64,000 bases of DNA from a virus (Duplodnaviria; Caudoviricetes). The stretch spans positions 111,416 through 175,415 of the IMG/VR virus record IMGVR_UViG_2832410175_000003; one strand, given 5' to 3'. The notes beneath the pieces were generated by a model. That model was given only the letters and a program-made list of their open reading frames with translations. It was not told the origin of the DNA and did no database searches. This document shows positions 1-64,000 of this stretch, piece after piece. Position 1 is the first letter of the stretch; each line of letters starts with the position of its first letter. The translations under genes and the position numbers were made by a program.

Positions 1-1
1 T

Positions 2-319
2 TATATCGACGGAATTACACTGTCTGGCGGTGACCCTCTGTTCCCGGGTAATCGTGGAGCGGTAACTCGCTTGCTCCAGACAATCCGTGAAGAGTTTCCG
101 GATAAAACCATTTGGCTGTATACTGGCTATTCGTATGAGCAGGTATGCACTTTACCTGCTGTGGAACTGGCCGATGTCCTTGTCGATGGAGAATATCTGG
201 AGACCAAAAGAGACGTAAACGCGCCGTGGGTCGGAAGTACCAACCAGCGCGTAATTGATATTAAAAAGACCGCGACGAGCGGGAAAATTACCTTGTGGGA
301 GGACAAACATTGTATTTAA
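2..319 (+). CDS. nrdG: Anaerobic ribonucleotide reductase activating protein, C-terminal part (5' truncated by window)
   Basis: Frame 2 reads YIDGITLSGGDPLFP...IWLYTGY...DVLVDG...GSTNQRVID. Confidence 0.9.
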   Translation, partial: YIDGITLSGGDPLFPGNRGAVTRLLQTIREEFPDKTIWLYTGYSYEQVCTLPAVELADVLVDGEYLETKRDVNAPWVGSTNQRVIDIKKTATSGKITLWEDKHCI

Positions 320-825
320 CCGTAGCAGAATTTGACACCGTGAGCTATCCGCAGTTCACGGCAGACGTAAAAAAATGCAACCCGCTCATTTCGGAGGGTT
401 GCATCGAAGATATGTGGCGCGACCTTGTTTTCCCTGATCGCGCGACTGAAGGCAGTGCAGGATATGACTTCCGCGTGCCGTATGACATTATCCTTGAACC
501 GGGTGAGTCGGCACTGATCCCGACCGGTATGCGCTGCCAGATCGAAGAAGGCTGGGTGCTGATGCTGTTCCCACGTTCCAGTATGGGCTTCAAGTACCGT
601 ATGCAGCTTGATAATGGCACAGGTATTGTGGACGGGGACTACATTTTCGCCGAGAACGAAGGTCACATCATGGCAAAGATTACGAACGACAGCCGCGAAG
701 GCAAGACAATGCACCTGCGAGCGGGTGACCGATTTATGCAGGGCGTGTTCGTTCCTTACGGCGTCACGGTTGATGACGAGCCAAGAGGGAAGAGAACCGG
801 CGGCCTCGGCTCCACTGGCAATTAA
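295..825 (+). CDS. dut: Trimeric dUTPase
   Basis: GSAGYD, PRSS, GIVDGDY and C-terminal RTGGLGSTG motifs; exact start uncertain. Confidence 0.92.
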   Translation: MGGQTLYLTVAEFDTVSYPQFTADVKKCNPLISEGCIEDMWRDLVFPDRATEGSAGYDFRVPYDIILEPGESALIPTGMRCQIEEGWVLMLFPRSSMGFKYRMQLDNGTGIVDGDYIFAENEGHIMAKITNDSREGKTMHLRAGDRFMQGVFVPYGVTVDDEPRGKRTGGLGSTGN

Positions 826-857
826 AAAGAGACGTCGAGGTACCTTCTCAACGTCTC
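824..857 (-). terminator. Intrinsic terminator of the 31-aa peptide gene (possibly bidirectional)
   Basis: GAGACGTCGAG/CTCAACGTCTC stem with an A5 run on the left. Confidence 0.65.
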
Positions 858-869
858 GGTGGCAGCCAG

Positions 870-965
870 TTACTTGTTGCCAAAGAACTTTCGCTCAATC
901 CAGAACCATGCACCCGCCGAAGCGATGCCGATTATGAACTGAACTACCATTAGTTGCAGTGACAT
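870..965 (-). CDS. 31-aa hydrophobic peptide, type I toxin-like
   Basis: MSLQLMVVQFIIGIASAGAWFWIERKFFGNK; strong SD AAAGGAGG; own promoter and terminator; below the ORF-track cutoff. Confidence 0.7.
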   Translation of the reverse strand: MSLQLMVVQFIIGIASAGAWFWIERKFFGNK

Positions 966-1030
966 GAGTTTCCTCCTTTCGAAAAAGGAGAATAGCAAAT
1001 TGATCCGTATTACCAAAGGCCACCAACGGC

Positions 1031-1060
1031 ATTATACTGCAGTGGATAGCGAATAGTCAA
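1031..1060 (-). promoter_or_regulatory. Sigma-A promoter of the 31-aa peptide gene
   Basis: TTGACT-18 bp-TATAAT on the minus strand. Confidence 0.6.
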
Positions 1061-1149
1061 ATAAAAAGAGCCGGCTCACTAACAATTACAACAACGTGCT
1101 CGCGACTGCCTTAAAGATCGCAAACAACAAAGAACAGCGATTCAAGAAG

Positions 1150-1174
1150 AAAAAAGGAGCGGCTTTGCCGCTCC
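1150..1174 (-). terminator. Intrinsic terminator of the 36-aa peptide gene
   Basis: GGAGCGGC/GCCGCTCC perfect stem with a U-tract on the minus strand. Confidence 0.7.
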
Positions 1175-1190
1175 AAGCACCGAAGAGACT

Positions 1191-1301
1191 TCAGGTAAGC
1201 TGTTCAATGAAGAATTTCAGCGCGCCCCAAAGGGCGGCCGCAAGCACTCCATACGCTACCGTAGCAGCGGAACAGCAAACTTTAGATCGAAAGTCTCTCA
1301 T
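1191..1301 (-). CDS. 36-aa hydrophobic peptide, possibly type I toxin-like
   Basis: MRDFRSKVCCSAATVAYGVLAAALWGALKFFIEQLT; SD AAGGAGG; own promoter and terminator. Confidence 0.6.
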   Translation of the reverse strand: MRDFRSKVCCSAATVAYGVLAAALWGALKFFIEQLT

Positions 1302-1394
1302 AGTAACCTCCTTTTACAGAAGGCGACGCAGTCGAGTAGGTAAGAGACTGCGAAAATCCGCCGAATTGCGGGTGATTCTGGTGGTGCAATACCA

Positions 1395-1423
1395 ATCATA
1401 CCGCGTTTTCTAAAATTCGTCAA
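1395..1423 (-). promoter_or_regulatory. Sigma-A promoter of the 36-aa peptide gene
   Basis: TTGACG-17 bp-TATGAT on the minus strand. Confidence 0.6.
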
Positions 1424-1439
1424 GGTTCGCTGTATCCGT

Positions 1440-1467
1440 AAAAAAAAGGCACCCGAAAAGGGTGCCT
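1440..1467 (-). terminator. Intrinsic terminator
   Basis: AGGCACCC/GGGTGCCT stem with an A-run on the left. Confidence 0.7.
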
Positions 1468-1757
1468 CACCTATTGGGATGGATATACCACACGCCCTCG
1501 GGCGTTTTCCAAACCTTCGTCCGATGATTGCCGATTTTAACCCCGTACTCGGTAGCACGAAGGTCTTTATTGAACATGCAGCCGGTGACGAGACGTATAC
1601 GATAGCCTTTGTTGAGATAGCTTATCAGCTCTGGTTGTGATGTGTGCGGATTGAGTGTCACACTAACTTCGGCAAACCCTGCGCGCTGTTCAATCGGCGG
1701 CAGAGTAACCGGAGAATACTTTGCATATGCGGCGTTGCCGCTGATGGGGTCGTACAT
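1467..1757 (-). CDS. Hypothetical 96-aa protein, probably SOS-regulated
   Basis: ORF with SD GAGGTG, a promoter containing a LexA box, and a terminator. Confidence 0.7.
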   Translation of the reverse strand: MYDPISGNAAYAKYSPVTLPPIEQRAGFAEVSVTLNPHTSQPELISYLNKGYRIRLVTGCMFNKDLRATEYGVKIGNHRTKVWKTPEGVWYIHPNR

Positions 1758-1774
1758 AGTATCACCTCAAACCC

Positions 1775-1803
1775 ATTATAGAACAAATGTTCGATAAAAT
1801 CAA
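1775..1803 (-). promoter_or_regulatory. Sigma-A promoter with a Firmicutes LexA (Cheo) box in the spacer
   Basis: TTGATT-17 bp-TATAAT; CGAACATTTGTTCT at 1780-1793 fits GAAC-N4-GTTC. Confidence 0.75.
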
Positions 1804-1904
1804 GCGTACAATTAAATAAAGGTTTAGGGCGCTTCGCACCCCATTTTTTTCGAATTATTGTAAACCTTATAAAAGTATGCTATTATAAAGAAAGGTTCTA
1901 ATAG

Positions 1905-2111
1905 ATGAAAACTTATAAATTGCTGACTGCCGATGAAGTGTCCAAGTCATTAGGCGTTTCGGTGTCCTATGCTTATAAGATTATCCGCCAGTTGAATGAT
2001 GAACTTCAAAATCAAGGGTATCTTACAATACATGGGAAAATCGATTCGTCATATTTTCAGAAGCGGTTCTTCCCCTCTTTTGGGAAGGAGGATATTTATG
2101 CCTCAGTATAA
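1905..2111 (+). CDS. Excisionase-like HTH protein
   Basis: LTADEVSKSLGVSVSYAYKIIR HTH directly before the integrase; promoter TTGTAA-17-TATTAT at 1858-1886. Confidence 0.75.
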   Translation: MKTYKLLTADEVSKSLGVSVSYAYKIIRQLNDELQNQGYLTIHGKIDSSYFQKRFFPSFGKEDIYASV

Positions 2112-3207
2112 GTACACTACAAAAAAAGGAGTGAAGTGGTACTCAAAGTTCAACTATCTCGATGCTCAAACTAATAAGTTTGTAACTACGCTGAAACGCG
2201 GATTTTCATCAAAACGAGAGGCGAGAGCGTTTGAAGAAAATTTTTTGGATGAACTAGATTCTCAGTCTCAGTCTTCGACAACGCATACCATAACGGATAT
2301 TTATAACGAATATCTTTCTTCGTTTAAGCGTTCGGATATGAAACAGTCTACTCTGCAGACCAAACACAACATATTTGCCAGCTATATCGCTCCGTATTTT
2401 GAAGGCATCCCAGTTGAAGAAATTACAGCCGCAGACATCGCCGCATGGCAGAAAAATGTCAAGGAAACAAAAAAGTCAAACGGTCAGCCGCTTTCTCCGG
2501 CTTATCTGCGAACGGTACAATCTCAGCTCAACGCTTTGATAAACTATGCAAGTGGCAAAGGGTATATTTCTATCAACCCTCTGGTTGACATCAAGAACAT
2601 GGGAGTGAAAGGTAGACGACTTCTTTTCTGGAGTTACGAAGAATATGAAAAGTTTGCATATGAAGCTATGAATTTTCCAACTTACTATTATGCTTATGAA
2701 GTCTTATATTGGTGCGGCATTCGAGAAGGCGAATTACTCGCTCTCACGCGCGAAGATATAGACTTAGACAATCAAACGATTCGCATCAATAAGACATATA
2801 GCCGAGTTGGGCGAAAAGACATTATCACAACTCCTAAAACACAAAGCTCCGTAAGAACGATTAGCATTCCTCGATTTCTTTGTGATGAATTGACGGAATA
2901 CTTTGCAATGAAGTATGATTTAACGCCAGACCAGCGTATCTTTGTTTTTACAAAGCACGGATTATCGAGCAATTTCCATTCTTTGATTGCAAAAGCTAAT
3001 GTCCCAGATATGCCAATCCACGGATTGAGACATTCTCATGTGTCCCTTCTTATCAGTAAACAATATAACATTTTTGAAATTTCAAAACGTATTGGCCATA
3101 AATCCATCAGTACAACACAAGATATTTACGGCCATTTGTTTGACAATGTTCAAAAAGCTATTGCGGACGATCTCAATTCAATGAGGAGTGTTAGAACGGA
3201 TGTCTAA
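2098..3207 (+). CDS. int: Tyrosine integrase
   Basis: N-terminal arm-binding KRGF motif; GIREGELLAL, HGLRHSH, RIGH and TQDIYGH catalytic motifs; start placed at ATG after AAGGAGG. Confidence 0.95.
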   Translation: MPQYKYTTKKGVKWYSKFNYLDAQTNKFVTTLKRGFSSKREARAFEENFLDELDSQSQSSTTHTITDIYNEYLSSFKRSDMKQSTLQTKHNIFASYIAPYFEGIPVEEITAADIAAWQKNVKETKKSNGQPLSPAYLRTVQSQLNALINYASGKGYISINPLVDIKNMGVKGRRLLFWSYEEYEKFAYEAMNFPTYYYAYEVLYWCGIREGELLALTREDIDLDNQTIRINKTYSRVGRKDIITTPKTQSSVRTISIPRFLCDELTEYFAMKYDLTPDQRIFVFTKHGLSSNFHSLIAKANVPDMPIHGLRHSHVSLLISKQYNIFEISKRIGHKSISTTQDIYGHLFDNVQKAIADDLNSMRSVRTDV

Positions 3208-3532
3208 GAAAAACTGCGATAGAGACGGTCGCGTGAGGACAAAAACATGTGCGTTTCGCGTTTCACCCAAAGAATATGAACAGATCGAACTAGCTGTTTC
3301 TCTCAGTGGAATGATGAAACAAGATTACCTTCTAAATAAGGCGCTTGATCGGCAATTTGTCATCCAAGGTAATTGTAAGGTTCACCGAGCTGTTTGCGAT
3401 AGACTCGACGCTTTGTTGGTGAAGCTACAAGCATTAAACGACCTGAACGGATACAATGACTATTTATCCGCTGATATAAAAATGATTGCTCAGCTAATAA
3501 AGCAACTGTATTCGTCGGGCGACAGTGAATAA
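3200..3532 (+). CDS. MobC-like / ribbon-helix-helix protein
   Basis: RTKTCAFRVSPKEYEQIE...SGMMKQDYL pattern. Confidence 0.6.
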   Translation: MSKKNCDRDGRVRTKTCAFRVSPKEYEQIELAVSLSGMMKQDYLLNKALDRQFVIQGNCKVHRAVCDRLDALLVKLQALNDLNGYNDYLSADIKMIAQLIKQLYSSGDSE

Positions 3533-3540
3533 CTTCTTCT

Positions 3541-3675
3541 TTTTTGATACATTTTTTGATACAAAAAAATGTGTACTCAGAATAACATGGATAATACAAA
3601 TAATATACCACAAAATATAGAATATATGTGCGTATGGACACCACAAGATATATTCTTGAAATTGAGTGGGAATAA
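3541..3675. repeat. Putative attR: arm-type repeats plus guaA-like core
   Basis: TTTTTGATACA twice (3541-3563), ACCACAANATATA twice, core ATTGAGTGGGAATAA. Confidence 0.6.
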
Positions 3676-3771
3676 TCTTCTCTGGCTAACATCTTGAAAA
3701 CGCAAAAAAATTTTTGCAACACTTTTGTAACACGTTAGTAATTTTCGAATACGAAACATCCTAAAAAATTG

Positions 3772-3815
3772 GCCGCCAACTCGCTTGCCCATTCCGAGTT
3801 GGCGGCTTCTTTTTT
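3772..3815 (+). terminator. Intrinsic terminator (probably the displaced host terminator)
   Basis: 12-bp stem GCCGCCAACTCG/CGAGTTGGCGGC followed by a T-tract. Confidence 0.75.
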
Positions 3816-4193
3816 GTGTTAATGTGTATACACACAGTCAAATTATTATACAGACGAGTGAGATCCCGTCAAGATTTATGCGAAAAATTATTTGCAGACT
3901 CGATAAGGTACAATAAGTTACGCAAACTAAAAAGATAGCGTATAATCAAGTTCGCAAAAGCAAATAGGCAATAGCCAAGCCATCAGGGCTCTTGTAAAAT
4001 GAGATAGTTGTCGAAAAAAACATGATGTAAAGGAGAGACCCTAATGGCTCACAAAAAGAATACCACAAATCTGACAGAATTGCTACTGCAATGTGTGACG
4101 CGGTCATCCAGGCAGGGATTGCTGCACTATGCTGTTATGAGAATGCAATATATATATTGAAGAAAAAGTACAGCGGTTTGCAAAGCAAGCAGC

Positions 4194-5700
4194 GGGACTA
4201 TCCCGAATTCTGTGTAACCGCCCAAATGCGGTATAAAATAGAACTTATATTTCAAGGCGGGAGCGGCGTTGGCTGCGCCCGCCTTGTTTACAACATAACG
4301 CCGACATGGGCGGAAGTCAAGGGACACCCTCGTCCATTGGAGCCTCGCCGGCGGCGTAGCGCCCCTTGACCTTCGAGCCGGGTTGTTAATCAGGCATCCG
4401 ATCCTCAAAATAGATTGCCAGCTGGGCATGAATCATACTCCAGTCCTGTCTGTGGCCGGTCCACTTCCGGGTAATATCCATCATCGCCAGATACAGCATC
4501 TTAAACAGGCTGTCATCGGTCGGAAATACAGATTTTGCTTTTGTCACTTTGCGAAGCTGACGGTTGAAGCCTTCGATAGTGTTGGTCGTATAGATCAGCC
4601 GCCGAAGTTCTTGAGGAAACTTAAAATAAGTGCTGAGATTTGCCCAGTTATCCCTCCATGACTGAGAAATCTTAGGATACTTCTTGCCCCAGTGTTCTGC
4701 AAACGTGTCTAACGCGTCCAAAGCAGCCGGTTCATCTACCGCTGCGTAGACTGCTTTCAAGTCAGCCATAAGTGCCTTCAAATCCTTGTAGGAGACATAT
4801 TTGCTGGAATTTCGAATCTGGTGAATAATGCGGTTTTGAATCTCAGTTTTAGGGAAAACTGCCTCAATCGCCGCAGAAAACCGGTCAAATTATCCGTACA
4901 GGCAATGAAAACATCCTCGACACCCCGATTTTTCAGGCTGTTCCGTACGGTAGCCCAGAATTTCACACTTTCGTTCTCGCCAACCCACATACCGAGAACA
5001 TCCTTATGCCCGTCCAGATCAATGCCGATCGCGATATAAACGGCCTTCTTCACGATATATCCCTCACTGCGTACATGATAGTGAATCGCATCCAGGAAAA
5101 CAACCGCATAAATGGACTCCAGCGGCCTCTGCTGCCACTCTTTCGCTACGGGAAGGTTTGGAAGGTTTTATCTGTGATACGGCTTACTGTGGTATCAGAG
5201 ACATCTACGCCGTAAATATCCTGAATATGTGCTTCGATATCGCTGGTCGTCATGCCCTTGCATACATCGACAGGATCTTCTCCTCGATGTCCTGGCTGAC
5301 GCTGGTCTGATTTTTCCGCAGCACCTTGGGTTCGAATTCGCTCTTGCGATCCCACGGCACAGATACCTCTACATCGTCAAAACTGGTGCGCAGGGTTTTG
5401 ATGCTGTGCCCGTTCCGGCTGTTATCCGTGTCCTTGTTCTTGTAGTCATACCGGCTGTAGCCCAGCTGATCGTCCAGCTCGGCCTCCAGACCGTTTTCCA
5501 TGAACTCCGCGATAGTGTCATTGAACAGTTCCTGAATGTCATCCATGCTGCCTACATTCGCCAGCTGCAGCAACTCACGAATTTTTCACGACGTGTGTTT
5601 TCTTCTGGGGTTTTTCCCTTCTTGCCATTGTGATTACCTCCGTCATCCTACTTCTATTCTACACCTTGTTGGAGGTTTACACAAAGTTTGGGATGGAGTC
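4194..5700 (-). mobile_element. IS256-family insertion sequence, degenerate
   Basis: Imperfect terminal IRs GGGACTATCCCGAATTCTGTGTAA and GACTCCATCCCAAACTTTGTGTAA around transposase fragments. Confidence 0.85.
4386..5628 (-). pseudogene. IS256 transposase broken by several frameshifts
   Basis: Fragments NSRNGHSIKTL, GMTTSDIEAHI, KAVYIAIGIDLDGHKDVLG and IYTTNTIEGFNRQLRK lie in separate ORFs. Confidence 0.9.
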
Positions 5701-5797
5701 ACAACAGCAGATAAAACTTGGCAGTTCCGCCTAAATTTTCGGCAGCACTACCAATTTTTACTTTGCAATTTCGGTGATACTGCCAGATGCTCTGTGC

Positions 5798-5827
5798 TTG
5801 ACATTAACCGATCCGTTGCGTTATAAT
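5798..5827 (+). promoter_or_regulatory. tRNA promoter
   Basis: TTGACA-18 bp-TATAAT. Confidence 0.75.
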
Positions 5828-5854
5828 TTTTATGCAAAGTTTATTAGCCGAATC

Positions 5855-5930
5855 GGGGGCGTAGCTCAGCTGGGAGAGCGTTTGACTGGCAGTCAAGAGG
5901 TCATGGGTTCGATCCCCACCGTCTCCACCA
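5855..5930 (+). tRNA. tRNA-Ala (GGC)
   Basis: 76-nt cloverleaf, anticodon loop CTGGCAG, G3:U70 pair, TTCGA T-loop, encoded CCA. Confidence 0.97.
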
Positions 5931-5957
5931 AAATGTGTTGATGAAAGATGCAACGCC

Positions 5958-5987
5958 GAAAACGCCGCACGAAAGTGCGGCGTTTTC
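5958..5987 (+). terminator. Hairpin/terminator after the tRNA
   Basis: 13-bp perfect stem GAAAACGCCGCAC/GTGCGGCGTTTTC. Confidence 0.7.
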
Positions 5988-6324
5988 GCATATAATGTGC
6001 CACTTTTGGAATGAAAAAGTTGCAAAAACTCGATTTTTCAAAATTTCAGTTTTCCCCCGCGAGAGGCGACATTTCAGAGATGCAGCCGGTCGTTTTTATG
6101 GACTGGTGTAACTCGAACACCGAGGCTTAAAAAAGAATAAAGAATAAGAAGGCAGGCCGCCGTTCGGCTCCCTATGTGGGAGCGGACGGCGGCCTTTTTC
6201 GTCTCATTGGTGCTTATGTTGCTTTCGCTTCGTTTGTCTGCCATTCCTTGGTGGTGTTGGTAATAGCTTTCTCGTAACCTTTCGAGTATGCTTGCGTTAC
6301 AAAAAACGAAGGAGGTATCCGAGA

Positions 6325-6756
6325 ATGGCAACTACCAAAAACTTGTGTGCTCAGATTCCCATCGACCTACATGAGCGGGTCAGCGAAGAACGGGAACGGC
6401 TGGGCCAGACCACCAGCGAGTACATCGCCAACCTCATCCAAGGCTATTACAACATGATGGAAAATCAGAAAGGCGGCATTCAAATGACTGAAAAAGGCAG
6501 AACCATGGCATTCCAGATTCCCGAAGAACTCTTCCAGCGCATCAAGCGTCACTTGGAGCGCGAGATGCTCCGCAGCGGCAAAAAGCTCACTCAGCGAGAC
6601 TTCGTGCTGAACCTGATCACGCAGGCGCTGGACGAAGCGGACGCTGAGAACGCCGCAGAGCAGAACGCCCCCACTGAGCCCCCTGTCGCGCCCCATGTGG
6701 CCGACGTGATCACTCCAGCGGACACGGACACCCCCAACGAAGATAACGCCGTGTAA
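6325..6756 (+). CDS. Tandem ribbon-helix-helix-like DNA-binding protein
   Basis: KNLCAQIPIDLH and RTMAFQIPEELF repeats; SD AAGGAGG. Confidence 0.65.
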   Translation: MATTKNLCAQIPIDLHERVSEERERLGQTTSEYIANLIQGYYNMMENQKGGIQMTEKGRTMAFQIPEELFQRIKRHLEREMLRSGKKLTQRDFVLNLITQALDEADAENAAEQNAPTEPPVAPHVADVITPADTDTPNEDNAV

Positions 6757-6797
6757 GCCTGCAAACGCCGAAGTAAAAAAACGAATCATACATGGAG

Positions 6798-6846
6798 AAA
6801 GCCGCCCTGGGCATCTGAGATCATCAGATGCCCAGGGCGGCTTTTT
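6798..6846 (+). terminator. Long perfect hairpin terminator
   Basis: 21-bp inverted repeat followed by a T-run. Confidence 0.75.
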
Positions 6847-6879
6847 GCGTTTCATCAAAGAAAGAAGGAGGCACACATC

Positions 6880-7797
6880 ATGGCAAGCGAGATCAGAAAT
6901 CGCTTCACAGACACAGAAATGCAGATCGCCAGAGAGACGGACCTGCCAGAGCTGCTCTCCCACCTCGGCTATCAGGTCAAGCGCGTGGGACGCTTCCATA
7001 CTACCGCGGAGATGGACAGCCTGCGGATCAAGGACCGGCGTACCTGGTTCCGGTATTCCCAGAATACCGGCGGGGATGCCATCACCTTTCTCCAGCAGTT
7101 TTGCGGAAAATCCTTTCCGGAAGCGGTGGAGTACCTGCTGACCTTCCACGGGAAAGCCAGAGACGCACCCGCTCCACAGCCAAAGTCAATCAGCCAGAAG
7201 CAGGCGCTTTCCCTGCCGCCCCGCAATGCGGATGACAGAAGGGTCTTCGCCTATCTCCGTAAGCGGGGTATCGCTGCCCAGGTGATCCGACAATTTCTGA
7301 ATGCCGGTCTGCTGTATGAGGATGCGGTACATCATAACTGCGTCTTCGTCGGCAGAGATGAGTCCGGACAGGCAAAGTTCGCGGGGCTGCGCGGCACCTA
7401 TGATCTGGACAGCCCCGGCTTCAAGGGGGATGCACCCGGCAGCGACAAAAGCACAGGCTTCTCCCTCCCGCACGATCCGCGGTCAGATCTGGTGCGTGTT
7501 TTTGAAGCGCCCATCGACCTGATGAGTTACCTCACGCTCCATAGAGACGCAACCAACGCCGTTGCTCTGTGCGGGCTCTATGACGGCGCACTGCAGACCT
7601 ATTTGCAGGCGCATCCGGAGATCCGCCGTATTGCACTGTGTCTGGACGCGGACGAGCCTGGGCAGAAAGCCGCTCGGCAATTACAGGAAAAGTATCAGTT
7701 ACAGGGGTATGCCGTTGTCGTGGAGAAACCGCGCTGCGGCAAGGATTGGAACGAGTATCTGCAAAGAAAGATTTGCAGCCGGGAAAGGGGGCGATAG
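6880..7797 (+). CDS. DUF3991/TOPRIM primase-like protein
   Basis: VFEAPIDLMSY, LCLDADEPG and KDWNEYL TOPRIM motifs. Confidence 0.85.
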   Translation: MASEIRNRFTDTEMQIARETDLPELLSHLGYQVKRVGRFHTTAEMDSLRIKDRRTWFRYSQNTGGDAITFLQQFCGKSFPEAVEYLLTFHGKARDAPAPQPKSISQKQALSLPPRNADDRRVFAYLRKRGIAAQVIRQFLNAGLLYEDAVHHNCVFVGRDESGQAKFAGLRGTYDLDSPGFKGDAPGSDKSTGFSLPHDPRSDLVRVFEAPIDLMSYLTLHRDATNAVALCGLYDGALQTYLQAHPEIRRIALCLDADEPGQKAARQLQEKYQLQGYAVVVEKPRCGKDWNEYLQRKICSRERGR

Positions 7798-7852
7798 CCA
7801 AAAGAACAGCATTTTCAACGCGGATAAAAAACAAAAAATATAAGGAGGATCT

Positions 7853-10800
7853 ATGAATCTGAAACAGAACCATTATTCCCGCAGGGCGCTGGCACTGCTG
7901 CTGACGCTGGTCATGTGCGTGGGCATGATCCCCACCGCCTTTGCCGCGCAGCAGAACAGCTACCACGACCCCGCCGAGCACTGGATGCAGGCATCCGGCC
8001 GCACCAACGAGCTGGACGCCAACAGTGTCGTGACCCGCGAGACCTTCAAGTGCGGTGAGTGCGGCAAAGCCACATCTTTTGAGGTGTTCCGCGTTCCCGA
8101 ATATACCCGCAATGGTCAGCCGGCACTCAGCCGCAATGTGAAATATTCGGACGGCACGATGGTGGATGGCGTCGGTAAGGGTGATACAATGGACGGTATT
8201 CCCGGCAAGGACGCCGCCTACACCGGATATCACTACACCAAAGCCGTCTGCGAAACCTGCGGCGGCATCAACACAAATATGAGCAAAAGCGAGTACGGCT
8301 ATCTGAAGAATGTCTACTGGCTGTACGACTGTGCCGCCGCATTTACGCAGGAACTGGATGAAACCGTGACCTACGAATACACGGATGATACCTATCACAC
8401 TGTCACCACTAAAGGCGGCACCTACTGCGCGTTCTGCTACGGTACCAATCATACGGTCAGCCGCAAGCTGGAGCGCCACGATATGGTGACGGAAGTCCTG
8501 CCCCAGCCGGCGAATGGCCGCTTTGCAGTGGTGGAGAAGTGTAGCCTGTGCGACTACGTCCACTATGACTACACGGCGGCAAAGGCGGTTGTTGCGGACT
8601 ATTACGGCGTGGTTGACGGAAAGCCCCACACCATCACGGTCAGCGATCTCTCCGAAGCCGGTGTCCGCACCTCTATCCGCTACGGCAACAGTGCGGATAG
8701 CTGCACCATGACCTCCGCACCCAACTACACGGAGGAAGGTCAGTACATGGTCTACTACGAGATCACCTACAGCTACAAGGGCGTGGAGATGACCGAGAAC
8801 GGCGTAGCGAAGGTTTGGCTCCGTGACGAATCCACCAAGGATGACGGCTCTTGTGCCTGCGGCTGCGGGAATCCAAACTGCGGCTGCCAGAACAAGAATT
8901 GCAACGGAAATTGCTGCACCGACAAGGGCTGCGGTGAAAACCACAAGTATATTCTGCTGGACAGCACCAAGGCCGGCTGCACCACCCTCGGCTATGACCG
9001 CTACCTCTGCACGGACTGCGGCAAGATCGAAAAGCGCGACTATGTGGACTCCCTCGGTCACGCATGGCAGAGCATCGTCATCCGCGACGCCACCTGCGAA
9101 ACGGACGGCAAGCTGCTGGAACTGTGCTCCCGCTGCGGCGAAATGAAGCAGACTGCCACCCCCAAGGGCGAACATAAGTACAGAACCTATCCCGTAGCTG
9201 CTACCTGCACGACTCCCGGTTACACCGTCCGAGAGTGCTCCGTCTGCGGCGACCGTCATATCGAGGACATCACGGCGGCGCTGCCTCACAATTACGAATC
9301 CCATGTCATCGCCGCTACCTGCGAAACCGGCGGCAAGACCATCCACCGCTGCGACGGCTGCGGCAGCAGTTTCGTCACAGACTACACCGATGCGCTCGGT
9401 CATAGCTGGGATAAGGGAACCCTCGTCACCAACGCCACCTGCACCGGCGAGGGCGTGATGGAATACCGCTGTACCCGCTGCGGCTATCACCGCATCGAGG
9501 GTAACAAGGCGGCAGGTCATGTGCCCGGTACGCCTGCGACTTGCACAGAACCCCAGCTTTGCACCAAGTGCGGCGCAGTGCTGAAAAACGCGCTGGGACA
9601 TGATTACAAGTCCGAAGTGACCGCCCCCACCTGCACGGAGATGGGCTACACCACCAACACCTGCACCCGCTGCGGCGATACCACCAAGACCGACTATACC
9701 GAGCCTGCCGGTCATAAACCCAGCGACTGGATCGTTGACAAGCAGCCGACCACCGACTCTGAGGGTAGCAAGCACAAGGAGTGTACCGTGTGTGGCGAAA
9801 AGCTGGAGACACAGCCCATTGAAAAGATCTACAACAGCGCCACCACGGACAGCAGGGGTGAGGCCATTGTGGGCGGATACCTTGTGACCGTCACGGATAC
9901 CGACACCAAGAATCCCGTAGCAAACGCCGCCGTGGCGCTCCATAAGGATAACAGCATCTCCATCCGTCTGCCGAACAGCCGCCTGCTGGACTACGCCGAC
10001 CAGACCACCGTGACCGTGCAGCTTGTAAAGGACAAGAGCGCTGTGCCGAACATGAGCATCGCTGTCACGGACAAGAACGACAACTATGCCACAGACAAAA
10101 CGAACAAGGCAGGTCAGATCACCGTTCCCACCGGCAGCGGCGTGACCAATGAGGACGGCAAGGTCACTACTGGCTATGAGGACGCGGACGGCGACCGCTG
10201 GACGCTGACCGTCAAGGTCATCCGCACGGACACGAAGCGCCCCATCTCCGGCAGTGCAGTGTCCATCGGCAAGACCGGCAATATCACAGTGAAGCTGCCG
10301 GACGGCGCGGATCTGGACGCCAAGCATCAGGTGACGGTCATTGTCACCGACCACAAGAAGGCTCCCCAGCAGGGCAAAAATGTTGCGGTCAAGGGCGATC
10401 TCGGCCAGTCTGCCGCAGGCAAGACCGACAAAAACGGTGAGCTGACCGTCCCCGAAGTGGAGCAGACCGAGCGCCACGGCGTTTACATCGTCGGCTACAC
10501 GGACGGCACCTTTGGCCCCAGCCGCAGCATGACCCGCAGTGAAGCCGCCGCGATTTTCGCAAGACTGCTTGCCGAGAAGAACGGCGATACCATTTCCACA
10601 GCCGCAACAACCAAGTTCGCGGATATTCCGGCTCATGCCTGGTATAGCGGCTATGTGAAATACCTCGCCAACAACGGCATTACCTACGGCAAGAGCAAGA
10701 CCATCTTTGCCCCCAACGATGCCATTACCCGTGCTGAGTTTACCACGATGGCTGTCCGTTTCTTTGATGTGTACGGCGACGGCGATGCGGAGATCATGGA

Positions 10801-11119
10801 GCAGTTCAGCGGCTTCCACGATGTTTCTTCCGGCTATTGGGCGGCTGAATACATCAAGTACGCGGCGCTCCACGGCTGGATCAATGGCTACGGGGACGGC
10901 TCGTTCCACGCAGAGCGCGAGATCAACCGCGCCGAGGTTGTCACCATCGTCAACCGCCTGCTGGGACGCGAAGCGGACGAGGACTACATCGCGGACAATC
11001 TCCGTAAGCTGAACACCTTCCCGGATGTCAGCCGCAAGCATTGGGCGTATTATGCCGTCATGGAAGCCGCCAACGCTCACACTGCTGTGCTTGGCGAGAG
11101 CGAAAGCTGGAACAAGTAA
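7853..11119 (+). CDS. Secreted Cys-rich repeat protein with C-terminal SLH domains
   Basis: Signal peptide; many ATCTxxG...CxxCG repeats; GYTDGTFGP...TRSEAA, ITRAEF and INRAEV SLH motifs. Confidence 0.9.
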   Translation: MNLKQNHYSRRALALLLTLVMCVGMIPTAFAAQQNSYHDPAEHWMQASGRTNELDANSVVTRETFKCGECGKATSFEVFRVPEYTRNGQPALSRNVKYSDGTMVDGVGKGDTMDGIPGKDAAYTGYHYTKAVCETCGGINTNMSKSEYGYLKNVYWLYDCAAAFTQELDETVTYEYTDDTYHTVTTKGGTYCAFCYGTNHTVSRKLERHDMVTEVLPQPANGRFAVVEKCSLCDYVHYDYTAAKAVVADYYGVVDGKPHTITVSDLSEAGVRTSIRYGNSADSCTMTSAPNYTEEGQYMVYYEITYSYKGVEMTENGVAKVWLRDESTKDDGSCACGCGNPNCGCQNKNCNGNCCTDKGCGENHKYILLDSTKAGCTTLGYDRYLCTDCGKIEKRDYVDSLGHAWQSIVIRDATCETDGKLLELCSRCGEMKQTATPKGEHKYRTYPVAATCTTPGYTVRECSVCGDRHIEDITAALPHNYESHVIAATCETGGKTIHRCDGCGSSFVTDYTDALGHSWDKGTLVTNATCTGEGVMEYRCTRCGYHRIEGNKAAGHVPGTPATCTEPQLCTKCGAVLKNALGHDYKSEVTAPTCTEMGYTTNTCTRCGDTTKTDYTEPAGHKPSDWIVDKQPTTDSEGSKHKECTVCGEKLETQPIEKIYNSATTDSRGEAIVGGYLVTVTDTDTKNPVANAAVALHKDNSISIRLPNSRLLDYADQTTVTVQLVKDKSAVPNMSIAVTDKNDNYATDKTNKAGQITVPTGSGVTNEDGKVTTGYEDADGDRWTLTVKVIRTDTKRPISGSAVSIGKTGNITVKLPDGADLDAKHQVTVIVTDHKKAPQQGKNVAVKGDLGQSAAGKTDKNGELTVPEVEQTERHGVYIVGYTDGTFGPSRSMTRSEAAAIFARLLAEKNGDTISTAATTKFADIPAHAWYSGYVKYLANNGITYGKSKTIFAPNDAITRAEFTTMAVRFFDVYGDGDAEIMEQFSGFHDVSSGYWAAEYIKYAALHGWINGYGDGSFHAEREINRAEVVTIVNRLLGREADEDYIADNLRKLNTFPDVSRKHWAYYAVMEAANAHTAVLGESESWNK

Positions 11120-11131
11120 ATCGTATCCCTC

Positions 11132-11166
11132 TGCGGGTGGTCTGATAGCAGACCACCCGCATTTTT
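11132..11166 (+). terminator. Intrinsic terminator
   Basis: TGCGGGTGGTCTG/CAGACCACCCGCA stem plus T5. Confidence 0.75.
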
Positions 11167-11206
11167 ATCCAAATCTAAAAACACTCAAAATAAAGGAGAA
11201 CTGAAT

Positions 11207-11581
11207 ATGCTGAAGATCACTGCCATTGGCAACCTGACCCACGATGTGGAACTGAAGATGAACGAGAATACCGGCAAGCCCTACGCCATCCTGCGGATCG
11301 CCTCGGACCGCCGCTACAAGGATAAGGCCGGCAACCGTCTCACCGACTTTATCTCCATCAAGGTGCGCGGCCCTCTGGCCGAGCGCTGCGCTGAGTTTGC
11401 CTGGAAGGGCTGCAAGTTGGCGGCGTTCGGTGATTTCGAGACCATCACCTTTGAGAATGAGCCGGAGCGTCAGCCCGGTTTCCTCATCAAGGCCAGCGAT
11501 GTGGAGTTCCTGTCTCCCCGCAAGGCGGAGGACGCGGCACAGGCTGTGGATGCTGAGACTGTCTGTGAGGATGCCGCCTGA
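11207..11581 (+). CDS. ssb: Single-stranded DNA-binding protein
   Basis: IGNLTHDVEL...TDFISI...DVEFL OB-fold pattern. Confidence 0.85.
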   Translation: MLKITAIGNLTHDVELKMNENTGKPYAILRIASDRRYKDKAGNRLTDFISIKVRGPLAERCAEFAWKGCKLAAFGDFETITFENEPERQPGFLIKASDVEFLSPRKAEDAAQAVDAETVCEDAA

Positions 11582-12558
11582 TGAAAAATACCGGGATCAC
11601 ATATACCAGTGCTGAACGCAGCCCTGTGATCCTGCCGGAGATGGCCGAGCTGCTCCCGCCTTTGAGCGCGGAGCAGTCTGCCGCTCTGGAAGAGGATCTG
11701 CTGCGAAACGGCTGTTACGCCCCCATCATCGTCAATGAGGACATGGTGATCATCGACGGGCACAACCGTCAGGCGCTGTGCGAAAAGCATGGTCTGCTCT
11801 ATATGATGGCGGTGTTTTCCTTTGAGGATTTGCTGGAAGCCAAGCAGTGGGCGCTGGACACACAGAAAAATCGCAGAAATCTGGAAAAGTGGGAGCTGGG
11901 CAAGATCGCCCTGAAGCTGAAGCCGGAGATTGAGGCAAAAGCCAGGGCAAATATGGTAGCCGGTGGGCAGAATTATCGTCCGAAGGAAGGTTTGACAACA
12001 TTGTCAAACCTTCCTTCAGTAGAAACTGCTGTCAATACTCGTAAAGAACTGGCGGATGCTGTTGGTATCGGTGAGGTCACGATGGGCAAGGTCATGCAGA
12101 TCGATGAGAACGCCCCGGAGGTCATCAAGGAGGCTCTGGATAAGAAGAAACTGTCCATCAACAAGGGCTATGACCTGACCCGGCAGCTTCAGGACCTTCC
12201 GGAAGAGCAGCGGGAGCAGGCGGCCGCCGAAGCGCTGGAATACGAAAAAGCGAAAAAAGAACTGAAAAAGCAGGATGCCGAGATCGACCGGAAAGGAAAG
12301 ATCGCGGCGCTTTTCTGCAAAGCGTATGAAAAAGCCGTCCTGCTGACGCCGTCCGAAGAAAATATCCGCTGCTGGACGGACGGGACGCGAATGACTCCGG
12401 AGGAAATGCGGGATACCGTGAAGGAATCCCGCGAGCTGGCGGAGGTGTTCCGGACGATTGCGGATATCATCGAGCAGAAGATCCTGCCCGCGGATTGGAG
12501 GTGTGCCGATGCAGAAAGCGAAGAAAACGATGCCCAGCCGGACGGGAATCCCGCCTGA
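11581..12558 (+). CDS. ParB-N-like domain protein
   Basis: LPPLS...LEEDLLRNG...IIDGHNR...RRNL. Confidence 0.75.
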   Translation: MKNTGITYTSAERSPVILPEMAELLPPLSAEQSAALEEDLLRNGCYAPIIVNEDMVIIDGHNRQALCEKHGLLYMMAVFSFEDLLEAKQWALDTQKNRRNLEKWELGKIALKLKPEIEAKARANMVAGGQNYRPKEGLTTLSNLPSVETAVNTRKELADAVGIGEVTMGKVMQIDENAPEVIKEALDKKKLSINKGYDLTRQLQDLPEEQREQAAAEALEYEKAKKELKKQDAEIDRKGKIAALFCKAYEKAVLLTPSEENIRCWTDGTRMTPEEMRDTVKESRELAEVFRTIADIIEQKILPADWRCADAESEENDAQPDGNPA

Positions 12559-12937
12559 CGCGCAGGCGGAGATTTTGCAAAAGCTGTCCGCCGAGACGAA
12601 GATCACTTCCTGTGAGATCGCGGAGATCTTGAAAAAGCATGATGTCTGCGGAGATATGTATGCGCTCCAGGACGCCTACCGGAAACGGCTGGGACAGCGG
12701 CTCCTGTCCAGCATCCGGGACGAGAACGGCAAGCGGGAAATCCTCTCCACCAGCGGCGGCGAGTATGTCATCGTAGATTGCTGCAATGACCCACAGAAGT
12801 TGAAAGCCATTCAGCGCCGCATTCAGGCGCAGATGAATGGGCTGGATGTGTCTGCCGGGAAGGTGCATGGGCGCGTTCACTTTTTAGAGCGTTTTGCGGG
12901 CTGGGTAAGAAAGGAGCGGTCAGATGGAGCAGCATGA
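12509..12937 (+). CDS. Hypothetical protein
   Basis: ORF with SD GGAGGTG inside the operon. Confidence 0.65.
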   Translation: MQKAKKTMPSRTGIPPDAQAEILQKLSAETKITSCEIAEILKKHDVCGDMYALQDAYRKRLGQRLLSSIRDENGKREILSTSGGEYVIVDCCNDPQKLKAIQRRIQAQMNGLDVSAGKVHGRVHFLERFAGWVRKERSDGAA

Positions 12938-13979
12938 GGAAATGCTGTCCCCGGAGGAACAGTACGCGCAGCTTGCACCGACGCTGGACACAGACGGTTT
13001 CTCGCTGTATGCCGCCGCGGAAGAAGTCACCGGGCTCAAGGTCTGTGAGGAATTTCCCTATGAGGGTAACCGGGGAATGTTTGAGCTGGCAGCCGGACAC
13101 ACGCTGCTGCGGTATCTGGAAGCGGCATACTTTGGGACCGTTACCTGGGAGATCGTCCCCGGCACACCCTATGAGCGTGCTATTCTCGGTGAAGTGGACA
13201 AAACCACACCGGAGTATCGCGCGTTTTATCAGAAGATCTGCGCGGGTGCAGCAGCGCACATCAAAAAACGTATTGGGAAGGAGACACAGAATGTGAAGGA
13301 ACCGATCTCAGAGATCAACAAAGAATCCTTCTGGGACCTGATCCATGAGGCAAAAAACGCCTGCGGGCAGGACATGGATGCCATGCTGGCCTATCTGAAA
13401 GACCGGCTGGTTTCTATGGGCCCCACGCAGGCGCAGAATTTTCACGACATCATCCACGCCTATGAAGATCTCGCGGACAAGTTCGGCTTGTGGGACGCGG
13501 CAGGGATCATGAAGGAATACGGCTGCAGCGATGATGGGTTTATCGACTTCCGCGCCTGGCTCATCGCACAGGGGCGCGAGGTCTATTTTGCCGCGCTGGC
13601 AGACCCGGACAGCCTTGCAGATGTCGTTCCCTACGGCGATTGCTGCTTTGAGCAGTTGAGCTATGTCGGGGACTATGCCTACGAGCAGCTCACTGGGAAA
13701 AGCGCCTATGATCAGACAGATTGGAGCGCATATGAAGCTCTTTTGATGAAGCTGGAACAAGATATCGTCTATAAGGACGGCATCGAGTTTCCCAGAGAGG
13801 GCGCGGATCTGAAGAAATATCTGCCCCGGCTCTGCGCGAAGCATCCGGAGTGGGACGGTCAAACGCGCTGGAATCTGCAGCTGAAGGAGATCCGGGATCT
13901 GATCCATGCCGGAAAGGACTATGACCGACGCCAGACATCAAATAAGAAGAAACGCAGCCGTGGAGGTGAGGCAAGATGA
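12924..13979 (+). CDS. DUF4240-like domain protein
   Basis: FWDLI...GCSDDGFIDFRAWLIAQG...DPDSLA. Confidence 0.75.
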   Translation: MEQHEEMLSPEEQYAQLAPTLDTDGFSLYAAAEEVTGLKVCEEFPYEGNRGMFELAAGHTLLRYLEAAYFGTVTWEIVPGTPYERAILGEVDKTTPEYRAFYQKICAGAAAHIKKRIGKETQNVKEPISEINKESFWDLIHEAKNACGQDMDAMLAYLKDRLVSMGPTQAQNFHDIIHAYEDLADKFGLWDAAGIMKEYGCSDDGFIDFRAWLIAQGREVYFAALADPDSLADVVPYGDCCFEQLSYVGDYAYEQLTGKSAYDQTDWSAYEALLMKLEQDIVYKDGIEFPREGADLKKYLPRLCAKHPEWDGQTRWNLQLKEIRDLIHAGKDYDRRQTSNKKKRSRGGEAR

Positions 13980-14902
13980 GCGAGTCCATGATTGTTGGTG
14001 TTGACCACGGCTATGCCGCTATGAAAACGGCCCATTTCTCGTTCCCCTCCGGTCTGGTGGCATATGAGCATGAGCCATATACGCTGAAGGACGTGCTGGA
14101 ATACGGCGGAAAGTTCTATGTGGTAGGCAGCGGGCGGCAGGCGCTGCAGAAGAACAAAACGCGTACAGAGGATTATTACCTCCTCACGCTGGCCGCTATC
14201 GCAAAGGAGCTCTCCTTCCGTCATGCGGAGCCTGCGGCAGAGATCCATCTGGCGGCCGGACTGCCCCTCACCAGCTTTGGACGGGAGAAAAACGCATTCC
14301 GGGACTATCTGCTCCGAGATGGGAAAACGGTGAATTTCCGCTATGAAGGACAGGACTACTCCATCGTCATCCGTAAGGTGTCACTGTTCCCGCAGGGCTA
14401 TGCCGCAGTCTTGACCCAGAGCATCCTGCTGGATGAGCCTTCTGTGATCGTGGCGGATATCGGTGGATGGACCGTGGATCTGATGCGCCTGGACAACCGT
14501 ATTCCCAATGCATCGACCTGCCGCAGTCTGGAACTTGGCATGATCCGCTGTCTGGATGAGATCGGCGAGCAGATCCGCCGCACGCTGGGCCTGTCTATGA
14601 CGGCGGCACAGATGGAAAGCGTGCTGCGCGGCGATGCTGTCCATATCAACGAGGATGCCAGAAAAATTATTGACCGGCAGGCAGACGCCTATGTCCATCG
14701 CCTGCTCTCCGCCATTACGGAGAGCGGACTGGATACCCGTGCCATGCCTGCTGTTTTTCTGGGCGGCGGCGCGGCGCTGCTGAAGCGGAATGTATCCGCT
14801 GCGGACGGCCTTTGCCGCCCAGTCATCCTTGACGATGTATCCCTCAACGCCAAAGGCTATGAGCGGCTGGCAGAGCGGCTCACAAAGAACGATGAGCAGT
14901 AA
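13976..14902 (+). CDS. parM: ParM/StbA actin-like ATPase
   Basis: GVDHGYAAMK, ADIGGWTVD and LGGGA actin-fold motifs. Confidence 0.88.
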   Translation: MSESMIVGVDHGYAAMKTAHFSFPSGLVAYEHEPYTLKDVLEYGGKFYVVGSGRQALQKNKTRTEDYYLLTLAAIAKELSFRHAEPAAEIHLAAGLPLTSFGREKNAFRDYLLRDGKTVNFRYEGQDYSIVIRKVSLFPQGYAAVLTQSILLDEPSVIVADIGGWTVDLMRLDNRIPNASTCRSLELGMIRCLDEIGEQIRRTLGLSMTAAQMESVLRGDAVHINEDARKIIDRQADAYVHRLLSAITESGLDTRAMPAVFLGGGAALLKRNVSAADGLCRPVILDDVSLNAKGYERLAERLTKNDEQ

Positions 14903-15194
14903 CAAAAAGCGGATCAATCTGTCATTTTCCATGTCCTCACCCATCCAGCGCAGGGCGTGGAAGAAGCTGACGGAGATTCCCGCAGGACAGCGCACCGCCG
15001 CGGTCTGCCGCATGGTCTGTGAGTATAAGGGACAGCAGGAATTGCTGGATGCCGTTCGCCAGACCATCCGGCAGGAACTGCGGGGTGCGCAGCTTACCAA
15101 AGAAGAAGCGCAGGATAGCGGCAGCGCCGTGGATGTAGATGAAAGCGTCCTCGGCTTTTTGCTTGCCCTGCAGGAAGGAGATGAGATGACCTGA
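14892..15194 (+). CDS. ParR-like centromere-binding protein
   Basis: Small basic RHH-like ORF overlapping the end of parM. Confidence 0.6.
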   Translation: MSSNKKRINLSFSMSSPIQRRAWKKLTEIPAGQRTAAVCRMVCEYKGQQELLDAVRQTIRQELRGAQLTKEEAQDSGSAVDVDESVLGFLLALQEGDEMT

Positions 15195-16354
15195 TCCGAT
15201 ATTTTGATATGTTCGCCGGCATCGGCGGCTTCCGCACGGGATTGACCCGCGCGGGCGGTTTCCAGTGTGTAGGACACTGCGAGATCGACAAATATGCCAA
15301 TGCCAGCTATGAGGCCATTTATGAGCCGGGAAAGGAGGAACGATATTATCCCGATGCCACAAAAATCGACCCCGCAGATCTGCCGGACTTCGACCTTCTG
15401 TGCGGAGGATTCCCTTGTCAGGCATTTTCAATCGCTGGCAGAAGAAGGGGCTTTGACGATACCCGCGGCACTCTCTTCTTTGAAATCGCCCGATTGGCTC
15501 AATCCAAACGACCTTCGTATCTTCTGCTCGAAAACGTTCCAGGACTGCTGTCGCATGACAAAGGCCGGACGTTTTCTGTCATCCTCGCCACGCTTAATGA
15601 CCTGGGGTACCGCGTGGAATGGATGGTGCTTAACAGCAAACATTTTGGAGTCCCGCAATCCAGAAGGCGGCTGTTCCTTATCTGCTATCTTGATCCCCGA
15701 TGCGCCGGAAAAATATTTCCTATCTTCGGCACAGGTGGAAAAGCTCTTATACAAGTCCTCGGAGGCTCGCAAGGCTCCCGTGTCTACGACGCAGACGGAA
15801 TAGCCTGCACGCAGACTGCCGGCGCTGGAGGTGTGGGCGGCAAAACAGGATTGTATATCATTCCGCAGGACAGACCCTTTGTGGATCTATGTGCAGGGGA
15901 GGCGAGACAAACGGAGGCCGCCCGCTGTCTCACTGCCCGTTACGGTCAGACAACGCTGTCCAATCATAGAGCAGAGCGTTCCGGCGTTCTGCTCATCAAG
16001 GAAGCCACGAAAAAAGGCTATAAGGAGGCGAATCTCGGTGACAGCGTTGATCTCGGCTTTTCCGGGAGCAACACCCGCCGTGGTCGTGTGGGACAGGATA
16101 TCGCACACACATTGGAGACGAGCTGTATCCAGGGCATCGTGGAACGTGGCGGACGCATCCGGCGTCTGATGCCGCGGGAGTGTCTGCGGCTCCAGGGCTT
16201 TGAGGAATGGCAGATCGACCGCATCCTCGCCATCCAGTCCGACGCACAGGCGTATAAGCAGGCAGGCAACAGCGTCACCGCCAATGTCATTGAAGCCATC
16301 GGACGCCGTATCCGGGAGGTGGATGCGGAACTGAAAGCCGGTGCTGCCGCATGA
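15191..16354 (+). CDS. C5 cytosine DNA methyltransferase (single chain)
   Basis: DMFAGIGG, GGFPCQ, ENV, PQSRRR, RLMPRECLRLQGF and QAGNSV; start placed at CTG 15191 (first ATG is 15209). Confidence 0.92.
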   Translation: MIRYFDMFAGIGGFRTGLTRAGGFQCVGHCEIDKYANASYEAIYEPGKEERYYPDATKIDPADLPDFDLLCGGFPCQAFSIAGRRRGFDDTRGTLFFEIARLAQSKRPSYLLLENVPGLLSHDKGRTFSVILATLNDLGYRVEWMVLNSKHFGVPQSRRRLFLICYLDPRCAGKIFPIFGTGGKALIQVLGGSQGSRVYDADGIACTQTAGAGGVGGKTGLYIIPQDRPFVDLCAGEARQTEAARCLTARYGQTTLSNHRAERSGVLLIKEATKKGYKEANLGDSVDLGFSGSNTRRGRVGQDIAHTLETSCIQGIVERGGRIRRLMPRECLRLQGFEEWQIDRILAIQSDAQAYKQAGNSVTANVIEAIGRRIREVDAELKAGAAA

Positions 16355-17313
16355 TCGGGCTGAAGGACCAGTGCTTCGGCGTGGAAGTGGAAATGACCGG
16401 CATCACCCGTGAACAGGCGGCAACAGCGCTGGCCGCGTATTTTGCAACGGACGCCCGCTATGTGGGCGGCGCTTACGATAAATGGTGTGTGACGGATCAG
16501 GACGGCAAAGAGTGGACGGTCATGAGCGACTCCAGCATCCACGGGGAGCAGAAGATCGGCAGCGGCTATCGTGCAACGGGTGACTACAGATACCGTGTGG
16601 AGATGGTAACGCCAAAGCTCACCTATGCGGAACTGCCCAAGCTGCAGGAGTGTGTCCGGCAGGTACGCCACGCAGGAGCCAAGGCCAACAGCTCCTGCGG
16701 CATCCATGTCCATGTGGACGCAGCCAATCATAACAGGCAGAGTCTGAAAAATCTCATCGGCATTATGTACTCCAAGGAGGATATCCTGTTCAAAGCGCTG
16801 CAGGTCAATGAAAGCCGGGCGTCCCGCTGGTGTCAGAAGGTGCGGGAACCCATGCTGAAGCAGGCACGCAGGCTTTCGTCGGATGAGACAAGGGACCTGA
16901 CGCAGCTGGAGAATATCTGGTACGAGGGGGATAACGGCAGCGCAGACCACTATAACTGGACCCGCTATTACGCGCTGAATCTGCATTCGGTCTTTTACCG
17001 GGGGACGGTGGAATGGCGCTGCTTCAATTCCACACTCCATGCGGGAAAAGTCGCCGCCTATGTGAATCTGTGCCTTGCCATCTCCGCCCAGGCTATTGCC
17101 CAGCGCAGCACGGTCATGCGCAAGACCCACAGCGACAATGAGCTGTTTACCTTCCGGGTCTGGCTGGTGCGGCTGGGACTCAACGGCGAGGAATTCAAGC
17201 ATACCCGTGACCACCTGTTGGCAAATCTGGACGGTGATCGGGCGTGGCGTTTCGATAAGGACAGCTATGCAGTCAATCAAAAGAAGAAAAAATCCAGAGA
17301 AATGGAGAGGTGA
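16351..17313 (+). CDS. Amidoligase (COOH-NH2 ligase) family protein
   Basis: FGVEVE, DSSI, EMVTP, SCGIHVHV, RYYALN and TVEWR. Confidence 0.88.
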   Translation: MIGLKDQCFGVEVEMTGITREQAATALAAYFATDARYVGGAYDKWCVTDQDGKEWTVMSDSSIHGEQKIGSGYRATGDYRYRVEMVTPKLTYAELPKLQECVRQVRHAGAKANSSCGIHVHVDAANHNRQSLKNLIGIMYSKEDILFKALQVNESRASRWCQKVREPMLKQARRLSSDETRDLTQLENIWYEGDNGSADHYNWTRYYALNLHSVFYRGTVEWRCFNSTLHAGKVAAYVNLCLAISAQAIAQRSTVMRKTHSDNELFTFRVWLVRLGLNGEEFKHTRDHLLANLDGDRAWRFDKDSYAVNQKKKKSREMER

Positions 17314-17567
17314 AGCCTTTGAAGATTCAAATTGAAGATACCGTGTACGAAGGAACCGCAGCCGGGATCATGGAACAGCTTCGGGATCTCAGCTTTGATC
17401 CCACAGAGTTCCCGGATGTGGAGACCTACATCTGGTTTGTACAGAACAATGTCATGCGCACCACGGGAATGGACTGTCCGCTGCCGGATGGCGATGCGGA
17501 GACGCAGGCGGCAGCCCTGCTCCGTCATCTGGAACGCTTTGGCGCTCTGACGATGCCGGAGGTATGA
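17310..17567 (+). CDS. Hypothetical protein
   Basis: Coupled ORF between the amidoligase and GGCT genes. Confidence 0.65.
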   Translation: MKPLKIQIEDTVYEGTAAGIMEQLRDLSFDPTEFPDVETYIWFVQNNVMRTTGMDCPLPDGDAETQAAALLRHLERFGALTMPEV

Positions 17568-17568
17568 C

Positions 17569-18072
17569 GTGGAGGAAAACCTGTATTTTGCCTACGGCAG
17601 CAACCTTGATCTGGAGCAGATGGCGCAGCGCTGTCCGGATGCTGAGATCGTGGGACCGGTCAGGCTGGAAAACTACGAACTGCGCTTCCGCGGCAGCGGC
17701 TTTGCTACCGTTGCGCCGAAAAAAGGCAGTACTGTCCACGGACTGGTGTGGAAGCTCACGCCAAACTGTGAACAGTCTCTGGATCGGTATGAGGGGTATC
17801 CCCGCCATTACACGAAAGAAACCGTGACTGTTAAAGACGCGGCTGGCGCTGAGCTCCCAGTTATGGTCTATATCATGGCGGAGCCGTATTGCCGCCAGCC
17901 TGCACTGCCGTCCCCATATTATTACCGCGTGATCCAGCGGGGCTTTGAAGCCAACGGCCTGCCGGTGGACTCCCTTCGGGATGCGTGGAGCAGGACCATT
18001 GACGAGGTGTGGAGCGGCAGGATTGACAAGCCAAAGCGAGCGCCTGAGCGAAACAGAGGACCGGAGCGGTAA
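17569..18072 (+). CDS. Gamma-glutamylcyclotransferase family protein
   Basis: YFAYGSNL...QMAQRCP...LDRYEG. Confidence 0.9.
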   Translation: MEENLYFAYGSNLDLEQMAQRCPDAEIVGPVRLENYELRFRGSGFATVAPKKGSTVHGLVWKLTPNCEQSLDRYEGYPRHYTKETVTVKDAAGAELPVMVYIMAEPYCRQPALPSPYYYRVIQRGFEANGLPVDSLRDAWSRTIDEVWSGRIDKPKRAPERNRGPER

Positions 18073-18073
18073 C

Positions 18074-18283
18074 TCAGAGCAGCGCCGGCGTCTGTGCAAG
18101 AAAGAAGATCACCAGAATAGAGATCACAAAGGCCAAGATCCCAACGAGCAGGAAAACCTTTTTGCCGGGGCGGATTTTTGCCGCCTTGCTGATCAGCGCG
18201 GCCGCGGCGACGCATACCGCGGAAACCAGTAAAGCGACGCCAAGCATCTTCCACAGCCATGAAAGCTCCCAATACCATATCAT
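18074..18283 (-). CDS. Small two-TM membrane protein
   Basis: Two hydrophobic segments; SD GAGGAGG before ATG 18283. Confidence 0.6.
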   Translation of the reverse strand: MIWYWELSWLWKMLGVALLVSAVCVAAAALISKAAKIRPGKKVFLLVGILAFVISILVIFFLAQTPALL

Positions 18284-18429
18284 CACAGCCGCCTCCTCAT
18301 ATTTTTGTTCATAAGCACAGTGTATCACAGGCGCGGTATCCGCGCAACAGACAGTCGGAGTGAAAAAAGAGGTGTTCATTTTCCACGGTCTGTGTTACAA
18401 TATCCCCTGTTTGTGGAAGGGGTGCGGAT

Positions 18430-18696
18430 ATGTTTTACACGATGGAGGAAGCAGCTGTCCTCGGCGGATTTCTGGAACTGTATCTGGAACGGGATAGTGT
18501 TGACCCGGCGGTGCGGGAACGGCACCGGAAATTCCGGCAGGGACTGCTGGGCGGCGCACTGGAACGGACCGATTATGAATGGGCGGCTGCGGCGCTGGGA
18601 TTCCTGCGTCCCCAATGGTGGTCAGAGCATGAAGATCATCGGGCGTTGGAGAATGCCCTGCTGAAGACCCGGACATTGGCATCCAAAAAAGAATAA
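18430..18696 (+). CDS. Hypothetical protein
   Basis: ORF with SD-like GGAAGGGG. Confidence 0.55.
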   Translation: MFYTMEEAAVLGGFLELYLERDSVDPAVRERHRKFRQGLLGGALERTDYEWAAAALGFLRPQWWSEHEDHRALENALLKTRTLASKKE

Positions 18697-18782
18697 GAAT
18701 CACCATTTGCGGCAACGGCAGAGGAATCTGCTGCTGCCGCTTTTCTTTTGAAGAAGGAGGAACCCATATCAGCACAGAAAAA

Positions 18783-19172
18783 ATGAAAGTCCTTGTGGTG
18801 CGCCCCATGGAAATGCCTGAAGTGCAGGAGATCGACCACACTCTTTCTGCCATGCAGGAGCTCGTAGGCGGCACCATTCAGGCAGTTTACCCCTTCGATG
18901 ACCCGGTGGCGCTCATCGCAAATGACGAGGGCAAGCTGCTGGGCCTGCCGTGGAACCGCGCTCTGACCGATGATCACGGTGTGCCGTATGACATTGTCTG
19001 CGGCACATTTTTTGTTGCCGGTCTTAAAGAGGATGATTTTGCCTCGCTGACGGAGCAGCAGATCGAAAAGTACAAGGACAAATACAGCCATGAAATGATC
19101 CTTTCTGTTCCGAAACAGCCGGAGGCACATAAGAAACCGATGAAAAAGGAGAAACATGAATATGAAAGATAA
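18783..19172 (+). CDS. DUF3846-like protein
   Basis: LSAMQELVGGTIQ...ANDEGKL.GLPWNR...IVCGTFFV. Confidence 0.8.
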   Translation: MKVLVVRPMEMPEVQEIDHTLSAMQELVGGTIQAVYPFDDPVALIANDEGKLLGLPWNRALTDDHGVPYDIVCGTFFVAGLKEDDFASLTEQQIEKYKDKYSHEMILSVPKQPEAHKKPMKKEKHEYER

Positions 19173-20313
19173 CTGCATTTTGACCGCCGAGTCAGTCACC
19201 GAGGGACATCCCGACAAGCTCTGTGACACCATCGCGGACGCGGTGGTGGATGCCTGTCTTACGCAGGATGTTGCTGCCCGCGTTGCCTGCGAGGTCATGG
19301 CCACAGCCGGAAAGATCATCGCCGCAGGCGAGATCACAGCAGCGAAGATTCCGGATATCCCTGCCATTATTTGCAGGACGGTGCGGGAAGCCGGATACGG
19401 CGGCAGTGACTATGAGGTGGAGGTCATCACCCATGAGCAGAGTCCTGACATTGCGGAAGCTGTGTGTGGCGGCACGGAGACCGGCGCAGGAGATCAGGGA
19501 ATCCTGTACGGCTTTGCCTGCGATGAAACAAAGGAGCTGCTGCCCCTGCCTGTGGTGCTGGCCCATCGACTGACCCGCCTGTTGACCGATACCCGCAGGC
19601 AGGGCATCATCCCCGGCCTGCGTCCGGACGGCAAGGCGCAGGTGTCTGTGGAATACCGCTTTGGAGTTCCGTACCGCATTGCCGCAGTGGTGGTATCCTG
19701 CCAGCATGAGGAGGAGCTGCCCCTGCCGGAACTGCGCCGGGACATCCTGCGCCATGTGATCCGACCCGCCATGCAGGAACTTCCGCTGGACGAGCATACC
19801 GAAGTGCTGGTCAATCCCTCCGGTCGATTTGTCCAGGGCGGTTTTGAAGCGGACACCGGACTCACCGGACGCAAGCTGATGGTGGATACCTACGGCGGCC
19901 TCGTCCCTCATGGCGGCGGCGCGCTGTCCGGCAAGGATGGAACGAAGGTGGACCGCAGCGGCGCGTACATGGCCCGTTATATTGCCAAGAATATCGTGGC
20001 GGCGGGACTGGCAAAGCGCTGCACCATCAGCCTTGCCTATGCCATCGGTAAGGCACAGCCTGTAGCGGTGACGGTGGATACGGAGTATACCGGCATCTAT
20101 TCCGATGATGTGCTGGAGCAGGCTGTCCGTACCGTATTCAACCTGACGCCGGACGGCATGATCGGAACGCTGGGACTGGATCAGTCCATGTTCCAAAAGT
20201 TCTGCAATTACGGACACTTCACCCATGCGGACGCGCCCTGGGAGCGCACGGACATGACAAAAGTGCTGGAATGTGCCTGCCGCGCCAAAGATATGGGGGC
20301 ATCGGAGCGATGA
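19156..20313 (+). CDS. metK: S-adenosylmethionine synthetase
   Basis: ESVTEGHPDK, GAGDQG, GLTGRK and GGGALSGKD...KVDRS. Confidence 0.95.
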   Translation: MNMKDNCILTAESVTEGHPDKLCDTIADAVVDACLTQDVAARVACEVMATAGKIIAAGEITAAKIPDIPAIICRTVREAGYGGSDYEVEVITHEQSPDIAEAVCGGTETGAGDQGILYGFACDETKELLPLPVVLAHRLTRLLTDTRRQGIIPGLRPDGKAQVSVEYRFGVPYRIAAVVVSCQHEEELPLPELRRDILRHVIRPAMQELPLDEHTEVLVNPSGRFVQGGFEADTGLTGRKLMVDTYGGLVPHGGGALSGKDGTKVDRSGAYMARYIAKNIVAAGLAKRCTISLAYAIGKAQPVAVTVDTEYTGIYSDDVLEQAVRTVFNLTPDGMIGTLGLDQSMFQKFCNYGHFTHADAPWERTDMTKVLECACRAKDMGASER

Positions 20314-21044
20314 AGCATATCGCGTCCTGCTCCTTCGGCAAAGACAGCCTTGCCACGATCCTGCTGGCGCTGGAGCACGGGGAACCGCTGGATGAAGCGG
20401 TTTACTGCGAGGTGATGTTCGATAAAAGGATCTCCGGCGAGGTGCCGGAGCATCGGGCATTCATCTATGAGACTGCGCTCCCCAGACTGGAACAGTTGGG
20501 GGTTCCTGTCCGTGTGCTGCGTTCGGATAAGACCTATCTGGACCTGTTTGCCGGAACAGTTACTCGCGGCCCGAAAAAAGGACTTCGGCGCGGATTCCCT
20601 CTGTGCGGGCATTGCTACGTTCAGCGGGACTGCAAGCTCCGTCCCATCCGCCGGTATAACAGGACTCTGACACCGGATACTGTGCAGTATGTGGGCATCG
20701 CCAGCGATGAGCCGGTGCGCTTGCGCCGCTTGCAGGGAGATCAGGTGTCCCTGCTGGAAAAATATCACTACACCGAAGAGGATGCAAAGCAGCTCTGCCA
20801 AACGGCAGGGCTGCTTTCACCTGTCTATGCGTTCACAGACCGTGGCGGCTGCTGGTTCTGCCCGAATGCCAAGCGGAAGGAACTGCGGCACCTTTATGAC
20901 CACCATCCGGAGCTGTGGGCAAGAATGCTGGAGCTGCAGGCCATGCCGGGAAAGGTGTCCGAGAAATTCAACCGCACGGAGCGCTTTTCCGACATCGATG
21001 CGGCATTCCGAAAAGAAGATGCCCTGTGCCAAAAAGCGGCATAA
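20310..21044 (+). CDS. PAPS-reductase-like PP-loop protein
   Basis: SFGKDS PP-loop; RGGCWFCP. Confidence 0.8.
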   Translation: MKHIASCSFGKDSLATILLALEHGEPLDEAVYCEVMFDKRISGEVPEHRAFIYETALPRLEQLGVPVRVLRSDKTYLDLFAGTVTRGPKKGLRRGFPLCGHCYVQRDCKLRPIRRYNRTLTPDTVQYVGIASDEPVRLRRLQGDQVSLLEKYHYTEEDAKQLCQTAGLLSPVYAFTDRGGCWFCPNAKRKELRHLYDHHPELWARMLELQAMPGKVSEKFNRTERFSDIDAAFRKEDALCQKAA

Positions 21045-21058
21045 AAAAGGAAAAGGAG

Positions 21059-21700
21059 ATGAGAACCATCAGCAATCAGAAATATGAGATCACAGACATT
21101 GCCCATGAGGAATATCCGTTCCTGCACCGCATCCGTGCGCTGCGGGATATCTGCGGCGAGATCTGCGCAGGCGACATAGGTGGCTTCGTGGAAAGCGAAA
21201 GCAACCTGTCCGCGGAGCCGGGAGACTGCGCGTGGATCTTCGATGACGCCATTGCAGCGGGTGACGCCTATGTGGATCGGGACGCCTGTCTGCGGGGCGA
21301 CGCCATTGCCTGTGGCAGCGCCTATGTTTCCAAAGGCAGCGTGATGAGCGGCCACAGCCGCGCCGAGGACAACGCCTATCTCCGCGGGGCCTCCATGACC
21401 GGAAAAGCGCTGGCTTCCGGAAACGCGCAGATCATTCACGATCCCCATACGATGGGGACTCCCATCCTGTCCGGCAACTGCAAGGTGTATGGCACGGTGC
21501 AGGGGGATATCCGCATCACCGGTTCTGCCGTGATCCTGCCCTGCGAGGAAGTCCGCAACGATACAAGGGATACCTTTGTCCTGAGCGGCAAGAGCCGGAG
21601 CGTGATCCGCGGCATCGGGCGTGAGACTTTGAAACCTCTGCAAAAAGAAGTAAGTCCCATGAAAACAAAAACGCCAAAGAAACGAGGTGTGGAGCGATGA
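21059..21700 (+). CDS. Phage-type left-handed beta-helix-like protein
   Basis: HRIRALRD...GGFVESESNL followed by hexapeptide-like repeats. Confidence 0.65.
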   Translation: MRTISNQKYEITDIAHEEYPFLHRIRALRDICGEICAGDIGGFVESESNLSAEPGDCAWIFDDAIAAGDAYVDRDACLRGDAIACGSAYVSKGSVMSGHSRAEDNAYLRGASMTGKALASGNAQIIHDPHTMGTPILSGNCKVYGTVQGDIRITGSAVILPCEEVRNDTRDTFVLSGKSRSVIRGIGRETLKPLQKEVSPMKTKTPKKRGVER

Positions 21701-22470
21701 CCGTGTATGAGCAGGAATTGCGAAAGCTGTTTGAACACGGCGATCTCGTGGATCGGCCTCAATTCTCCGGGCGTGTGTGCGTGGGAGATCTCGGAAAGGA
21801 CCTGCGTGTACGGGCGGAGTTTCTCTCTACCCATATCTCCAGCCAATATGACGCCATCCGCCTCACGGTGCTCAACCGCACGGAGGGCGTGGTGGACCGG
21901 ACGCTGCTGCGCTTTCAGGATGTCTGGGGTAAAAAGCAGGTGCCGAACAATCCCAACTTCCGCAGCGGCGTCATTCCCCACCTGTGGGATGACTACGGAA
22001 AAGTGGAATGGTACGCCTATCATCCCACTGCCGCGGACTATGCCGCTCTGCGGGATGCCGTCGGACAGTATCTGTCCGCATTCCGGGAGCGCACGCCGGA
22101 GCTGGAACGGAGCGGCCCTAAGCTGGTCTATATCTGTGCTCCGCTGCGGGGCGATGTGACAAACAATGTGGAGTTTGCGCGGCAGAAAGCGCAGGAGGTG
22201 TTTGTGGAGGGAAATATCCCTATCTGTCCGCATCTGCTGTTCCCACCTGTCGCAGATCCCGACGATCCCGCCCAGGACGAAAAAGCCAGGGCGATGGGAC
22301 TGCGCCTGCTGGAATCCTGCCAGCAGATGAATGTGTACGGTCCGGTCTGGACGGATGGGATGTGGCAGGAGATCTATAAAGCCGGCGAGCTGGGCATCCC
22401 CGTGTTGACGGATCAGAAGACCATTGGACGGACGCCGCCTGCAAGACGCCTCGGCAGAAAGGAGCGATAA
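21697..22470 (+). CDS. Hypothetical protein with C-terminal nucleoside deoxyribosyltransferase-like (DUF4406-like) domain
   Basis: KLVYICAPLRGD...PICPHL...GMWQEI. Confidence 0.6.
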   Translation: MTVYEQELRKLFEHGDLVDRPQFSGRVCVGDLGKDLRVRAEFLSTHISSQYDAIRLTVLNRTEGVVDRTLLRFQDVWGKKQVPNNPNFRSGVIPHLWDDYGKVEWYAYHPTAADYAALRDAVGQYLSAFRERTPELERSGPKLVYICAPLRGDVTNNVEFARQKAQEVFVEGNIPICPHLLFPPVADPDDPAQDEKARAMGLRLLESCQQMNVYGPVWTDGMWQEIYKAGELGIPVLTDQKTIGRTPPARRLGRKER

Positions 22471-23061
22471 ATGCCGATTGAAAAGATCACCGCGGACGAT
22501 CTGCGGGATATGGAGCATCAGGAAGGGCTTGTGCTGCAGGGCTGCGGCGGCGAGGCGCAGGAGTGGCTGGATGGCATCAATGACCTGCTGACGCAGGACG
22601 GCATCCTGCAGAATGGCAGCCGCTTTGAGACGGTCAAGGTTTTTCAGCACGATGGACTCAACAATCTGCTGTTCCCCTTCGAGAACATTCAGGTGGATAT
22701 GGGAAAGCTGGCGATGTGGCGTTTGCAGACCCACGGCGCATTCGGCGGCACATGGCTGTCCGACTATGTTCCCAACAGACTGGGTGGATTTCGCTCCGCC
22801 CGGCAGGAGAAACCTCGTCCCCTCTGCCCTCTGCTGGGGCAGGACGGCAACATCTTTAATCTGATGGGTATTGCCGCCAGAGTTCTTCGGCAGAATGGCA
22901 TGGCGACAGAAGCAAAGGAAATGCAGACCCGCATCATGGGCGGAGCGTGCCACAGCTACGAGGAAGCACTGGGAATCATCAGCGAATATGTGGAAACGGA
23001 GCTGTCTCCGCCCCGCGAAAATCGAACGAAAAAGAAGGAGAAGCATGAGTATGAGCGATAA
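22471..23061 (+). CDS. Hypothetical protein
   Basis: Coupled ORF; LLGQDGNIFNLMG motif. Confidence 0.7.
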   Translation: MPIEKITADDLRDMEHQEGLVLQGCGGEAQEWLDGINDLLTQDGILQNGSRFETVKVFQHDGLNNLLFPFENIQVDMGKLAMWRLQTHGAFGGTWLSDYVPNRLGGFRSARQEKPRPLCPLLGQDGNIFNLMGIAARVLRQNGMATEAKEMQTRIMGGACHSYEEALGIISEYVETELSPPRENRTKKKEKHEYER

Positions 23062-23779
23062 TCAGAAATGGAGCATCCTCCAGGGGGATGCCCTGAAGGT
23101 GCTGGGGACCTTTGCCCCCAACACCTTTGACGCTGTGATCACCGATCCGCCCTATGCGTCCGGTGGGCGCACCCAGGCGGAGAAAAACAAATCCACCGCC
23201 CGGAAGTATTCCAGTATGGGCGAGAACGCGCCGCCCCCTTTCGATGGGGACGCCAAGGACCAGCGCTCCTGGACCCGTTGGGCGGCGGAGTGGTTGTATG
23301 AAGCGCGAAAGGTATGCAAGAGCGGTGCGCCGGTATGTATGTTTATCGACTGGCGGCAGCTTCCCGCGGCGACAGACGCTCTCCAGTGGGCCGGTTGGAT
23401 CTGGCGAGGCACCGCTGTCTGGGATAAGGGCAACAGCCGCCCGCAGAAGGGGCGCTTCCGCCAGCAGGCGGAATATATCGTCTGGGGCTCCAACGGCGAT
23501 ATGCCTATCAGCCGTCCGGTCCCGTGTCTGCCGGGGGTGTTCAAATACGGCAATCCCCAGAGTCGCATCCATCTGACGGAGAAGCCGCTGCAGCTGATGC
23601 GGGACATCGTGAAGATCACGGAACCGGGCGGGCATATTCTGGACCCCTTTGCTGGCAGCGGTACCACGGTGCTGGCGGCTGTGCAGGAGGGCTATACCGC
23701 CACCGGCATCGAAGTCACAGACACCTATGCGGAGCTGGCACGGGAACGTATCCGGGCCGAGCTGGAAAAGGCGGCATGA
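23045..23779 (+). CDS. N4/N6 DNA methyltransferase (beta class)
   Basis: TDPPY precedes HLTEKP and LDPFAGSGTT. Confidence 0.92.
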   Translation: MSMSDNQKWSILQGDALKVLGTFAPNTFDAVITDPPYASGGRTQAEKNKSTARKYSSMGENAPPPFDGDAKDQRSWTRWAAEWLYEARKVCKSGAPVCMFIDWRQLPAATDALQWAGWIWRGTAVWDKGNSRPQKGRFRQQAEYIVWGSNGDMPISRPVPCLPGVFKYGNPQSRIHLTEKPLQLMRDIVKITEPGGHILDPFAGSGTTVLAAVQEGYTATGIEVTDTYAELARERIRAELEKAA

Positions 23780-23805
23780 TCTATTGGGCTGTCTGGCAAC
23801 ACTAC

Positions 23806-23834
23806 TTGCTAAAACAGGGATAAGTCGGTATAAT
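23806..23834 (+). promoter_or_regulatory. Promoter of the kinase operon
   Basis: TTGCTA-17 bp-TATAAT. Confidence 0.65.
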
Positions 23835-23872
23835 AAAAACAATAGAATGGTGTTACAAGCGAGGACGCAGGT

Positions 23873-24145
23873 ATGAATGATCGAAACGCACAATATGATC
23901 CGGAAACGGGAAAGCCGCTGGACCAGTCCTATTTGGAATGTGGACTGCCGGAAGACCTCCACGAATCCATCCTGAGAATGGAGGAATCATGGAACATCAT
24001 TGATAGCGGCAGGCAGGATAACCATTGGGATCTTTGCTGGTGTGACCTGAATGCGCTGATCAATTCCTATGAAGTAGAGCAGGTCATCTCATCAGAACAG
24101 GCATGGTATCTGAGAGAAAAATATCTCCGTATGGGAAAGGAGTGA
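23873..24145 (+). CDS. Small acidic protein, candidate antitoxin or partner of the kinase
   Basis: 90-aa ORF directly upstream of the kinase under the same promoter. Confidence 0.65.
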   Translation: MNDRNAQYDPETGKPLDQSYLECGLPEDLHESILRMEESWNIIDSGRQDNHWDLCWCDLNALINSYEVEQVISSEQAWYLREKYLRMGKE

Positions 24146-24150
24146 GTATT

Positions 24151-25065
24151 GTGCTTGATTTTACAGCCTTACCCACCCGCAAAAAGTTTTATGCAGGAGC
24201 GAATGGCGCAAAGATCGCTGTCATTTACGACGGTGAACAGTATATGCTGAAATTCCCGGCACCCGCTCCTAAAAATAAAGAGTTGAGTTATGCCAATAGC
24301 TGCATTTCAGAATACATTGGCTGCCATATTTTCAACAGCGTTGGTATTGCCGCACAGGAAACGCTTTTGGGAATCTACAGAAAAAACGGTGCGGAAAAAA
24401 TTGTTGTTGCCTGCAAGGATTTCACTTCACCAGGAATCGTGCTGCAGGACTTCGCATCTCTGAAAAATACGGTGATCAATTCCGGACACAGCGGCTATGG
24501 TACAGAACTGTCTGATATCACACAAGCTATGGAGGACCAGACAGCCTTTTCACCCGCGCTGCTGAAACAGCACTTCTGGGATATGTTTATCGTAGATGCC
24601 CTGATCGGCAACTGGGATCGGCATAATGGCAACTGGGGATTTCTGTATAATACCATGACGGATGAGATCCACTTGGCTCCTGTATATGACTGCGGCAGCA
24701 GCCTTTACCCACAGGCTGACGAAAGCATCATGCGAAATACACTGGAAAGCCAGAAGGAGCAGGATCTTCGGACCTTTTCTCTACCTCTCTCCGGCATAAA
24801 GATCAACGGACAGAGAATCAATTATTTTAACTTCATTTCGTCGTTGTCTTATCCGGATTGCAATGCGGCACTGAAGCGAATCCTTCCGAGAATCAACATG
24901 GAGCAAATATTTACGATCATTGACGAAACGCCATTTGCGTCTGATTTGCAAAAGCAGTTTTATAAGACCATGCTGCAGGTCAGAAAAGAGCGAATTCTTG
25001 ATTTCTCAATGCGAAAATTGGAGAAACGGGAGCGTTTGGCGCACGATCATGATTTTGAACGGTAA
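24151..25065 (+). CDS. CtkA/HipA-like Ser/Thr kinase
   Basis: GANG.K, YMLKFP, SEYIGCHI, DALIGNWDRHNGNWG and APVYDCGSSL. Confidence 0.85.
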   Translation: MLDFTALPTRKKFYAGANGAKIAVIYDGEQYMLKFPAPAPKNKELSYANSCISEYIGCHIFNSVGIAAQETLLGIYRKNGAEKIVVACKDFTSPGIVLQDFASLKNTVINSGHSGYGTELSDITQAMEDQTAFSPALLKQHFWDMFIVDALIGNWDRHNGNWGFLYNTMTDEIHLAPVYDCGSSLYPQADESIMRNTLESQKEQDLRTFSLPLSGIKINGQRINYFNFISSLSYPDCNAALKRILPRINMEQIFTIIDETPFASDLQKQFYKTMLQVRKERILDFSMRKLEKRERLAHDHDFER

Positions 25066-25073
25066 TAATGACA

Positions 25074-25330
25074 GGCAGGGTGTCATCAAGACACCCTGCC
25101 GTTTCTATTTTGGGTGTTACATTGACACCCTGTGCGGAAGGACCCTGCGAAACCGGATGTCTGGCGCTGCTGCCAGACATTTCTTTTTCTGGAAAAGGTG
25201 CGGACCGTGTCCGCCTGTATTGGGATCAATCTACCTCTCAAAAAGCGCCCCGCCGACGGCGGGGAACAGCCAACGCCGCCGATGGCGGCGCTGGCGCAAG
25301 CATCGCGCAAATGTACATTTGCACAGCTTG
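25074..25330. other. Putative ICE oriT region
   Basis: Non-coding cluster of inverted repeats (GGGTGT/ACACCC twice, CCCCGCC/GGCGGGG, palindrome GCAAATGTACATTTGC) upstream of mobC. Confidence 0.5.
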
Positions 25331-25406
25331 CCGAGGATACCCCGGTCCCCAATGCCGCCTGCTGGCGGAAAAACTTGCGGCTATACGCCGCAGGAAGGAG
25401 AAAAAT

Positions 25407-25724
25407 GTGGATGAGAACAAGAAAGAACACCATCTGCACATCGTACTGACAACACAGCAGTATCAGCTGCTGTGCTGTCAGGCCAAAGAGTGCAGGCTGA
25501 CAAAACGGGCATATCTTGCACGGCTTATTGGGGGACGACCGGTCAAAGCCCGCCCTACAAAAGAAATTAAAGAGCTCCGGACGGAAATACATCATATCGG
25601 CAACAACATCAACCAGATCGCCCGCAGCGTCAATGCAGGAATTGCGAAGCCGGAGGATGCCAAACGGGGACTCTATCTTCTGGATCAGGTATATGAGCTT
25701 ATGTTCCGGATAGCGAATAAGTAA
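25407..25724 (+). CDS. mobC: Relaxosome protein MobC
   Basis: IGNNINQIAR motif; GTG start after AAGGAG. Confidence 0.88.
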   Translation: MDENKKEHHLHIVLTTQQYQLLCCQAKECRLTKRAYLARLIGGRPVKARPTKEIKELRTEIHHIGNNINQIARSVNAGIAKPEDAKRGLYLLDQVYELMFRIANK

Positions 25725-27130
25725 TGGCTGTTACGAAAATCCTGCCCCGTAACGGCGGCTTAAAAGAAGCCATTGATTATGTTCTGAATGGTGACAAAAC
25801 GGATGGGCATATTTTAACAGCACATTTTAATTGCGATCCAGGGAGAGAGTACCGCGAGATGATGAAAACAAAGCTGGAAACCGGACGATTGGATAAGCGT
25901 CAATGCTATCACATCATTCAATCGTTCAAGCCTGGTGAAATCACACCTGAACTGGCGTTGGAGATAGCCAAAGAATTTGTGCGGGAACACCTGGACGGGT
26001 TTGAGGCGGTCATCGGTACGCACGTGGATCGACACCATATCCATTCGCATATTGTATTTAATTCGGTGAATGCAGATACCGGCGAAAAGTATCACAGCAC
26101 GCAGCAAAGCTACTACCAGCAGATCCGTGCCATTTCAGACCGGCTCTGCCGGGAGCATGGATTATCCGTCATCGTGCAGGGCGAGCCTGCCAGGTCGGTC
26201 AGCTACATTGAGTGGCTGCGCCAGTCCAGGGGGCAGCCCACCTTCCGCTCCATGCTGGAGGCGGATTTGCGGGATGCCATCCGGGACGCCAACGACCTCG
26301 GCCACTTCTTTCTGCTCATGGAGCATAAGGGGTATGAGATCCATCATGGCGGCAGGCTCGGTTTCCGCCTGCGGGGACAGGATCGTTTCCAGTACCCCGG
26401 CAGGCGAGATTCTCTGTTCACAGAGGACGGAATCCGTGCTGCCATCCAGGGCAACCTGGAACAGATCGAAGCGGGGCTGCGGCCTGTCTTGCCTGCGCGT
26501 CCAGCGTATCAGCCGTACCGGAAACATCCCAAGCACAGTGGCTTCCTTGCCCTCTATGTCCATTATCTCTATCTGCTGGGCAAGATCGAAAAGCGGCAGT
26601 ACCCGCCCCGTATGACGCCGCATCTGCGGCAGGCGGTCATGCGCTTTGAGCGGTATCAGGCACAGTTCGCGTTCCTACGGGAAAATGACATCACAACGCC
26701 TGCTGACATGGCGGCATTCGAACAACGCACAGAGGAAACGCTGGGCAGATTGACAAAGCAGCGGACCCTCCTCAATGTGCGGAAGAAGAAACGCCAGCCG
26801 CTCTATGCGGCGCTGACAGACGCGGAGGCGCTGGAACCCAGCAGGGCGTTATACGAGGAAGGGTTCACCGGAATGGAAGAGGAATTCGAGCAGTATATGA
26901 AAGCCGTGAAGCTGCTGGAGGATAGCGGCATTCCGCAGGAGGTGCTGAAGAAAGAAAAGGCAGAAGTGTATGAGCAGCTCTCAGAGGTAAATCGGAAGAT
27001 CCGGGCGGAGCGGGAAAAGTGGAAGCTCTGTCGGGAAATCTGCCAGCAGACGCCTGCAATGGAGCAGGACATCCAGAAAACAGAAGAACACCAGAAGGAG
27101 GTGCAGGAACATGAACATCGGAGGCGGTGA
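25724..27130 (+). CDS. MOBP relaxase
   Basis: IDYVLN.DKT, YHIIQSF.PGE and THVDRHHIHSHIVFNSV. Confidence 0.92.
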   Translation: MAVTKILPRNGGLKEAIDYVLNGDKTDGHILTAHFNCDPGREYREMMKTKLETGRLDKRQCYHIIQSFKPGEITPELALEIAKEFVREHLDGFEAVIGTHVDRHHIHSHIVFNSVNADTGEKYHSTQQSYYQQIRAISDRLCREHGLSVIVQGEPARSVSYIEWLRQSRGQPTFRSMLEADLRDAIRDANDLGHFFLLMEHKGYEIHHGGRLGFRLRGQDRFQYPGRRDSLFTEDGIRAAIQGNLEQIEAGLRPVLPARPAYQPYRKHPKHSGFLALYVHYLYLLGKIEKRQYPPRMTPHLRQAVMRFERYQAQFAFLRENDITTPADMAAFEQRTEETLGRLTKQRTLLNVRKKKRQPLYAALTDAEALEPSRALYEEGFTGMEEEFEQYMKAVKLLEDSGIPQEVLKKEKAEVYEQLSEVNRKIRAEREKWKLCREICQQTPAMEQDIQKTEEHQKEVQEHEHRRR

Positions 27131-27845
27131 AGCGGCGGACCAGCTGGTACGCATGATGCTCTCCGGCAGCGAGGTCGCTGTCCGGCTGAGCGGCTCCGCC
27201 ATTAAAAATATGCTGGCGCTCACTATGGCGTTGGCGAAAAACCACAAGACCATTTCCGGCAAAGTCAATCTGGCAAAGATGCTGAAGGAGACCCGCGATG
27301 TGCGGCGGTTCGCCATGTCTCCGGAGCAGTATCAGCAATTCAGGCAGCGGGCAGGAAAACAGAAGATCCTGTTCTCTGCCATCCGTGATTCGGATAACAA
27401 GGGAAAAGTCGTGGATGTGATCATGCCGGTAACGGAGATTGACCGCGCCAATATGATCTTTGAGCGCATCCGATATACCGGGCAGCCGGAGCAGGCGCGG
27501 CAGGATGCCCCCTCTAAGGAGCAGGAAGCCCGTGTGGGACAGGAGGCGCCGCAGCGCGAACAGCAACGCCCCCGGCAGGGGGAAACGCCTGTGACACCGC
27601 CTGTGGGCAAGCGGCAGGAGGTGGCGCCCAAAAAAGAATCTCGGTCGGGAACAGACTTGCCAGATACCAAAGGCAGATCGACCTCATCCAGCGGCAGGGA
27701 AACGGCTGCCGAGACGATGACGAGTGAGCGGCCTTCGGTTCTGGAACGGCTGAAAGGCTATCAGGCGCAGCTGGATACCCGGCAGAAGTCTGCCCCGGCC
27801 AAAGAAAAGGTCCATCAAAAAGTACGACCGGGCAGAACAAAGTAA
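27111..27845 (+). CDS. PcfB/DUF3801-like protein
   Basis: MNIGGGEAADQLVRM start; position between relaxase and virD4. Confidence 0.7.
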   Translation: MNIGGGEAADQLVRMMLSGSEVAVRLSGSAIKNMLALTMALAKNHKTISGKVNLAKMLKETRDVRRFAMSPEQYQQFRQRAGKQKILFSAIRDSDNKGKVVDVIMPVTEIDRANMIFERIRYTGQPEQARQDAPSKEQEARVGQEAPQREQQRPRQGETPVTPPVGKRQEVAPKKESRSGTDLPDTKGRSTSSSGRETAAETMTSERPSVLERLKGYQAQLDTRQKSAPAKEKVHQKVRPGRTK

Positions 27846-27905
27846 GAAAGCCGTTTCGTCAGCGAGGCCGGCAGAGCATTCTACTCTGCCGGCCTCGTAT
27901 TTTTT

Positions 27906-29896
<1,991 letters not shown>

Positions 29897-29946
29897 GAAG
29901 GTGGAAAAACTGAGGCCATTCACTTTTATAGTGGATGGCCTTTTTG

Positions 29947-30795
29947 CTACCTGCGCTTTTTCTTTTTTGGCATATAATACGGCTGTGACTTGGCTTTTCC
30001 CCGCATATTGTTTGGGTTTTTAAGCAGTTTGGACAGGCTCAGTATCCGCAGAAAAGCCGAAAAGTCCTCGGATGAAATTTTTTCAAAAGGAATCTGCATT
30101 TTATCACAGAACTCATGGATCATAGCTTCTGTGTCGGTTCCCATCTGTATGGCCTGTTCAAAATTCTCTTTGACCTCATCCAGTGTTGGCTGTGGGTCGG
30201 CTGTGGTCTTGTCTTTCAAATGGGCTTCCCGTATATCCCGGACAATGCTGTCCAGATCATCATGAAGGATATGGCTGTAAAAATCGTTCTCCTGTACCTG
30301 ACCCAATTCCAGCGTCCGCATATACAGATCATTTTCTCCAGGTGCGTGTTCTTTAAGAATGGTCTGCCGGGTAGCTTCCAGAATCAGATTCATCTGGTTC
30401 ACCCGCATATCAGCGATCTGGTCAATAAAGATTTCCATATCAACCATCAGCCGCAAAAAATTTGGATGAGTCGCCAGTTCACAAAGCAGGCGGTTGTTGA
30501 TCTTTCCGCTGCTCAAAAGTTCCACCATAGCGTCACTCAGATGCAGAGCTTGAAGCTCCGTGTTTGGGTGATTTTTATTTTCTGACACGCCCATCAGATA
30601 ATCAGTGGACACTCCGTAAAACTTTGCCAGTGTCGCAATCGCAAATGGGCTGATGTCTTTGTAGTCATCGCTCTCATATTTCCCCAGTGCCGACTTAGAC
30701 AGGCCGGTCTGTTCTGCCAGCTGTTCCAGCGTCAGGTGCTTATCCACCACTCGCAGGTCTTTGAGCCGTTCCGGGATTGACAGTTTTGTGTACAT
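29947..30795 (-). CDS. XRE-family HTH regulator
   Basis: LTLEQLAEQTGLSKSALGKYE...YGVSTDYL; paralog of 45827-46633. Confidence 0.88.
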   Translation of the reverse strand: MYTKLSIPERLKDLRVVDKHLTLEQLAEQTGLSKSALGKYESDDYKDISPFAIATLAKFYGVSTDYLMGVSENKNHPNTELQALHLSDAMVELLSSGKINNRLLCELATHPNFLRLMVDMEIFIDQIADMRVNQMNLILEATRQTILKEHAPGENDLYMRTLELGQVQENDFYSHILHDDLDSIVRDIREAHLKDKTTADPQPTLDEVKENFEQAIQMGTDTEAMIHEFCDKMQIPFEKISSEDFSAFLRILSLSKLLKNPNNMRGKAKSQPYYMPKKKKRR

Positions 30796-31136
30796 CAAAG
30801 CACCTCCTTGCCATCGGTTTTTGTTTTTCATTATAGCACATTTCCGAGAGCGTGGAAATATGCGGTTTTCATGTGTTTTTCCTGCGTCTTGGACATACGG
30901 GAGCAGCCCTCTTTTTTCGGTAAACTGGTTCTTGTCAGGAGACATAGAACCTTGAAAAATGAATGACCGACTGCAAGGGGGACGACCTCCGGGGAAGTGA
31001 CGCCACGATAAGAGCGCACCAAAGAGGACAATACGCTGGGAGAGAATCCGGGCAGGAATATTTTGCAGACAGACCGGCAGACAGAAAAATAAACGATGCG
31101 GAACATACCGCATCAAATGAATGGAGGTAGATCATT

Positions 31137-31430
31137 ATGAAACTGAATATGAAGGAAAAGAAAATTCTTTACGCTTACGCCTGCCCCAGCCATCACAACA
31201 CAGTGACAAGGCTGAAATGGCTGACAGCATTGACTGTTGACCCGGAGGCGAAAAGCCAGATGCTTCATCTTGCTCGTAAAATTGAGACAGAGACAGAGGA
31301 AAGGTGGTACGAAGCCTTTTACCATCATCTGCGTATGGAGATGGACGAATACCGCCGGATTAGACGCAGTCTGCGTGCGCTGAAAGCAAACACCGATTAT
31401 GAGGAGGAACTGTATGAGGAAGCTGTCTAA
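31137..31430 (+). CDS. Hypothetical protein
   Basis: ORF with SD GGAGGT. Confidence 0.7.
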   Translation: MKLNMKEKKILYAYACPSHHNTVTRLKWLTALTVDPEAKSQMLHLARKIETETEERWYEAFYHHLRMEMDEYRRIRRSLRALKANTDYEEELYEEAV

Positions 31431-31719
31431 ATATGAAAAAGAAACCATCATCAACTGGAATGAGGGCGAGACGATTGCCAGTATCTACACCTTCAATGCC
31501 AGCTTGAAACGCAGACTGGAGGATTTCAGCCGGAAGTACCCTCTGCTGTGCCGCTTGGAACGCAGTACGCCGGAAGGTAGCGTGACCTATGTGATGGACA
31601 AGTCACGACTTTCGATCCGGCTGGTGCCGCCGTACAGCGAAGAACGGCTGGCAGCTGCAAGGGAGTGCGCAAAAGAGCATGGCTTTCAGGTCATACAGAC
31701 AGAAGAAAAAATCGCTTAA
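31414..31719 (+). CDS. Hypothetical protein
   Basis: LSKYEKETIINWNE pattern; SD GAGGAGG. Confidence 0.7.
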   Translation: MRKLSKYEKETIINWNEGETIASIYTFNASLKRRLEDFSRKYPLLCRLERSTPEGSVTYVMDKSRLSIRLVPPYSEERLAAARECAKEHGFQVIQTEEKIA

Positions 31720-32144
31720 AATGAGGGCGATTTACGAAAAAATATCGGGTCTGCACCCGCTGTTTTGATCGGCAATTTCCGCAGGCGTATTCTGTATCCA
31801 CTTCTCGCCTATGGGCGTAAATGTACGGATACGGAGCCGGTGAAACTGGCAAAAACCGCTTCTGCGGTGAAGGCCAGCTTCGCCGGTGCGGGAGTACAGA
31901 GGGCAGCCAGCCCTTTGTGCCGGGGTGCAGGGGCGGCAGCGCACTGCTGGGGTCAAGGGGCAATGCCCATTGGCGGGTTGAGGGCAGCCAGCCTCATCGG
32001 GTCAAGGGTGAAACGCCTTGCCCAGGGAAAGTTGATGCCTGCGTCAACTTGTACTGGGTATTACCTGACGCAAAACTTCGCAGGTCTGGCGGCTTTGCCG
32101 CCCTCCCCAGCCCAGAACATCTTTGCAGGAAGGAGGAAAAATAT

Positions 32145-33389
32145 TTGAAATTAACAAGACACAATGGACGATCTGGGAAGCATGGCACTTACAATCCCCG
32201 GCACAATGACCGTCGGTTCGATGTAGAAAATAGCGAACACATTGACGCTGAGCGTGCCAGACAAAATGTGTACTGGGACTGTTACCGGGGCTTTACCACC
32301 CACGACTTTCGGGAAAACTCAGAGCAGCCGGATTTCAGCTTTGAGGAAATTGAACAGATGTATTACTACGAGCATTATGCCGACCATGTCAATGCTCAGA
32401 ACGCCCGGAACGAGAAAACCCGGCACATTGAGCGCAATCGCACTGTGGATGATCTTTTGAAAAATAACAAGACCTGTCCAGAAGAAAGCATCTACCAGAT
32501 CGGCACTATGGAAGAATCCGTTCCGCCAGAGACTTTAGCGCTCATTGTCAGTGAATTTTATGAGGAATTTGAAAACCGTTTCGGTTCTCATATCCACATT
32601 TTAGACTGGGCGCTCCATCTGGATGAAGGAACTCCGCACATCCATGAGCGCCATGTATTTGACTGTGAAAATCGGTATGGAGAGCTGTGCCCCCAGCAGG
32701 AAAAGGCGTTGGAGGAACTGGGTATCCCTCTCCCTAAACCGGAACAGCCAAAAGGAAAGCACAATAACCGGAAACAGACTTTTGATGCAGTCTGTCGGAT
32801 AATCTTATTTGACGTTGCCAAACGGCATGGGCTGCATCTGGAACAGGAGCCGTCTTATGGTGGGCGTGACTATTTGGAAAAGCAGGATTATATCCTGATG
32901 AAGCAGAAGGAGCAGCTGGCGACACAGGAGCAAAAGCTGGAGGAACTGACGCTAAAAATTGAGGATGTAGAAACCTTGCTGGAAGATGTTTCCGGTGCAG
33001 CCTATGACAAGGCGGTGGAGGTTGTGACCGACAAGGTTCGGGAACAAACCCAGCTTGAAGATATGGAAGTAATTGAGAAATATCGAAAGAGCGTGGTATC
33101 GCCCAATGCCAAAAATTCGCCAGAAGTTGTGAAGATAGCGAACACTCTGCTGAGTAGGGTGCGAGAAAAATTACAGCAGTCTGCTGAAAAAGTTCTCAAA
33201 AAGGTACAGGCGGTGCTGTTAAAACCGGAGGTCAAACAGGCTGGCAAAGAGCAGATCAAAAATAAAGCCAGAAAATCCATTAAGGAGAAGCTGGCACAAG
33301 GCAAACTGGACGCTGATCGGGAGAACCGGGTGCGCTGGGAGCGTGAAGGACGGATTGCTCCAACAAGAAAACAGGATATGGAATTGTGA
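32145..33389 (+). CDS. MOBV-like (Pre/Mob) relaxase
   Basis: RHNDR and HLDEGTPHIH motifs; TTG start after AAGGAGG. Confidence 0.8.
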   Translation: MKLTRHNGRSGKHGTYNPRHNDRRFDVENSEHIDAERARQNVYWDCYRGFTTHDFRENSEQPDFSFEEIEQMYYYEHYADHVNAQNARNEKTRHIERNRTVDDLLKNNKTCPEESIYQIGTMEESVPPETLALIVSEFYEEFENRFGSHIHILDWALHLDEGTPHIHERHVFDCENRYGELCPQQEKALEELGIPLPKPEQPKGKHNNRKQTFDAVCRIILFDVAKRHGLHLEQEPSYGGRDYLEKQDYILMKQKEQLATQEQKLEELTLKIEDVETLLEDVSGAAYDKAVEVVTDKVREQTQLEDMEVIEKYRKSVVSPNAKNSPEVVKIANTLLSRVREKLQQSAEKVLKKVQAVLLKPEVKQAGKEQIKNKARKSIKEKLAQGKLDADRENRVRWEREGRIAPTRKQDMEL

Positions 33390-33446
33390 GGCATCTGATT
33401 TTCTATGGAAACCGGATGCCTTTTGCATTGTTTGGAGGTGGAAGAA

Positions 33447-34091
33447 ACGAATGTATTTGAAGCAGTAAAACAGTCTGTTACCACAAGGCAGGCTGCTTTG
33501 GTTTATGGAATTTCAGTAGGACGCAACGGGATGGCTTGTTGCCCGTTTCACGATGACAGGCATCCCAGCATGAAGGTGGACAGACGGTTCCATTGTTTTG
33601 CCTGTCAGGCAGATGGAGATGTGATTGATTTCACTTCCCGTCTTTTTGGACTAAGCAGTAAAGAAGCTGCCTTAAAGCTGGCAGAGGACTTCTCAATCAG
33701 CTTTGACCGCAAAGGCCACGATCCGCCACAAAAGAGAGTAATCAAAAGAAAAATCAGCGAGGAAATGCGATACCGGCAGGCAGAGCAGAAATGCTTTCGG
33801 GTGCTGTGCGACTACCTGCGTTTGCTGGAACGATGGAAAGAAGAATATGCGCCCAAACAACCGGAGGATGACTGGAATCCTTTGTTTGTGGAGGCTCTGC
33901 ACAGGCAGCCATATATCGAATATCTGTTGGATCTTCTTCTGTCTGACAGCATAGAAGAACGAGCTTTTGTAGTTGCGGAGTATGGAAAAGAGGTGAGGAA
34001 AATTGAACAGCGAATATCAGAGTTTATCGCCAGCCACCCAGCAGGCTGTGATGAGCGCAGCCGAAGCCATAGCGCCGGAACAGAGCGTTGA
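33447..34091 (+). CDS. CHC2 zinc-finger primase-associated protein
   Basis: CCPFHDD..PSM...FHCFAC...GDVIDF; start uncertain (ACG by alignment with the paralog). Confidence 0.85.
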   Translation, partial: TNVFEAVKQSVTTRQAALVYGISVGRNGMACCPFHDDRHPSMKVDRRFHCFACQADGDVIDFTSRLFGLSSKEAALKLAEDFSISFDRKGHDPPQKRVIKRKISEEMRYRQAEQKCFRVLCDYLRLLERWKEEYAPKQPEDDWNPLFVEALHRQPYIEYLLDLLLSDSIEERAFVVAEYGKEVRKIEQRISEFIASHPAGCDERSRSHSAGTER

Positions 34092-35409
34092 TAAGGTGCG
34101 GCAGAGCCTTTCTGTTACCGACAAGGGAAAAACAGCCAACACCATCGACAACTGCCGGATTGTGTTCTGCTGCGATCCACTCCTGCGGGATGCCATCCGG
34201 CTTAATCTCCTGACAGACCGGGTAGACATTGTACAGGACTTGGGCTGGCGCAGGAATACCAGCGCTCTGACGGATACTGATGTGAAATATCTTCTCCTCT
34301 ATTTTGAGAGAAACTATGAGCTGACCAGTGAGAAAAAGATCACGGCTGCCCTTTCTATCGTAGCAAACGAAAATTGTTACCATCCAATTCAGGATGTGCT
34401 GAACAGTCTTGTCTGGGACGGTACACCACGCATCCGATCCTGTCTGCACCATTTTCTTGGTGCTGATGAAAGTGACTATGTGGAAGAAATGCTGAAACAT
34501 TTCCTGCTGGGTGCTATACGCCGGGTATTCCGTCCCGGTTCCAAATATGAAGAAATGCTTTGTTTGGTGGGCGGTCAGGGTGCCGGGAAGTCCACATTCT
34601 TCCGACTGCTGGCGATCCGGGACGAATGGTTCTCTGATGACCTGAAGAAGTTGGATGACGACCGGGTATTCCAAAAGCTACAAGGTCACTGGATCATTGA
34701 GATGTCAGAGATGCTTGCCACCAGCAGCGCAAAGAGCATTGAAGAAATCCGTTCCTTTATTAGCCGACAGAAGGAAACCTACCGGACACCTTATGAATCT
34801 CAGCCTAAAGACCGGCTTCGGCAGTGCGTGTTCGGTGGTTCCTCGAATACCCTGGACTTTCTGCCGCTGGATCGAGCCGGGAACCGGCGCTTTCTCCCAA
34901 TCATGATTTACCCGGAGAAGGCAGAGGTTCACATTTTGGAGGACGAGGACGCTTCCAGAGCGTATCTGTTGCAGGTATGGGCAGAAGCTATGAGCATTTA
35001 CCACAGCGGCAAGTATTCCATGAAATTCAGCAAGTCCATCCAGCGTCAACTGGTGGAGGTGCAGAAAGACTTCATGCCGGAGGACACCGAAGCTGGACAG
35101 ATACAGGGATTTCTGGAACACTACACCGGAAACATGGTCTGCTCAAAACAGCTGTTCAAGGAGGCGCTGGGACATACCTTTGATGAGCCGAAGCGGTGGC
35201 AGCTCCACAATATCAATGAGATCATGAACACGGTCGTGACCGGTTGGAAGCCTTTTTCCAATCCCCGGATGTTTGCCGGATATGGCAGACAAAAGGGCTG
35301 GGAACGGGACACTTCCGGCAACGAACTACCCAGCAACGAAGGTGGATTTGTAGAACTGAGTGAAGAAGAATGCCGTCAGCTGGAACTTCCGCAGGAGTGG
35401 ATCGCCTGA
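34003..35409 (+). CDS. VirE/VapE-family P-loop helicase
   Basis: YHPI, GGQGAGKST, RQCVF and GNRRF. Confidence 0.88.
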   Translation: MNSEYQSLSPATQQAVMSAAEAIAPEQSVDKVRQSLSVTDKGKTANTIDNCRIVFCCDPLLRDAIRLNLLTDRVDIVQDLGWRRNTSALTDTDVKYLLLYFERNYELTSEKKITAALSIVANENCYHPIQDVLNSLVWDGTPRIRSCLHHFLGADESDYVEEMLKHFLLGAIRRVFRPGSKYEEMLCLVGGQGAGKSTFFRLLAIRDEWFSDDLKKLDDDRVFQKLQGHWIIEMSEMLATSSAKSIEEIRSFISRQKETYRTPYESQPKDRLRQCVFGGSSNTLDFLPLDRAGNRRFLPIMIYPEKAEVHILEDEDASRAYLLQVWAEAMSIYHSGKYSMKFSKSIQRQLVEVQKDFMPEDTEAGQIQGFLEHYTGNMVCSKQLFKEALGHTFDEPKRWQLHNINEIMNTVVTGWKPFSNPRMFAGYGRQKGWERDTSGNELPSNEGGFVELSEEECRQLELPQEWIA

Positions 35410-35675
35410 CAAGGACGGTCTGTTGCCGGGATAGTTGCCAGTTGGTTGCCGGGTTCGTTGCTGATAAATTTATGGTTTTGATATGGAAAAAGCCCGTAAA
35501 TAAAGGATTTTTATTATCTATCTATGTTTCCGGCAACGAAAGCAACGAGATTTTACAAGAAAATTTGAAAAGTAAGAAATCAGGGTCAGACGATAGTTTA
35601 CAGGTTTTTTGATGTCCGTTGCCGGACTTCGTTGCCACAGCTACCGTCTGATCCCCTATTCTATGGAGGTAGCCT

Positions 35676-35843
35676 ATGGAGAAAAACAAGAAGCAGAATA
35701 AAAAAGTCCAGTTTGTAGTGGTTCGTGAGTTTTCTGGGGACAAAACCATGCGGGAAGCCTTTGAGCAGCTGATCGAGCGTCAGACCTGCGAACACTTCGA
35801 GGAATGGTTAGAGCATCAGGAAATGGCACGAAAAGCGGCGTAA
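35676..35843 (+). CDS. 55-aa protein upstream of the recombinase (candidate directionality factor)
   Basis: MEKNKKQNKKVQFVVVREFSGDK...RKAA; SD GGAGG; not in the ORF track. Confidence 0.6.
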   Translation: MEKNKKQNKKVQFVVVREFSGDKTMREAFEQLIERQTCEHFEEWLEHQEMARKAA

Positions 35844-35914
35844 AGCAGTTGAATCATGGACAGGGGCATGGTATTATAATGGTATCGTGTCCCTGTTCAT
35901 AGAAGGAGAACACT

Positions 35915-37567
35915 ATGAGCAGGAAAAAACAAGTGAATCAGAAAATCACAGCCCTTTATTGCCGTATCTCTCTGGAGGATGGCGGCGATAATGAGAGCAT
36001 GAGCATCAGCAACCAGAAACTTATGCTCCGGGACTTTGCCGAAAAAAACGGAATGTTCCAGTATGAGTATTATGTGGATGACGGTTATACAGGCCGCAAT
36101 TTCAACCGCCCTTCTTTTCAGCGCATGATTGCCGATATTGAGGCGGGAAAGATCGGCTGCGTTATCACCAAAGACCTGTCCAGACTGGGCAGGAATTATA
36201 TCGAAGCTGGCAGCTATATCGAAATCTTTTTCCCAAAACACAATGTACGCTATATCGCCATTACAGACGGAGTGGACAGCCTGACCCGTCAGGAAATGGA
36301 CATTACGCCGTTTAAGAATATCCTGAACGATATGTACAGCCGGGATATTTCCAAAAAGGTGCTGGCAGGGCGTATGACCCGTTCCCGGCAGGGGAAGTTT
36401 TGTGGTGGGCAGCCGCCCCTCGGTTTGATGCGTGACCCGGAGGATAAGGGGCATTTGATCCGTGACCCTGAGACAGCACCGGTAATCCGAAAAATCTATG
36501 ATATGGCGCTGGATGGCTGGGGATGTATGCGGATTGCAAAGCAGCTCATGGATGATAAAGTCCCAATCACCAGAGTAAAAAGTAACACAGAATGTGATGT
36601 AAATTACTATTCATGGGGAAGTGCAAGAATCAGCCATATCCTGCGGAATCCCTTTTATAAGGGCGCACATCTGGTCTGCCGGACACATCAGAAAGGGATT
36701 CGCTCCAACACCTATGATATTATCCCTCGTGAGGACTGGGAAATTATCGAGGATTGCCATGAAGCAATCATCTCCCCGGAAGAATGGGAGCAGGTGCAGG
36801 AAATCATTGACCGCAGACCAACCATTATGAAGGGCAACTCCTGCCCCTTTTATAACCTGTTCCACGGTATCATTTATTGTGCGACTTGCGGAAAGTCCAT
36901 GCAGGTGCGGTATGAAAAGGTTGGCAGAACCGGAAAGAACCGTTTTACCGGCGAACAGCGGGAACCGATTGATAAGGCGTATTATATCTGCCAGACCTAT
37001 AACAGGCTGGGCAAGAACGCCTGTACCAGCCACAAGATCGAAGCCAGAGATTTATACAATCTTGTGCTGAAAGATATTCAGGAGCTGGCAAAGACTGCGC
37101 TCAAAGATGCCGATGCTTTTTATCAGCGGCTGAGCAGCCGGATGGAGCGCCGGTATCTTCTGGACGCTTCCCAGACACAGAAGGAATGTCAACGACTGGA
37201 AAGCAGGAATTGTGAAATTGATGAGATGTTTCTGAGCCTATATACCGATAAGGCAAAAGGAATCTTGACTGAGCAGCGTTTTATGAAGCTGACAGCAACA
37301 CTGGAGCAGGAGCAGGAAGCTAACCAGAAGCGCCTGCGAGACCTGCTGTTGATGATGCGCCACTCTGACGAACAGGAAAATGAAGTCCGCACCTTTATCA
37401 AAGAAATCCGGCGTTATGCAGCCATTGAAGAACTGGATGAAGCGGTGCTGAACCGGCTCATCAGCAAAATTTTGGTGGGCGAAGTCAAGAAGATTGACGG
37501 ACAGAAGGTGCAGGAAGTCAGAATCGTTTATAACTTTGTCGGAGAAATCCCGGAGATTACAGCATAA
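35915..37567 (+). CDS. Large serine recombinase (TnpX/TndX-like)
   Basis: ALYCRIS, KDLSRLGRN, CATCG zinc ribbon and coiled coil. Confidence 0.95.
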   Translation: MSRKKQVNQKITALYCRISLEDGGDNESMSISNQKLMLRDFAEKNGMFQYEYYVDDGYTGRNFNRPSFQRMIADIEAGKIGCVITKDLSRLGRNYIEAGSYIEIFFPKHNVRYIAITDGVDSLTRQEMDITPFKNILNDMYSRDISKKVLAGRMTRSRQGKFCGGQPPLGLMRDPEDKGHLIRDPETAPVIRKIYDMALDGWGCMRIAKQLMDDKVPITRVKSNTECDVNYYSWGSARISHILRNPFYKGAHLVCRTHQKGIRSNTYDIIPREDWEIIEDCHEAIISPEEWEQVQEIIDRRPTIMKGNSCPFYNLFHGIIYCATCGKSMQVRYEKVGRTGKNRFTGEQREPIDKAYYICQTYNRLGKNACTSHKIEARDLYNLVLKDIQELAKTALKDADAFYQRLSSRMERRYLLDASQTQKECQRLESRNCEIDEMFLSLYTDKAKGILTEQRFMKLTATLEQEQEANQKRLRDLLLMMRHSDEQENEVRTFIKEIRRYAAIEELDEAVLNRLISKILVGEVKKIDGQKVQEVRIVYNFVGEIPEITA

Positions 37568-37575
37568 TCATTTCG

Positions 37576-37615
37576 CCTCATCTCTCAATCAGCGAGGGAT
37601 GAGGCTTTTCTTTTT
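37576..37615 (+). terminator. Intrinsic terminator after the recombinase
   Basis: GCCTCATCTCTC/GAGGGATGAGGC stem plus T-tract. Confidence 0.7.
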
Positions 37616-37785
37616 GTAAAATTGCAATAGATATATTCATAATTTATTTACAATTAAATTCCTAGCCGTACAGCAGAAAAATGATGACGAAAGATGATGC
37701 AAATGCTATAATGTTTGCATATAGATATGACAATTTGACCATATCGGAATCTTTATTCAAACAGATGATTGGAGATATTGCTATT

Positions 37786-38520
37786 ATGAGAAATCCATGG
37801 CCAATTTTCAGCATTGCGGCTCTCTCCGGAGTTGCGTGCCTGATATATGATCACTTTTTTTCTTACGAGACTATGTGGATTGCTGTTGTAGTGTTCCTTG
37901 TGCTGCTGGCTCTATGCTTTTTCGCATATTGCAAATATGAACACTGGCTGGCAAAGAAACTTAACCCCTATGTGGTGGCATATCAAAGCGATCACAACCT
38001 TGAGAATTTGAAACATGGATTGGATCGCTGGCGTCCTTGGGCACTCAGCAAGCATTCCAAAAACATCATTACAGCGAACTGGTTCTCCGCTCTGCTGGAA
38101 CAACAGCGCTGGACAGAAGCGGAAGAAACTTTGGAGCAGTTTTTGCATCGAGCAAAAAATACGCAGGATAAACTGGGGTATCACCTACTTCGTGAAGATT
38201 ACGCAAGGGCGATCGGAGACACTGAATTAGAGAAGCAGGAACGACTTCTAAGCGAACAGCTAAAAACCCAGCTTGGAAATAAAAAGGGAGAATCAAGAAT
38301 ACCCGCAAGCGCCAAAGAGAGTAAATATGCTTTCTTTTGCTGGCTCTCTTTCAGCGTTGGTCTGGCACTGTTCGGAATCATCAGCAATATCGCCACCGGG
38401 GACTCAATCCTTGGATCGTTTGGAGCCGGAGTTTTTATTTTGGGCTTGTTCTCGTTCCCAGTCTGCTTGATCTGGCTGATTCTCTGGTTGATCCGGCGCA
38501 GAAAGGAGGCTGCTAAATGA
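37786..38520 (+). CDS. Membrane protein
   Basis: Four hydrophobic segments; start placed at ATG 37786. Confidence 0.75.
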   Translation: MRNPWPIFSIAALSGVACLIYDHFFSYETMWIAVVVFLVLLALCFFAYCKYEHWLAKKLNPYVVAYQSDHNLENLKHGLDRWRPWALSKHSKNIITANWFSALLEQQRWTEAEETLEQFLHRAKNTQDKLGYHLLREDYARAIGDTELEKQERLLSEQLKTQLGNKKGESRIPASAKESKYAFFCWLSFSVGLALFGIISNIATGDSILGSFGAGVFILGLFSFPVCLIWLILWLIRRRKEAAK

Positions 38521-39104
38521 CTTATATCCTCCCGGTACTCTATGTAATTGTGTCTTATACATTCTTCCTTTTGGCAGGCTGTTTTGACAATGCGATCAAA
38601 TTGCAGATATTATCGATCCTTCTGCCTTTTATCATGGGAATCGTCAATTTGATTGTTGTGCTGACCGTAGGAAGAAAGTGGTCAAGAAAGACATTGCTGA
38701 ACTGCACTTTGATCATCAAGTATGGACTGATCCCGTTCTACCTGGTCGGAGGGAGCATCACCGTATATGTAACGCTGATGGCATTCTTCCCATTGCCGCT
38801 GATGGCGTTGTTTGGACTGGTAACCATTGTTTTTTTGATTTTTGGATACGGGATTCTATTAGGGGCAGCTCCCTATGCTATCGCTTATCTGATAAAGTCA
38901 TGCAAAGACGGCATTCATCCGAAATGGTTGGCGGTTTTAGCTGGAATCTGCCAGTTCTTCTTTTCCTTTGATGTACTTGCAATGATGGTTCTGACATTAA
39001 AGGAGCGGCACAGGGTCAAAACGACGATTGCCGTTTTCTGTGCAATGTGTCTTGCGCTCCTGCTTATCGTACTCTATGTGGTCATGACGCTGATAGGAGC
39101 ATAA
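38517..39104 (+). CDS. Polytopic membrane protein
   Basis: Almost entirely hydrophobic 195 aa. Confidence 0.8.
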   Translation: MTYILPVLYVIVSYTFFLLAGCFDNAIKLQILSILLPFIMGIVNLIVVLTVGRKWSRKTLLNCTLIIKYGLIPFYLVGGSITVYVTLMAFFPLPLMALFGLVTIVFLIFGYGILLGAAPYAIAYLIKSCKDGIHPKWLAVLAGICQFFFSFDVLAMMVLTLKERHRVKTTIAVFCAMCLALLLIVLYVVMTLIGA

Positions 39105-39178
39105 TCGACCTTTATATAGGATATGAGTTGTTCATACATAAAACAAATTTGATAGAATCGCAGAAAGGATTTACGCTT

Positions 39179-40291
39179 ATGAAAAAACAATGGATTGCTT
39201 TACTGACAGGATGTGTGCTGGTATGCAGTATGCTGGCCGGATGCGGCTCAAAACCTCAGACATCAGCTCCGGCAGCTGCGGGCAGCGATAAAGGCTGTAC
39301 GGATGAGGCCATTCTGTCTCAGCTGAAAAATGACGGGACACCTGAGTTCGTACTGGATGGCACTTACTACACACTTCCTTTGGAAACTTCCCAGCTGATA
39401 CAAGTCGGCTGGAGTTTGGAAACGGAAGAATATGATGCAGCAGAGGTTTCTCTGCAACCCGGCGAGCGTATTTATGGGGAACTTTCCAAAGACGATCAGG
39501 AAATAGATGTTGCAATCGTAAATGCCGGGACAGAGCCATGCAAGCCTGCTGAGGGCGGAACGGTGGTAGAACTGGAATACTCTGCCGATAAGGATCAACC
39601 AAATCCTGATTTCTTTGTAACGCTCAATGGGATCAACTGTGCGATGTCCAACGCAGCTTTACAAAAGGCGCTGGAAGGTGTAGACGGATATAAACTGAAT
39701 TCCGCAGGAAATATCGACATCAATCGTACTGTTGATGATGATGAAATTGCTGTTTATAAAGTCATTCTGGATGATGACTACACAGCAATCACGCTTGCTT
39801 CGGACAATGTTTTTGAATACAAGGATTATCAGCCGCAAGAGGTAAAAGAACAGGCATCTAATGAAAAGATTGCCGCTTACAAGGATACTACAAAAGCCGA
39901 GATGGAGCCGTATGCTCAGGATTTCAATGCGATCATCGAGGGATATGAAGAAAATATGGTCGTTGGATTTTACAGTGAAGGTACTATTTGGGGCGAAGAA
40001 GTCGGTGAATATAAATCTATTGCCGGAACGCCGCTCGCTTCGGATGTGTCTCTCTACATCGCAGAGGATACAACCGGCCAGCTCTACTGTATTGCTAACC
40101 AGATTTTGAATGAAGATGGTACTGTAAGCACTGCCATTGAGCTTGAGGAAGGCGATCAGGTCAAGGTTTGGGGTTATGCTTCACAGTATCTGGAATTGCA
40201 GGAAGGTCTGAAAATCGTCGTGGTTCAGCCTGGTATCATTGAACGCAACGGCGAACTGGTGATCCTGGACAAAAATTTGAAAGCAGACTAA
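39179..40291 (+). CDS. Acidic lipoprotein
   Basis: MKKQWIALL...MLAG-C lipobox. Confidence 0.8.
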   Translation: MKKQWIALLTGCVLVCSMLAGCGSKPQTSAPAAAGSDKGCTDEAILSQLKNDGTPEFVLDGTYYTLPLETSQLIQVGWSLETEEYDAAEVSLQPGERIYGELSKDDQEIDVAIVNAGTEPCKPAEGGTVVELEYSADKDQPNPDFFVTLNGINCAMSNAALQKALEGVDGYKLNSAGNIDINRTVDDDEIAVYKVILDDDYTAITLASDNVFEYKDYQPQEVKEQASNEKIAAYKDTTKAEMEPYAQDFNAIIEGYEENMVVGFYSEGTIWGEEVGEYKSIAGTPLASDVSLYIAEDTTGQLYCIANQILNEDGTVSTAIELEEGDQVKVWGYASQYLELQEGLKIVVVQPGIIERNGELVILDKNLKAD

Positions 40292-40371
40292 TGCTTTTGA
40301 ACGCCGGGTGCATCTATCAAAGGATTGCATCCGGCGTTCTCAACTTAAAACAATAATTAGGAGGAACAATT

Positions 40372-40830
40372 ATGCTTACAATGAATGAAAAAGATAAAAA
40401 TGAAATGCTGGAAGCCATTTTGAAGGAAAACGAAGCCTATCAGTGCAAGTTATGGGCGGTCATCATGGCCGGAGCTGATACCTATGCACTGATTGGAGGA
40501 CTTTCTACACTGACGGGGGGTGCTGCCGCTGCATTAGGCGCACTGAGCAATGCTTACTGCTATCTGGGAGTTACCGAGAAACACCTGAATATGGTCATTG
40601 TAAATTCCGTCAATGTCTCAAAAATTGAAAACCGGCTTTCTCTGCCCTTAAGCAGCATAACAAAGGCAGAAGTCAAGGGTGGGCTGCTGCCCGGAAGAAA
40701 AGTCGTAATGCTGCATTTTGGAAAAGAAAAAATGAAAATTTCTTTGATGAACAATGCGATTGGCTCTGATATTCAGGGGCAGAAAGAAAATGTTGAGATG
40801 TTCTGCCAGATTGTTTCCAAACTCGGATAA
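40372..40830 (+). CDS. Hypothetical protein (PH-like fold possible)
   Basis: SD AGGAGG; YLGVTEKHL beta-rich pattern. Confidence 0.75.
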   Translation: MLTMNEKDKNEMLEAILKENEAYQCKLWAVIMAGADTYALIGGLSTLTGGAAAALGALSNAYCYLGVTEKHLNMVIVNSVNVSKIENRLSLPLSSITKAEVKGGLLPGRKVVMLHFGKEKMKISLMNNAIGSDIQGQKENVEMFCQIVSKLG

Positions 40831-40860
40831 CCAGTATTATAAAGTGAGAGGAATCAGAGT

Positions 40861-41448
40861 ATGAAAAAAATCTTAATTGTGTTATTAACTATGGTGTTGC
40901 TCCTTGCTGGATGCGGCAAAAATGGGGCTTCATCGCCACAATCTCCCTCTGATGAATCTGTGGCGGATCGGCAGAAACCCTCTTCTTCCGAAACCGAAAT
41001 ATCATCTGAAGATCATGCGATTCCCGGAAGTTATACCGTCCCGGAGGGATGGGAGAAATCTGAGAAGCATTCTACTGATTCGCAGATTTTCTACATAGAG
41101 GAAGGTCACGAAAATGATGAAAAGCCGGACAACATATCCATCCATGTAGGAAAGAACAAATATAGTCTGGAGGAGCATGAGCAGTTCCGGGATGCGATCG
41201 TCCAACAGATTTTGATGCAGCTGGATGGTATTGAAGCACAACTGAACGGGGATGGAACCTATACCGAGCAGGGAGATCTACTGTATATCTTTACTATCGA
41301 CGAGGGCGATATTGTCACCACGCAATACTATATTGTAAGGGATTACGGGTTCTGCCTGATCCAGCTTACAAATTTCAGCGGATCAGAAACCACTGAACAG
41401 GCCGCCAGGGACATGGTAGATAGCTTTGTTTGGGATACAGAAGGATAA
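40861..41448 (+). CDS. Lipoprotein
   Basis: MKKILIV...LLAG-C lipobox. Confidence 0.82.
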   Translation: MKKILIVLLTMVLLLAGCGKNGASSPQSPSDESVADRQKPSSSETEISSEDHAIPGSYTVPEGWEKSEKHSTDSQIFYIEEGHENDEKPDNISIHVGKNKYSLEEHEQFRDAIVQQILMQLDGIEAQLNGDGTYTEQGDLLYIFTIDEGDIVTTQYYIVRDYGFCLIQLTNFSGSETTEQAARDMVDSFVWDTEG

Positions 41449-41488
41449 ATTGACACAGGAACCGTGATTTTATAGGAAAACGACGAAG

Positions 41489-42694
41489 ATGGAGAAACGA
41501 AAACTTTCAGGAAAAACAATTTTGAAGCTGGCAGGGGCACTTTTGGCTCTGGCTTATTTGGGATTCTATTTTTATGTAGGTATTACAGGAAAACTTCCTT
41601 ATATGCACGAAACTGTACATATCATGCGATACGGAGATCGTAAAAAATGGGTGGCAGGTGGTATGACAGCAGCCATGATTCTTGGTATATGTATCAACTC
41701 TGCGCTTAATGACTTAAATCTCAAGAGGATACGCAAGGAGTCATTTCTACCCTTGTTTTTCACTATGATTTTTCCGATTATCCTCCTTCTGCTTCTGGAA
41801 GCTTTTCTGGATAATGGCTGGCTTGGGATTGGCATTTATGCCAGTGTTGCAATCTTCATGTGTGCGACTGCATGGATTCCACTGATCCTAAGAAAATGGA
41901 TCACCCATCTACTTTTGCGTGACAAACCTATGAGTGGCAAACAGCAAGTGCGGATCATTGAGTGGATTCATTTTCATCCACTGAAAAAGTTGCTGGTTTT
42001 CGGGCTGTGGGGCTTTGGCGTTGTACTGGTTCTGCGTGGCATCTGGGTAACGGCAACCGGGAAAATCGAAATGGATGGAGAGCTTTTTCTGTTTTTACTT
42101 GGCACAGCAGTTCTGGCTGTAGCGCTGTTTCAGAAAATGAGACGCTATATCTGCACGCCTTACCGGAACATACCGGTACTGAATCAGATTCTCAGCAAAA
42201 ATCAGCTGGAACAGCTGCTGGATGGAGAACATTTTGAACCAATAGAGTTTGAAGATGAGGGCATGAAAAAGTATCTGGAAATATACCAAAGCCAGAACTG
42301 GATGCTGATTGGCGGTAAGCTACTCTCAAAAAAGCTGGCTTTATGGTTCACAATGAATCGGTTCAGGAACCATACTTCCCTGAAGGTACTTTACCTGAAC
42401 GGCATGACTGCCAAAGCAAAGGTCGATCTGGATATTCGAGGGGACCGGTACACGGAGTTTACTGCTGTGCTGAAAGAATTGATTGGATACGAAGGCACAC
42501 TTAAGCTGTATGAAAAAGAAGAACAGCTGGCACAGAAATTTGCATCCTTTTTCCCAGAGCAAACTTCCGAACAGGACCGTGTCGCTGCTTTTCTTTCTCA
42601 GGATGTGACAGCGATCCGGCAGGACTATATTCAGACCTTCTCTCCACCGCCAGATCCCCGAAAGAAAAAACGGAGTAGACGGGAACGGGAATAA
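41489..42694 (+). CDS. Membrane protein
   Basis: About six hydrophobic segments plus a soluble C-terminus. Confidence 0.78.
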   Translation: MEKRKLSGKTILKLAGALLALAYLGFYFYVGITGKLPYMHETVHIMRYGDRKKWVAGGMTAAMILGICINSALNDLNLKRIRKESFLPLFFTMIFPIILLLLLEAFLDNGWLGIGIYASVAIFMCATAWIPLILRKWITHLLLRDKPMSGKQQVRIIEWIHFHPLKKLLVFGLWGFGVVLVLRGIWVTATGKIEMDGELFLFLLGTAVLAVALFQKMRRYICTPYRNIPVLNQILSKNQLEQLLDGEHFEPIEFEDEGMKKYLEIYQSQNWMLIGGKLLSKKLALWFTMNRFRNHTSLKVLYLNGMTAKAKVDLDIRGDRYTEFTAVLKELIGYEGTLKLYEKEEQLAQKFASFFPEQTSEQDRVAAFLSQDVTAIRQDYIQTFSPPPDPRKKKRSRRERE

Positions 42695-42762
42695 AAGGTT
42701 TTCTTCAATTTCAATGGAGAAAGGCTTACGAAAATAAAGAGGATATAACTTGGAGGTTACCT

Positions 42763-43308
42763 ATGAACTATGATATGAATATGATTAAATACCGCAAAAG
42801 TGGGTTTTTCAGAATTGCAGCAGCTATTCTGATGATCTGTTTTACACTATTTGGGCTTACCGCTTGCGCCGGTACTACTGACAGCAAAGATAATAACGAT
42901 GATAATGCACTGATACAAGGGACATGGGAAATAGATACCGGCTCTGGTGCTGGTTATAAATTCGTTGACGATAAGTTTATGTGGTTAAAATCCATCGAGA
43001 ATGTTAACGATAACTACTGGTACGGAGATGTTGAGTATTATAAAGGTGCTGAAGCAATGGAAATAGCAGGACTAACAGAGGAGGAACTTCAAAGCAGCCT
43101 GCCAGGTCTTAAACCTGAAAACATTTTTGTAACAAAATTAGATCCCGAAAAAATCATTACCGATGGTGAGGATAAAACTGCTACCAATATGAACGACCAA
43201 ACCTTATGGACTCGCTTATGGCTTATTGAAGAAAATGAGGACAGTGTTGCTGCGGTAGTGTTTGATTTAGAAACTTTTAGTATGGAGAGCTACACTAAAG
43301 TTAAGTAA
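42763..43308 (+). CDS. Lipoprotein
   Basis: LFGLTA-C lipobox; SD GGAGG. Confidence 0.78.
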   Translation: MNYDMNMIKYRKSGFFRIAAAILMICFTLFGLTACAGTTDSKDNNDDNALIQGTWEIDTGSGAGYKFVDDKFMWLKSIENVNDNYWYGDVEYYKGAEAMEIAGLTEEELQSSLPGLKPENIFVTKLDPEKIITDGEDKTATNMNDQTLWTRLWLIEENEDSVAAVVFDLETFSMESYTKVK

Positions 43309-43398
43309 AACCAGAAATTTGAAGTTGTGTAATTGAAATGTCACAGATGTATTGGGAGAAAGAGTTATGGTTATAAAGAACTGGGAAGGAGAAATATT

Positions 43399-43719
43399 AT
43401 GGCTGTTGATAACGCAAGTCAGATTGATGCAATCGCAAACGATAAAGAAAATGCTTGTTTGGTACTCCTTATTACCGACCATTTGAATTGGGACAATGAG
43501 TTTGAACACTTGAAGATTTTACAAGATAAAATCAATGCGTATGTGGCTTTTATCGAAAGCGAACAGTACGATGAAATATACCCCAATGCTGATTTTAAGA
43601 TGGCTATGATAGAAATCCATTTCAAGTATGATATAACAGATAACTGCCAGAAATTTTTGCAAGTAGTTCAAGATCAATTAGGACGGATAGGGATAAAAAT
43701 CAAGGCACAGATTAGCTAA
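43399..43719 (+). CDS. DUF6572-like small protein
   Basis: IDAIA...LITDHLNW..EHL..LQDKINAY..FIES. Confidence 0.7.
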   Translation: MAVDNASQIDAIANDKENACLVLLITDHLNWDNEFEHLKILQDKINAYVAFIESEQYDEIYPNADFKMAMIEIHFKYDITDNCQKFLQVVQDQLGRIGIKIKAQIS

Positions 43720-43960
43720 CAGTTTCCAGTTTGTAGAACTTAGTAAAACAAAATTCAGTTTGCATAGCAGGCAGCCCAACCACAATTAAATCTTCACAGC
43801 TTTACTAAGCAGGAGATCCGAAAAGGTCTCCTGCTTTTTTGCACCCTAAATTAAATGTATCACAGCTAAAACTATCGAAAACAAAATAGGCAGATACCAT
43901 AAAAGAAGTTTTTCTTTGGATAGTGCTTGTCTTTTTTGAATTCATCACTTGACATTGTGG

Positions 43961-44240
43961 CAAAGAGCTGATGACTCAGGACGAGATCGCGGTGATGGAC
44001 GGAGGCAAGTGTATCTTGCAGCTTCGAGGGGTGCGGCCGTTTTTCAGCGACAAGTTTGATATAACCCGCCATCCCCGCTACAAGTACCTTGCTGATGCCG
44101 ACAAGAAAAATACCTTTGACATTGAACGGTACATGAAACGCAGACCGGCCATTGTGAAGCCGGACGAGCCTTTCGATCTGTACGAATTGAAAGCCACCGA
44201 CCTTCAACCCAACAATTCAACTGAACGAAAGGAAATGTGA
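43961..44240 (+). pseudogene. virD4: VirD4/TraG C-terminal fragment
   Basis: (G)KELMTQDEIAVMDGGKCILQLRGVRPFFSDKFDIT. Confidence 0.85.
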
Positions 44241-44242
44241 AT

Positions 44243-44401
44243 ATGAGCTTTTTTACTAACGCTATCGACGTTTTGCAGACTCTGGTCATCGCCCTGGGCG
44301 GCGGCCTGTGCGTGTGGGGCGGCATCAACCTTCTGGAAGGTTACGGCCAGGACAACCCTGCCTCCAAAAGCCAGGGCATCAAGCAGTTCATGGCTAATTA
44401 A
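44243..44401 (+). pseudogene. maff2: Maff2 (pilin-like) protein, 5' part (interrupted)
   Basis: MSFFTNAIDVLQTLVIALGGGLCVWGGINLLEGYGQDNPASKSQG, then a premature stop. Confidence 0.85.
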
Positions 44402-44555
44402 AGGGAACAAAAAGAAAGGAAAAGCCAATCCAGACGGTATCAGCGGCAGGCTACAAGAATAAATTGTGATTTCACAAGATTGGTGCTATAATAAGAGAAA
44501 AGTTCCTGCCGGGGCAGCCGCTCCGGTGGTATGGATAGAAAGGCAGGAAAACAAT

Positions 44556-44828
44556 ATGCACATCAGCTATAAACCACTCTGGCACACACTGTTAGAGCGT
44601 GATATGAGAAAAGAGGATTTAAGGCTTGCCGCTGGTATGACAACAAATATGATTGCCAACATGAGCAAAGAGGGAAAGCACATCAGCATGGATACATTAG
44701 CCCGTATCTGCGAAACGCTGAATTGTGAGATTACCGATGTGATTGAGTTAGTACCAGACGAGCCTGCTTCCACAGGAGGTAAGGAACATGAGCGAATTGA
44801 AACCAAGAATAAAAGAAAACGGAATTGA
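44556..44828 (+). CDS. Cro/C1-type HTH protein
   Basis: ISYKPLW...ISMDTLARICETLNCEITDV. Confidence 0.85.
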   Translation: MHISYKPLWHTLLERDMRKEDLRLAAGMTTNMIANMSKEGKHISMDTLARICETLNCEITDVIELVPDEPASTGGKEHERIETKNKRKRN

Positions 44829-45165
44829 TTATATCCTTGTTGGAGATTACTACATCCCGGACTTGAAGTTGCCGGAGGAACACCGCCCCATCGGAAAGTA
44901 CGGACGGATGCACCGGGAATATTTAAGAGAAGTCTGCCCAGCCAGATTACACACATTGACCCTGACCGGGGAATTGTGGACATATCTTGCAGACCTGAAC
45001 GAACAGGCACAGAAACGGTTAGACACCATCATGGAGCAGATGAAAGCTGCCGAGGGCGTGACCGAGGAATTGAAGCGTACCCGTCAAATGGAATGGGTGC
45101 AGCGTTGCAATAACATTCACAACCGGGCAGAAGAAATTGTTTTACATGAGATGATTTATTCATAA
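44788..45165 (+). CDS. tnpV: TnpV family protein
   Basis: [12 protein letters not shown]...IGKYGRMHREYL. Confidence 0.88.
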   Translation: MSELKPRIKENGIDYILVGDYYIPDLKLPEEHRPIGKYGRMHREYLREVCPARLHTLTLTGELWTYLADLNEQAQKRLDTIMEQMKAAEGVTEELKRTRQMEWVQRCNNIHNRAEEIVLHEMIYS

Positions 45166-45216
45166 CGGTATGGTAGAATGATTATTACAAATTAGAAGTT
45201 GTAAAGGAGACTTTGT

Positions 45217-45708
45217 ATGGGTAGAAAAGAAATAACAACAAAAGAAGATTTAATGAAAGTAATAGAATTATTCGAAAATACTGGAATTACATACTGGTTG
45301 GATGGCGGATGGGGTGTAGATATTTTAGCTGGTAAACAAACAAGAATTCATAGAGATATAGATATAAATTTTGATGCTCAACATACGGAAAAATTGTTAA
45401 ATGTGCTTTTGAATCTGGGCTATAAAATTGATACAGACTGGAAACCGGTTAGAATAGAGTTATATAGTGATGAACTTGGTTACTTAGACATTCACCCGTT
45501 CGTTTTAAGTGAGGACGGAACTTCAAAACAAGCTGATTTAGAGGGTGGCTGGTATGAGTTTGAAAAAGATTACTTTGGTAGTGCTTTTTTTGAAGGAAAA
45601 ACAATTCCTTGTATATCCTTAAAAGGCCAAAGAGTTTTCCATTCAGGTTATGAATTAAGAGATAAAGATAAGCATGATATTTCAATTCTTGAAAGTTTAT
45701 CAAAATAA
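45217..45708 (+). CDS. lnu: Lincosamide nucleotidyltransferase, Lnu(A)-like
   Basis: YWLDGGWGVD..GKQTR.HRDIDI.FDAQHT, GYLDIHP and IPCIS...FHSGY. Confidence 0.85.
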   Translation: MGRKEITTKEDLMKVIELFENTGITYWLDGGWGVDILAGKQTRIHRDIDINFDAQHTEKLLNVLLNLGYKIDTDWKPVRIELYSDELGYLDIHPFVLSEDGTSKQADLEGGWYEFEKDYFGSAFFEGKTIPCISLKGQRVFHSGYELRDKDKHDISILESLSK

Positions 45709-45826
45709 CATTGCTGTAATTTCTAAGATAAATTCCACTTTATCGCTTTGAAATTTTAACTGAATAAGTATAGCACCAACCGCTGCTACATGGAAGCAAA
45801 CACAACCATGCAACAGCGGTTTTTCT

Positions 45827-46633
45827 TTACCGTTTTTTCCTTTGACTGATAGGAGTTCCTGTTTTCTTTGATTTTTGTAGAATCCGAATGAGCCAGCGAA
45901 ATTCTTCGTCTGACAGATTTTTATAGTTGATGCCGAGCTGCTTGCAGTAAAGGACAACCAGCTTTTCATCCCGACTGCCCTTGAAATTTTCAACCGCTTC
46001 CAAATTTTCTTTCAATTCATCGGCAACGGTGGTCTGGGGCGCACTCTCGCTGTCCTTTTTGTGGGCTTCCCGAATATCCCGGATAATGAGATTGAGGTCA
46101 TCAAGAACCATGTGGCTGAAATATTCATCATCGCTGATATGGGCGGCTTGCAGCACTTTCAAATGCGGGTCGTCTTCGCCGGGGCGATACCGTTCAATGA
46201 TTTCATGCCGGACAGTATCGACAAGGGCGTTGAGGTTTTGAATCTGCATGGTGGCAATCCCATCTACATAAATCTCAATGTCCGCAAGAAACTTGATAAA
46301 GTCCTTATGAGTGGCAAGCTCACAGAGCAGACGGTTGTTAATCCGACCGCCTTTCAGAAGTGCCACCATCTCATCATTCAAATGCAGCTCTGTTAGTGGC
46401 GTGTTGATCTGCTCCCGGTTCTCTGTCCGGCACAGCAGATAATCAACGGAAACCCCATAGAAGTCTGCCAGCGTGATAAGGTTGCCATGATTGATTTCCT
46501 TATAATCCTCTTTTTCATAACTGCCAAGAGCTGATTTGGAAATGCCCGTCAGCTCTGATAATTCTTCCAGATTTAAGCCTTTGTCCTTGCGGAGTTCCCA
46601 AAGGCGTTCCTGTATGCTTGTCGCTCCTTTCAT
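45827..46633 (-). CDS. XRE-family HTH regulator
   Basis: LEELSELTGISKSALGSYE...YGVSVDYL. Confidence 0.88.
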   Translation of the reverse strand: MKGATSIQERLWELRKDKGLNLEELSELTGISKSALGSYEKEDYKEINHGNLITLADFYGVSVDYLLCRTENREQINTPLTELHLNDEMVALLKGGRINNRLLCELATHKDFIKFLADIEIYVDGIATMQIQNLNALVDTVRHEIIERYRPGEDDPHLKVLQAAHISDDEYFSHMVLDDLNLIIRDIREAHKKDSESAPQTTVADELKENLEAVENFKGSRDEKLVVLYCKQLGINYKNLSDEEFRWLIRILQKSKKTGTPISQRKKR

Positions 46634-47116
46634 GGGCGCACGCTCCTTTCCGGCGGTTTCATTACTGCCGCTTAACTGGATTATATCATACTTTCCGCAA
46701 TCGTGGAAATTTCTGATTTTTACCCTTAATTCCTACTTTGTGGACATACGGCACAGGGCACAAAAATGTTCTATGATACAGGTAGTTCATCGATGGATTA
46801 TTCCAATCGAATGACCAGCCTGTGTGGGATATGCTTCCCCGGCGATGTAGCGCCATGACTTTTGGCAGGGATATGGAGGAACCCTGACCGAAACGAGCGT
46901 ACCAAAGGGAGCAATACGCCGCTGTGAGATTCAGGGGAGGAACGACACCGGGGAGAACTGGCGAACTGATACCGAAATGATACCGAAACACGACAATCTG
47001 ATAGGGGGATAGTCTACCCTATTGCTGATACTTCTGGAGATTTTAGACGGCTCTATGACCGTAATTTTGCCGAAAATCGCCCCGAAACTATACACTAAAA
47101 CGGGAGGAAACGCAAT

Positions 47117-47305
47117 ATGCCGAGAATGAGCAAAAAGAGGAAGCATGAGCTTTCTTTTTACCTCAATGACCGGGGGCGTGTCACTTACAACGAATTATGC
47201 CGGAAATGCAAGCATGGGTGCAAGCAGAGCTTCCGGGCGGTTGTGGTTGACTGCCCCCGTTATTTATCCAAAAGAGCAAAGAAAAAGGAGGAACACACCG
47301 AATGA
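47117..47305 (+). CDS. Small basic Cys-rich protein
   Basis: CRKCKHGCKQS...CPRY; SD GGGAGG. Confidence 0.7.
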   Translation: MPRMSKKRKHELSFYLNDRGRVTYNELCRKCKHGCKQSFRAVVVDCPRYLSKRAKKKEEHTE

Positions 47306-47643
47306 ATTTTGAATTTATGACGATAGGCACACCGTTGCCGCCCTGTATGCCCTTTCCCAGAGCGTTGACAGGATTTCCAGTCAGCAGCACCGCAAAGGTC
47401 ATGTACTGCCGGATGTTGGACGCTATGCTATCCAACGGACAGGAGGACGAGAACGGAATCCTGTTTATCTGCTTCCCTGTCACAGCCATTGCCGCAGTCC
47501 TGTCCCGCAGCCCCATGACGGTCAAGCGTTCTCTGAATGAACTGGAAACCGCCGGACTGATCATGCGAGTGCGTCAGGGCGTTGGAGAACCAAACAGGAT
47601 TTATGTGCTGATACCGGGAAAGGAGGACGCTGCCCTTGCCTGA
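47302..47643 (+). CDS. RepA-N-like winged-helix protein
   Basis: AKVMY...TVKRSLNELETAGLI.R...PNRIYV. Confidence 0.7.
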   Translation: MNFEFMTIGTPLPPCMPFPRALTGFPVSSTAKVMYCRMLDAMLSNGQEDENGILFICFPVTAIAAVLSRSPMTVKRSLNELETAGLIMRVRQGVGEPNRIYVLIPGKEDAALA

Positions 47644-47932
47644 TACCTCAAAGCTGGAAAAGCTCAACCGAGAGTTGGAAAAGAGTGAAAAGAAACTGCG
47701 GAAAGCCATCAATGATGAAAAGGCATTGCAGCACCAGCTAAAGCAGCTTACCCGAAAAGAACGGACACACCGGCTCTGTACTCGTGGCGGTATGCTGGAA
47801 AGTTTTCTGCAAGAGCCGGAACGCCTGACAGATGATGATGTCATGCTGTTGTTGACACTCATTTTTCACAGGCAGGACACGCAGGAACTATTGAAGAAAC
47901 TGCTGGAACGTGAGAAGCCGGAAACCCCTTAG
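47636..47932 (+). CDS. DUF3847-like mobilization accessory protein
   Basis: RKERTHRLCTRGGMLES, next to oriT. Confidence 0.75.
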   Translation: MPDTSKLEKLNRELEKSEKKLRKAINDEKALQHQLKQLTRKERTHRLCTRGGMLESFLQEPERLTDDDVMLLLTLIFHRQDTQELLKKLLEREKPETP

Positions 47933-47937
47933 TTTAC

Positions 47938-47978
47938 TAAGGGCGCAATTATACACCACCCAAAGGTTGGTGCATTGC
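47938..47978 (-). other. MOBQ-type oriT (nic core)
   Basis: Minus strand TAATTGCGCCCT resembles the RSF1010-family core TAAGTGCGCCCT, with an adjacent inverted repeat. Confidence 0.7.
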
Positions 47979-48284
47979 GTTCTCCGAAGGCTCCTTGCCG
48001 GAGGGCTGTGATTTTTCGCAGTCATGGTCTGCTCCAAATCATACAGGGGACGCTACGCTTCCCCTGCGCTGGCTACCGCCAGCTACCCTTTTGTGGACTT
48101 GTCATCTGGGGACACCTTGCGTTGCAAGCTGTTCCCAGCCGACAAGTTTCATAAAATATGCTATCTTTTCGATAGGCAATAAAGTATAATAAAGTCAGCA
48201 ATAAATCGGAATTTTACGGTCAGTAAGGAATGCGTAAAGTTATATGATTGTATTATAAGCGATTTGTTAAATTTTTATAACCAC

Positions 48285-48533
48285 TTGTATTTGCCTGCGA
48301 TTTATGGTATAATATTTTGAAATTTAGAAAGAGGTGGGAAGATGATTAACTTTTCTTGCAAATAAAATCAAAATATGCGGTAGTGCTATACTTTGGCATT
48401 ATTGTGTCTATTGCAAGAAAGTTATATGTCTATCTTACTCAATATAGTGCTGTTGCCACTTTTGCTTAGTGGTGTTATTTTATGCTATGACGAGCTGCAA
48501 GGATAAACTTTCTTGTGGCTCTTATTTTGTTTT
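48285..48533 (+). promoter_or_regulatory. lsa promoter and ribosome-dependent attenuator
   Basis: TTGTAT-17-TATAAT; uORF MINFSCK at 48342-48365; alternative pairings; terminator at 48492-48533. Confidence 0.75.
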
Positions 48534-48678
48534 GGAGGTGCTTTATGAATAGTGCAGAACAGATAGTTACACATGATTCACTCCGTATAGTGTCGGTTCC
48601 TTTTGGTGAAATCTATACGTAGTAAACATTCACCGAACCGACTTTGTATCGTATGACATGCAAAGGAGGATAATATTT

Positions 48679-50139
48679 ATGTCAATGATTAAAATTGAAA
48701 ACCTTACGTTTTCATATCCGACAAGTTATGATAATGTTTTTGAAAATGTCAGTTTCCAGGTTGATACCGATTGGAAGCTTGGTTTTGTGGGCAGAAACGG
48801 ACGAGGTAAAACAACCTTTCTGAATCTTCTGCTTGGGAAATATGAGTATAGTGGAAAAATCCTATCATCCGTACAGTTTGATTATTTTCCTTATCCCGTT
48901 TCAGATAAGAATCGTATTACAGAGGATATATTGCAGGAGATTTGCCCACTTGCGGAAGAATGGGAACTTATGCGAGAACTTTCTTATCTTGATGTTGATG
49001 TCGATGTGCTTTGGCGACCTTTTGAAACACTTTCCAACGGAGAGCAGACAAAGGTTTTGATTGCCGCTCTTTTTCTTAATGAAGGGCATTTCCTACTGAT
49101 TGATGAACCTACCAACCATTTGGATGCCAAAGCGAGAAAAAGTGTGGCGGCATATCTGAAAAAGAAAAAGGGATTCATCTTAGTTTCTCACGATCGTCGC
49201 TTTCTTGACGATTGTGTTGACTATATTCTATCGATTAACCGAGCGAATATCGAAGTGCAAAGAGGAAACTTTTCATCATGGATGTCAAATTTTGAGCGAC
49301 AGCAAGAATTTGAACTGGCTCAGAACGAACGTTTGCAAAAGGACATCAGACGATTACAGCAGTCGGCAAAACGCGCTGCAGTATGGTCTGAACGTGTAGA
49401 AGCTTCCAAAATTGGGGCAGCAGATAAAGGTTATGTCGGTCATAAAGCCGCCAAAATGATGAAGCGTTCAAAATCTATAGAAGCGAGACAACAACAGACA
49501 ATCGAACAAAAATCAGCATTGCTGAAAAATATGGAAACCGCAGAAGCCCTCAAGATACAACCGCTTAATTACCATACAGATTTGCTTGCATCATTATCGA
49601 ATGTAGTAGTTTATTATGATGGCATTTCAGTTTGTGAACCCGTTTCGTTTGAAATAAGACAGGGAGAACGCATTGTGCTTGATGGAAAGAACGGCAGTGG
49701 CAAAAGTAGCCTGTTAAAGTTGGTAGTCGGGCAGTCCATAGATTATACGGGTACAGTAACACTTGGCTCTGGGCTTGTAATTTCTTATGTGCCACAGGAT
49801 ACATCGTATTTATGTGGAACCCTTTCCGAGTTTGCAGAAGAAAACAACCTTGATGAAAGTTTGTTCAAGGCAATTCTTAGGAAAATGGACTTTGAGCGTG
49901 TACAGTTTGAAAAGGATATTAAAGACTTTTCTGGCGGGCAAAAGAAGAAAGTCCTAATTGCGAAAAGCCTTTGTGAAAAGGCACACTTGTATGTATGGGA
50001 TGAACCGCTCAACTTTATTGATGTGTACTCACGTATGCAGATTGAACAACTCATAACGGAGTTTGCCCCGACCATGCTCCTGGTAGAACATGACAGTGTT
50101 TTTCGAGATACTGTGGCAAGTAAAATTGTGAATATCTAA
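48679..50139 (+). CDS. lsa: ABC-F ribosomal protection protein, Lsa family
   Basis: NLTFSY...DTDWKLGFVGRNGRGKTT; two ABC cassettes with a linker and no TM segment. Confidence 0.88.
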   Translation: MSMIKIENLTFSYPTSYDNVFENVSFQVDTDWKLGFVGRNGRGKTTFLNLLLGKYEYSGKILSSVQFDYFPYPVSDKNRITEDILQEICPLAEEWELMRELSYLDVDVDVLWRPFETLSNGEQTKVLIAALFLNEGHFLLIDEPTNHLDAKARKSVAAYLKKKKGFILVSHDRRFLDDCVDYILSINRANIEVQRGNFSSWMSNFERQQEFELAQNERLQKDIRRLQQSAKRAAVWSERVEASKIGAADKGYVGHKAAKMMKRSKSIEARQQQTIEQKSALLKNMETAEALKIQPLNYHTDLLASLSNVVVYYDGISVCEPVSFEIRQGERIVLDGKNGSGKSSLLKLVVGQSIDYTGTVTLGSGLVISYVPQDTSYLCGTLSEFAEENNLDESLFKAILRKMDFERVQFEKDIKDFSGGQKKKVLIAKSLCEKAHLYVWDEPLNFIDVYSRMQIEQLITEFAPTMLLVEHDSVFRDTVASKIVNI

Positions 50140-50353
50140 ATTGGTTCTTCCGCAATTTTACGTTTTTCGCTTTAATAAAAATGGAGAATGCTGATTTACA
50201 CTGGCATTCCAGTATTGAAAAATTACAAAATACGGATAATTGCGTAAGAACCTCTAAATTAAAATAATTGTATGGGTTAATTCCAGCTTTACAGAGACTC
50301 AAATTCCAGTTTGTAGAATTAAGAAAATCGTAATTTGTGGAGGTAAAATATAG

Positions 50354-50899
50354 ATGAATCAAGGTAGAATTATTGTAATCACAGGTGCGCCGGGGACAGG
50401 AAAAACTACAACGGCATCTGCTGTTGCAAAAGAATCAGATTTGGAAAAGTCTGTGCATATGCACACAGATGACTTTTATCATTATTTGAGTAAAGGGGCA
50501 ATACCACCGCATTTGCCAGAATCAAATGAGCAAAATTTGATTGTCATTGAAGCGTTTTTAGAAGCTGCGAAGCGATATGCTCGTGGTGGATATGATGTAA
50601 TTGTTGACGGTATTATCGGACCGTGGTTTTTAAAGCCGTGGCAAAGTCTTGTTCGGGAACATTATGAGGTGCATTATATTATTTTAAGGGCAAGTAAGGA
50701 AGAAACCTTGAAGCGAGCTGTTGAACGCTCAAAGTTAGACCGAAAGACAAATATCGAATTGGTAGAAACCATGTGGGAGCAATTTTGCAATCTGGGAATA
50801 TATGAATCGAATGTTATAGATACGACCACTTATTCCATTCAAGAAACTGTTTCCGCAGTACAAGAAAAAATCGCAAGTAGGGCAGCGTTGTTGTCTTAG
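50354..50899 (+). CDS. P-loop small-molecule kinase (AAA_33/CPT-like)
   Basis: GAPGTGKTT; GYDVIVD. Confidence 0.8.
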   Translation: MNQGRIIVITGAPGTGKTTTASAVAKESDLEKSVHMHTDDFYHYLSKGAIPPHLPESNEQNLIVIEAFLEAAKRYARGGYDVIVDGIIGPWFLKPWQSLVREHYEVHYIILRASKEETLKRAVERSKLDRKTNIELVETMWEQFCNLGIYESNVIDTTTYSIQETVSAVQEKIASRAALLS

Positions 50900-51095
50900 A
50901 TTGTTTTGGTGCAATTCCAGTTTGTTAGCTTTACATCGGGTCAACTTGTCCCGAACTTTTACAACTAAATACCCGCCGCTCACACAGTGGCACACCGAGC
51001 AGGAAATCTGAAAAAGGTCTCCTGCTTTTTTTCTGCCCAAAATGAGGTGGTAAAACGCCACCCCATCCACCAATTAGCGAAAGGAGGGACACGAA

Positions 51096-52676
51096 ATGCC
51101 TTGTCCACACAACGAAATCACGATTGTTCAGCGCAGCCAGCGGCAGTCTGCGGTTGCCGCCGCTGCTTACCAAAGCGGCGAAAAGCTGTTCTGTGAATAC
51201 GACCAGCAAGTAAAGCACTACCCGGAAAAGCGTGGTATCGTCCACAATGAAATCCTGCTCCCGGCAAATGCTCCACAGGAATATGCAGACCGCAATACTT
51301 TATGGAATGCCGCCGAAGCGGTGGAAAAGCAATGGAACTCCCAGCTTGCAAGGCGGTGGGTGCTTACCATTCCCAGAGAGATACCGCCCGACCAGTACGC
51401 TGTCCTTGTACGGGAGTTTTGTGAACAGCAGTTTGTTTCCAAAGGCATGATTGCTGATTTTGCCATCCATGACCCCCATCCGCCGGGACACAATCCCCAC
51501 GCCCATGTCCTGCTGACCATGCGGGCAATGGATGAACATGGAAAATGGCTTCCCAAGAGCCGCAAGGTTTATGACCTTGACGAGAATGGGGAACGGATAA
51601 AGCTGCCGTCCGGCAGGTGGAAAAGCCACAAGGAGGATACGGTGGACTGGAACGACCAGAAGTATTGTGAAATCTGGCGGCATGAATGGGAGGTTATCCA
51701 GAACCGCTATCTGGACGCCAATGACCGCCCGGAGCGTGTGGACTTGCGTTCCTATGCCAGACAGGGGCTTGATATAGTCCCCACTGTCCATGAGGGGACT
51801 GCTGTCCGGCAGATGGAAAAGCGAGGTATCCAGACGAATATCGGCAACCTGAACCGGGAAATCAGAGCCGCCAACCGCCTGATGAAGTCCATCCGGCAGC
51901 TTATCCAAAACCTCAAAGGCTGGATTACCGAGCTGGGAGAAAAACGGAAGGAGCTGCTTGCACAAAAGGCGGCGGAGGAAGCGACACTTCTTCCCAATCT
52001 GCTGATGAAGTATATGGAGATACGAAAGGAAGAACGGAAGGACTGGACAAGGGCTGGACAGAACCGGGGAACTTCACAGGACTTAAAGGCAGTCAGCGAA
52101 GCCCTGTCCTATCTCCGGCAAAAGGGGCTTTCCACTGTGGAGGACTTAGAAGCGTTTCTGGAATCTTCCGGGAAATCAGCCGCAGATTACCGCAATCAGA
52201 TGAAGCCAAAGGAAGCCCGGAGCAAAGTGATTGACGGGATTCTTGCCAGCCGGACAGACTGCAAGGAATGTAAGGCTGTCTATGAGAAGTACCAGAAGAT
52301 ATTTTTTAAGAAAATAAAGGGGAAATTCAAACAGGAACACCCGGAGGTTGCCCGGTATGAGAAAGCCGCTGACTACCTTGCCAAGCACCCGGACGATAAG
52401 GATAAAACGAAAAATGAGTTGCAACAGGAGCAGGAAACGCTTCTCAGCGAAATCGCAGAGCTGAAAGTACCACTGACCGAGGTACAGGAGGATTTGAAGA
52501 AGCTGCGGGACATCCGCTACTGGGTACGGAAAGCCACACCCGGCACAGAGGAAAGCAAAGAGCCGCCCAAGAAGCAGCCCATCAAAGAAGTCTTGCAGGA
52601 TAAGACTGACGAGAAAAAAGCACAAAGAACCGCCCCGGCACAGGAGAAACACAGACAACAGGATATGGAACTTTAA
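51096..52676 (+). CDS. mobA: MobA/MobL (MOBQ) relaxase
   Basis: SAVAAAAY, LWNAAE and DFAIHD...NPHAHVLLT. Confidence 0.92.
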   Translation: MPCPHNEITIVQRSQRQSAVAAAAYQSGEKLFCEYDQQVKHYPEKRGIVHNEILLPANAPQEYADRNTLWNAAEAVEKQWNSQLARRWVLTIPREIPPDQYAVLVREFCEQQFVSKGMIADFAIHDPHPPGHNPHAHVLLTMRAMDEHGKWLPKSRKVYDLDENGERIKLPSGRWKSHKEDTVDWNDQKYCEIWRHEWEVIQNRYLDANDRPERVDLRSYARQGLDIVPTVHEGTAVRQMEKRGIQTNIGNLNREIRAANRLMKSIRQLIQNLKGWITELGEKRKELLAQKAAEEATLLPNLLMKYMEIRKEERKDWTRAGQNRGTSQDLKAVSEALSYLRQKGLSTVEDLEAFLESSGKSAADYRNQMKPKEARSKVIDGILASRTDCKECKAVYEKYQKIFFKKIKGKFKQEHPEVARYEKAADYLAKHPDDKDKTKNELQQEQETLLSEIAELKVPLTEVQEDLKKLRDIRYWVRKATPGTEESKEPPKKQPIKEVLQDKTDEKKAQRTAPAQEKHRQQDMEL

Positions 52677-52741
52677 CAGGCACTTGCCATTTTCAATTAG
52701 AGAATGTCAGGTGCTTTTCTTATTTTCAAGGAGGGATAGAT

Positions 52742-53386
52742 TTGAATGTATTCGAAGCTGTGAAGCAGTCCGTCACAACAAGACAGGCTGCGGAGTATTA
52801 TGGAATCCATGTAGGTCGGAACGGGATGGCTTGCTGCCCGTTCCATAACGATAAAACCCCAAGCATGAAGCTGGATCGGCGTTACCATTGCTTCGGCTGC
52901 GGTGCGGATGGGGATGTGATTGATTTTGCCGCCGCCCTGTATGGGCTGGGAAAGAAAGAAGCCGCCGTACAGCTGGCACAGGACTTCGGGCTTTCCTATG
53001 AGGACTGGAAACCGCCGGGAAAGGTAAAAAAGCCCAAGACCCGGCAGAAATCCCCGGAGGAACAGTTTCAGGAAGCAAAGAATCGCTGCTTCCGTATTCT
53101 TGCCGATTATCTCCATCTGCTGATGGCATGGAGAACGGACTACGCCCCGCACTCCCCGGAGGAAGCCTTTCATCCCCGGTTTGTGGAAGCCTTACAGAAG
53201 CAAGCCCAAGTGGAATATCTGCTGGATGTGCTGCTGTTCGGGGAAACAGAGGAAAAAGCGGATTTGATTACGGACTACGGAAAGGATGTGATACAGCTTG
53301 AACAGCGAATGGCAGAACTTGCAGCCGCAGACGCAGCAAGAACTAAAAAACACTATGAACGCCATGCAGCCGCCCCAGAGCGTTGA
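52742..53386 (+). CDS. CHC2 zinc-finger primase-associated protein
   Basis: CCPFHND..PSM...YHCFGC. Confidence 0.88.
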   Translation: MNVFEAVKQSVTTRQAAEYYGIHVGRNGMACCPFHNDKTPSMKLDRRYHCFGCGADGDVIDFAAALYGLGKKEAAVQLAQDFGLSYEDWKPPGKVKKPKTRQKSPEEQFQEAKNRCFRILADYLHLLMAWRTDYAPHSPEEAFHPRFVEALQKQAQVEYLLDVLLFGETEEKADLITDYGKDVIQLEQRMAELAAADAARTKKHYERHAAAPER

Positions 53387-54692
53387 GGAAATCAAGGCGG
53401 GGCTGGAAACCACCGAGAAAGGCGGTGTCCGTCAGAGCATACGGAACTGCCTGACCGTATTCCAACGTGACCCTCTGCTTTCAGGGGCTATCGCATACAA
53501 CATCCTGACTGACCGCAAGGACATCATAAAGCCCATCGGTTTTCACAGAGAAAGCACCGCCCTGAACGATACGGACATGAAGTATCTGCTTCTTTATCTG
53601 GAAGAAACCTACGGGCTTACCAATGAGAAAAAGATTGATAACGCCATCGGGATTGTGGCGAATGAAAACAAGTACCATCCCATCCGGGACTATCTCAATA
53701 CCCTTGTGTGGGACGGGACAGAGCGAATCCGCTTCTGCCTGCGGCACTTTCTGGGGGCTGACGCAGACGATTACACCTATGAAGCGTTGAAGCTGTTCCT
53801 GCTGGGTGCAATCTCACGAGCCTTTCAGCCGGGGTGCAAGTTTGAAATCATGCTCTGTCTGGTAGGCGGTCAGGGGGCTGGAAAGTCCACCTTCTTCCGG
53901 CTGCTGGCAGTCCGGGACGAGTGGTTCTCCGATGATTTGCGGAAGCTGGACGATGACAATGTGTACCGCAAGCTGCAAGGTCACTGGATTATTGAAATGT
54001 CGGAAATGATGGCAACCGCCAACGCCAAGAGCATTGAGGAAATCAAGTCATTTTTAAGCCGGCAGAAAGAGGTCTACAAGATACCTTATGAAACCCACCC
54101 GGCAGACCGCCCCCGTCAGTGCGTGTTTGGCGGCACTTCCAATGCCCTTGACTTCCTGCCCCTTGACCGTTCCGGCAACCGCCGCTTTATCCCGGTCATG
54201 GTGTACCCGGAGCAGGCGGAAGTTCACATTTTGGAGGATGAAGCCGCTTCCAGAGCCTATATCGGGCAGATGTGGGCGGAAGCGATGGAGATTTATAAAA
54301 GCGGCAGGTTCAAGCTGGCTTTCAGCCCCGCCATGCAGCGGTATCTCAAAGAACACCAGCGGGATTTTATGCCGGAGGACACCAAAGCCGGGATGATACA
54401 GGCGTATCTTGATAAATACACCGGGAGCATGGTCTGCTCCAAGCAGCTCTATAAGGAAGCCTTGAACCATGCTTTTGACGAGCCGAAGCAATGGGAAATC
54501 CGGGAAATCAACGAGATTATGAACCAGTGCATTTCCAGCTGGCGGTACTTCCCAAACCCAAGAATGTTTTCCGAATATGGCAGACAAAAGGGCTGGGAGC
54601 GTGAAAACCCGGCAACGGACTCCGGCAACCCGTCTGAAAAAACGATGGACGGTTTTGTGGAGGTCACAGAACAGATGGAGCTTCCATTCTGA
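53298..54692 (+). CDS. VirE/VapE-family P-loop helicase
   Basis: GGQGAGKST and GNRRF; paralog of 34003-35409. Confidence 0.88.
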   Translation: MNSEWQNLQPQTQQELKNTMNAMQPPQSVEEIKAGLETTEKGGVRQSIRNCLTVFQRDPLLSGAIAYNILTDRKDIIKPIGFHRESTALNDTDMKYLLLYLEETYGLTNEKKIDNAIGIVANENKYHPIRDYLNTLVWDGTERIRFCLRHFLGADADDYTYEALKLFLLGAISRAFQPGCKFEIMLCLVGGQGAGKSTFFRLLAVRDEWFSDDLRKLDDDNVYRKLQGHWIIEMSEMMATANAKSIEEIKSFLSRQKEVYKIPYETHPADRPRQCVFGGTSNALDFLPLDRSGNRRFIPVMVYPEQAEVHILEDEAASRAYIGQMWAEAMEIYKSGRFKLAFSPAMQRYLKEHQRDFMPEDTKAGMIQAYLDKYTGSMVCSKQLYKEALNHAFDEPKQWEIREINEIMNQCISSWRYFPNPRMFSEYGRQKGWERENPATDSGNPSEKTMDGFVEVTEQMELPF

Positions 54693-54933
54693 AAAGGACA
54701 GCCCGTTGCACCCCCTGTTGTTATCCCGTTGCCGAGCCGGTTGCCGGGAAAAACCCCTTATTTCCGGGCTTTTCTCCCTTATAACAACCAAAACAACAAA
54801 AAAATAAAAGAAAAGTATAAATAGTAACCATCGCCAGATTGAGATTGTTTGCAAGGTCTTTTGAAGTCCGTTGCCGGACTTCGTTGCCGACACCCTCTGT
54901 CTGGCTATTTTCATGTATGGAGGATAACTGCCT

Positions 54934-55131
54934 ATGGCAAAAAACAAAACAGAGATTCATGTGACCACTGTATTTGACGGGGAGCTTGACGCCACTGATG
55001 TGTTCGTCAGCCTGATTTCCCAGAAATACGGAAAGACAAATGCAAAAGAATATCTTGCTAAAAAGAAAGATATAGGCTATAATGAAGATGAGGTTCAAAA
55101 GAGCCAGATACCGTCTGGATTGTGTGGGTAA
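54934..55131 (+). CDS. 65-aa protein upstream of the recombinase (candidate directionality factor)
   Basis: SD GGAGG; same position as 35676-35843. Confidence 0.65.
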   Translation: MAKNKTEIHVTTVFDGELDATDVFVSLISQKYGKTNAKEYLAKKKDIGYNEDEVQKSQIPSGLCG

Positions 55132-56802
55132 ATGGCTATGATGAACGAAATGGAATACAGAACAATCGGTTCGGCACTTGCCGGGGGTTATCGTGCGGCG
55201 GTCTATTGCAGGCTGTCAAAGGACGATGACCTGCAAGGCGAAAGTGCCAGTATCGCAAACCAGCGTGATATGCTGGAAAAATACTGCGAAAAGCAGGGAT
55301 GGGAGGTTGTGGCAGTCTATCAGGACGATGGCTTCACAGGTCTTAACATGGAGCGTCCTGACCTACAGAGAATGTTGAGAGCCATTGAGCGCAGGCAGAT
55401 CAACCTTGTCATCACGAAAGACCTCAGCCGACTGGGGCGTAATTATCTGCAAACCGGGCATTTGATTGAGGACTTTTTCCCAAGAAACGGTGTCCGCTAT
55501 ATCGCCATGAATGACGGCATCGACACCCTGCGGGATAACAACGACATTGCCCCGTTCAAGAATATCCTGAACGAGATGTACAGCAAGGATATTTCCAAGA
55601 AAGTCCATTCCTCTTATCTTCTGAAAGCGCAGAAAGGACAGTTTACCGGGTGTCTTGCCCCGTTTGGGTATCGGAAAGACCCGGAGGACAAAAACCATCT
55701 GCTCATTGACGAGGAAACCGCCCCGATTGTGCGGCTGATTTTCGGATATGCCCTGAACGGTCATGGTCCGAACTATATCCGCAGACGGCTGGAGAAAGAA
55801 AAAATCCCCTGCCCTACATGGTGGAACCGGGAACGGGGGCTTCGCAATACCCGCACCAAATGGGAAAAGAAAGACCCAGAAAACGGGCGGTATATGTGGG
55901 ACTTCTCCGTTATCAAAGACCTTTTGATGAATCCCGTCTACACCGGGGCGATTGCTTCCCAGAAAAAGGACTACCGCTTCAAAATCGGCACGATTGGGGA
56001 AAAGAAGCCGGAGGACTGGATTGTGGTGGAGGGACAGCATGAACCGCTGATTGACAGCATGAGCTTTGACATTGTGCAGAACAAGCTGAAATCCCGCCAG
56101 CGTCCGGGGCAGACCAATGAAATCAGCCTGTTTGCCGGACTGTTAAAATGCGGCGAGTGTGGGAAGTCGCTGACGGTACGCTACACAAACGCTAAACATC
56201 CCCAGCGGATTTACTCCTGCAAGACCTACAATGCCTTTGGAAAGAACCACTGCACCCAGCACCGGATTGATTATGACACCCTTTACAGCCATGTGCTGCG
56301 GAAAATCCGGGAATGTGCCAGAGCTGCCCTGATGGACGGGGAAGCGGTTGCCGACCGCCTGACCAATACCTGTGAAGCCGAGCAGCGGGAACAGCGGGAA
56401 GCAATGGAACGCTCCCTTACAAGGGACGAGGAACGGATTGAGGTTCTGGACAAAATGGTCATGCGGCTTTATGAGGATATGATTGCAGGGCGTATCAGTG
56501 AGCAGAATTTCAACACCATGCTGGAAAAGACACAGACCGAGCAGACGGAGCTTAAAACAAAAGTGTCCGAGGGCAGAAAGCGGCTGTCCGATGAAGTCCA
56601 GCTTGCCAATGATGCAAAACAATGGGTGGAAGCCATTCAGGAATACGCCAACATCACAGAGCTGGACGCAGCCACCCTCAACCGCTTAATCAAAGAAATC
56701 GTTGTGCATGAGCGCATTGACGAAGATAAAACAAGACACATTTCTATCGAAATTCATTTTAATCTCAAACCCATCCCGGAGGTGGAACAGGTCACTGCCT
56801 GA
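55132..56802 (+). CDS. Large serine recombinase
   Basis: AVYCRLS, KDLSRLGRN and CGECG. Confidence 0.95.
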   Translation: MAMMNEMEYRTIGSALAGGYRAAVYCRLSKDDDLQGESASIANQRDMLEKYCEKQGWEVVAVYQDDGFTGLNMERPDLQRMLRAIERRQINLVITKDLSRLGRNYLQTGHLIEDFFPRNGVRYIAMNDGIDTLRDNNDIAPFKNILNEMYSKDISKKVHSSYLLKAQKGQFTGCLAPFGYRKDPEDKNHLLIDEETAPIVRLIFGYALNGHGPNYIRRRLEKEKIPCPTWWNRERGLRNTRTKWEKKDPENGRYMWDFSVIKDLLMNPVYTGAIASQKKDYRFKIGTIGEKKPEDWIVVEGQHEPLIDSMSFDIVQNKLKSRQRPGQTNEISLFAGLLKCGECGKSLTVRYTNAKHPQRIYSCKTYNAFGKNHCTQHRIDYDTLYSHVLRKIRECARAALMDGEAVADRLTNTCEAEQREQREAMERSLTRDEERIEVLDKMVMRLYEDMIAGRISEQNFNTMLEKTQTEQTELKTKVSEGRKRLSDEVQLANDAKQWVEAIQEYANITELDAATLNRLIKEIVVHERIDEDKTRHISIEIHFNLKPIPEVEQVTA

Positions 56803-56895
56803 CCTGTCCCGCCGGGACGGTTCTCTTAACAACACCATATAGATTTTTTGTACGCCGCCGCCCGCCATCGAGCAGAGTTTTTACACCTAATTGGG

Positions 56896-56983
56896 GATGA
56901 AACAGCTCATGGCGGGCGGCGGCGTTGCCCTCATCGGCATCACCCTGATCCCTCTGCTGTCCGGTCTGCTGTCCACCACCTAA
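56896..56983 (+). pseudogene. maff2: Maff2, 3' part
   Basis: MKQLMAGGGVALIGITLIPLLSGLLSTT-stop. Confidence 0.85.
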
Positions 56984-57050
56984 TGATTCTCCAAAACCGG
57001 CGGGGGCTTTCGCTTGATAGCGGGAGCCCCCGCAAAGGAGGTGATCTCCC

Positions 57051-57917
57051 TTGATATTGGATATGATCCAGGAGTGGTTCAAGGAACTGCTCATTGACGG
57101 TATCATTTCAAACCTGACCGGGATGTTTGATACCCTGAATACAAAGGTGGGCGAGATCGCCGGGGAGGTCGGCATGACGCCCGCCGCCTGGAACAGCAGC
57201 ATCTTCAACATGATCCGAAACCTCTCGGAAACGGTGATTGTCCCCATCGCTGGCATCATCCTCACCTTCGTCATGTGCTACGAGCTGATCCAGCTCATCA
57301 TCGAGAAAAATAACCTCCACGACTTTGACACCTGGATTTTCTTCAAGTGGATTTTCAAGACCTTCTGCGCGGTGCTGATCGTCACCAACACCTGGAACAT
57401 CGTCATGGCGGTGTTCGATGTGGCGCAGAATGTGGTCAGTCAGTCGGCGGGGGTCATCATCTCGGACGCAGGCATCGACATTTCCGGCGTGGTGGGCAAT
57501 CTGGAGACCCAGCTTGCCGACTGGAGCGTGGGCGCCCTGCTGGGGCTGTGGTTCCAGAGTGTGTTCGTGGGGCTGTGTACGCAGATTCTTTCCATCTGTA
57601 TCTTCCTGGTGATCTACGGCAGAATGATTGAGGTGTATTTGGTCACCTCCATAGGGCCGATTCCCTTTGCCACGATGGTCAACCGGGAATGGGGCTCCAC
57701 GGGGCAGAACTACCTTCGCTCCCTGCTGGCCCTGGGCTTCCAGGCCTTCCTCATTATGATCTGCGTGGGCATCTATGCCGTGCTGGTGGAGGGCATCTCC
57801 ACATCCGGCGACAACATATCCGCTGCCATCTGGGGGTGCATGGGCTATACGGTTCTGCTGTGCTACACATTGTTCAAGACCGGCAGCCTTGCAAAATCCC
57901 TGTTCGGCGCCCACTAA
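57051..57917 (+). CDS. VirB6/TrbL-like conjugation membrane protein
   Basis: Polytopic; YGRMIEVY...PIPFAT; located between maff2 and prgI. Confidence 0.85.
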   Translation: MILDMIQEWFKELLIDGIISNLTGMFDTLNTKVGEIAGEVGMTPAAWNSSIFNMIRNLSETVIVPIAGIILTFVMCYELIQLIIEKNNLHDFDTWIFFKWIFKTFCAVLIVTNTWNIVMAVFDVAQNVVSQSAGVIISDAGIDISGVVGNLETQLADWSVGALLGLWFQSVFVGLCTQILSICIFLVIYGRMIEVYLVTSIGPIPFATMVNREWGSTGQNYLRSLLALGFQAFLIMICVGIYAVLVEGISTSGDNISAAIWGCMGYTVLLCYTLFKTGSLAKSLFGAH

Positions 57918-57930
57918 AGGAGGCAGATAT

Positions 57931-58826
57931 TTGAGAGTAGGCCTTATTGATGTGGACTCGCACAATTTTCCCAACCTGTGCCTGATGAAGCTCTCGGAGT
58001 ATCACACCAGACACGGGGATCGGGTGGAATGGTGGGACCCTGCAAAGCAATATGACCTTGTTTATAAAAGCCGGGTATTTACAGACACCTATTCCAAAGA
58101 CACCATACAGGTGAGCAATGCGGATAAGGTCATCCAGGGCGGTACAGGTTACGGCCCCGGCGAAAACCTCCCGCATGAGATCGAGCATATTCGGCCGGAC
58201 TATTTTCTATATCCGCGGTTTTTAGGTACAGCCTACGGCTTTTTAAGCCGTGGCTGTCCAAGGAACTGCGGATTTTGTATTGTCAGCAAAAAAGAAGGGC
58301 GCAGGAGCGTCCGGGTGGCTGATCTTTCCGAGTTTTGGAATGGTGAGGAAGAAATCAAACTGATGGACCCGAACCTGCTTGCCTGTCCCGACCATGAAAG
58401 GCTCATTGAACAGCTAATTGAGAGCCGGGCGCTGGTGGACTTTACCCAGGGGCTCGATATTCGCCTTATCAGCCGTGATAATGTATCTCTACTGAACAAA
58501 GTGCGGACAAAAGCGGTGCATTTCGCATGGGATAACCGGACGAGGACCTGACGGAGTATTTCCGTCGCTTTCGTGAACTTACTTCCATAAAGAGCGACCG
58601 AAACCGCCGTGTCTATGTCCTGACCAATTACGGCAGCACCCATGAACAGGATTTGTACCGGGTAAACACCTTGCGGGCATTGGGATATGATCCCTATGTG
58701 ATGATCTATGAGCGTCCCACGGCTCCACGCATTACCCGCCATCTGCAAAGATGGGTAAATAATAAACGGATTTTTCATTCCGTATCAGATTTTAAGGACT
58801 ATGCGCCGATGAAGAAGGAGGTGTGA
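57931..58826 (+). pseudogene. Radical SAM protein with a frameshift near 58537
   Basis: SRGCPRNCGFC; frame break at WDN, after which DEDLTEYFRR...HLQRWVN continues in another frame. Confidence 0.8.
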
Positions 58827-58830
58827 AACA

Positions 58831-59217
58831 TTGGCTTATGTAACAATCCCGAAGGACCTGAGTCGGATACAGAGCAAGGTCCTGTTCGGGCTGACCAAAC
58901 GACAAGTGATCTGTTTCGGAGCGGCGGCGCTGGTAGGCGTGCCGCTTTTCTTTTTGGCAAAGGCGAGCCTGGGAACTACCACGGCGGCGCTGTGCATGAT
59001 CCTGGTGATGCTGCCCTTTTTCCTGTTCGCCATGTATGAGAAGAACGGGCAGCCGCTGGAAGTGTTCCTGGGGCATCTGATCCAGAACAAATTCATCCGG
59101 CCGAAGGTACGCATCTACCAGACAAACAATCTCTATTCCGCCCTGGTGCGGCAATCCCAACTGGAACAGGAGGTGAAGCGGATTGCGAGAAAAGGCAGAA
59201 AAACCGGCAAAGCGTAA
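58831..59217 (+). CDS. prgI: PrgI family protein
   Basis: IPKDL...FGLTKRQ.ICF. Confidence 0.9.
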   Translation: MAYVTIPKDLSRIQSKVLFGLTKRQVICFGAAALVGVPLFFLAKASLGTTTAALCMILVMLPFFLFAMYEKNGQPLEVFLGHLIQNKFIRPKVRIYQTNNLYSALVRQSQLEQEVKRIARKGRKTGKA

Positions 59218-61606
59218 GCTCACCCGTGCCGAGCGCAAGCAGATCGAGGCGGTGATCCGGCAGGCGAAGGGCGACGGGAAAACCCATACGGTGCAGGACA
59301 GCATCCCGTTTCAGAACATGTTCCCCGACGGTCTGTGCAGACTGGAGGGCGGCACCTTCTCCAAAACCATTGCCTTTGAGGATGTGAATTACCGCCTGGC
59401 TGGGCCGGAGGACCAGCAGAGCATCTTTGAAAGCCTCTGCGACTTCTATAACGGCTACGACCCCTCCATCGGCGTCCAGGTCTCTTTGGACAGCCGCAGC
59501 GGAGGCAGCGCCGCCGATGAAATGTTCGGCATCACCCGGCAGGGCAACGACCTGGACCCCATCCGGGACGAGGCGGTGGACATCCTGCGGATGCAGTACA
59601 AGCGGGGCAACAACGGCTATGTGAAAACCAAGTATGTCACCCTGACCATCGAGGCGGAGAACCTTCCCGCGGCACGGGCGCGATTTGCCCGCATTGAGAC
59701 CGACACCCTCAATCGCTTCAAGGTCATGGGGGCGGCGGCTCATGTACTGGACGGAAAGGAACGGCTGGAGCTGCTTTACAACATCCTCCACCCGGAGGGC
59801 GGGCAGTTCGCCTTTGAATGGGACTGGCTCCCCGCCAGCGGCCTTTCGGTGAAGGACTTCATATCCCCGTCCTCTTTCCACTTTGGGGAGACCCGCACCT
59901 TCCGCATCGGCAGGCGGTACGGGGCGGTGTCCTTCCTGCAAATTCTGGCGCCGGAGATGCACGACCGTATCCTCACCGACTTCATGGAGGCGAACGGGAA
60001 TATCATGGTGACCATGCACATCCGGGGCATCAACCAGAACGAGGCCATCAAAATGGTCAAGCGGAAGATCACCGACCTGGACGCCATGAAGATACAGGAG
60101 CAGAAGCGGGCTGTGCGCAGCGGCTACGATATGGACATACTCCCCAGCGACTTGTCTACTTATGGCGGCGCAGCGAAAGACCTTCTCACCGACTTACAAT
60201 CCCGCAACGAGAGAATGTTCAACATGACTTTCCTGGTGCTGCACACGGCGGAGACCCGGCAAAAGCTGGAGATCGCCGTGTCCCAGGCGGCCAGCGTCGC
60301 CCAGACCTATAACTGCCTTCTGACCCGGCTGGACTTCCAGCAGGAGGACGGGCTGATGTCCTCTTTGCCCCTGGGCCTCAACCGTATCAAGATTGAACGG
60401 AGTCTGACCACTTCGGCCCTGGCGGTGTTCGTTCCCTTTGTCACCCAAGAGGTGTTCATGGGCGGCGACGCCATGTACTACGGGCTCAACGCCCTTTCCA
60501 ATAACATGATCCTGCTGGACCGCAAGCAATCCCGCTGTCCCAACGGTCTTGTGTTCGGCACCCCCGGCAGCGGCAAATCCATGAGCTGCAAGCGGGAGAT
60601 CACCTTTATCATGCTGATGACCCAGGATAATGTCATCATCTGCGACCCGGAGGACGAGTATTCGCCCCTGGTGAAGCGATTGGGCGGTCAGGTGATCCGG
60701 CTGTCCCCGTCCAGCACCGACTATGTGAACCCTCTGGACATCAACCTCAACTACTCCGAGGAAGAAAACCCGCTGGCGCTGAAAAGTGATTTCGTCTTAT
60801 CCTTCTGCGAGCTCATCATGGGCAGCAAGACGGGGCTGGAGGCCATCGAGAAAACCGTCATTGACCGGGCGGTACAGATGATCTACCAGCCCTACTTTGC
60901 CGATCCCCGGCCAGAGAATATGCCCATTCTGGGCGACCTGATGAACGCCCTTCTGTCCCAGCACATCCCGGAGGCCGACCGAGTGGCCCAGGCGCTGGAC
61001 CTCTATGTGAACGGTTCGCTGAACTTCTTCAACCACCGTACCACCGTGGACATCTCCAACCGCCTTGTCTGCTTTGACATCAAGGGCCTGGGCAAGAACC
61101 TGAAAAAGCCGGGGATGCTCATTGTTCAGGATGCGGTGTGGAACACCGTTACCATCAACCGGGCTATCGGGCGCTCCACCTGGTATTTCGTGGACGAGTT
61201 CCACCTTTTGCTGAAGGAGGAACAGACCGCCGCATACAGCGCCGAGATTTGGAAACGGTTCAGAAAATGGGGCGGTATCCCTACCGGGGCGACCCAGAAC
61301 CCCAAAGACCTGCTTTCCTCCCCGGAGATCGAAAACATCCTGGAAAACAGCGACTTCATCTATATGCTCAACCAGGCGGCGGGAGACCGGAAGATACTGG
61401 CGGAGCGGCTGAACATTTCATCGGAGCAGCTTGCCTATGTGACCAACTCCGAGCCGGGCCACGGGCTGCTGTTCTTCAACAATGTCATCCTGCCCTTTGC
61501 GGATGACTTCCCGAAAGACACCGAGCTCTATAAATTGCTCACCACCAAGCCCAGCGAGGTTGCACACGAAACTGTGGACGACGAAAAGGAGGACCAGAAT
61601 GGATAA
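59183..61606 (+). CDS. virB4: VirB4-like conjugation ATPase
   Basis: GTPGSGKS, DPEDEY, DEFH and RFRKWGG. Confidence 0.93.
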   Translation: MREKAEKPAKRKLTRAERKQIEAVIRQAKGDGKTHTVQDSIPFQNMFPDGLCRLEGGTFSKTIAFEDVNYRLAGPEDQQSIFESLCDFYNGYDPSIGVQVSLDSRSGGSAADEMFGITRQGNDLDPIRDEAVDILRMQYKRGNNGYVKTKYVTLTIEAENLPAARARFARIETDTLNRFKVMGAAAHVLDGKERLELLYNILHPEGGQFAFEWDWLPASGLSVKDFISPSSFHFGETRTFRIGRRYGAVSFLQILAPEMHDRILTDFMEANGNIMVTMHIRGINQNEAIKMVKRKITDLDAMKIQEQKRAVRSGYDMDILPSDLSTYGGAAKDLLTDLQSRNERMFNMTFLVLHTAETRQKLEIAVSQAASVAQTYNCLLTRLDFQQEDGLMSSLPLGLNRIKIERSLTTSALAVFVPFVTQEVFMGGDAMYYGLNALSNNMILLDRKQSRCPNGLVFGTPGSGKSMSCKREITFIMLMTQDNVIICDPEDEYSPLVKRLGGQVIRLSPSSTDYVNPLDINLNYSEEENPLALKSDFVLSFCELIMGSKTGLEAIEKTVIDRAVQMIYQPYFADPRPENMPILGDLMNALLSQHIPEADRVAQALDLYVNGSLNFFNHRTTVDISNRLVCFDIKGLGKNLKKPGMLIVQDAVWNTVTINRAIGRSTWYFVDEFHLLLKEEQTAAYSAEIWKRFRKWGGIPTGATQNPKDLLSSPEIENILENSDFIYMLNQAAGDRKILAERLNISSEQLAYVTNSEPGHGLLFFNNVILPFADDFPKDTELYKLLTTKPSEVAHETVDDEKEDQNG

Positions 61607-62360
61607 CAAGATGGCGGTTTTCAATAACCGCGAATTTGGCAGCATCCGAGTGATCGAAGAAAACGGCAATTATCTGTTTTGCGGATTTGATGTTGCGAAA
61701 GCCCTGGGATATGCAAAACCGAGGAACGCCATCAATACGCATTGTAAGGGGGCCCTGAAACGGGGCGCCCTTACAGAAGGAGGCGTACAGGAATTGACAT
61801 TCATCCCGGAGGGTGATGTGTACCGCCTGATCGTTCATAGTCGGCTGCCTGGTGCGGAACGCTTTGAAAAATGGGTGTTTGACGAAGTTCTCCCCATGAT
61901 CCGCAAGACGGGCGGGTACATGACTGCCTCCCTTCTGGAGCAGGCGGCGGAAAAACCGGAAATATTGCTGGCTTTTGCCGACCAGCTTCTTGCCGAGCAT
62001 GAGAAAAACCGGCAGCTCTCCGGCGAGGTGGAACGGCTGCGGCCGAAAGCAGATTTTTATGACGCCTTTGTCCATGAAGAAAACTGCACCAATATCCGAG
62101 CCACGGCGAAAGAACTGCAAATCGGGGAGCGTGCGTTTTGCCGTTTCCTGATGGACGCGGGATTTCTGTACCGCTGCCCAGCCGGATACCTTCTGCCCTA
62201 TGCCAAGCCCTCCAATAACGGATTATTCCGTGTGAAGGACTTCTGGAAATATGGGCATTTTGGACAGCAGACCTTGATTACGCCCCAGGGCAAAAATGTG
62301 ATCCGTCTGCTGCTGGATGATGGGCAAATGCGGCTGGAATGGAAGGAAAGGATGGGATAA
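61599..62360 (+). CDS. BRO-N / antirepressor (KilAC) protein
   Basis: FNNREFGSIR, DVAKALGY, FEKWVFDEVLP.IRKTG and QTLITPQG. Confidence 0.88.
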   Translation: MDNKMAVFNNREFGSIRVIEENGNYLFCGFDVAKALGYAKPRNAINTHCKGALKRGALTEGGVQELTFIPEGDVYRLIVHSRLPGAERFEKWVFDEVLPMIRKTGGYMTASLLEQAAEKPEILLAFADQLLAEHEKNRQLSGEVERLRPKADFYDAFVHEENCTNIRATAKELQIGERAFCRFLMDAGFLYRCPAGYLLPYAKPSNNGLFRVKDFWKYGHFGQQTLITPQGKNVIRLLLDDGQMRLEWKERMG

Positions 62361-62364
62361 GGAT

Positions 62365-62985
62365 ATGGAACAGGAAAAGCTGTATGTCATCGAGGAAAAG
62401 ACCTATGAGGCACATATCGACGAGGAAGTGCATCTCTACGGGCTGCTTCATCAGCTTGCCTTCCTTGCCGGAAAAATCAAGGACCGGGAGGATGTGGAGG
62501 CGTTCATTGCGGCGGCGAAGCGGTACGGCCAGATCGCCGATGACAAGTTTGACGCCTGGAACATTCCCGGCCGTTACCTGGTGTTCGGCGACAAGGCGGA
62601 CCTTGCCGGGATGAAGGCGCGGGAGCTGTGCGAGCTGGACGCCTTCTATGTGGAGTGTGAGGACGACGAACCCGAACCGGGCGGCGGCCGCCAGGAGGAA
62701 CACTATCTGATCCCCGGCAGCGGATTCCGGCTGCTGGTGAGCGAACTGCACATGTTCCTGGTAACCTGGTACAGCATCGCCAAGTGTCTGTCGCAGGCAC
62801 AGAACGAGAAAGATTTTCTCCGACTGCAAAAGAAATACGGGAACTATGAAAAGACGCTGAACAGGCTGCGCCGCAAGCTGGGTCTTTCCGCTGACAGCAA
62901 CTTTTGTCAGGATGAATTGGAGGCGGCGGTCATCAAGCGGTTCCGGGCGGAGCTGATCCCTGGGGAGCAGATCAGCCATGAATAA
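62365..62985 (+). CDS. Hypothetical protein
   Basis: Coupled ORF in the operon. Confidence 0.7.
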   Translation: MEQEKLYVIEEKTYEAHIDEEVHLYGLLHQLAFLAGKIKDREDVEAFIAAAKRYGQIADDKFDAWNIPGRYLVFGDKADLAGMKARELCELDAFYVECEDDEPEPGGGRQEEHYLIPGSGFRLLVSELHMFLVTWYSIAKCLSQAQNEKDFLRLQKKYGNYEKTLNRLRRKLGLSADSNFCQDELEAAVIKRFRAELIPGEQISHE

Positions 62986-64000
62986 GCTCACCCATGTCAG
63001 CCTGTTTTCCGGCATCGGCGGGCTGGACCTTGCGGCGGAGGCGGCGGGCTTTGAAACGGTCTGTCAATGCGAGTGGGCGGACTATCCCTATTCCATCCTG
63101 CAAAAACATTGGCCGGATGTGCCGAAGTTCCGCGACATCACCACATTCACGAAGGAGGCGTTTTTTGAAAAAACAGGACTTGAAACCATTACCATCCTCT
63201 CCGGCGGATTCCCGTGCCAGCCTTTCTCCACCGCAGGAAAACGGCGGGGCTTTGCGGATGAACGCTACCTGTGGCCGGAGATGTGCCGCGTTATTGCCGA
63301 ACTGCGGCCCCGTTGGGTGCTTGGGGAAAATGTTGCTGGCTTCATCAATATGGGGCTCGACAAAACGATTTTTGACCTGGCAAAAGCGGGATACGCTGTT
63401 CTCCCATTCGTATTTCCGGCTTGCGGCGTCGGCGCATGGCATGAGCGCCAGCGAACTTTTATCGTCGCGGCTGATGTTTCCCACACCCCTTGCCTCCGAC
63501 AAATCCACGGGGCGGGATGCTGCCAGCCTGGATGTGTTCCTGTCGGACAATGGGATATTCCGCAAGCGGAACAAGGACGGGTCGATCTGGAGCCTGTCCC
63601 TGTCGGCGGCGGTGTTCTATCTGACCCCGGCAGCATCGGAGGGCTACCGTTCCACCCTGAAACCGGCGGCCTTCCGGGACAAATCCCCGTCCTCCAACCT
63701 GTCGGCTCAGGTGATCCGGCAGGAGCAGCCCCTTTCCGAGAAAGCGGCGCTGAACCCGGACTGGGTGGAATGGCTCATGGGATTCCCCCCGAAATGGACG
63801 GACGCATCCTTTGGCGTGCCGAGCCCGAAGGAGTCCCCCGCATGACCGAGGACACGGACAACCGGGCGCTGCGGCTGAAAACCCTGGGGAACGCGGTCTG
63901 CCCGCCCCAGGCCTATCCCATTTTCCAGTACATCGCCATGATCGAAACCGGGGCGTGTGCCGACATCTGCCCCTATGGAACAGGAGGTGACGCACCTTGA
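62978..64000 (+). CDS. C5 cytosine DNA methyltransferase, alpha chain (lacks motif IX)
   Basis: LFSGIGG, GGFPCQPFS, ENV, HERQR and RLKTLGNAV. Confidence 0.9.
   Translation: MNKLTHVSLFSGIGGLDLAAEAAGFETVCQCEWADYPYSILQKHWPDVPKFRDITTFTKEAFFEKTGLETITILSGGFPCQPFSTAGKRRGFADERYLWPEMCRVIAELRPRWVLGENVAGFINMGLDKTIFDLAKAGYAVLPFVFPACGVGAWHERQRTFIVAADVSHTPCLRQIHGAGCCQPGCVPVGQWDIPQAEQGRVDLEPVPVGGGVLSDPGSIGGLPFHPETGGLPGQIPVLQPVGSGDPAGAAPFRESGAEPGLGGMAHGIPPEMDGRILWRAEPEGVPRMTEDTDNRALRLKTLGNAVCPPQAYPIFQYIAMIETGACADICPYGTGGDAP
63330..63845 (+). CDS. Overlapping +1-frame ORF, putative beta chain of the C5 methyltransferase
   Basis: FPTPLASD...LNPDWVEWLMGFPPKWT (motif IX-like), fully nested in the alpha gene. 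Confidence 0.7.
   Translation: MLLASSIWGSTKRFLTWQKRDTLFSHSYFRLAASAHGMSASELLSSRLMFPTPLASDKSTGRDAASLDVFLSDNGIFRKRNKDGSIWSLSLSAAVFYLTPAASEGYRSTLKPAAFRDKSPSSNLSAQVIRQEQPLSEKAALNPDWVEWLMGFPPKWTDASFGVPSPKESPA

Follow-up and report, generated by a model that had tools for sequence, protein, structure and literature searches.

The window, i.e., the whole stretch of 64,000 nucleotides of viral DNA that was analysed, harbors four cargo genes, each framed by a left (L) and a right (R) copy of a 16-mer in inverted orientation (Table 1). The original prediction had reported nine copies of this 16-mer, whose coordinates and sequences all proved exact when the window was re-read, and the inverted frame that it had described around each of the four genes is borne out by the present analysis, as are the identities that it had given to the genes.

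Table 1. Coordinates in the window of the sites, cargo genes and resident signals of the four cassettes.
Feature	Position	Strand	Sequence or remark
L, DUF6572 cassette (weak copy)	43313..43328	+	AGAAATTTGAAGTTGT
DUF6572 cargo gene, 106 aa	43399..43719	+	Pfam PF20212, E 1e-35
R, DUF6572 cassette	43719..43734	+	First base is the final A of the TAA stop codon
Second R-like copy	43748..43763	+	Within a 29-nt allele-specific insert
Resident extended -10 promoter of slot 1, TGgTAGAAT	45171..45179	+	7 nt 5' of L
L, lnu cassette	45187..45202	+	ACAAATTAGAAGTTGT
lnu cargo gene, 163 aa, Lnu(AN2)/Lnu(A)-like nucleotidyltransferase	45217..45708	+	
R, lnu cassette	45728..45743	+	ATAAATTCCACTTTAT
Resident -10 box of slot 2, TATAAT	48185..48190	+	10 nt 5' of L
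L of slot 2 (lsa cassette)	48201..48216	+	ATAAATCGGAATTTTA
lsa cargo: leader of ~460 nt and Lsa-family ABC-F gene (48679-50139)	48217..50139	+	
R, lsa cassette	50299..50314	+	TCAAATTCCAGTTTGT
8-nt spacer between the abutting lsa and kinase cassettes	50315..50322	+	AGAATTAA
L, kinase cassette	50323..50338	+	GAAAATCGTAATTTGT
P-loop kinase cargo gene, 181 aa, CPT/AAA_18-type	50354..50899	+	
R, kinase cassette (right edge of slot 2)	50910..50925	+	
Backbone intrinsic terminator closing slot 2	50997..51032	+	Read from sequence

The DUF6572 gene has identical upstream neighbours in all the places that were read (10/10). In relatives, the alleles of its L are ACAAAAATTAGAAGTTGT or ACAGGAATTAGAAGTTGT, and the alleles of the element diverge directly 3' of its R. 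The place of the second R-like copy is taken in other alleles by GTAACTGGAAGA, which forms a hairpin with R; the 29-nt insert may be what is left of a lost cassette. A terminator hairpin related to the one that closes slot 2 is located 3' of the DUF6572 slot (43800-43832). The exact Lnu and kinase proteins are found in 18,853 and 19,501 blocks of the collection, respectively, and the lsa product, called as 486 aa in relatives, matches NCBIfam ABCF_Lsa_all with 771 bits. The junction R + 8 nt + L between the lsa and kinase cassettes occurs in identical form in an E. faecalis plasmid, where it lies 3' of a GNAT gene, not of lsa.

The consensus of L is AYAAATCGGAATTTGT, and R is its inverted copy (AAATTC-YRR-TTTRT). 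Left sites do follow -10 boxes, as had been predicted: the lnu L lies 7 nt after TAGAAT (45174-45179) and the lsa L 10 nt after TATAAT. The same arrangement of -10 box and L recurs in other slots, with a distance of 7-10 nt, and relatives of the integrative mobilisable element (IME) keep the box of slot 2 even though their cargo is different. The promoter geometry places L at about position +1 of the resident transcript, so that the cassettes are predicted to be promoterless. The RBS and the ORF begin 10-18 nt after L (L and the start codon are this far apart in 37/47 cassettes), and R either shares bases with the stop codon (17/47) or lies closely 3' of it. Of each site, no more than the inner 6-7 nt travel with the cargo; the centre and the outer half remain with the slot. 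L and R have exactly complementary centres in just one of the 47 cassettes and differing centres in the other 46. The sequences of L and R are conserved without covariation, which, together with the non-complementary centres, fits recognition by a protein and non-equivalent sites. A search of Rfam 15 with window positions 42500-51500 and four related loci (E up to 1) returned nothing relevant.

A frequency at background level was one of the objections that the original prediction had raised against itself; the motif is, on the contrary, far above it. With at most two mismatches, AATTCCAGTTTGT has 8 matches versus 1.74 expected, a number reached in 0/100 shuffles, and the 16-mer with at most three mismatches has 7 matches versus 0.57 expected. 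Across the 175-kb contig, the four cargo genes are the only places with sites that score at least 13/14, apart from one match in a coding region (window position 35703). The left sites of the DUF6572, lsa and kinase cassettes share just 11-12 of the 16 consensus positions, and their standing derives from the comparative data and not from the window alone.

The pattern TATAAT-N7-10-AYAAATCGGAATTT is present in more than 115 species genomes among the matches listed, mostly of Clostridia, versus about 9 expected by chance according to our own calculation. In 43 of the 77 downstream genes an R scoring at least 12/14 lies within 60 nt of the stop codon, as compared with 0/77 and 2/77 in control windows. 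A chromosomal array of at least seven cassettes follows greA-lysS in Ruminococcaceae bacterium P7. Cassette slots are found in IMEs (as in the window), IS1595-type transposons, pTet and Inc18-like plasmids, and chromosomal units of the type promoter-L ... R-terminator; the cassettes are common in gut Clostridia, and cassettes with resistance genes occur also in Campylobacter, Enterococcus and Aeromonas. The cargo includes GNATs, glyoxalases, hydrolases and resistance enzymes, a range similar to that of integrons. Conserved arms of 95-135 bp have the sites at their inner ends in Ruminococcus, where ordinary homologous recombination would suffice; the units there possess terminal inverted repeats of about 35 nt. 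A unit with PfkB cargo (L306/L311) is located in different places in two genomes, in each case within a different split GC-rich hairpin.

The comparison of related elements revealed that the breakpoints of cargo gain, loss and replacement fall inside the motifs. The original prediction had proposed this comparison as a check, and the outcome supports its idea that the motif-bounded genes are individually exchangeable modules. Some cargo recurs, framed by the same motifs, in backbones that are unrelated. For lnu these are the IME, a TnpW context, a phage-like locus and Campylobacter pTet plasmids, and one genome has a second copy of the cassette; for the kinase, the IME, an IS1595-type transposon, a pcp' slot and an E. 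faecalis plasmid; for cat (catA13), Campylobacter and Aeromonas pAsa4. The cargo of IME slot 2 may be lsa and kinase; GNAT, kinase, a hypothetical gene and APH; CPCC and a hypothetical gene; a 145-aa gene; or an RlmA-like methyltransferase. In every case the homology of the backbone stops at L and restarts at R: on the left, homology with four relatives (L168, L160, L170 and L172) ends in slot 2 L at ...CGGAATTT, and on the right it restarts at 50913 (AATTCCAGTT(T/C)GT), within the R of the kinase cassette. Conversely, homology of the lnu cassette to its other contexts begins within L and stops in R right after ATAAATT, the outer half being context-dependent, and that of the kinase cassette to Campylobacter copies begins at 50325-50340 (BLAST), the outer half and centre of its L varying by context. 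In pTet, a 140-aa gene gives way to lnu within one and the same pair of sites. Swaps leave the promoter and terminator of the slot unchanged, and unrelated backbones have in common only the 14-16 bp of the site, a homology too short for efficient RecA-dependent exchange. The inferred crossover points are imperfectly fixed, since position 12 in the L of the pTet lnu cassette has the T of the slot. In the Vescimonas IME, slot 1 is occupied by a DUF3658 gene that lacks clear sites; its indel breakpoints are found outside the promoter and the R of the lnu version, which counts against exchange. Neither an empty slot nor a circular or exchanged intermediate was seen.

A co-occurring recombinase, also expected in the original prediction, did not emerge: none is consistently near the cassettes at the loci compared. 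An IS91-family element encoding a Y2 transposase and a tyrosine integrase is joined immediately before the AATT of L or R in five of five independent insertions, so that at least one recombination machinery recognises these sites. Five Ruminococcus-type genomes rich in cassettes encode no close homologue of its integrase (best matches 22-31% identical), a search for IS with L/R ends found none, and the Bacillus-type dif pattern gave nothing above the control in five genomes.

The best explanation of these data, to which we would assign about an even chance, is that the 16-mers delimit, as conserved left and right boundaries, a family of promoterless cassettes widespread in gut Clostridia, whose cargo is exchanged within L and R, probably by an enzyme. 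Cargo would move by cassette exchange between two L...R units, with one crossover in L and one in R, in a manner that recalls recombinase-mediated cassette exchange or the shuffling of dif modules and differs from the integration of circles. The catalyst would most likely be a sequence-specific enzyme supplied in trans, and the unlike centres of L and R would prevent inversion of the gene.

A rather doubtful, though possible, alternative is that L and R are expression signals, i.e., a 5' leader/hairpin or an operator at the transcript start with a matching 3' element, possibly pairing in the mRNA, that they owe their conservation to this function, and that the swaps are rare accidents of short-homology or homologous recombination fixed by selection (e.g., antibiotics), with no dedicated recombinase. 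L is indeed always 7-10 nt past a -10 box and R is placed between stop codon and terminator; the average L:R pair can form 11.7 Watson-Crick and 1.2 G-U pairs of 14, and in the commonest R variant (CTGA centre) the one departure from perfect complementarity still permits G-U pairing. The same reading gains from the Ruminococcus arms, whose 95-135 bp suffice for RecA, from crossover positions that are not strictly fixed and from the failure to find a recombinase. Nevertheless, the L and R of one gene show no compensatory covariation, A-C mismatches being as frequent as G-U pairs, and no Rfam family is matched. Just 14-16 bp are common to unrelated backbones, and expression signals leave unexplained both the trimming of dozens of unrelated ORFs to RBS...stop exactly between the motifs and the site-specific IS91/integrase insertion into both L and R. 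A position at the transcript start would suit an operator as well as a 5' mRNA element, and the motifs might belong to a Clostridial transcription factor controlling a detoxification regulon, the coincidence with breakpoints being secondary. The 6-4-6 quasi-palindrome at the promoter start site is typical of dimeric repressors, and enzymes modifying small molecules dominate the cargo; yet operators would not be expected to recur in inverted form at nearly every stop codon, cassettes in Campylobacter, Enterococcus and Aeromonas retain the sites, a regulator gene linked to the cassettes is lacking and the sharp cargo boundaries find no explanation, which makes this possibility very improbable.

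The inverted arrangement of the two sites also recalls terminal inverted repeats, and the units might be non-autonomous transposons (mobile insertion cassettes) moved as a whole by a transposase encoded elsewhere. The ~35-nt terminal inverted repeats in Ruminococcus, the PfkB unit found at different places in two genomes and the IS1595-family elements that carry such cargo as passengers agree with this scheme. It appears very improbable in view of the lack of target duplications at the level of the 16-mer, of an outer half and centre that vary with the context while the cargo is constant, of slot promoters and terminators untouched by swaps, and of the fact that no IS with these ends was found; transposition may account for the movement of the larger promoter-to-terminator unit, not for the exchange of cargo within it.

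It is conceivable, and we propose it more tentatively, that gut Clostridia own a cassette capture and exchange system that plays the role of the integrons of other bacteria. Unrelated ORFs, trimmed to RBS...stop, would lie between non-equivalent 16-bp sites inside insulated promoter/terminator units, which themselves would insert into the loops of terminator hairpins, and an enzyme acting in trans would swap cargo among chromosomes, IMEs, transposons and plasmids, the resulting pool feeding resistance cassettes elsewhere. If true, the Clostridial pool would be the source of the lnu, lsa, cat and aph-linked kinase cassettes of Campylobacter, Enterococcus and Aeromonas. To our knowledge, integrons have not been reported in Clostridia, and no published description of these cassettes was found in the literature.

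As regards known site geometries, the original prediction had read the junction as arm + 8 bp + inverted arm, i.e., as a single loxP- or dif-like site. This is not supported because the spacer between an R and the next L is variable (7, 8, 18 or 130 to ~250 nt), whereas the inverted arms of a loxP/FRT-like site would have a constant spacer between them; the spacers of 130-250 nt hold terminators and a promoter, and it is the individual 16-mers, not the spacers, that contain the breakpoints. The proposed analogy with integrons and pdif modules stands in part: that with pdif is apt (inverted sites, no nearby recombinase), whereas two inverted sites whose centres are unlike in 46/47 cassettes are at odds with a simple insertion of circles of the integron kind.

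Among the systems to which the cassettes can be compared, mobile insertion cassettes (MIC231, IS1595-family "transporter" IS, and MTnSag1 with lnu(C)) are likewise transposase-less gene carriers with inverted ends. They are mobilised in trans, and here IS1595-family elements carry the cassettes as passengers; membership was rejected since the outer site halves and centres depend on the slot, the 16-mers have no target duplications and no cognate IS is known. Phage morons or "minimal mobile elements" find a parallel in the chromosomal units of the Ruminococcus type, which are likewise inserted as self-contained promoter-ORF-terminator blocks and have a foreign, AT-rich composition; morons, however, have neither a conserved boundary motif nor interchangeable cargo in a conserved unit, and the cassettes of the window are promoterless.

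The plasmid dif (pdif) modules of Acinetobacter, with their XerC/XerD sites, share with the cassettes short inverted bracketing sites, alternating modules, shuffling between replicons (the cassettes have the same cargo in many replicons and different cargo in one slot), and no recombinase nearby. Their shuffling, like that of the cassettes, has been deduced from comparisons, and its mechanism is unsettled (PMC13141974, PMC7399989); pdif sites are specifically targeted by some IS (PMC10132070). The 28-bp Xer site of pdif modules (11-6-11, with a XerC arm, a 6-bp centre and a XerD arm) seems not to be recognisable in the cassettes, only ~4+4-6+4 nt being conserved; likeness to a XerD arm is limited to the R. 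albus-type outer arm TTATGTTAGTA (8/11, post hoc), the other slots retaining only TTRT. Moreover, adjacent cassettes are separated by two sites and a spacer, not by one shared site, and L is tied to the start site of a promoter.

The cassettes differ from those of integrons (attC x attI, IntI) in several respects. No IntI gene adjoins any array, including the cassettes of the window and the seven-cassette array; the sites are inverted pairs of 14-16 bp per cassette without GTTRRRY, whereas an integron cassette has one directly oriented attC, an imperfect palindrome (RYYYAAC ... GTTRRRY) of 57-141 bp; many units have their own promoter and terminator, and the hosts are Clostridia. The cat cassette of pAsa4 adjoins intI1 but was rejected as an attC cassette, since it is part of foreign DNA inserted into the attI1 region. 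In their organization, on the other hand, the cassettes resemble those of integrons: they are mostly single ORFs with very short flanks, promoterless and served by a resident promoter at the first site (as far as promoter geometry indicates the transcription start), with a boundary element over the stop codon and in small arrays; GNATs, glyoxalase/bleomycin-resistance proteins, isochorismatases, NUDIX and immunity proteins and resistance enzymes recur in the cargo of both, and in both a specialised IS targets the sites, as the IS1111-attC elements do.

The four cargo genes of the window are each framed by a left 16-mer site (L), which for lnu and lsa lies after a resident -10 box, and by an inverted right copy (R), at or after the stop codon. 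When the window was read directly, all nine 16-mers of the original prediction proved exact in coordinates and sequence, and the same holds for the -10 boxes, 7 nt (lnu) and 10 nt (lsa) ahead of the left sites, and for the 8-bp AGAATTAA between the lsa and kinase sites. The core AATTCCAGTTTGT occurs eight times at up to 2 mismatches (1.74 expected) and the 16-mer seven times at up to 3 mismatches (0.57 expected); in the entire 175-kb contig, sites matching at 13 or more of 14 positions are confined to these AT-rich genes, plus one chance match inside a coding region. The cargo consists of a DUF6572 gene and of genes for a Lnu(AN2)/Lnu(A)-like nucleotidyltransferase, an Lsa-family ABC-F protein, and a CPT/AAA_18-type P-loop kinase, located in two nested integrative mobilisable elements (IMEs; encoding TnpV, a MobQ relaxase, and large serine recombinases), themselves within a conjugative element. 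Downstream of the DUF6572 right site, comparison with related loci (L031-L037) disclosed two IME alleles, one with a 29-nt insert bearing a second R-like site and the other with GTAACTGGAAGA, able to pair with R; in a further locus (L040), an IS630-like element is inserted at TA, 8 nt 3' of this R. The lsa cassette retains a leader, presumably a ribosome-mediated attenuator, going by ABC-F genes in general; therefore, a regulatory leader can be part of a cassette.

When the same cargo is compared in different backbones, the breakpoints fall within the motifs, as had been anticipated. The collection contains 18,853 blocks with the exact Lnu protein. On the left side of lnu, cross-context homology begins at or within ACAAATTAGAAGTTGT, as seen in a TnpW context (L001), in a phage-like locus (L003), in a second copy within one genome (L165), and in Campylobacter pTet plasmids, whose match to the window runs from site to site. 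On the right side, identity stops after ATAAATT, and the remainder of the site differs by context, being CCACTTTAT in the IME, GCAGTTTGT in L003 and L165, and CCAGTTTGT in pTet. In the case of the kinase gene, the inner halves (AATTTGT ... TGCAATT) are invariant between contexts, while the centre and the outer half vary: the left outer half and centre read GAAAAT-CGTA after lsa, ACAAAT-CGGA in the pcp' slot, and CCTAAT-TAGA after an IS1595-family transposase gene, and the right side is either CCAGTTTGT or CCCATTTAT. The same constant inner and variable outer parts are found for cat (catA13) in Campylobacter and in Aeromonas pAsa4. Since in all three genes the inner halves are constant and the rest depends on the context, no more than the inner 6-7 nt of a site come with the cargo; the centre and outer half are a property of the slot. 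In Campylobacter (L014, L016, L018, and L020), an IS1595-family transposon is present at four different chromosomal positions. Its transposase gene and right inverted repeat enclose kinase-aph-pcp' and, in last place, a cassette that varies, being ant(6)-sat4-aphA3, cat, or a second kinase.

One and the same slot can hold different cargoes. Slot 2 of the IMEs, located between a DUF3847 gene and the relaxase gene, always starts with ...TATAAT-N10-AYAAATC(A)GGAATTT and always ends with AATTCCAGTT(T/C)GT-backbone-terminator; it contains lsa and the kinase gene in the window, GNAT, kinase, hypothetical, and APH genes in an E. faecalis plasmid, CPCC and hypothetical genes in Vescimonas, and, in other versions, a 145-aa gene or a leader with an RlmA-like methyltransferase gene. 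In all of these versions, homology of the backbone stops at L and restarts at R. Similarly, a 140-aa gene of pTet plasmids is replaced by lnu, and the two versions share the same left flank as far as ATAAATTAGAATTTG and the same right flank starting with AAATTCCAGTTTGT. A counter-example is represented by slot 1 of Vescimonas, where a DUF3658 gene, itself without clear sites, takes the place of the promoter, L, lnu, and R together with another 28 nt. An empty slot 2, searched for as the promoter joined directly to the backbone in this exact pattern, was absent from the metagenome contigs scanned.

The L/R pair is widely distributed and a general trait of Clostridia. The pattern TATAAT-N7-10-AYAAATCGGAATTT was retrieved from more than 115 species genomes among the matches listed, about 9 genomes being expected by chance according to our own calculation; nearly all of the listed matches belong to Ruminococcus, Oscillospiraceae, or Lachnospiraceae, with a few from Erysipelotrichia and Bacteroidota. 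An inverted copy (at least 12/14) lies within 60 nt of the stop codon in 43 of the 77 genes downstream of L for which the sequence is long enough, versus 0/77 in a window 200 nt further downstream and 2/77 inside the gene. In the 47 cassettes with both sites, L lies 10-18 nt from the start codon in 37 and R overlaps the stop codon in 17; the centre of R is the exact complement of that of L in only one. The cargo includes GNATs, a glyoxalase/bleomycin-resistance protein, isochorismatase, NUDIX proteins, alpha/beta hydrolases, and PfkB, as well as Mrr, Imm43, an MccF-like peptidase, a GyrI-like protein, and another Lnu-like enzyme. Three genes lie within one L...R pair in L241, so a cassette is not always a single gene. 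In the array of Ruminococcaceae bacterium P7, inside which the contig ends, an R-terminator-promoter-L module is repeated between genes, and two identical C_GCAxxG_C_C genes are embedded in this module. Viral contigs contained no match to an R + 4-14 nt + L junction, and their 118 matches to the exact 14-mer AAATTCCAGTTTGT, almost all inside phage genes, are almost all due to chance; therefore, the motif is not a general phage feature.

Coordinates of features in the window and in the loci compared with it
Sequence	Positions	Feature
Window	43735-43775	Variable segment downstream of the DUF6572 right site
Window	45189/45193-45745	BLAST match of pTet plasmids around lnu
Window	48217-48678	Leader of the lsa cassette (~460 nt, short ORFs and hairpins)
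L241	1813-3765	Single L...R pair around three co-oriented genes (117, 292, and 193 aa)
L299 (Ruminococcaceae bacterium P7)	2180-8300	Chromosomal L/R array after greA-lysS (seven or more cassettes)
L300 (reverse complement)	500-1620	304-aa APH-like cassette between ~35-bp direct repeats
L303	2040-2230	~150-nt non-coding, hairpin-rich 'cargo' after L
L318	295-455	Same, second unit of the same genome
L169 (Aeromonas salmonicida pAsa4, NC_009349.1)	3690-4700	catA13 with L and R, inserted in the attI1/Pc region beside intI1
L009	3520-6065	IS91-family insertion
L007	560-2986	IS91-family insertion
L166	995-3553	IS91-family insertion
L174 and L175	around 1395	IS91-family insertions

The direct repeat flanking the APH-like cassette of L300 corresponds to R, the RBS, and the first three codons of the next gene, and L is joined after ATGAAAATA, which suggests an insertion at a secondary site. 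At the end of the non-coding 'cargo' of L303 and L318 is a copy of the motif in L orientation, which makes a 12-bp hairpin with R.

In genomes of the R. albus type, the cargo lies between two conserved arms that have L and R at their inner ends, the left arm (~135 bp) being composed of a hairpin, TTGACA-17-TATAAT, and L, and the right one (~95 bp) of R and a terminator. Each genome contains 8-15 such units with a different cargo in each, conservation ending exactly at L and restarting at R. The whole unit (L305-L314) has terminal inverted repeats of ~35 nt and splits a GC-rich hairpin, different for every unit, that has a T-run after it; the units look as if they had been inserted into the loop of an intrinsic terminator. 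A unit with PfkB cargo is shared by two genomes (L306 and L311), within different split hairpins. When the terminal repeat of these Ruminococcus units was used to look for an autonomous element, matches at 2 mismatches were as numerous as in the control.

The sites are also the target of a ~2.5-kb IS91-family element, consisting of a Y2 HUH transposase gene, a tyrosine integrase gene, and a long terminal hairpin. In three contexts, it interrupts one of the lnu sites, either L or R, and in two unrelated contigs it interrupts similar sites. Its ...GATTTTGTTC end always abuts the AATT of the site, with a repeat of 2-5 bp of the site at the other end; L/R sites are thus recognised by at least one mobile element. 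The linked integrase was considered as the cassette recombinase and rejected: five cassette-rich genomes hold only relatives 22-31% identical, so it is not the general engine.

Cargo exchange might proceed via two crossovers between units, L with L and R with R, catalyzed by a sequence-specific enzyme that acts in trans and possibly exchanges only one pair of strands, at the centre's inner edge, in the manner of integron and XerC-only reactions; the differing centres of L and R would block inversion of the cargo. This two-crossover scheme is judged to have about an even chance of being correct. The 'arm + 8 bp + arm' junction, originally likened to dif or loxP, is not a single site of this kind because the R-L spacer measures 7, 8, or 18 nt, or 130-250 nt. 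As to the suggested analogy with integron cassettes, L and R of the same cassette face each other in opposite orientation and have different centres, and therefore they are not an attL/attR pair from circle integration. The search for a co-occurring recombinase found none linked to the cassettes. The Xer/dif hypothesis found no support in five genomes, where a Bacillus-type dif pattern gave nothing above control; one arm family resembles the XerD arm, a post hoc observation.

The main alternative to enzymatic exchange, possible but rather unlikely, regards L and R as expression signals, with cargoes swapped by short-homology or arm-length homologous recombination. The 95-135-bp arms of Ruminococcus and the slightly variable crossover points would fit such a process, whereas the sequence shared between backbones is limited to 14-16 bp and no compensatory L:R covariation is observed, the latter absence having also led to the rejection of an RNA pairing of L with R. 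That the modules are mobile insertion cassettes, or that the motifs act only as operators, is considered less likely.

If L and R are true exchange sites, they would define a second gene-cassette system, mechanistically distinct, in dominant human and animal gut bacteria, and would explain the clean-edged single resistance genes (lnu, lsa, cat, and kinase/aph clusters) found across IMEs, IS1595 transposons, pTet plasmids, and even an Aeromonas plasmid. In metagenomes, the L/R pair is a simple signature for the cassette pool and for new resistance and detoxification genes, and it makes the identity of the exchange catalyst directly testable. Even if L and R are only expression signals, they amount to a portable 'promoter-L-ORF-R-terminator' design that is undescribed as far as the searches show.

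Rfam contains no family matching the window sites or related loci, and literature searches, motif strings included, retrieved no published description. Integron membership was evaluated on pAsa4 and rejected: the cat gene next to intI1 does not belong to an attC cassette but to a foreign insert, which also includes a fragment of a Firmicutes primase-like gene. Here, a class 1 integron harbors a cassette of Clostridial type that has no attC. Among known systems, integron cassettes and the Acinetobacter dif modules (PMC13141974, PMC7399989, PMC10132070) come closest; L/R cassettes lack defining features of the former and appear to lack defining features of the latter. L/R cassettes belong to the known class of short-site-bounded gene cassettes and, as far as the searches show, their description appears to be new.
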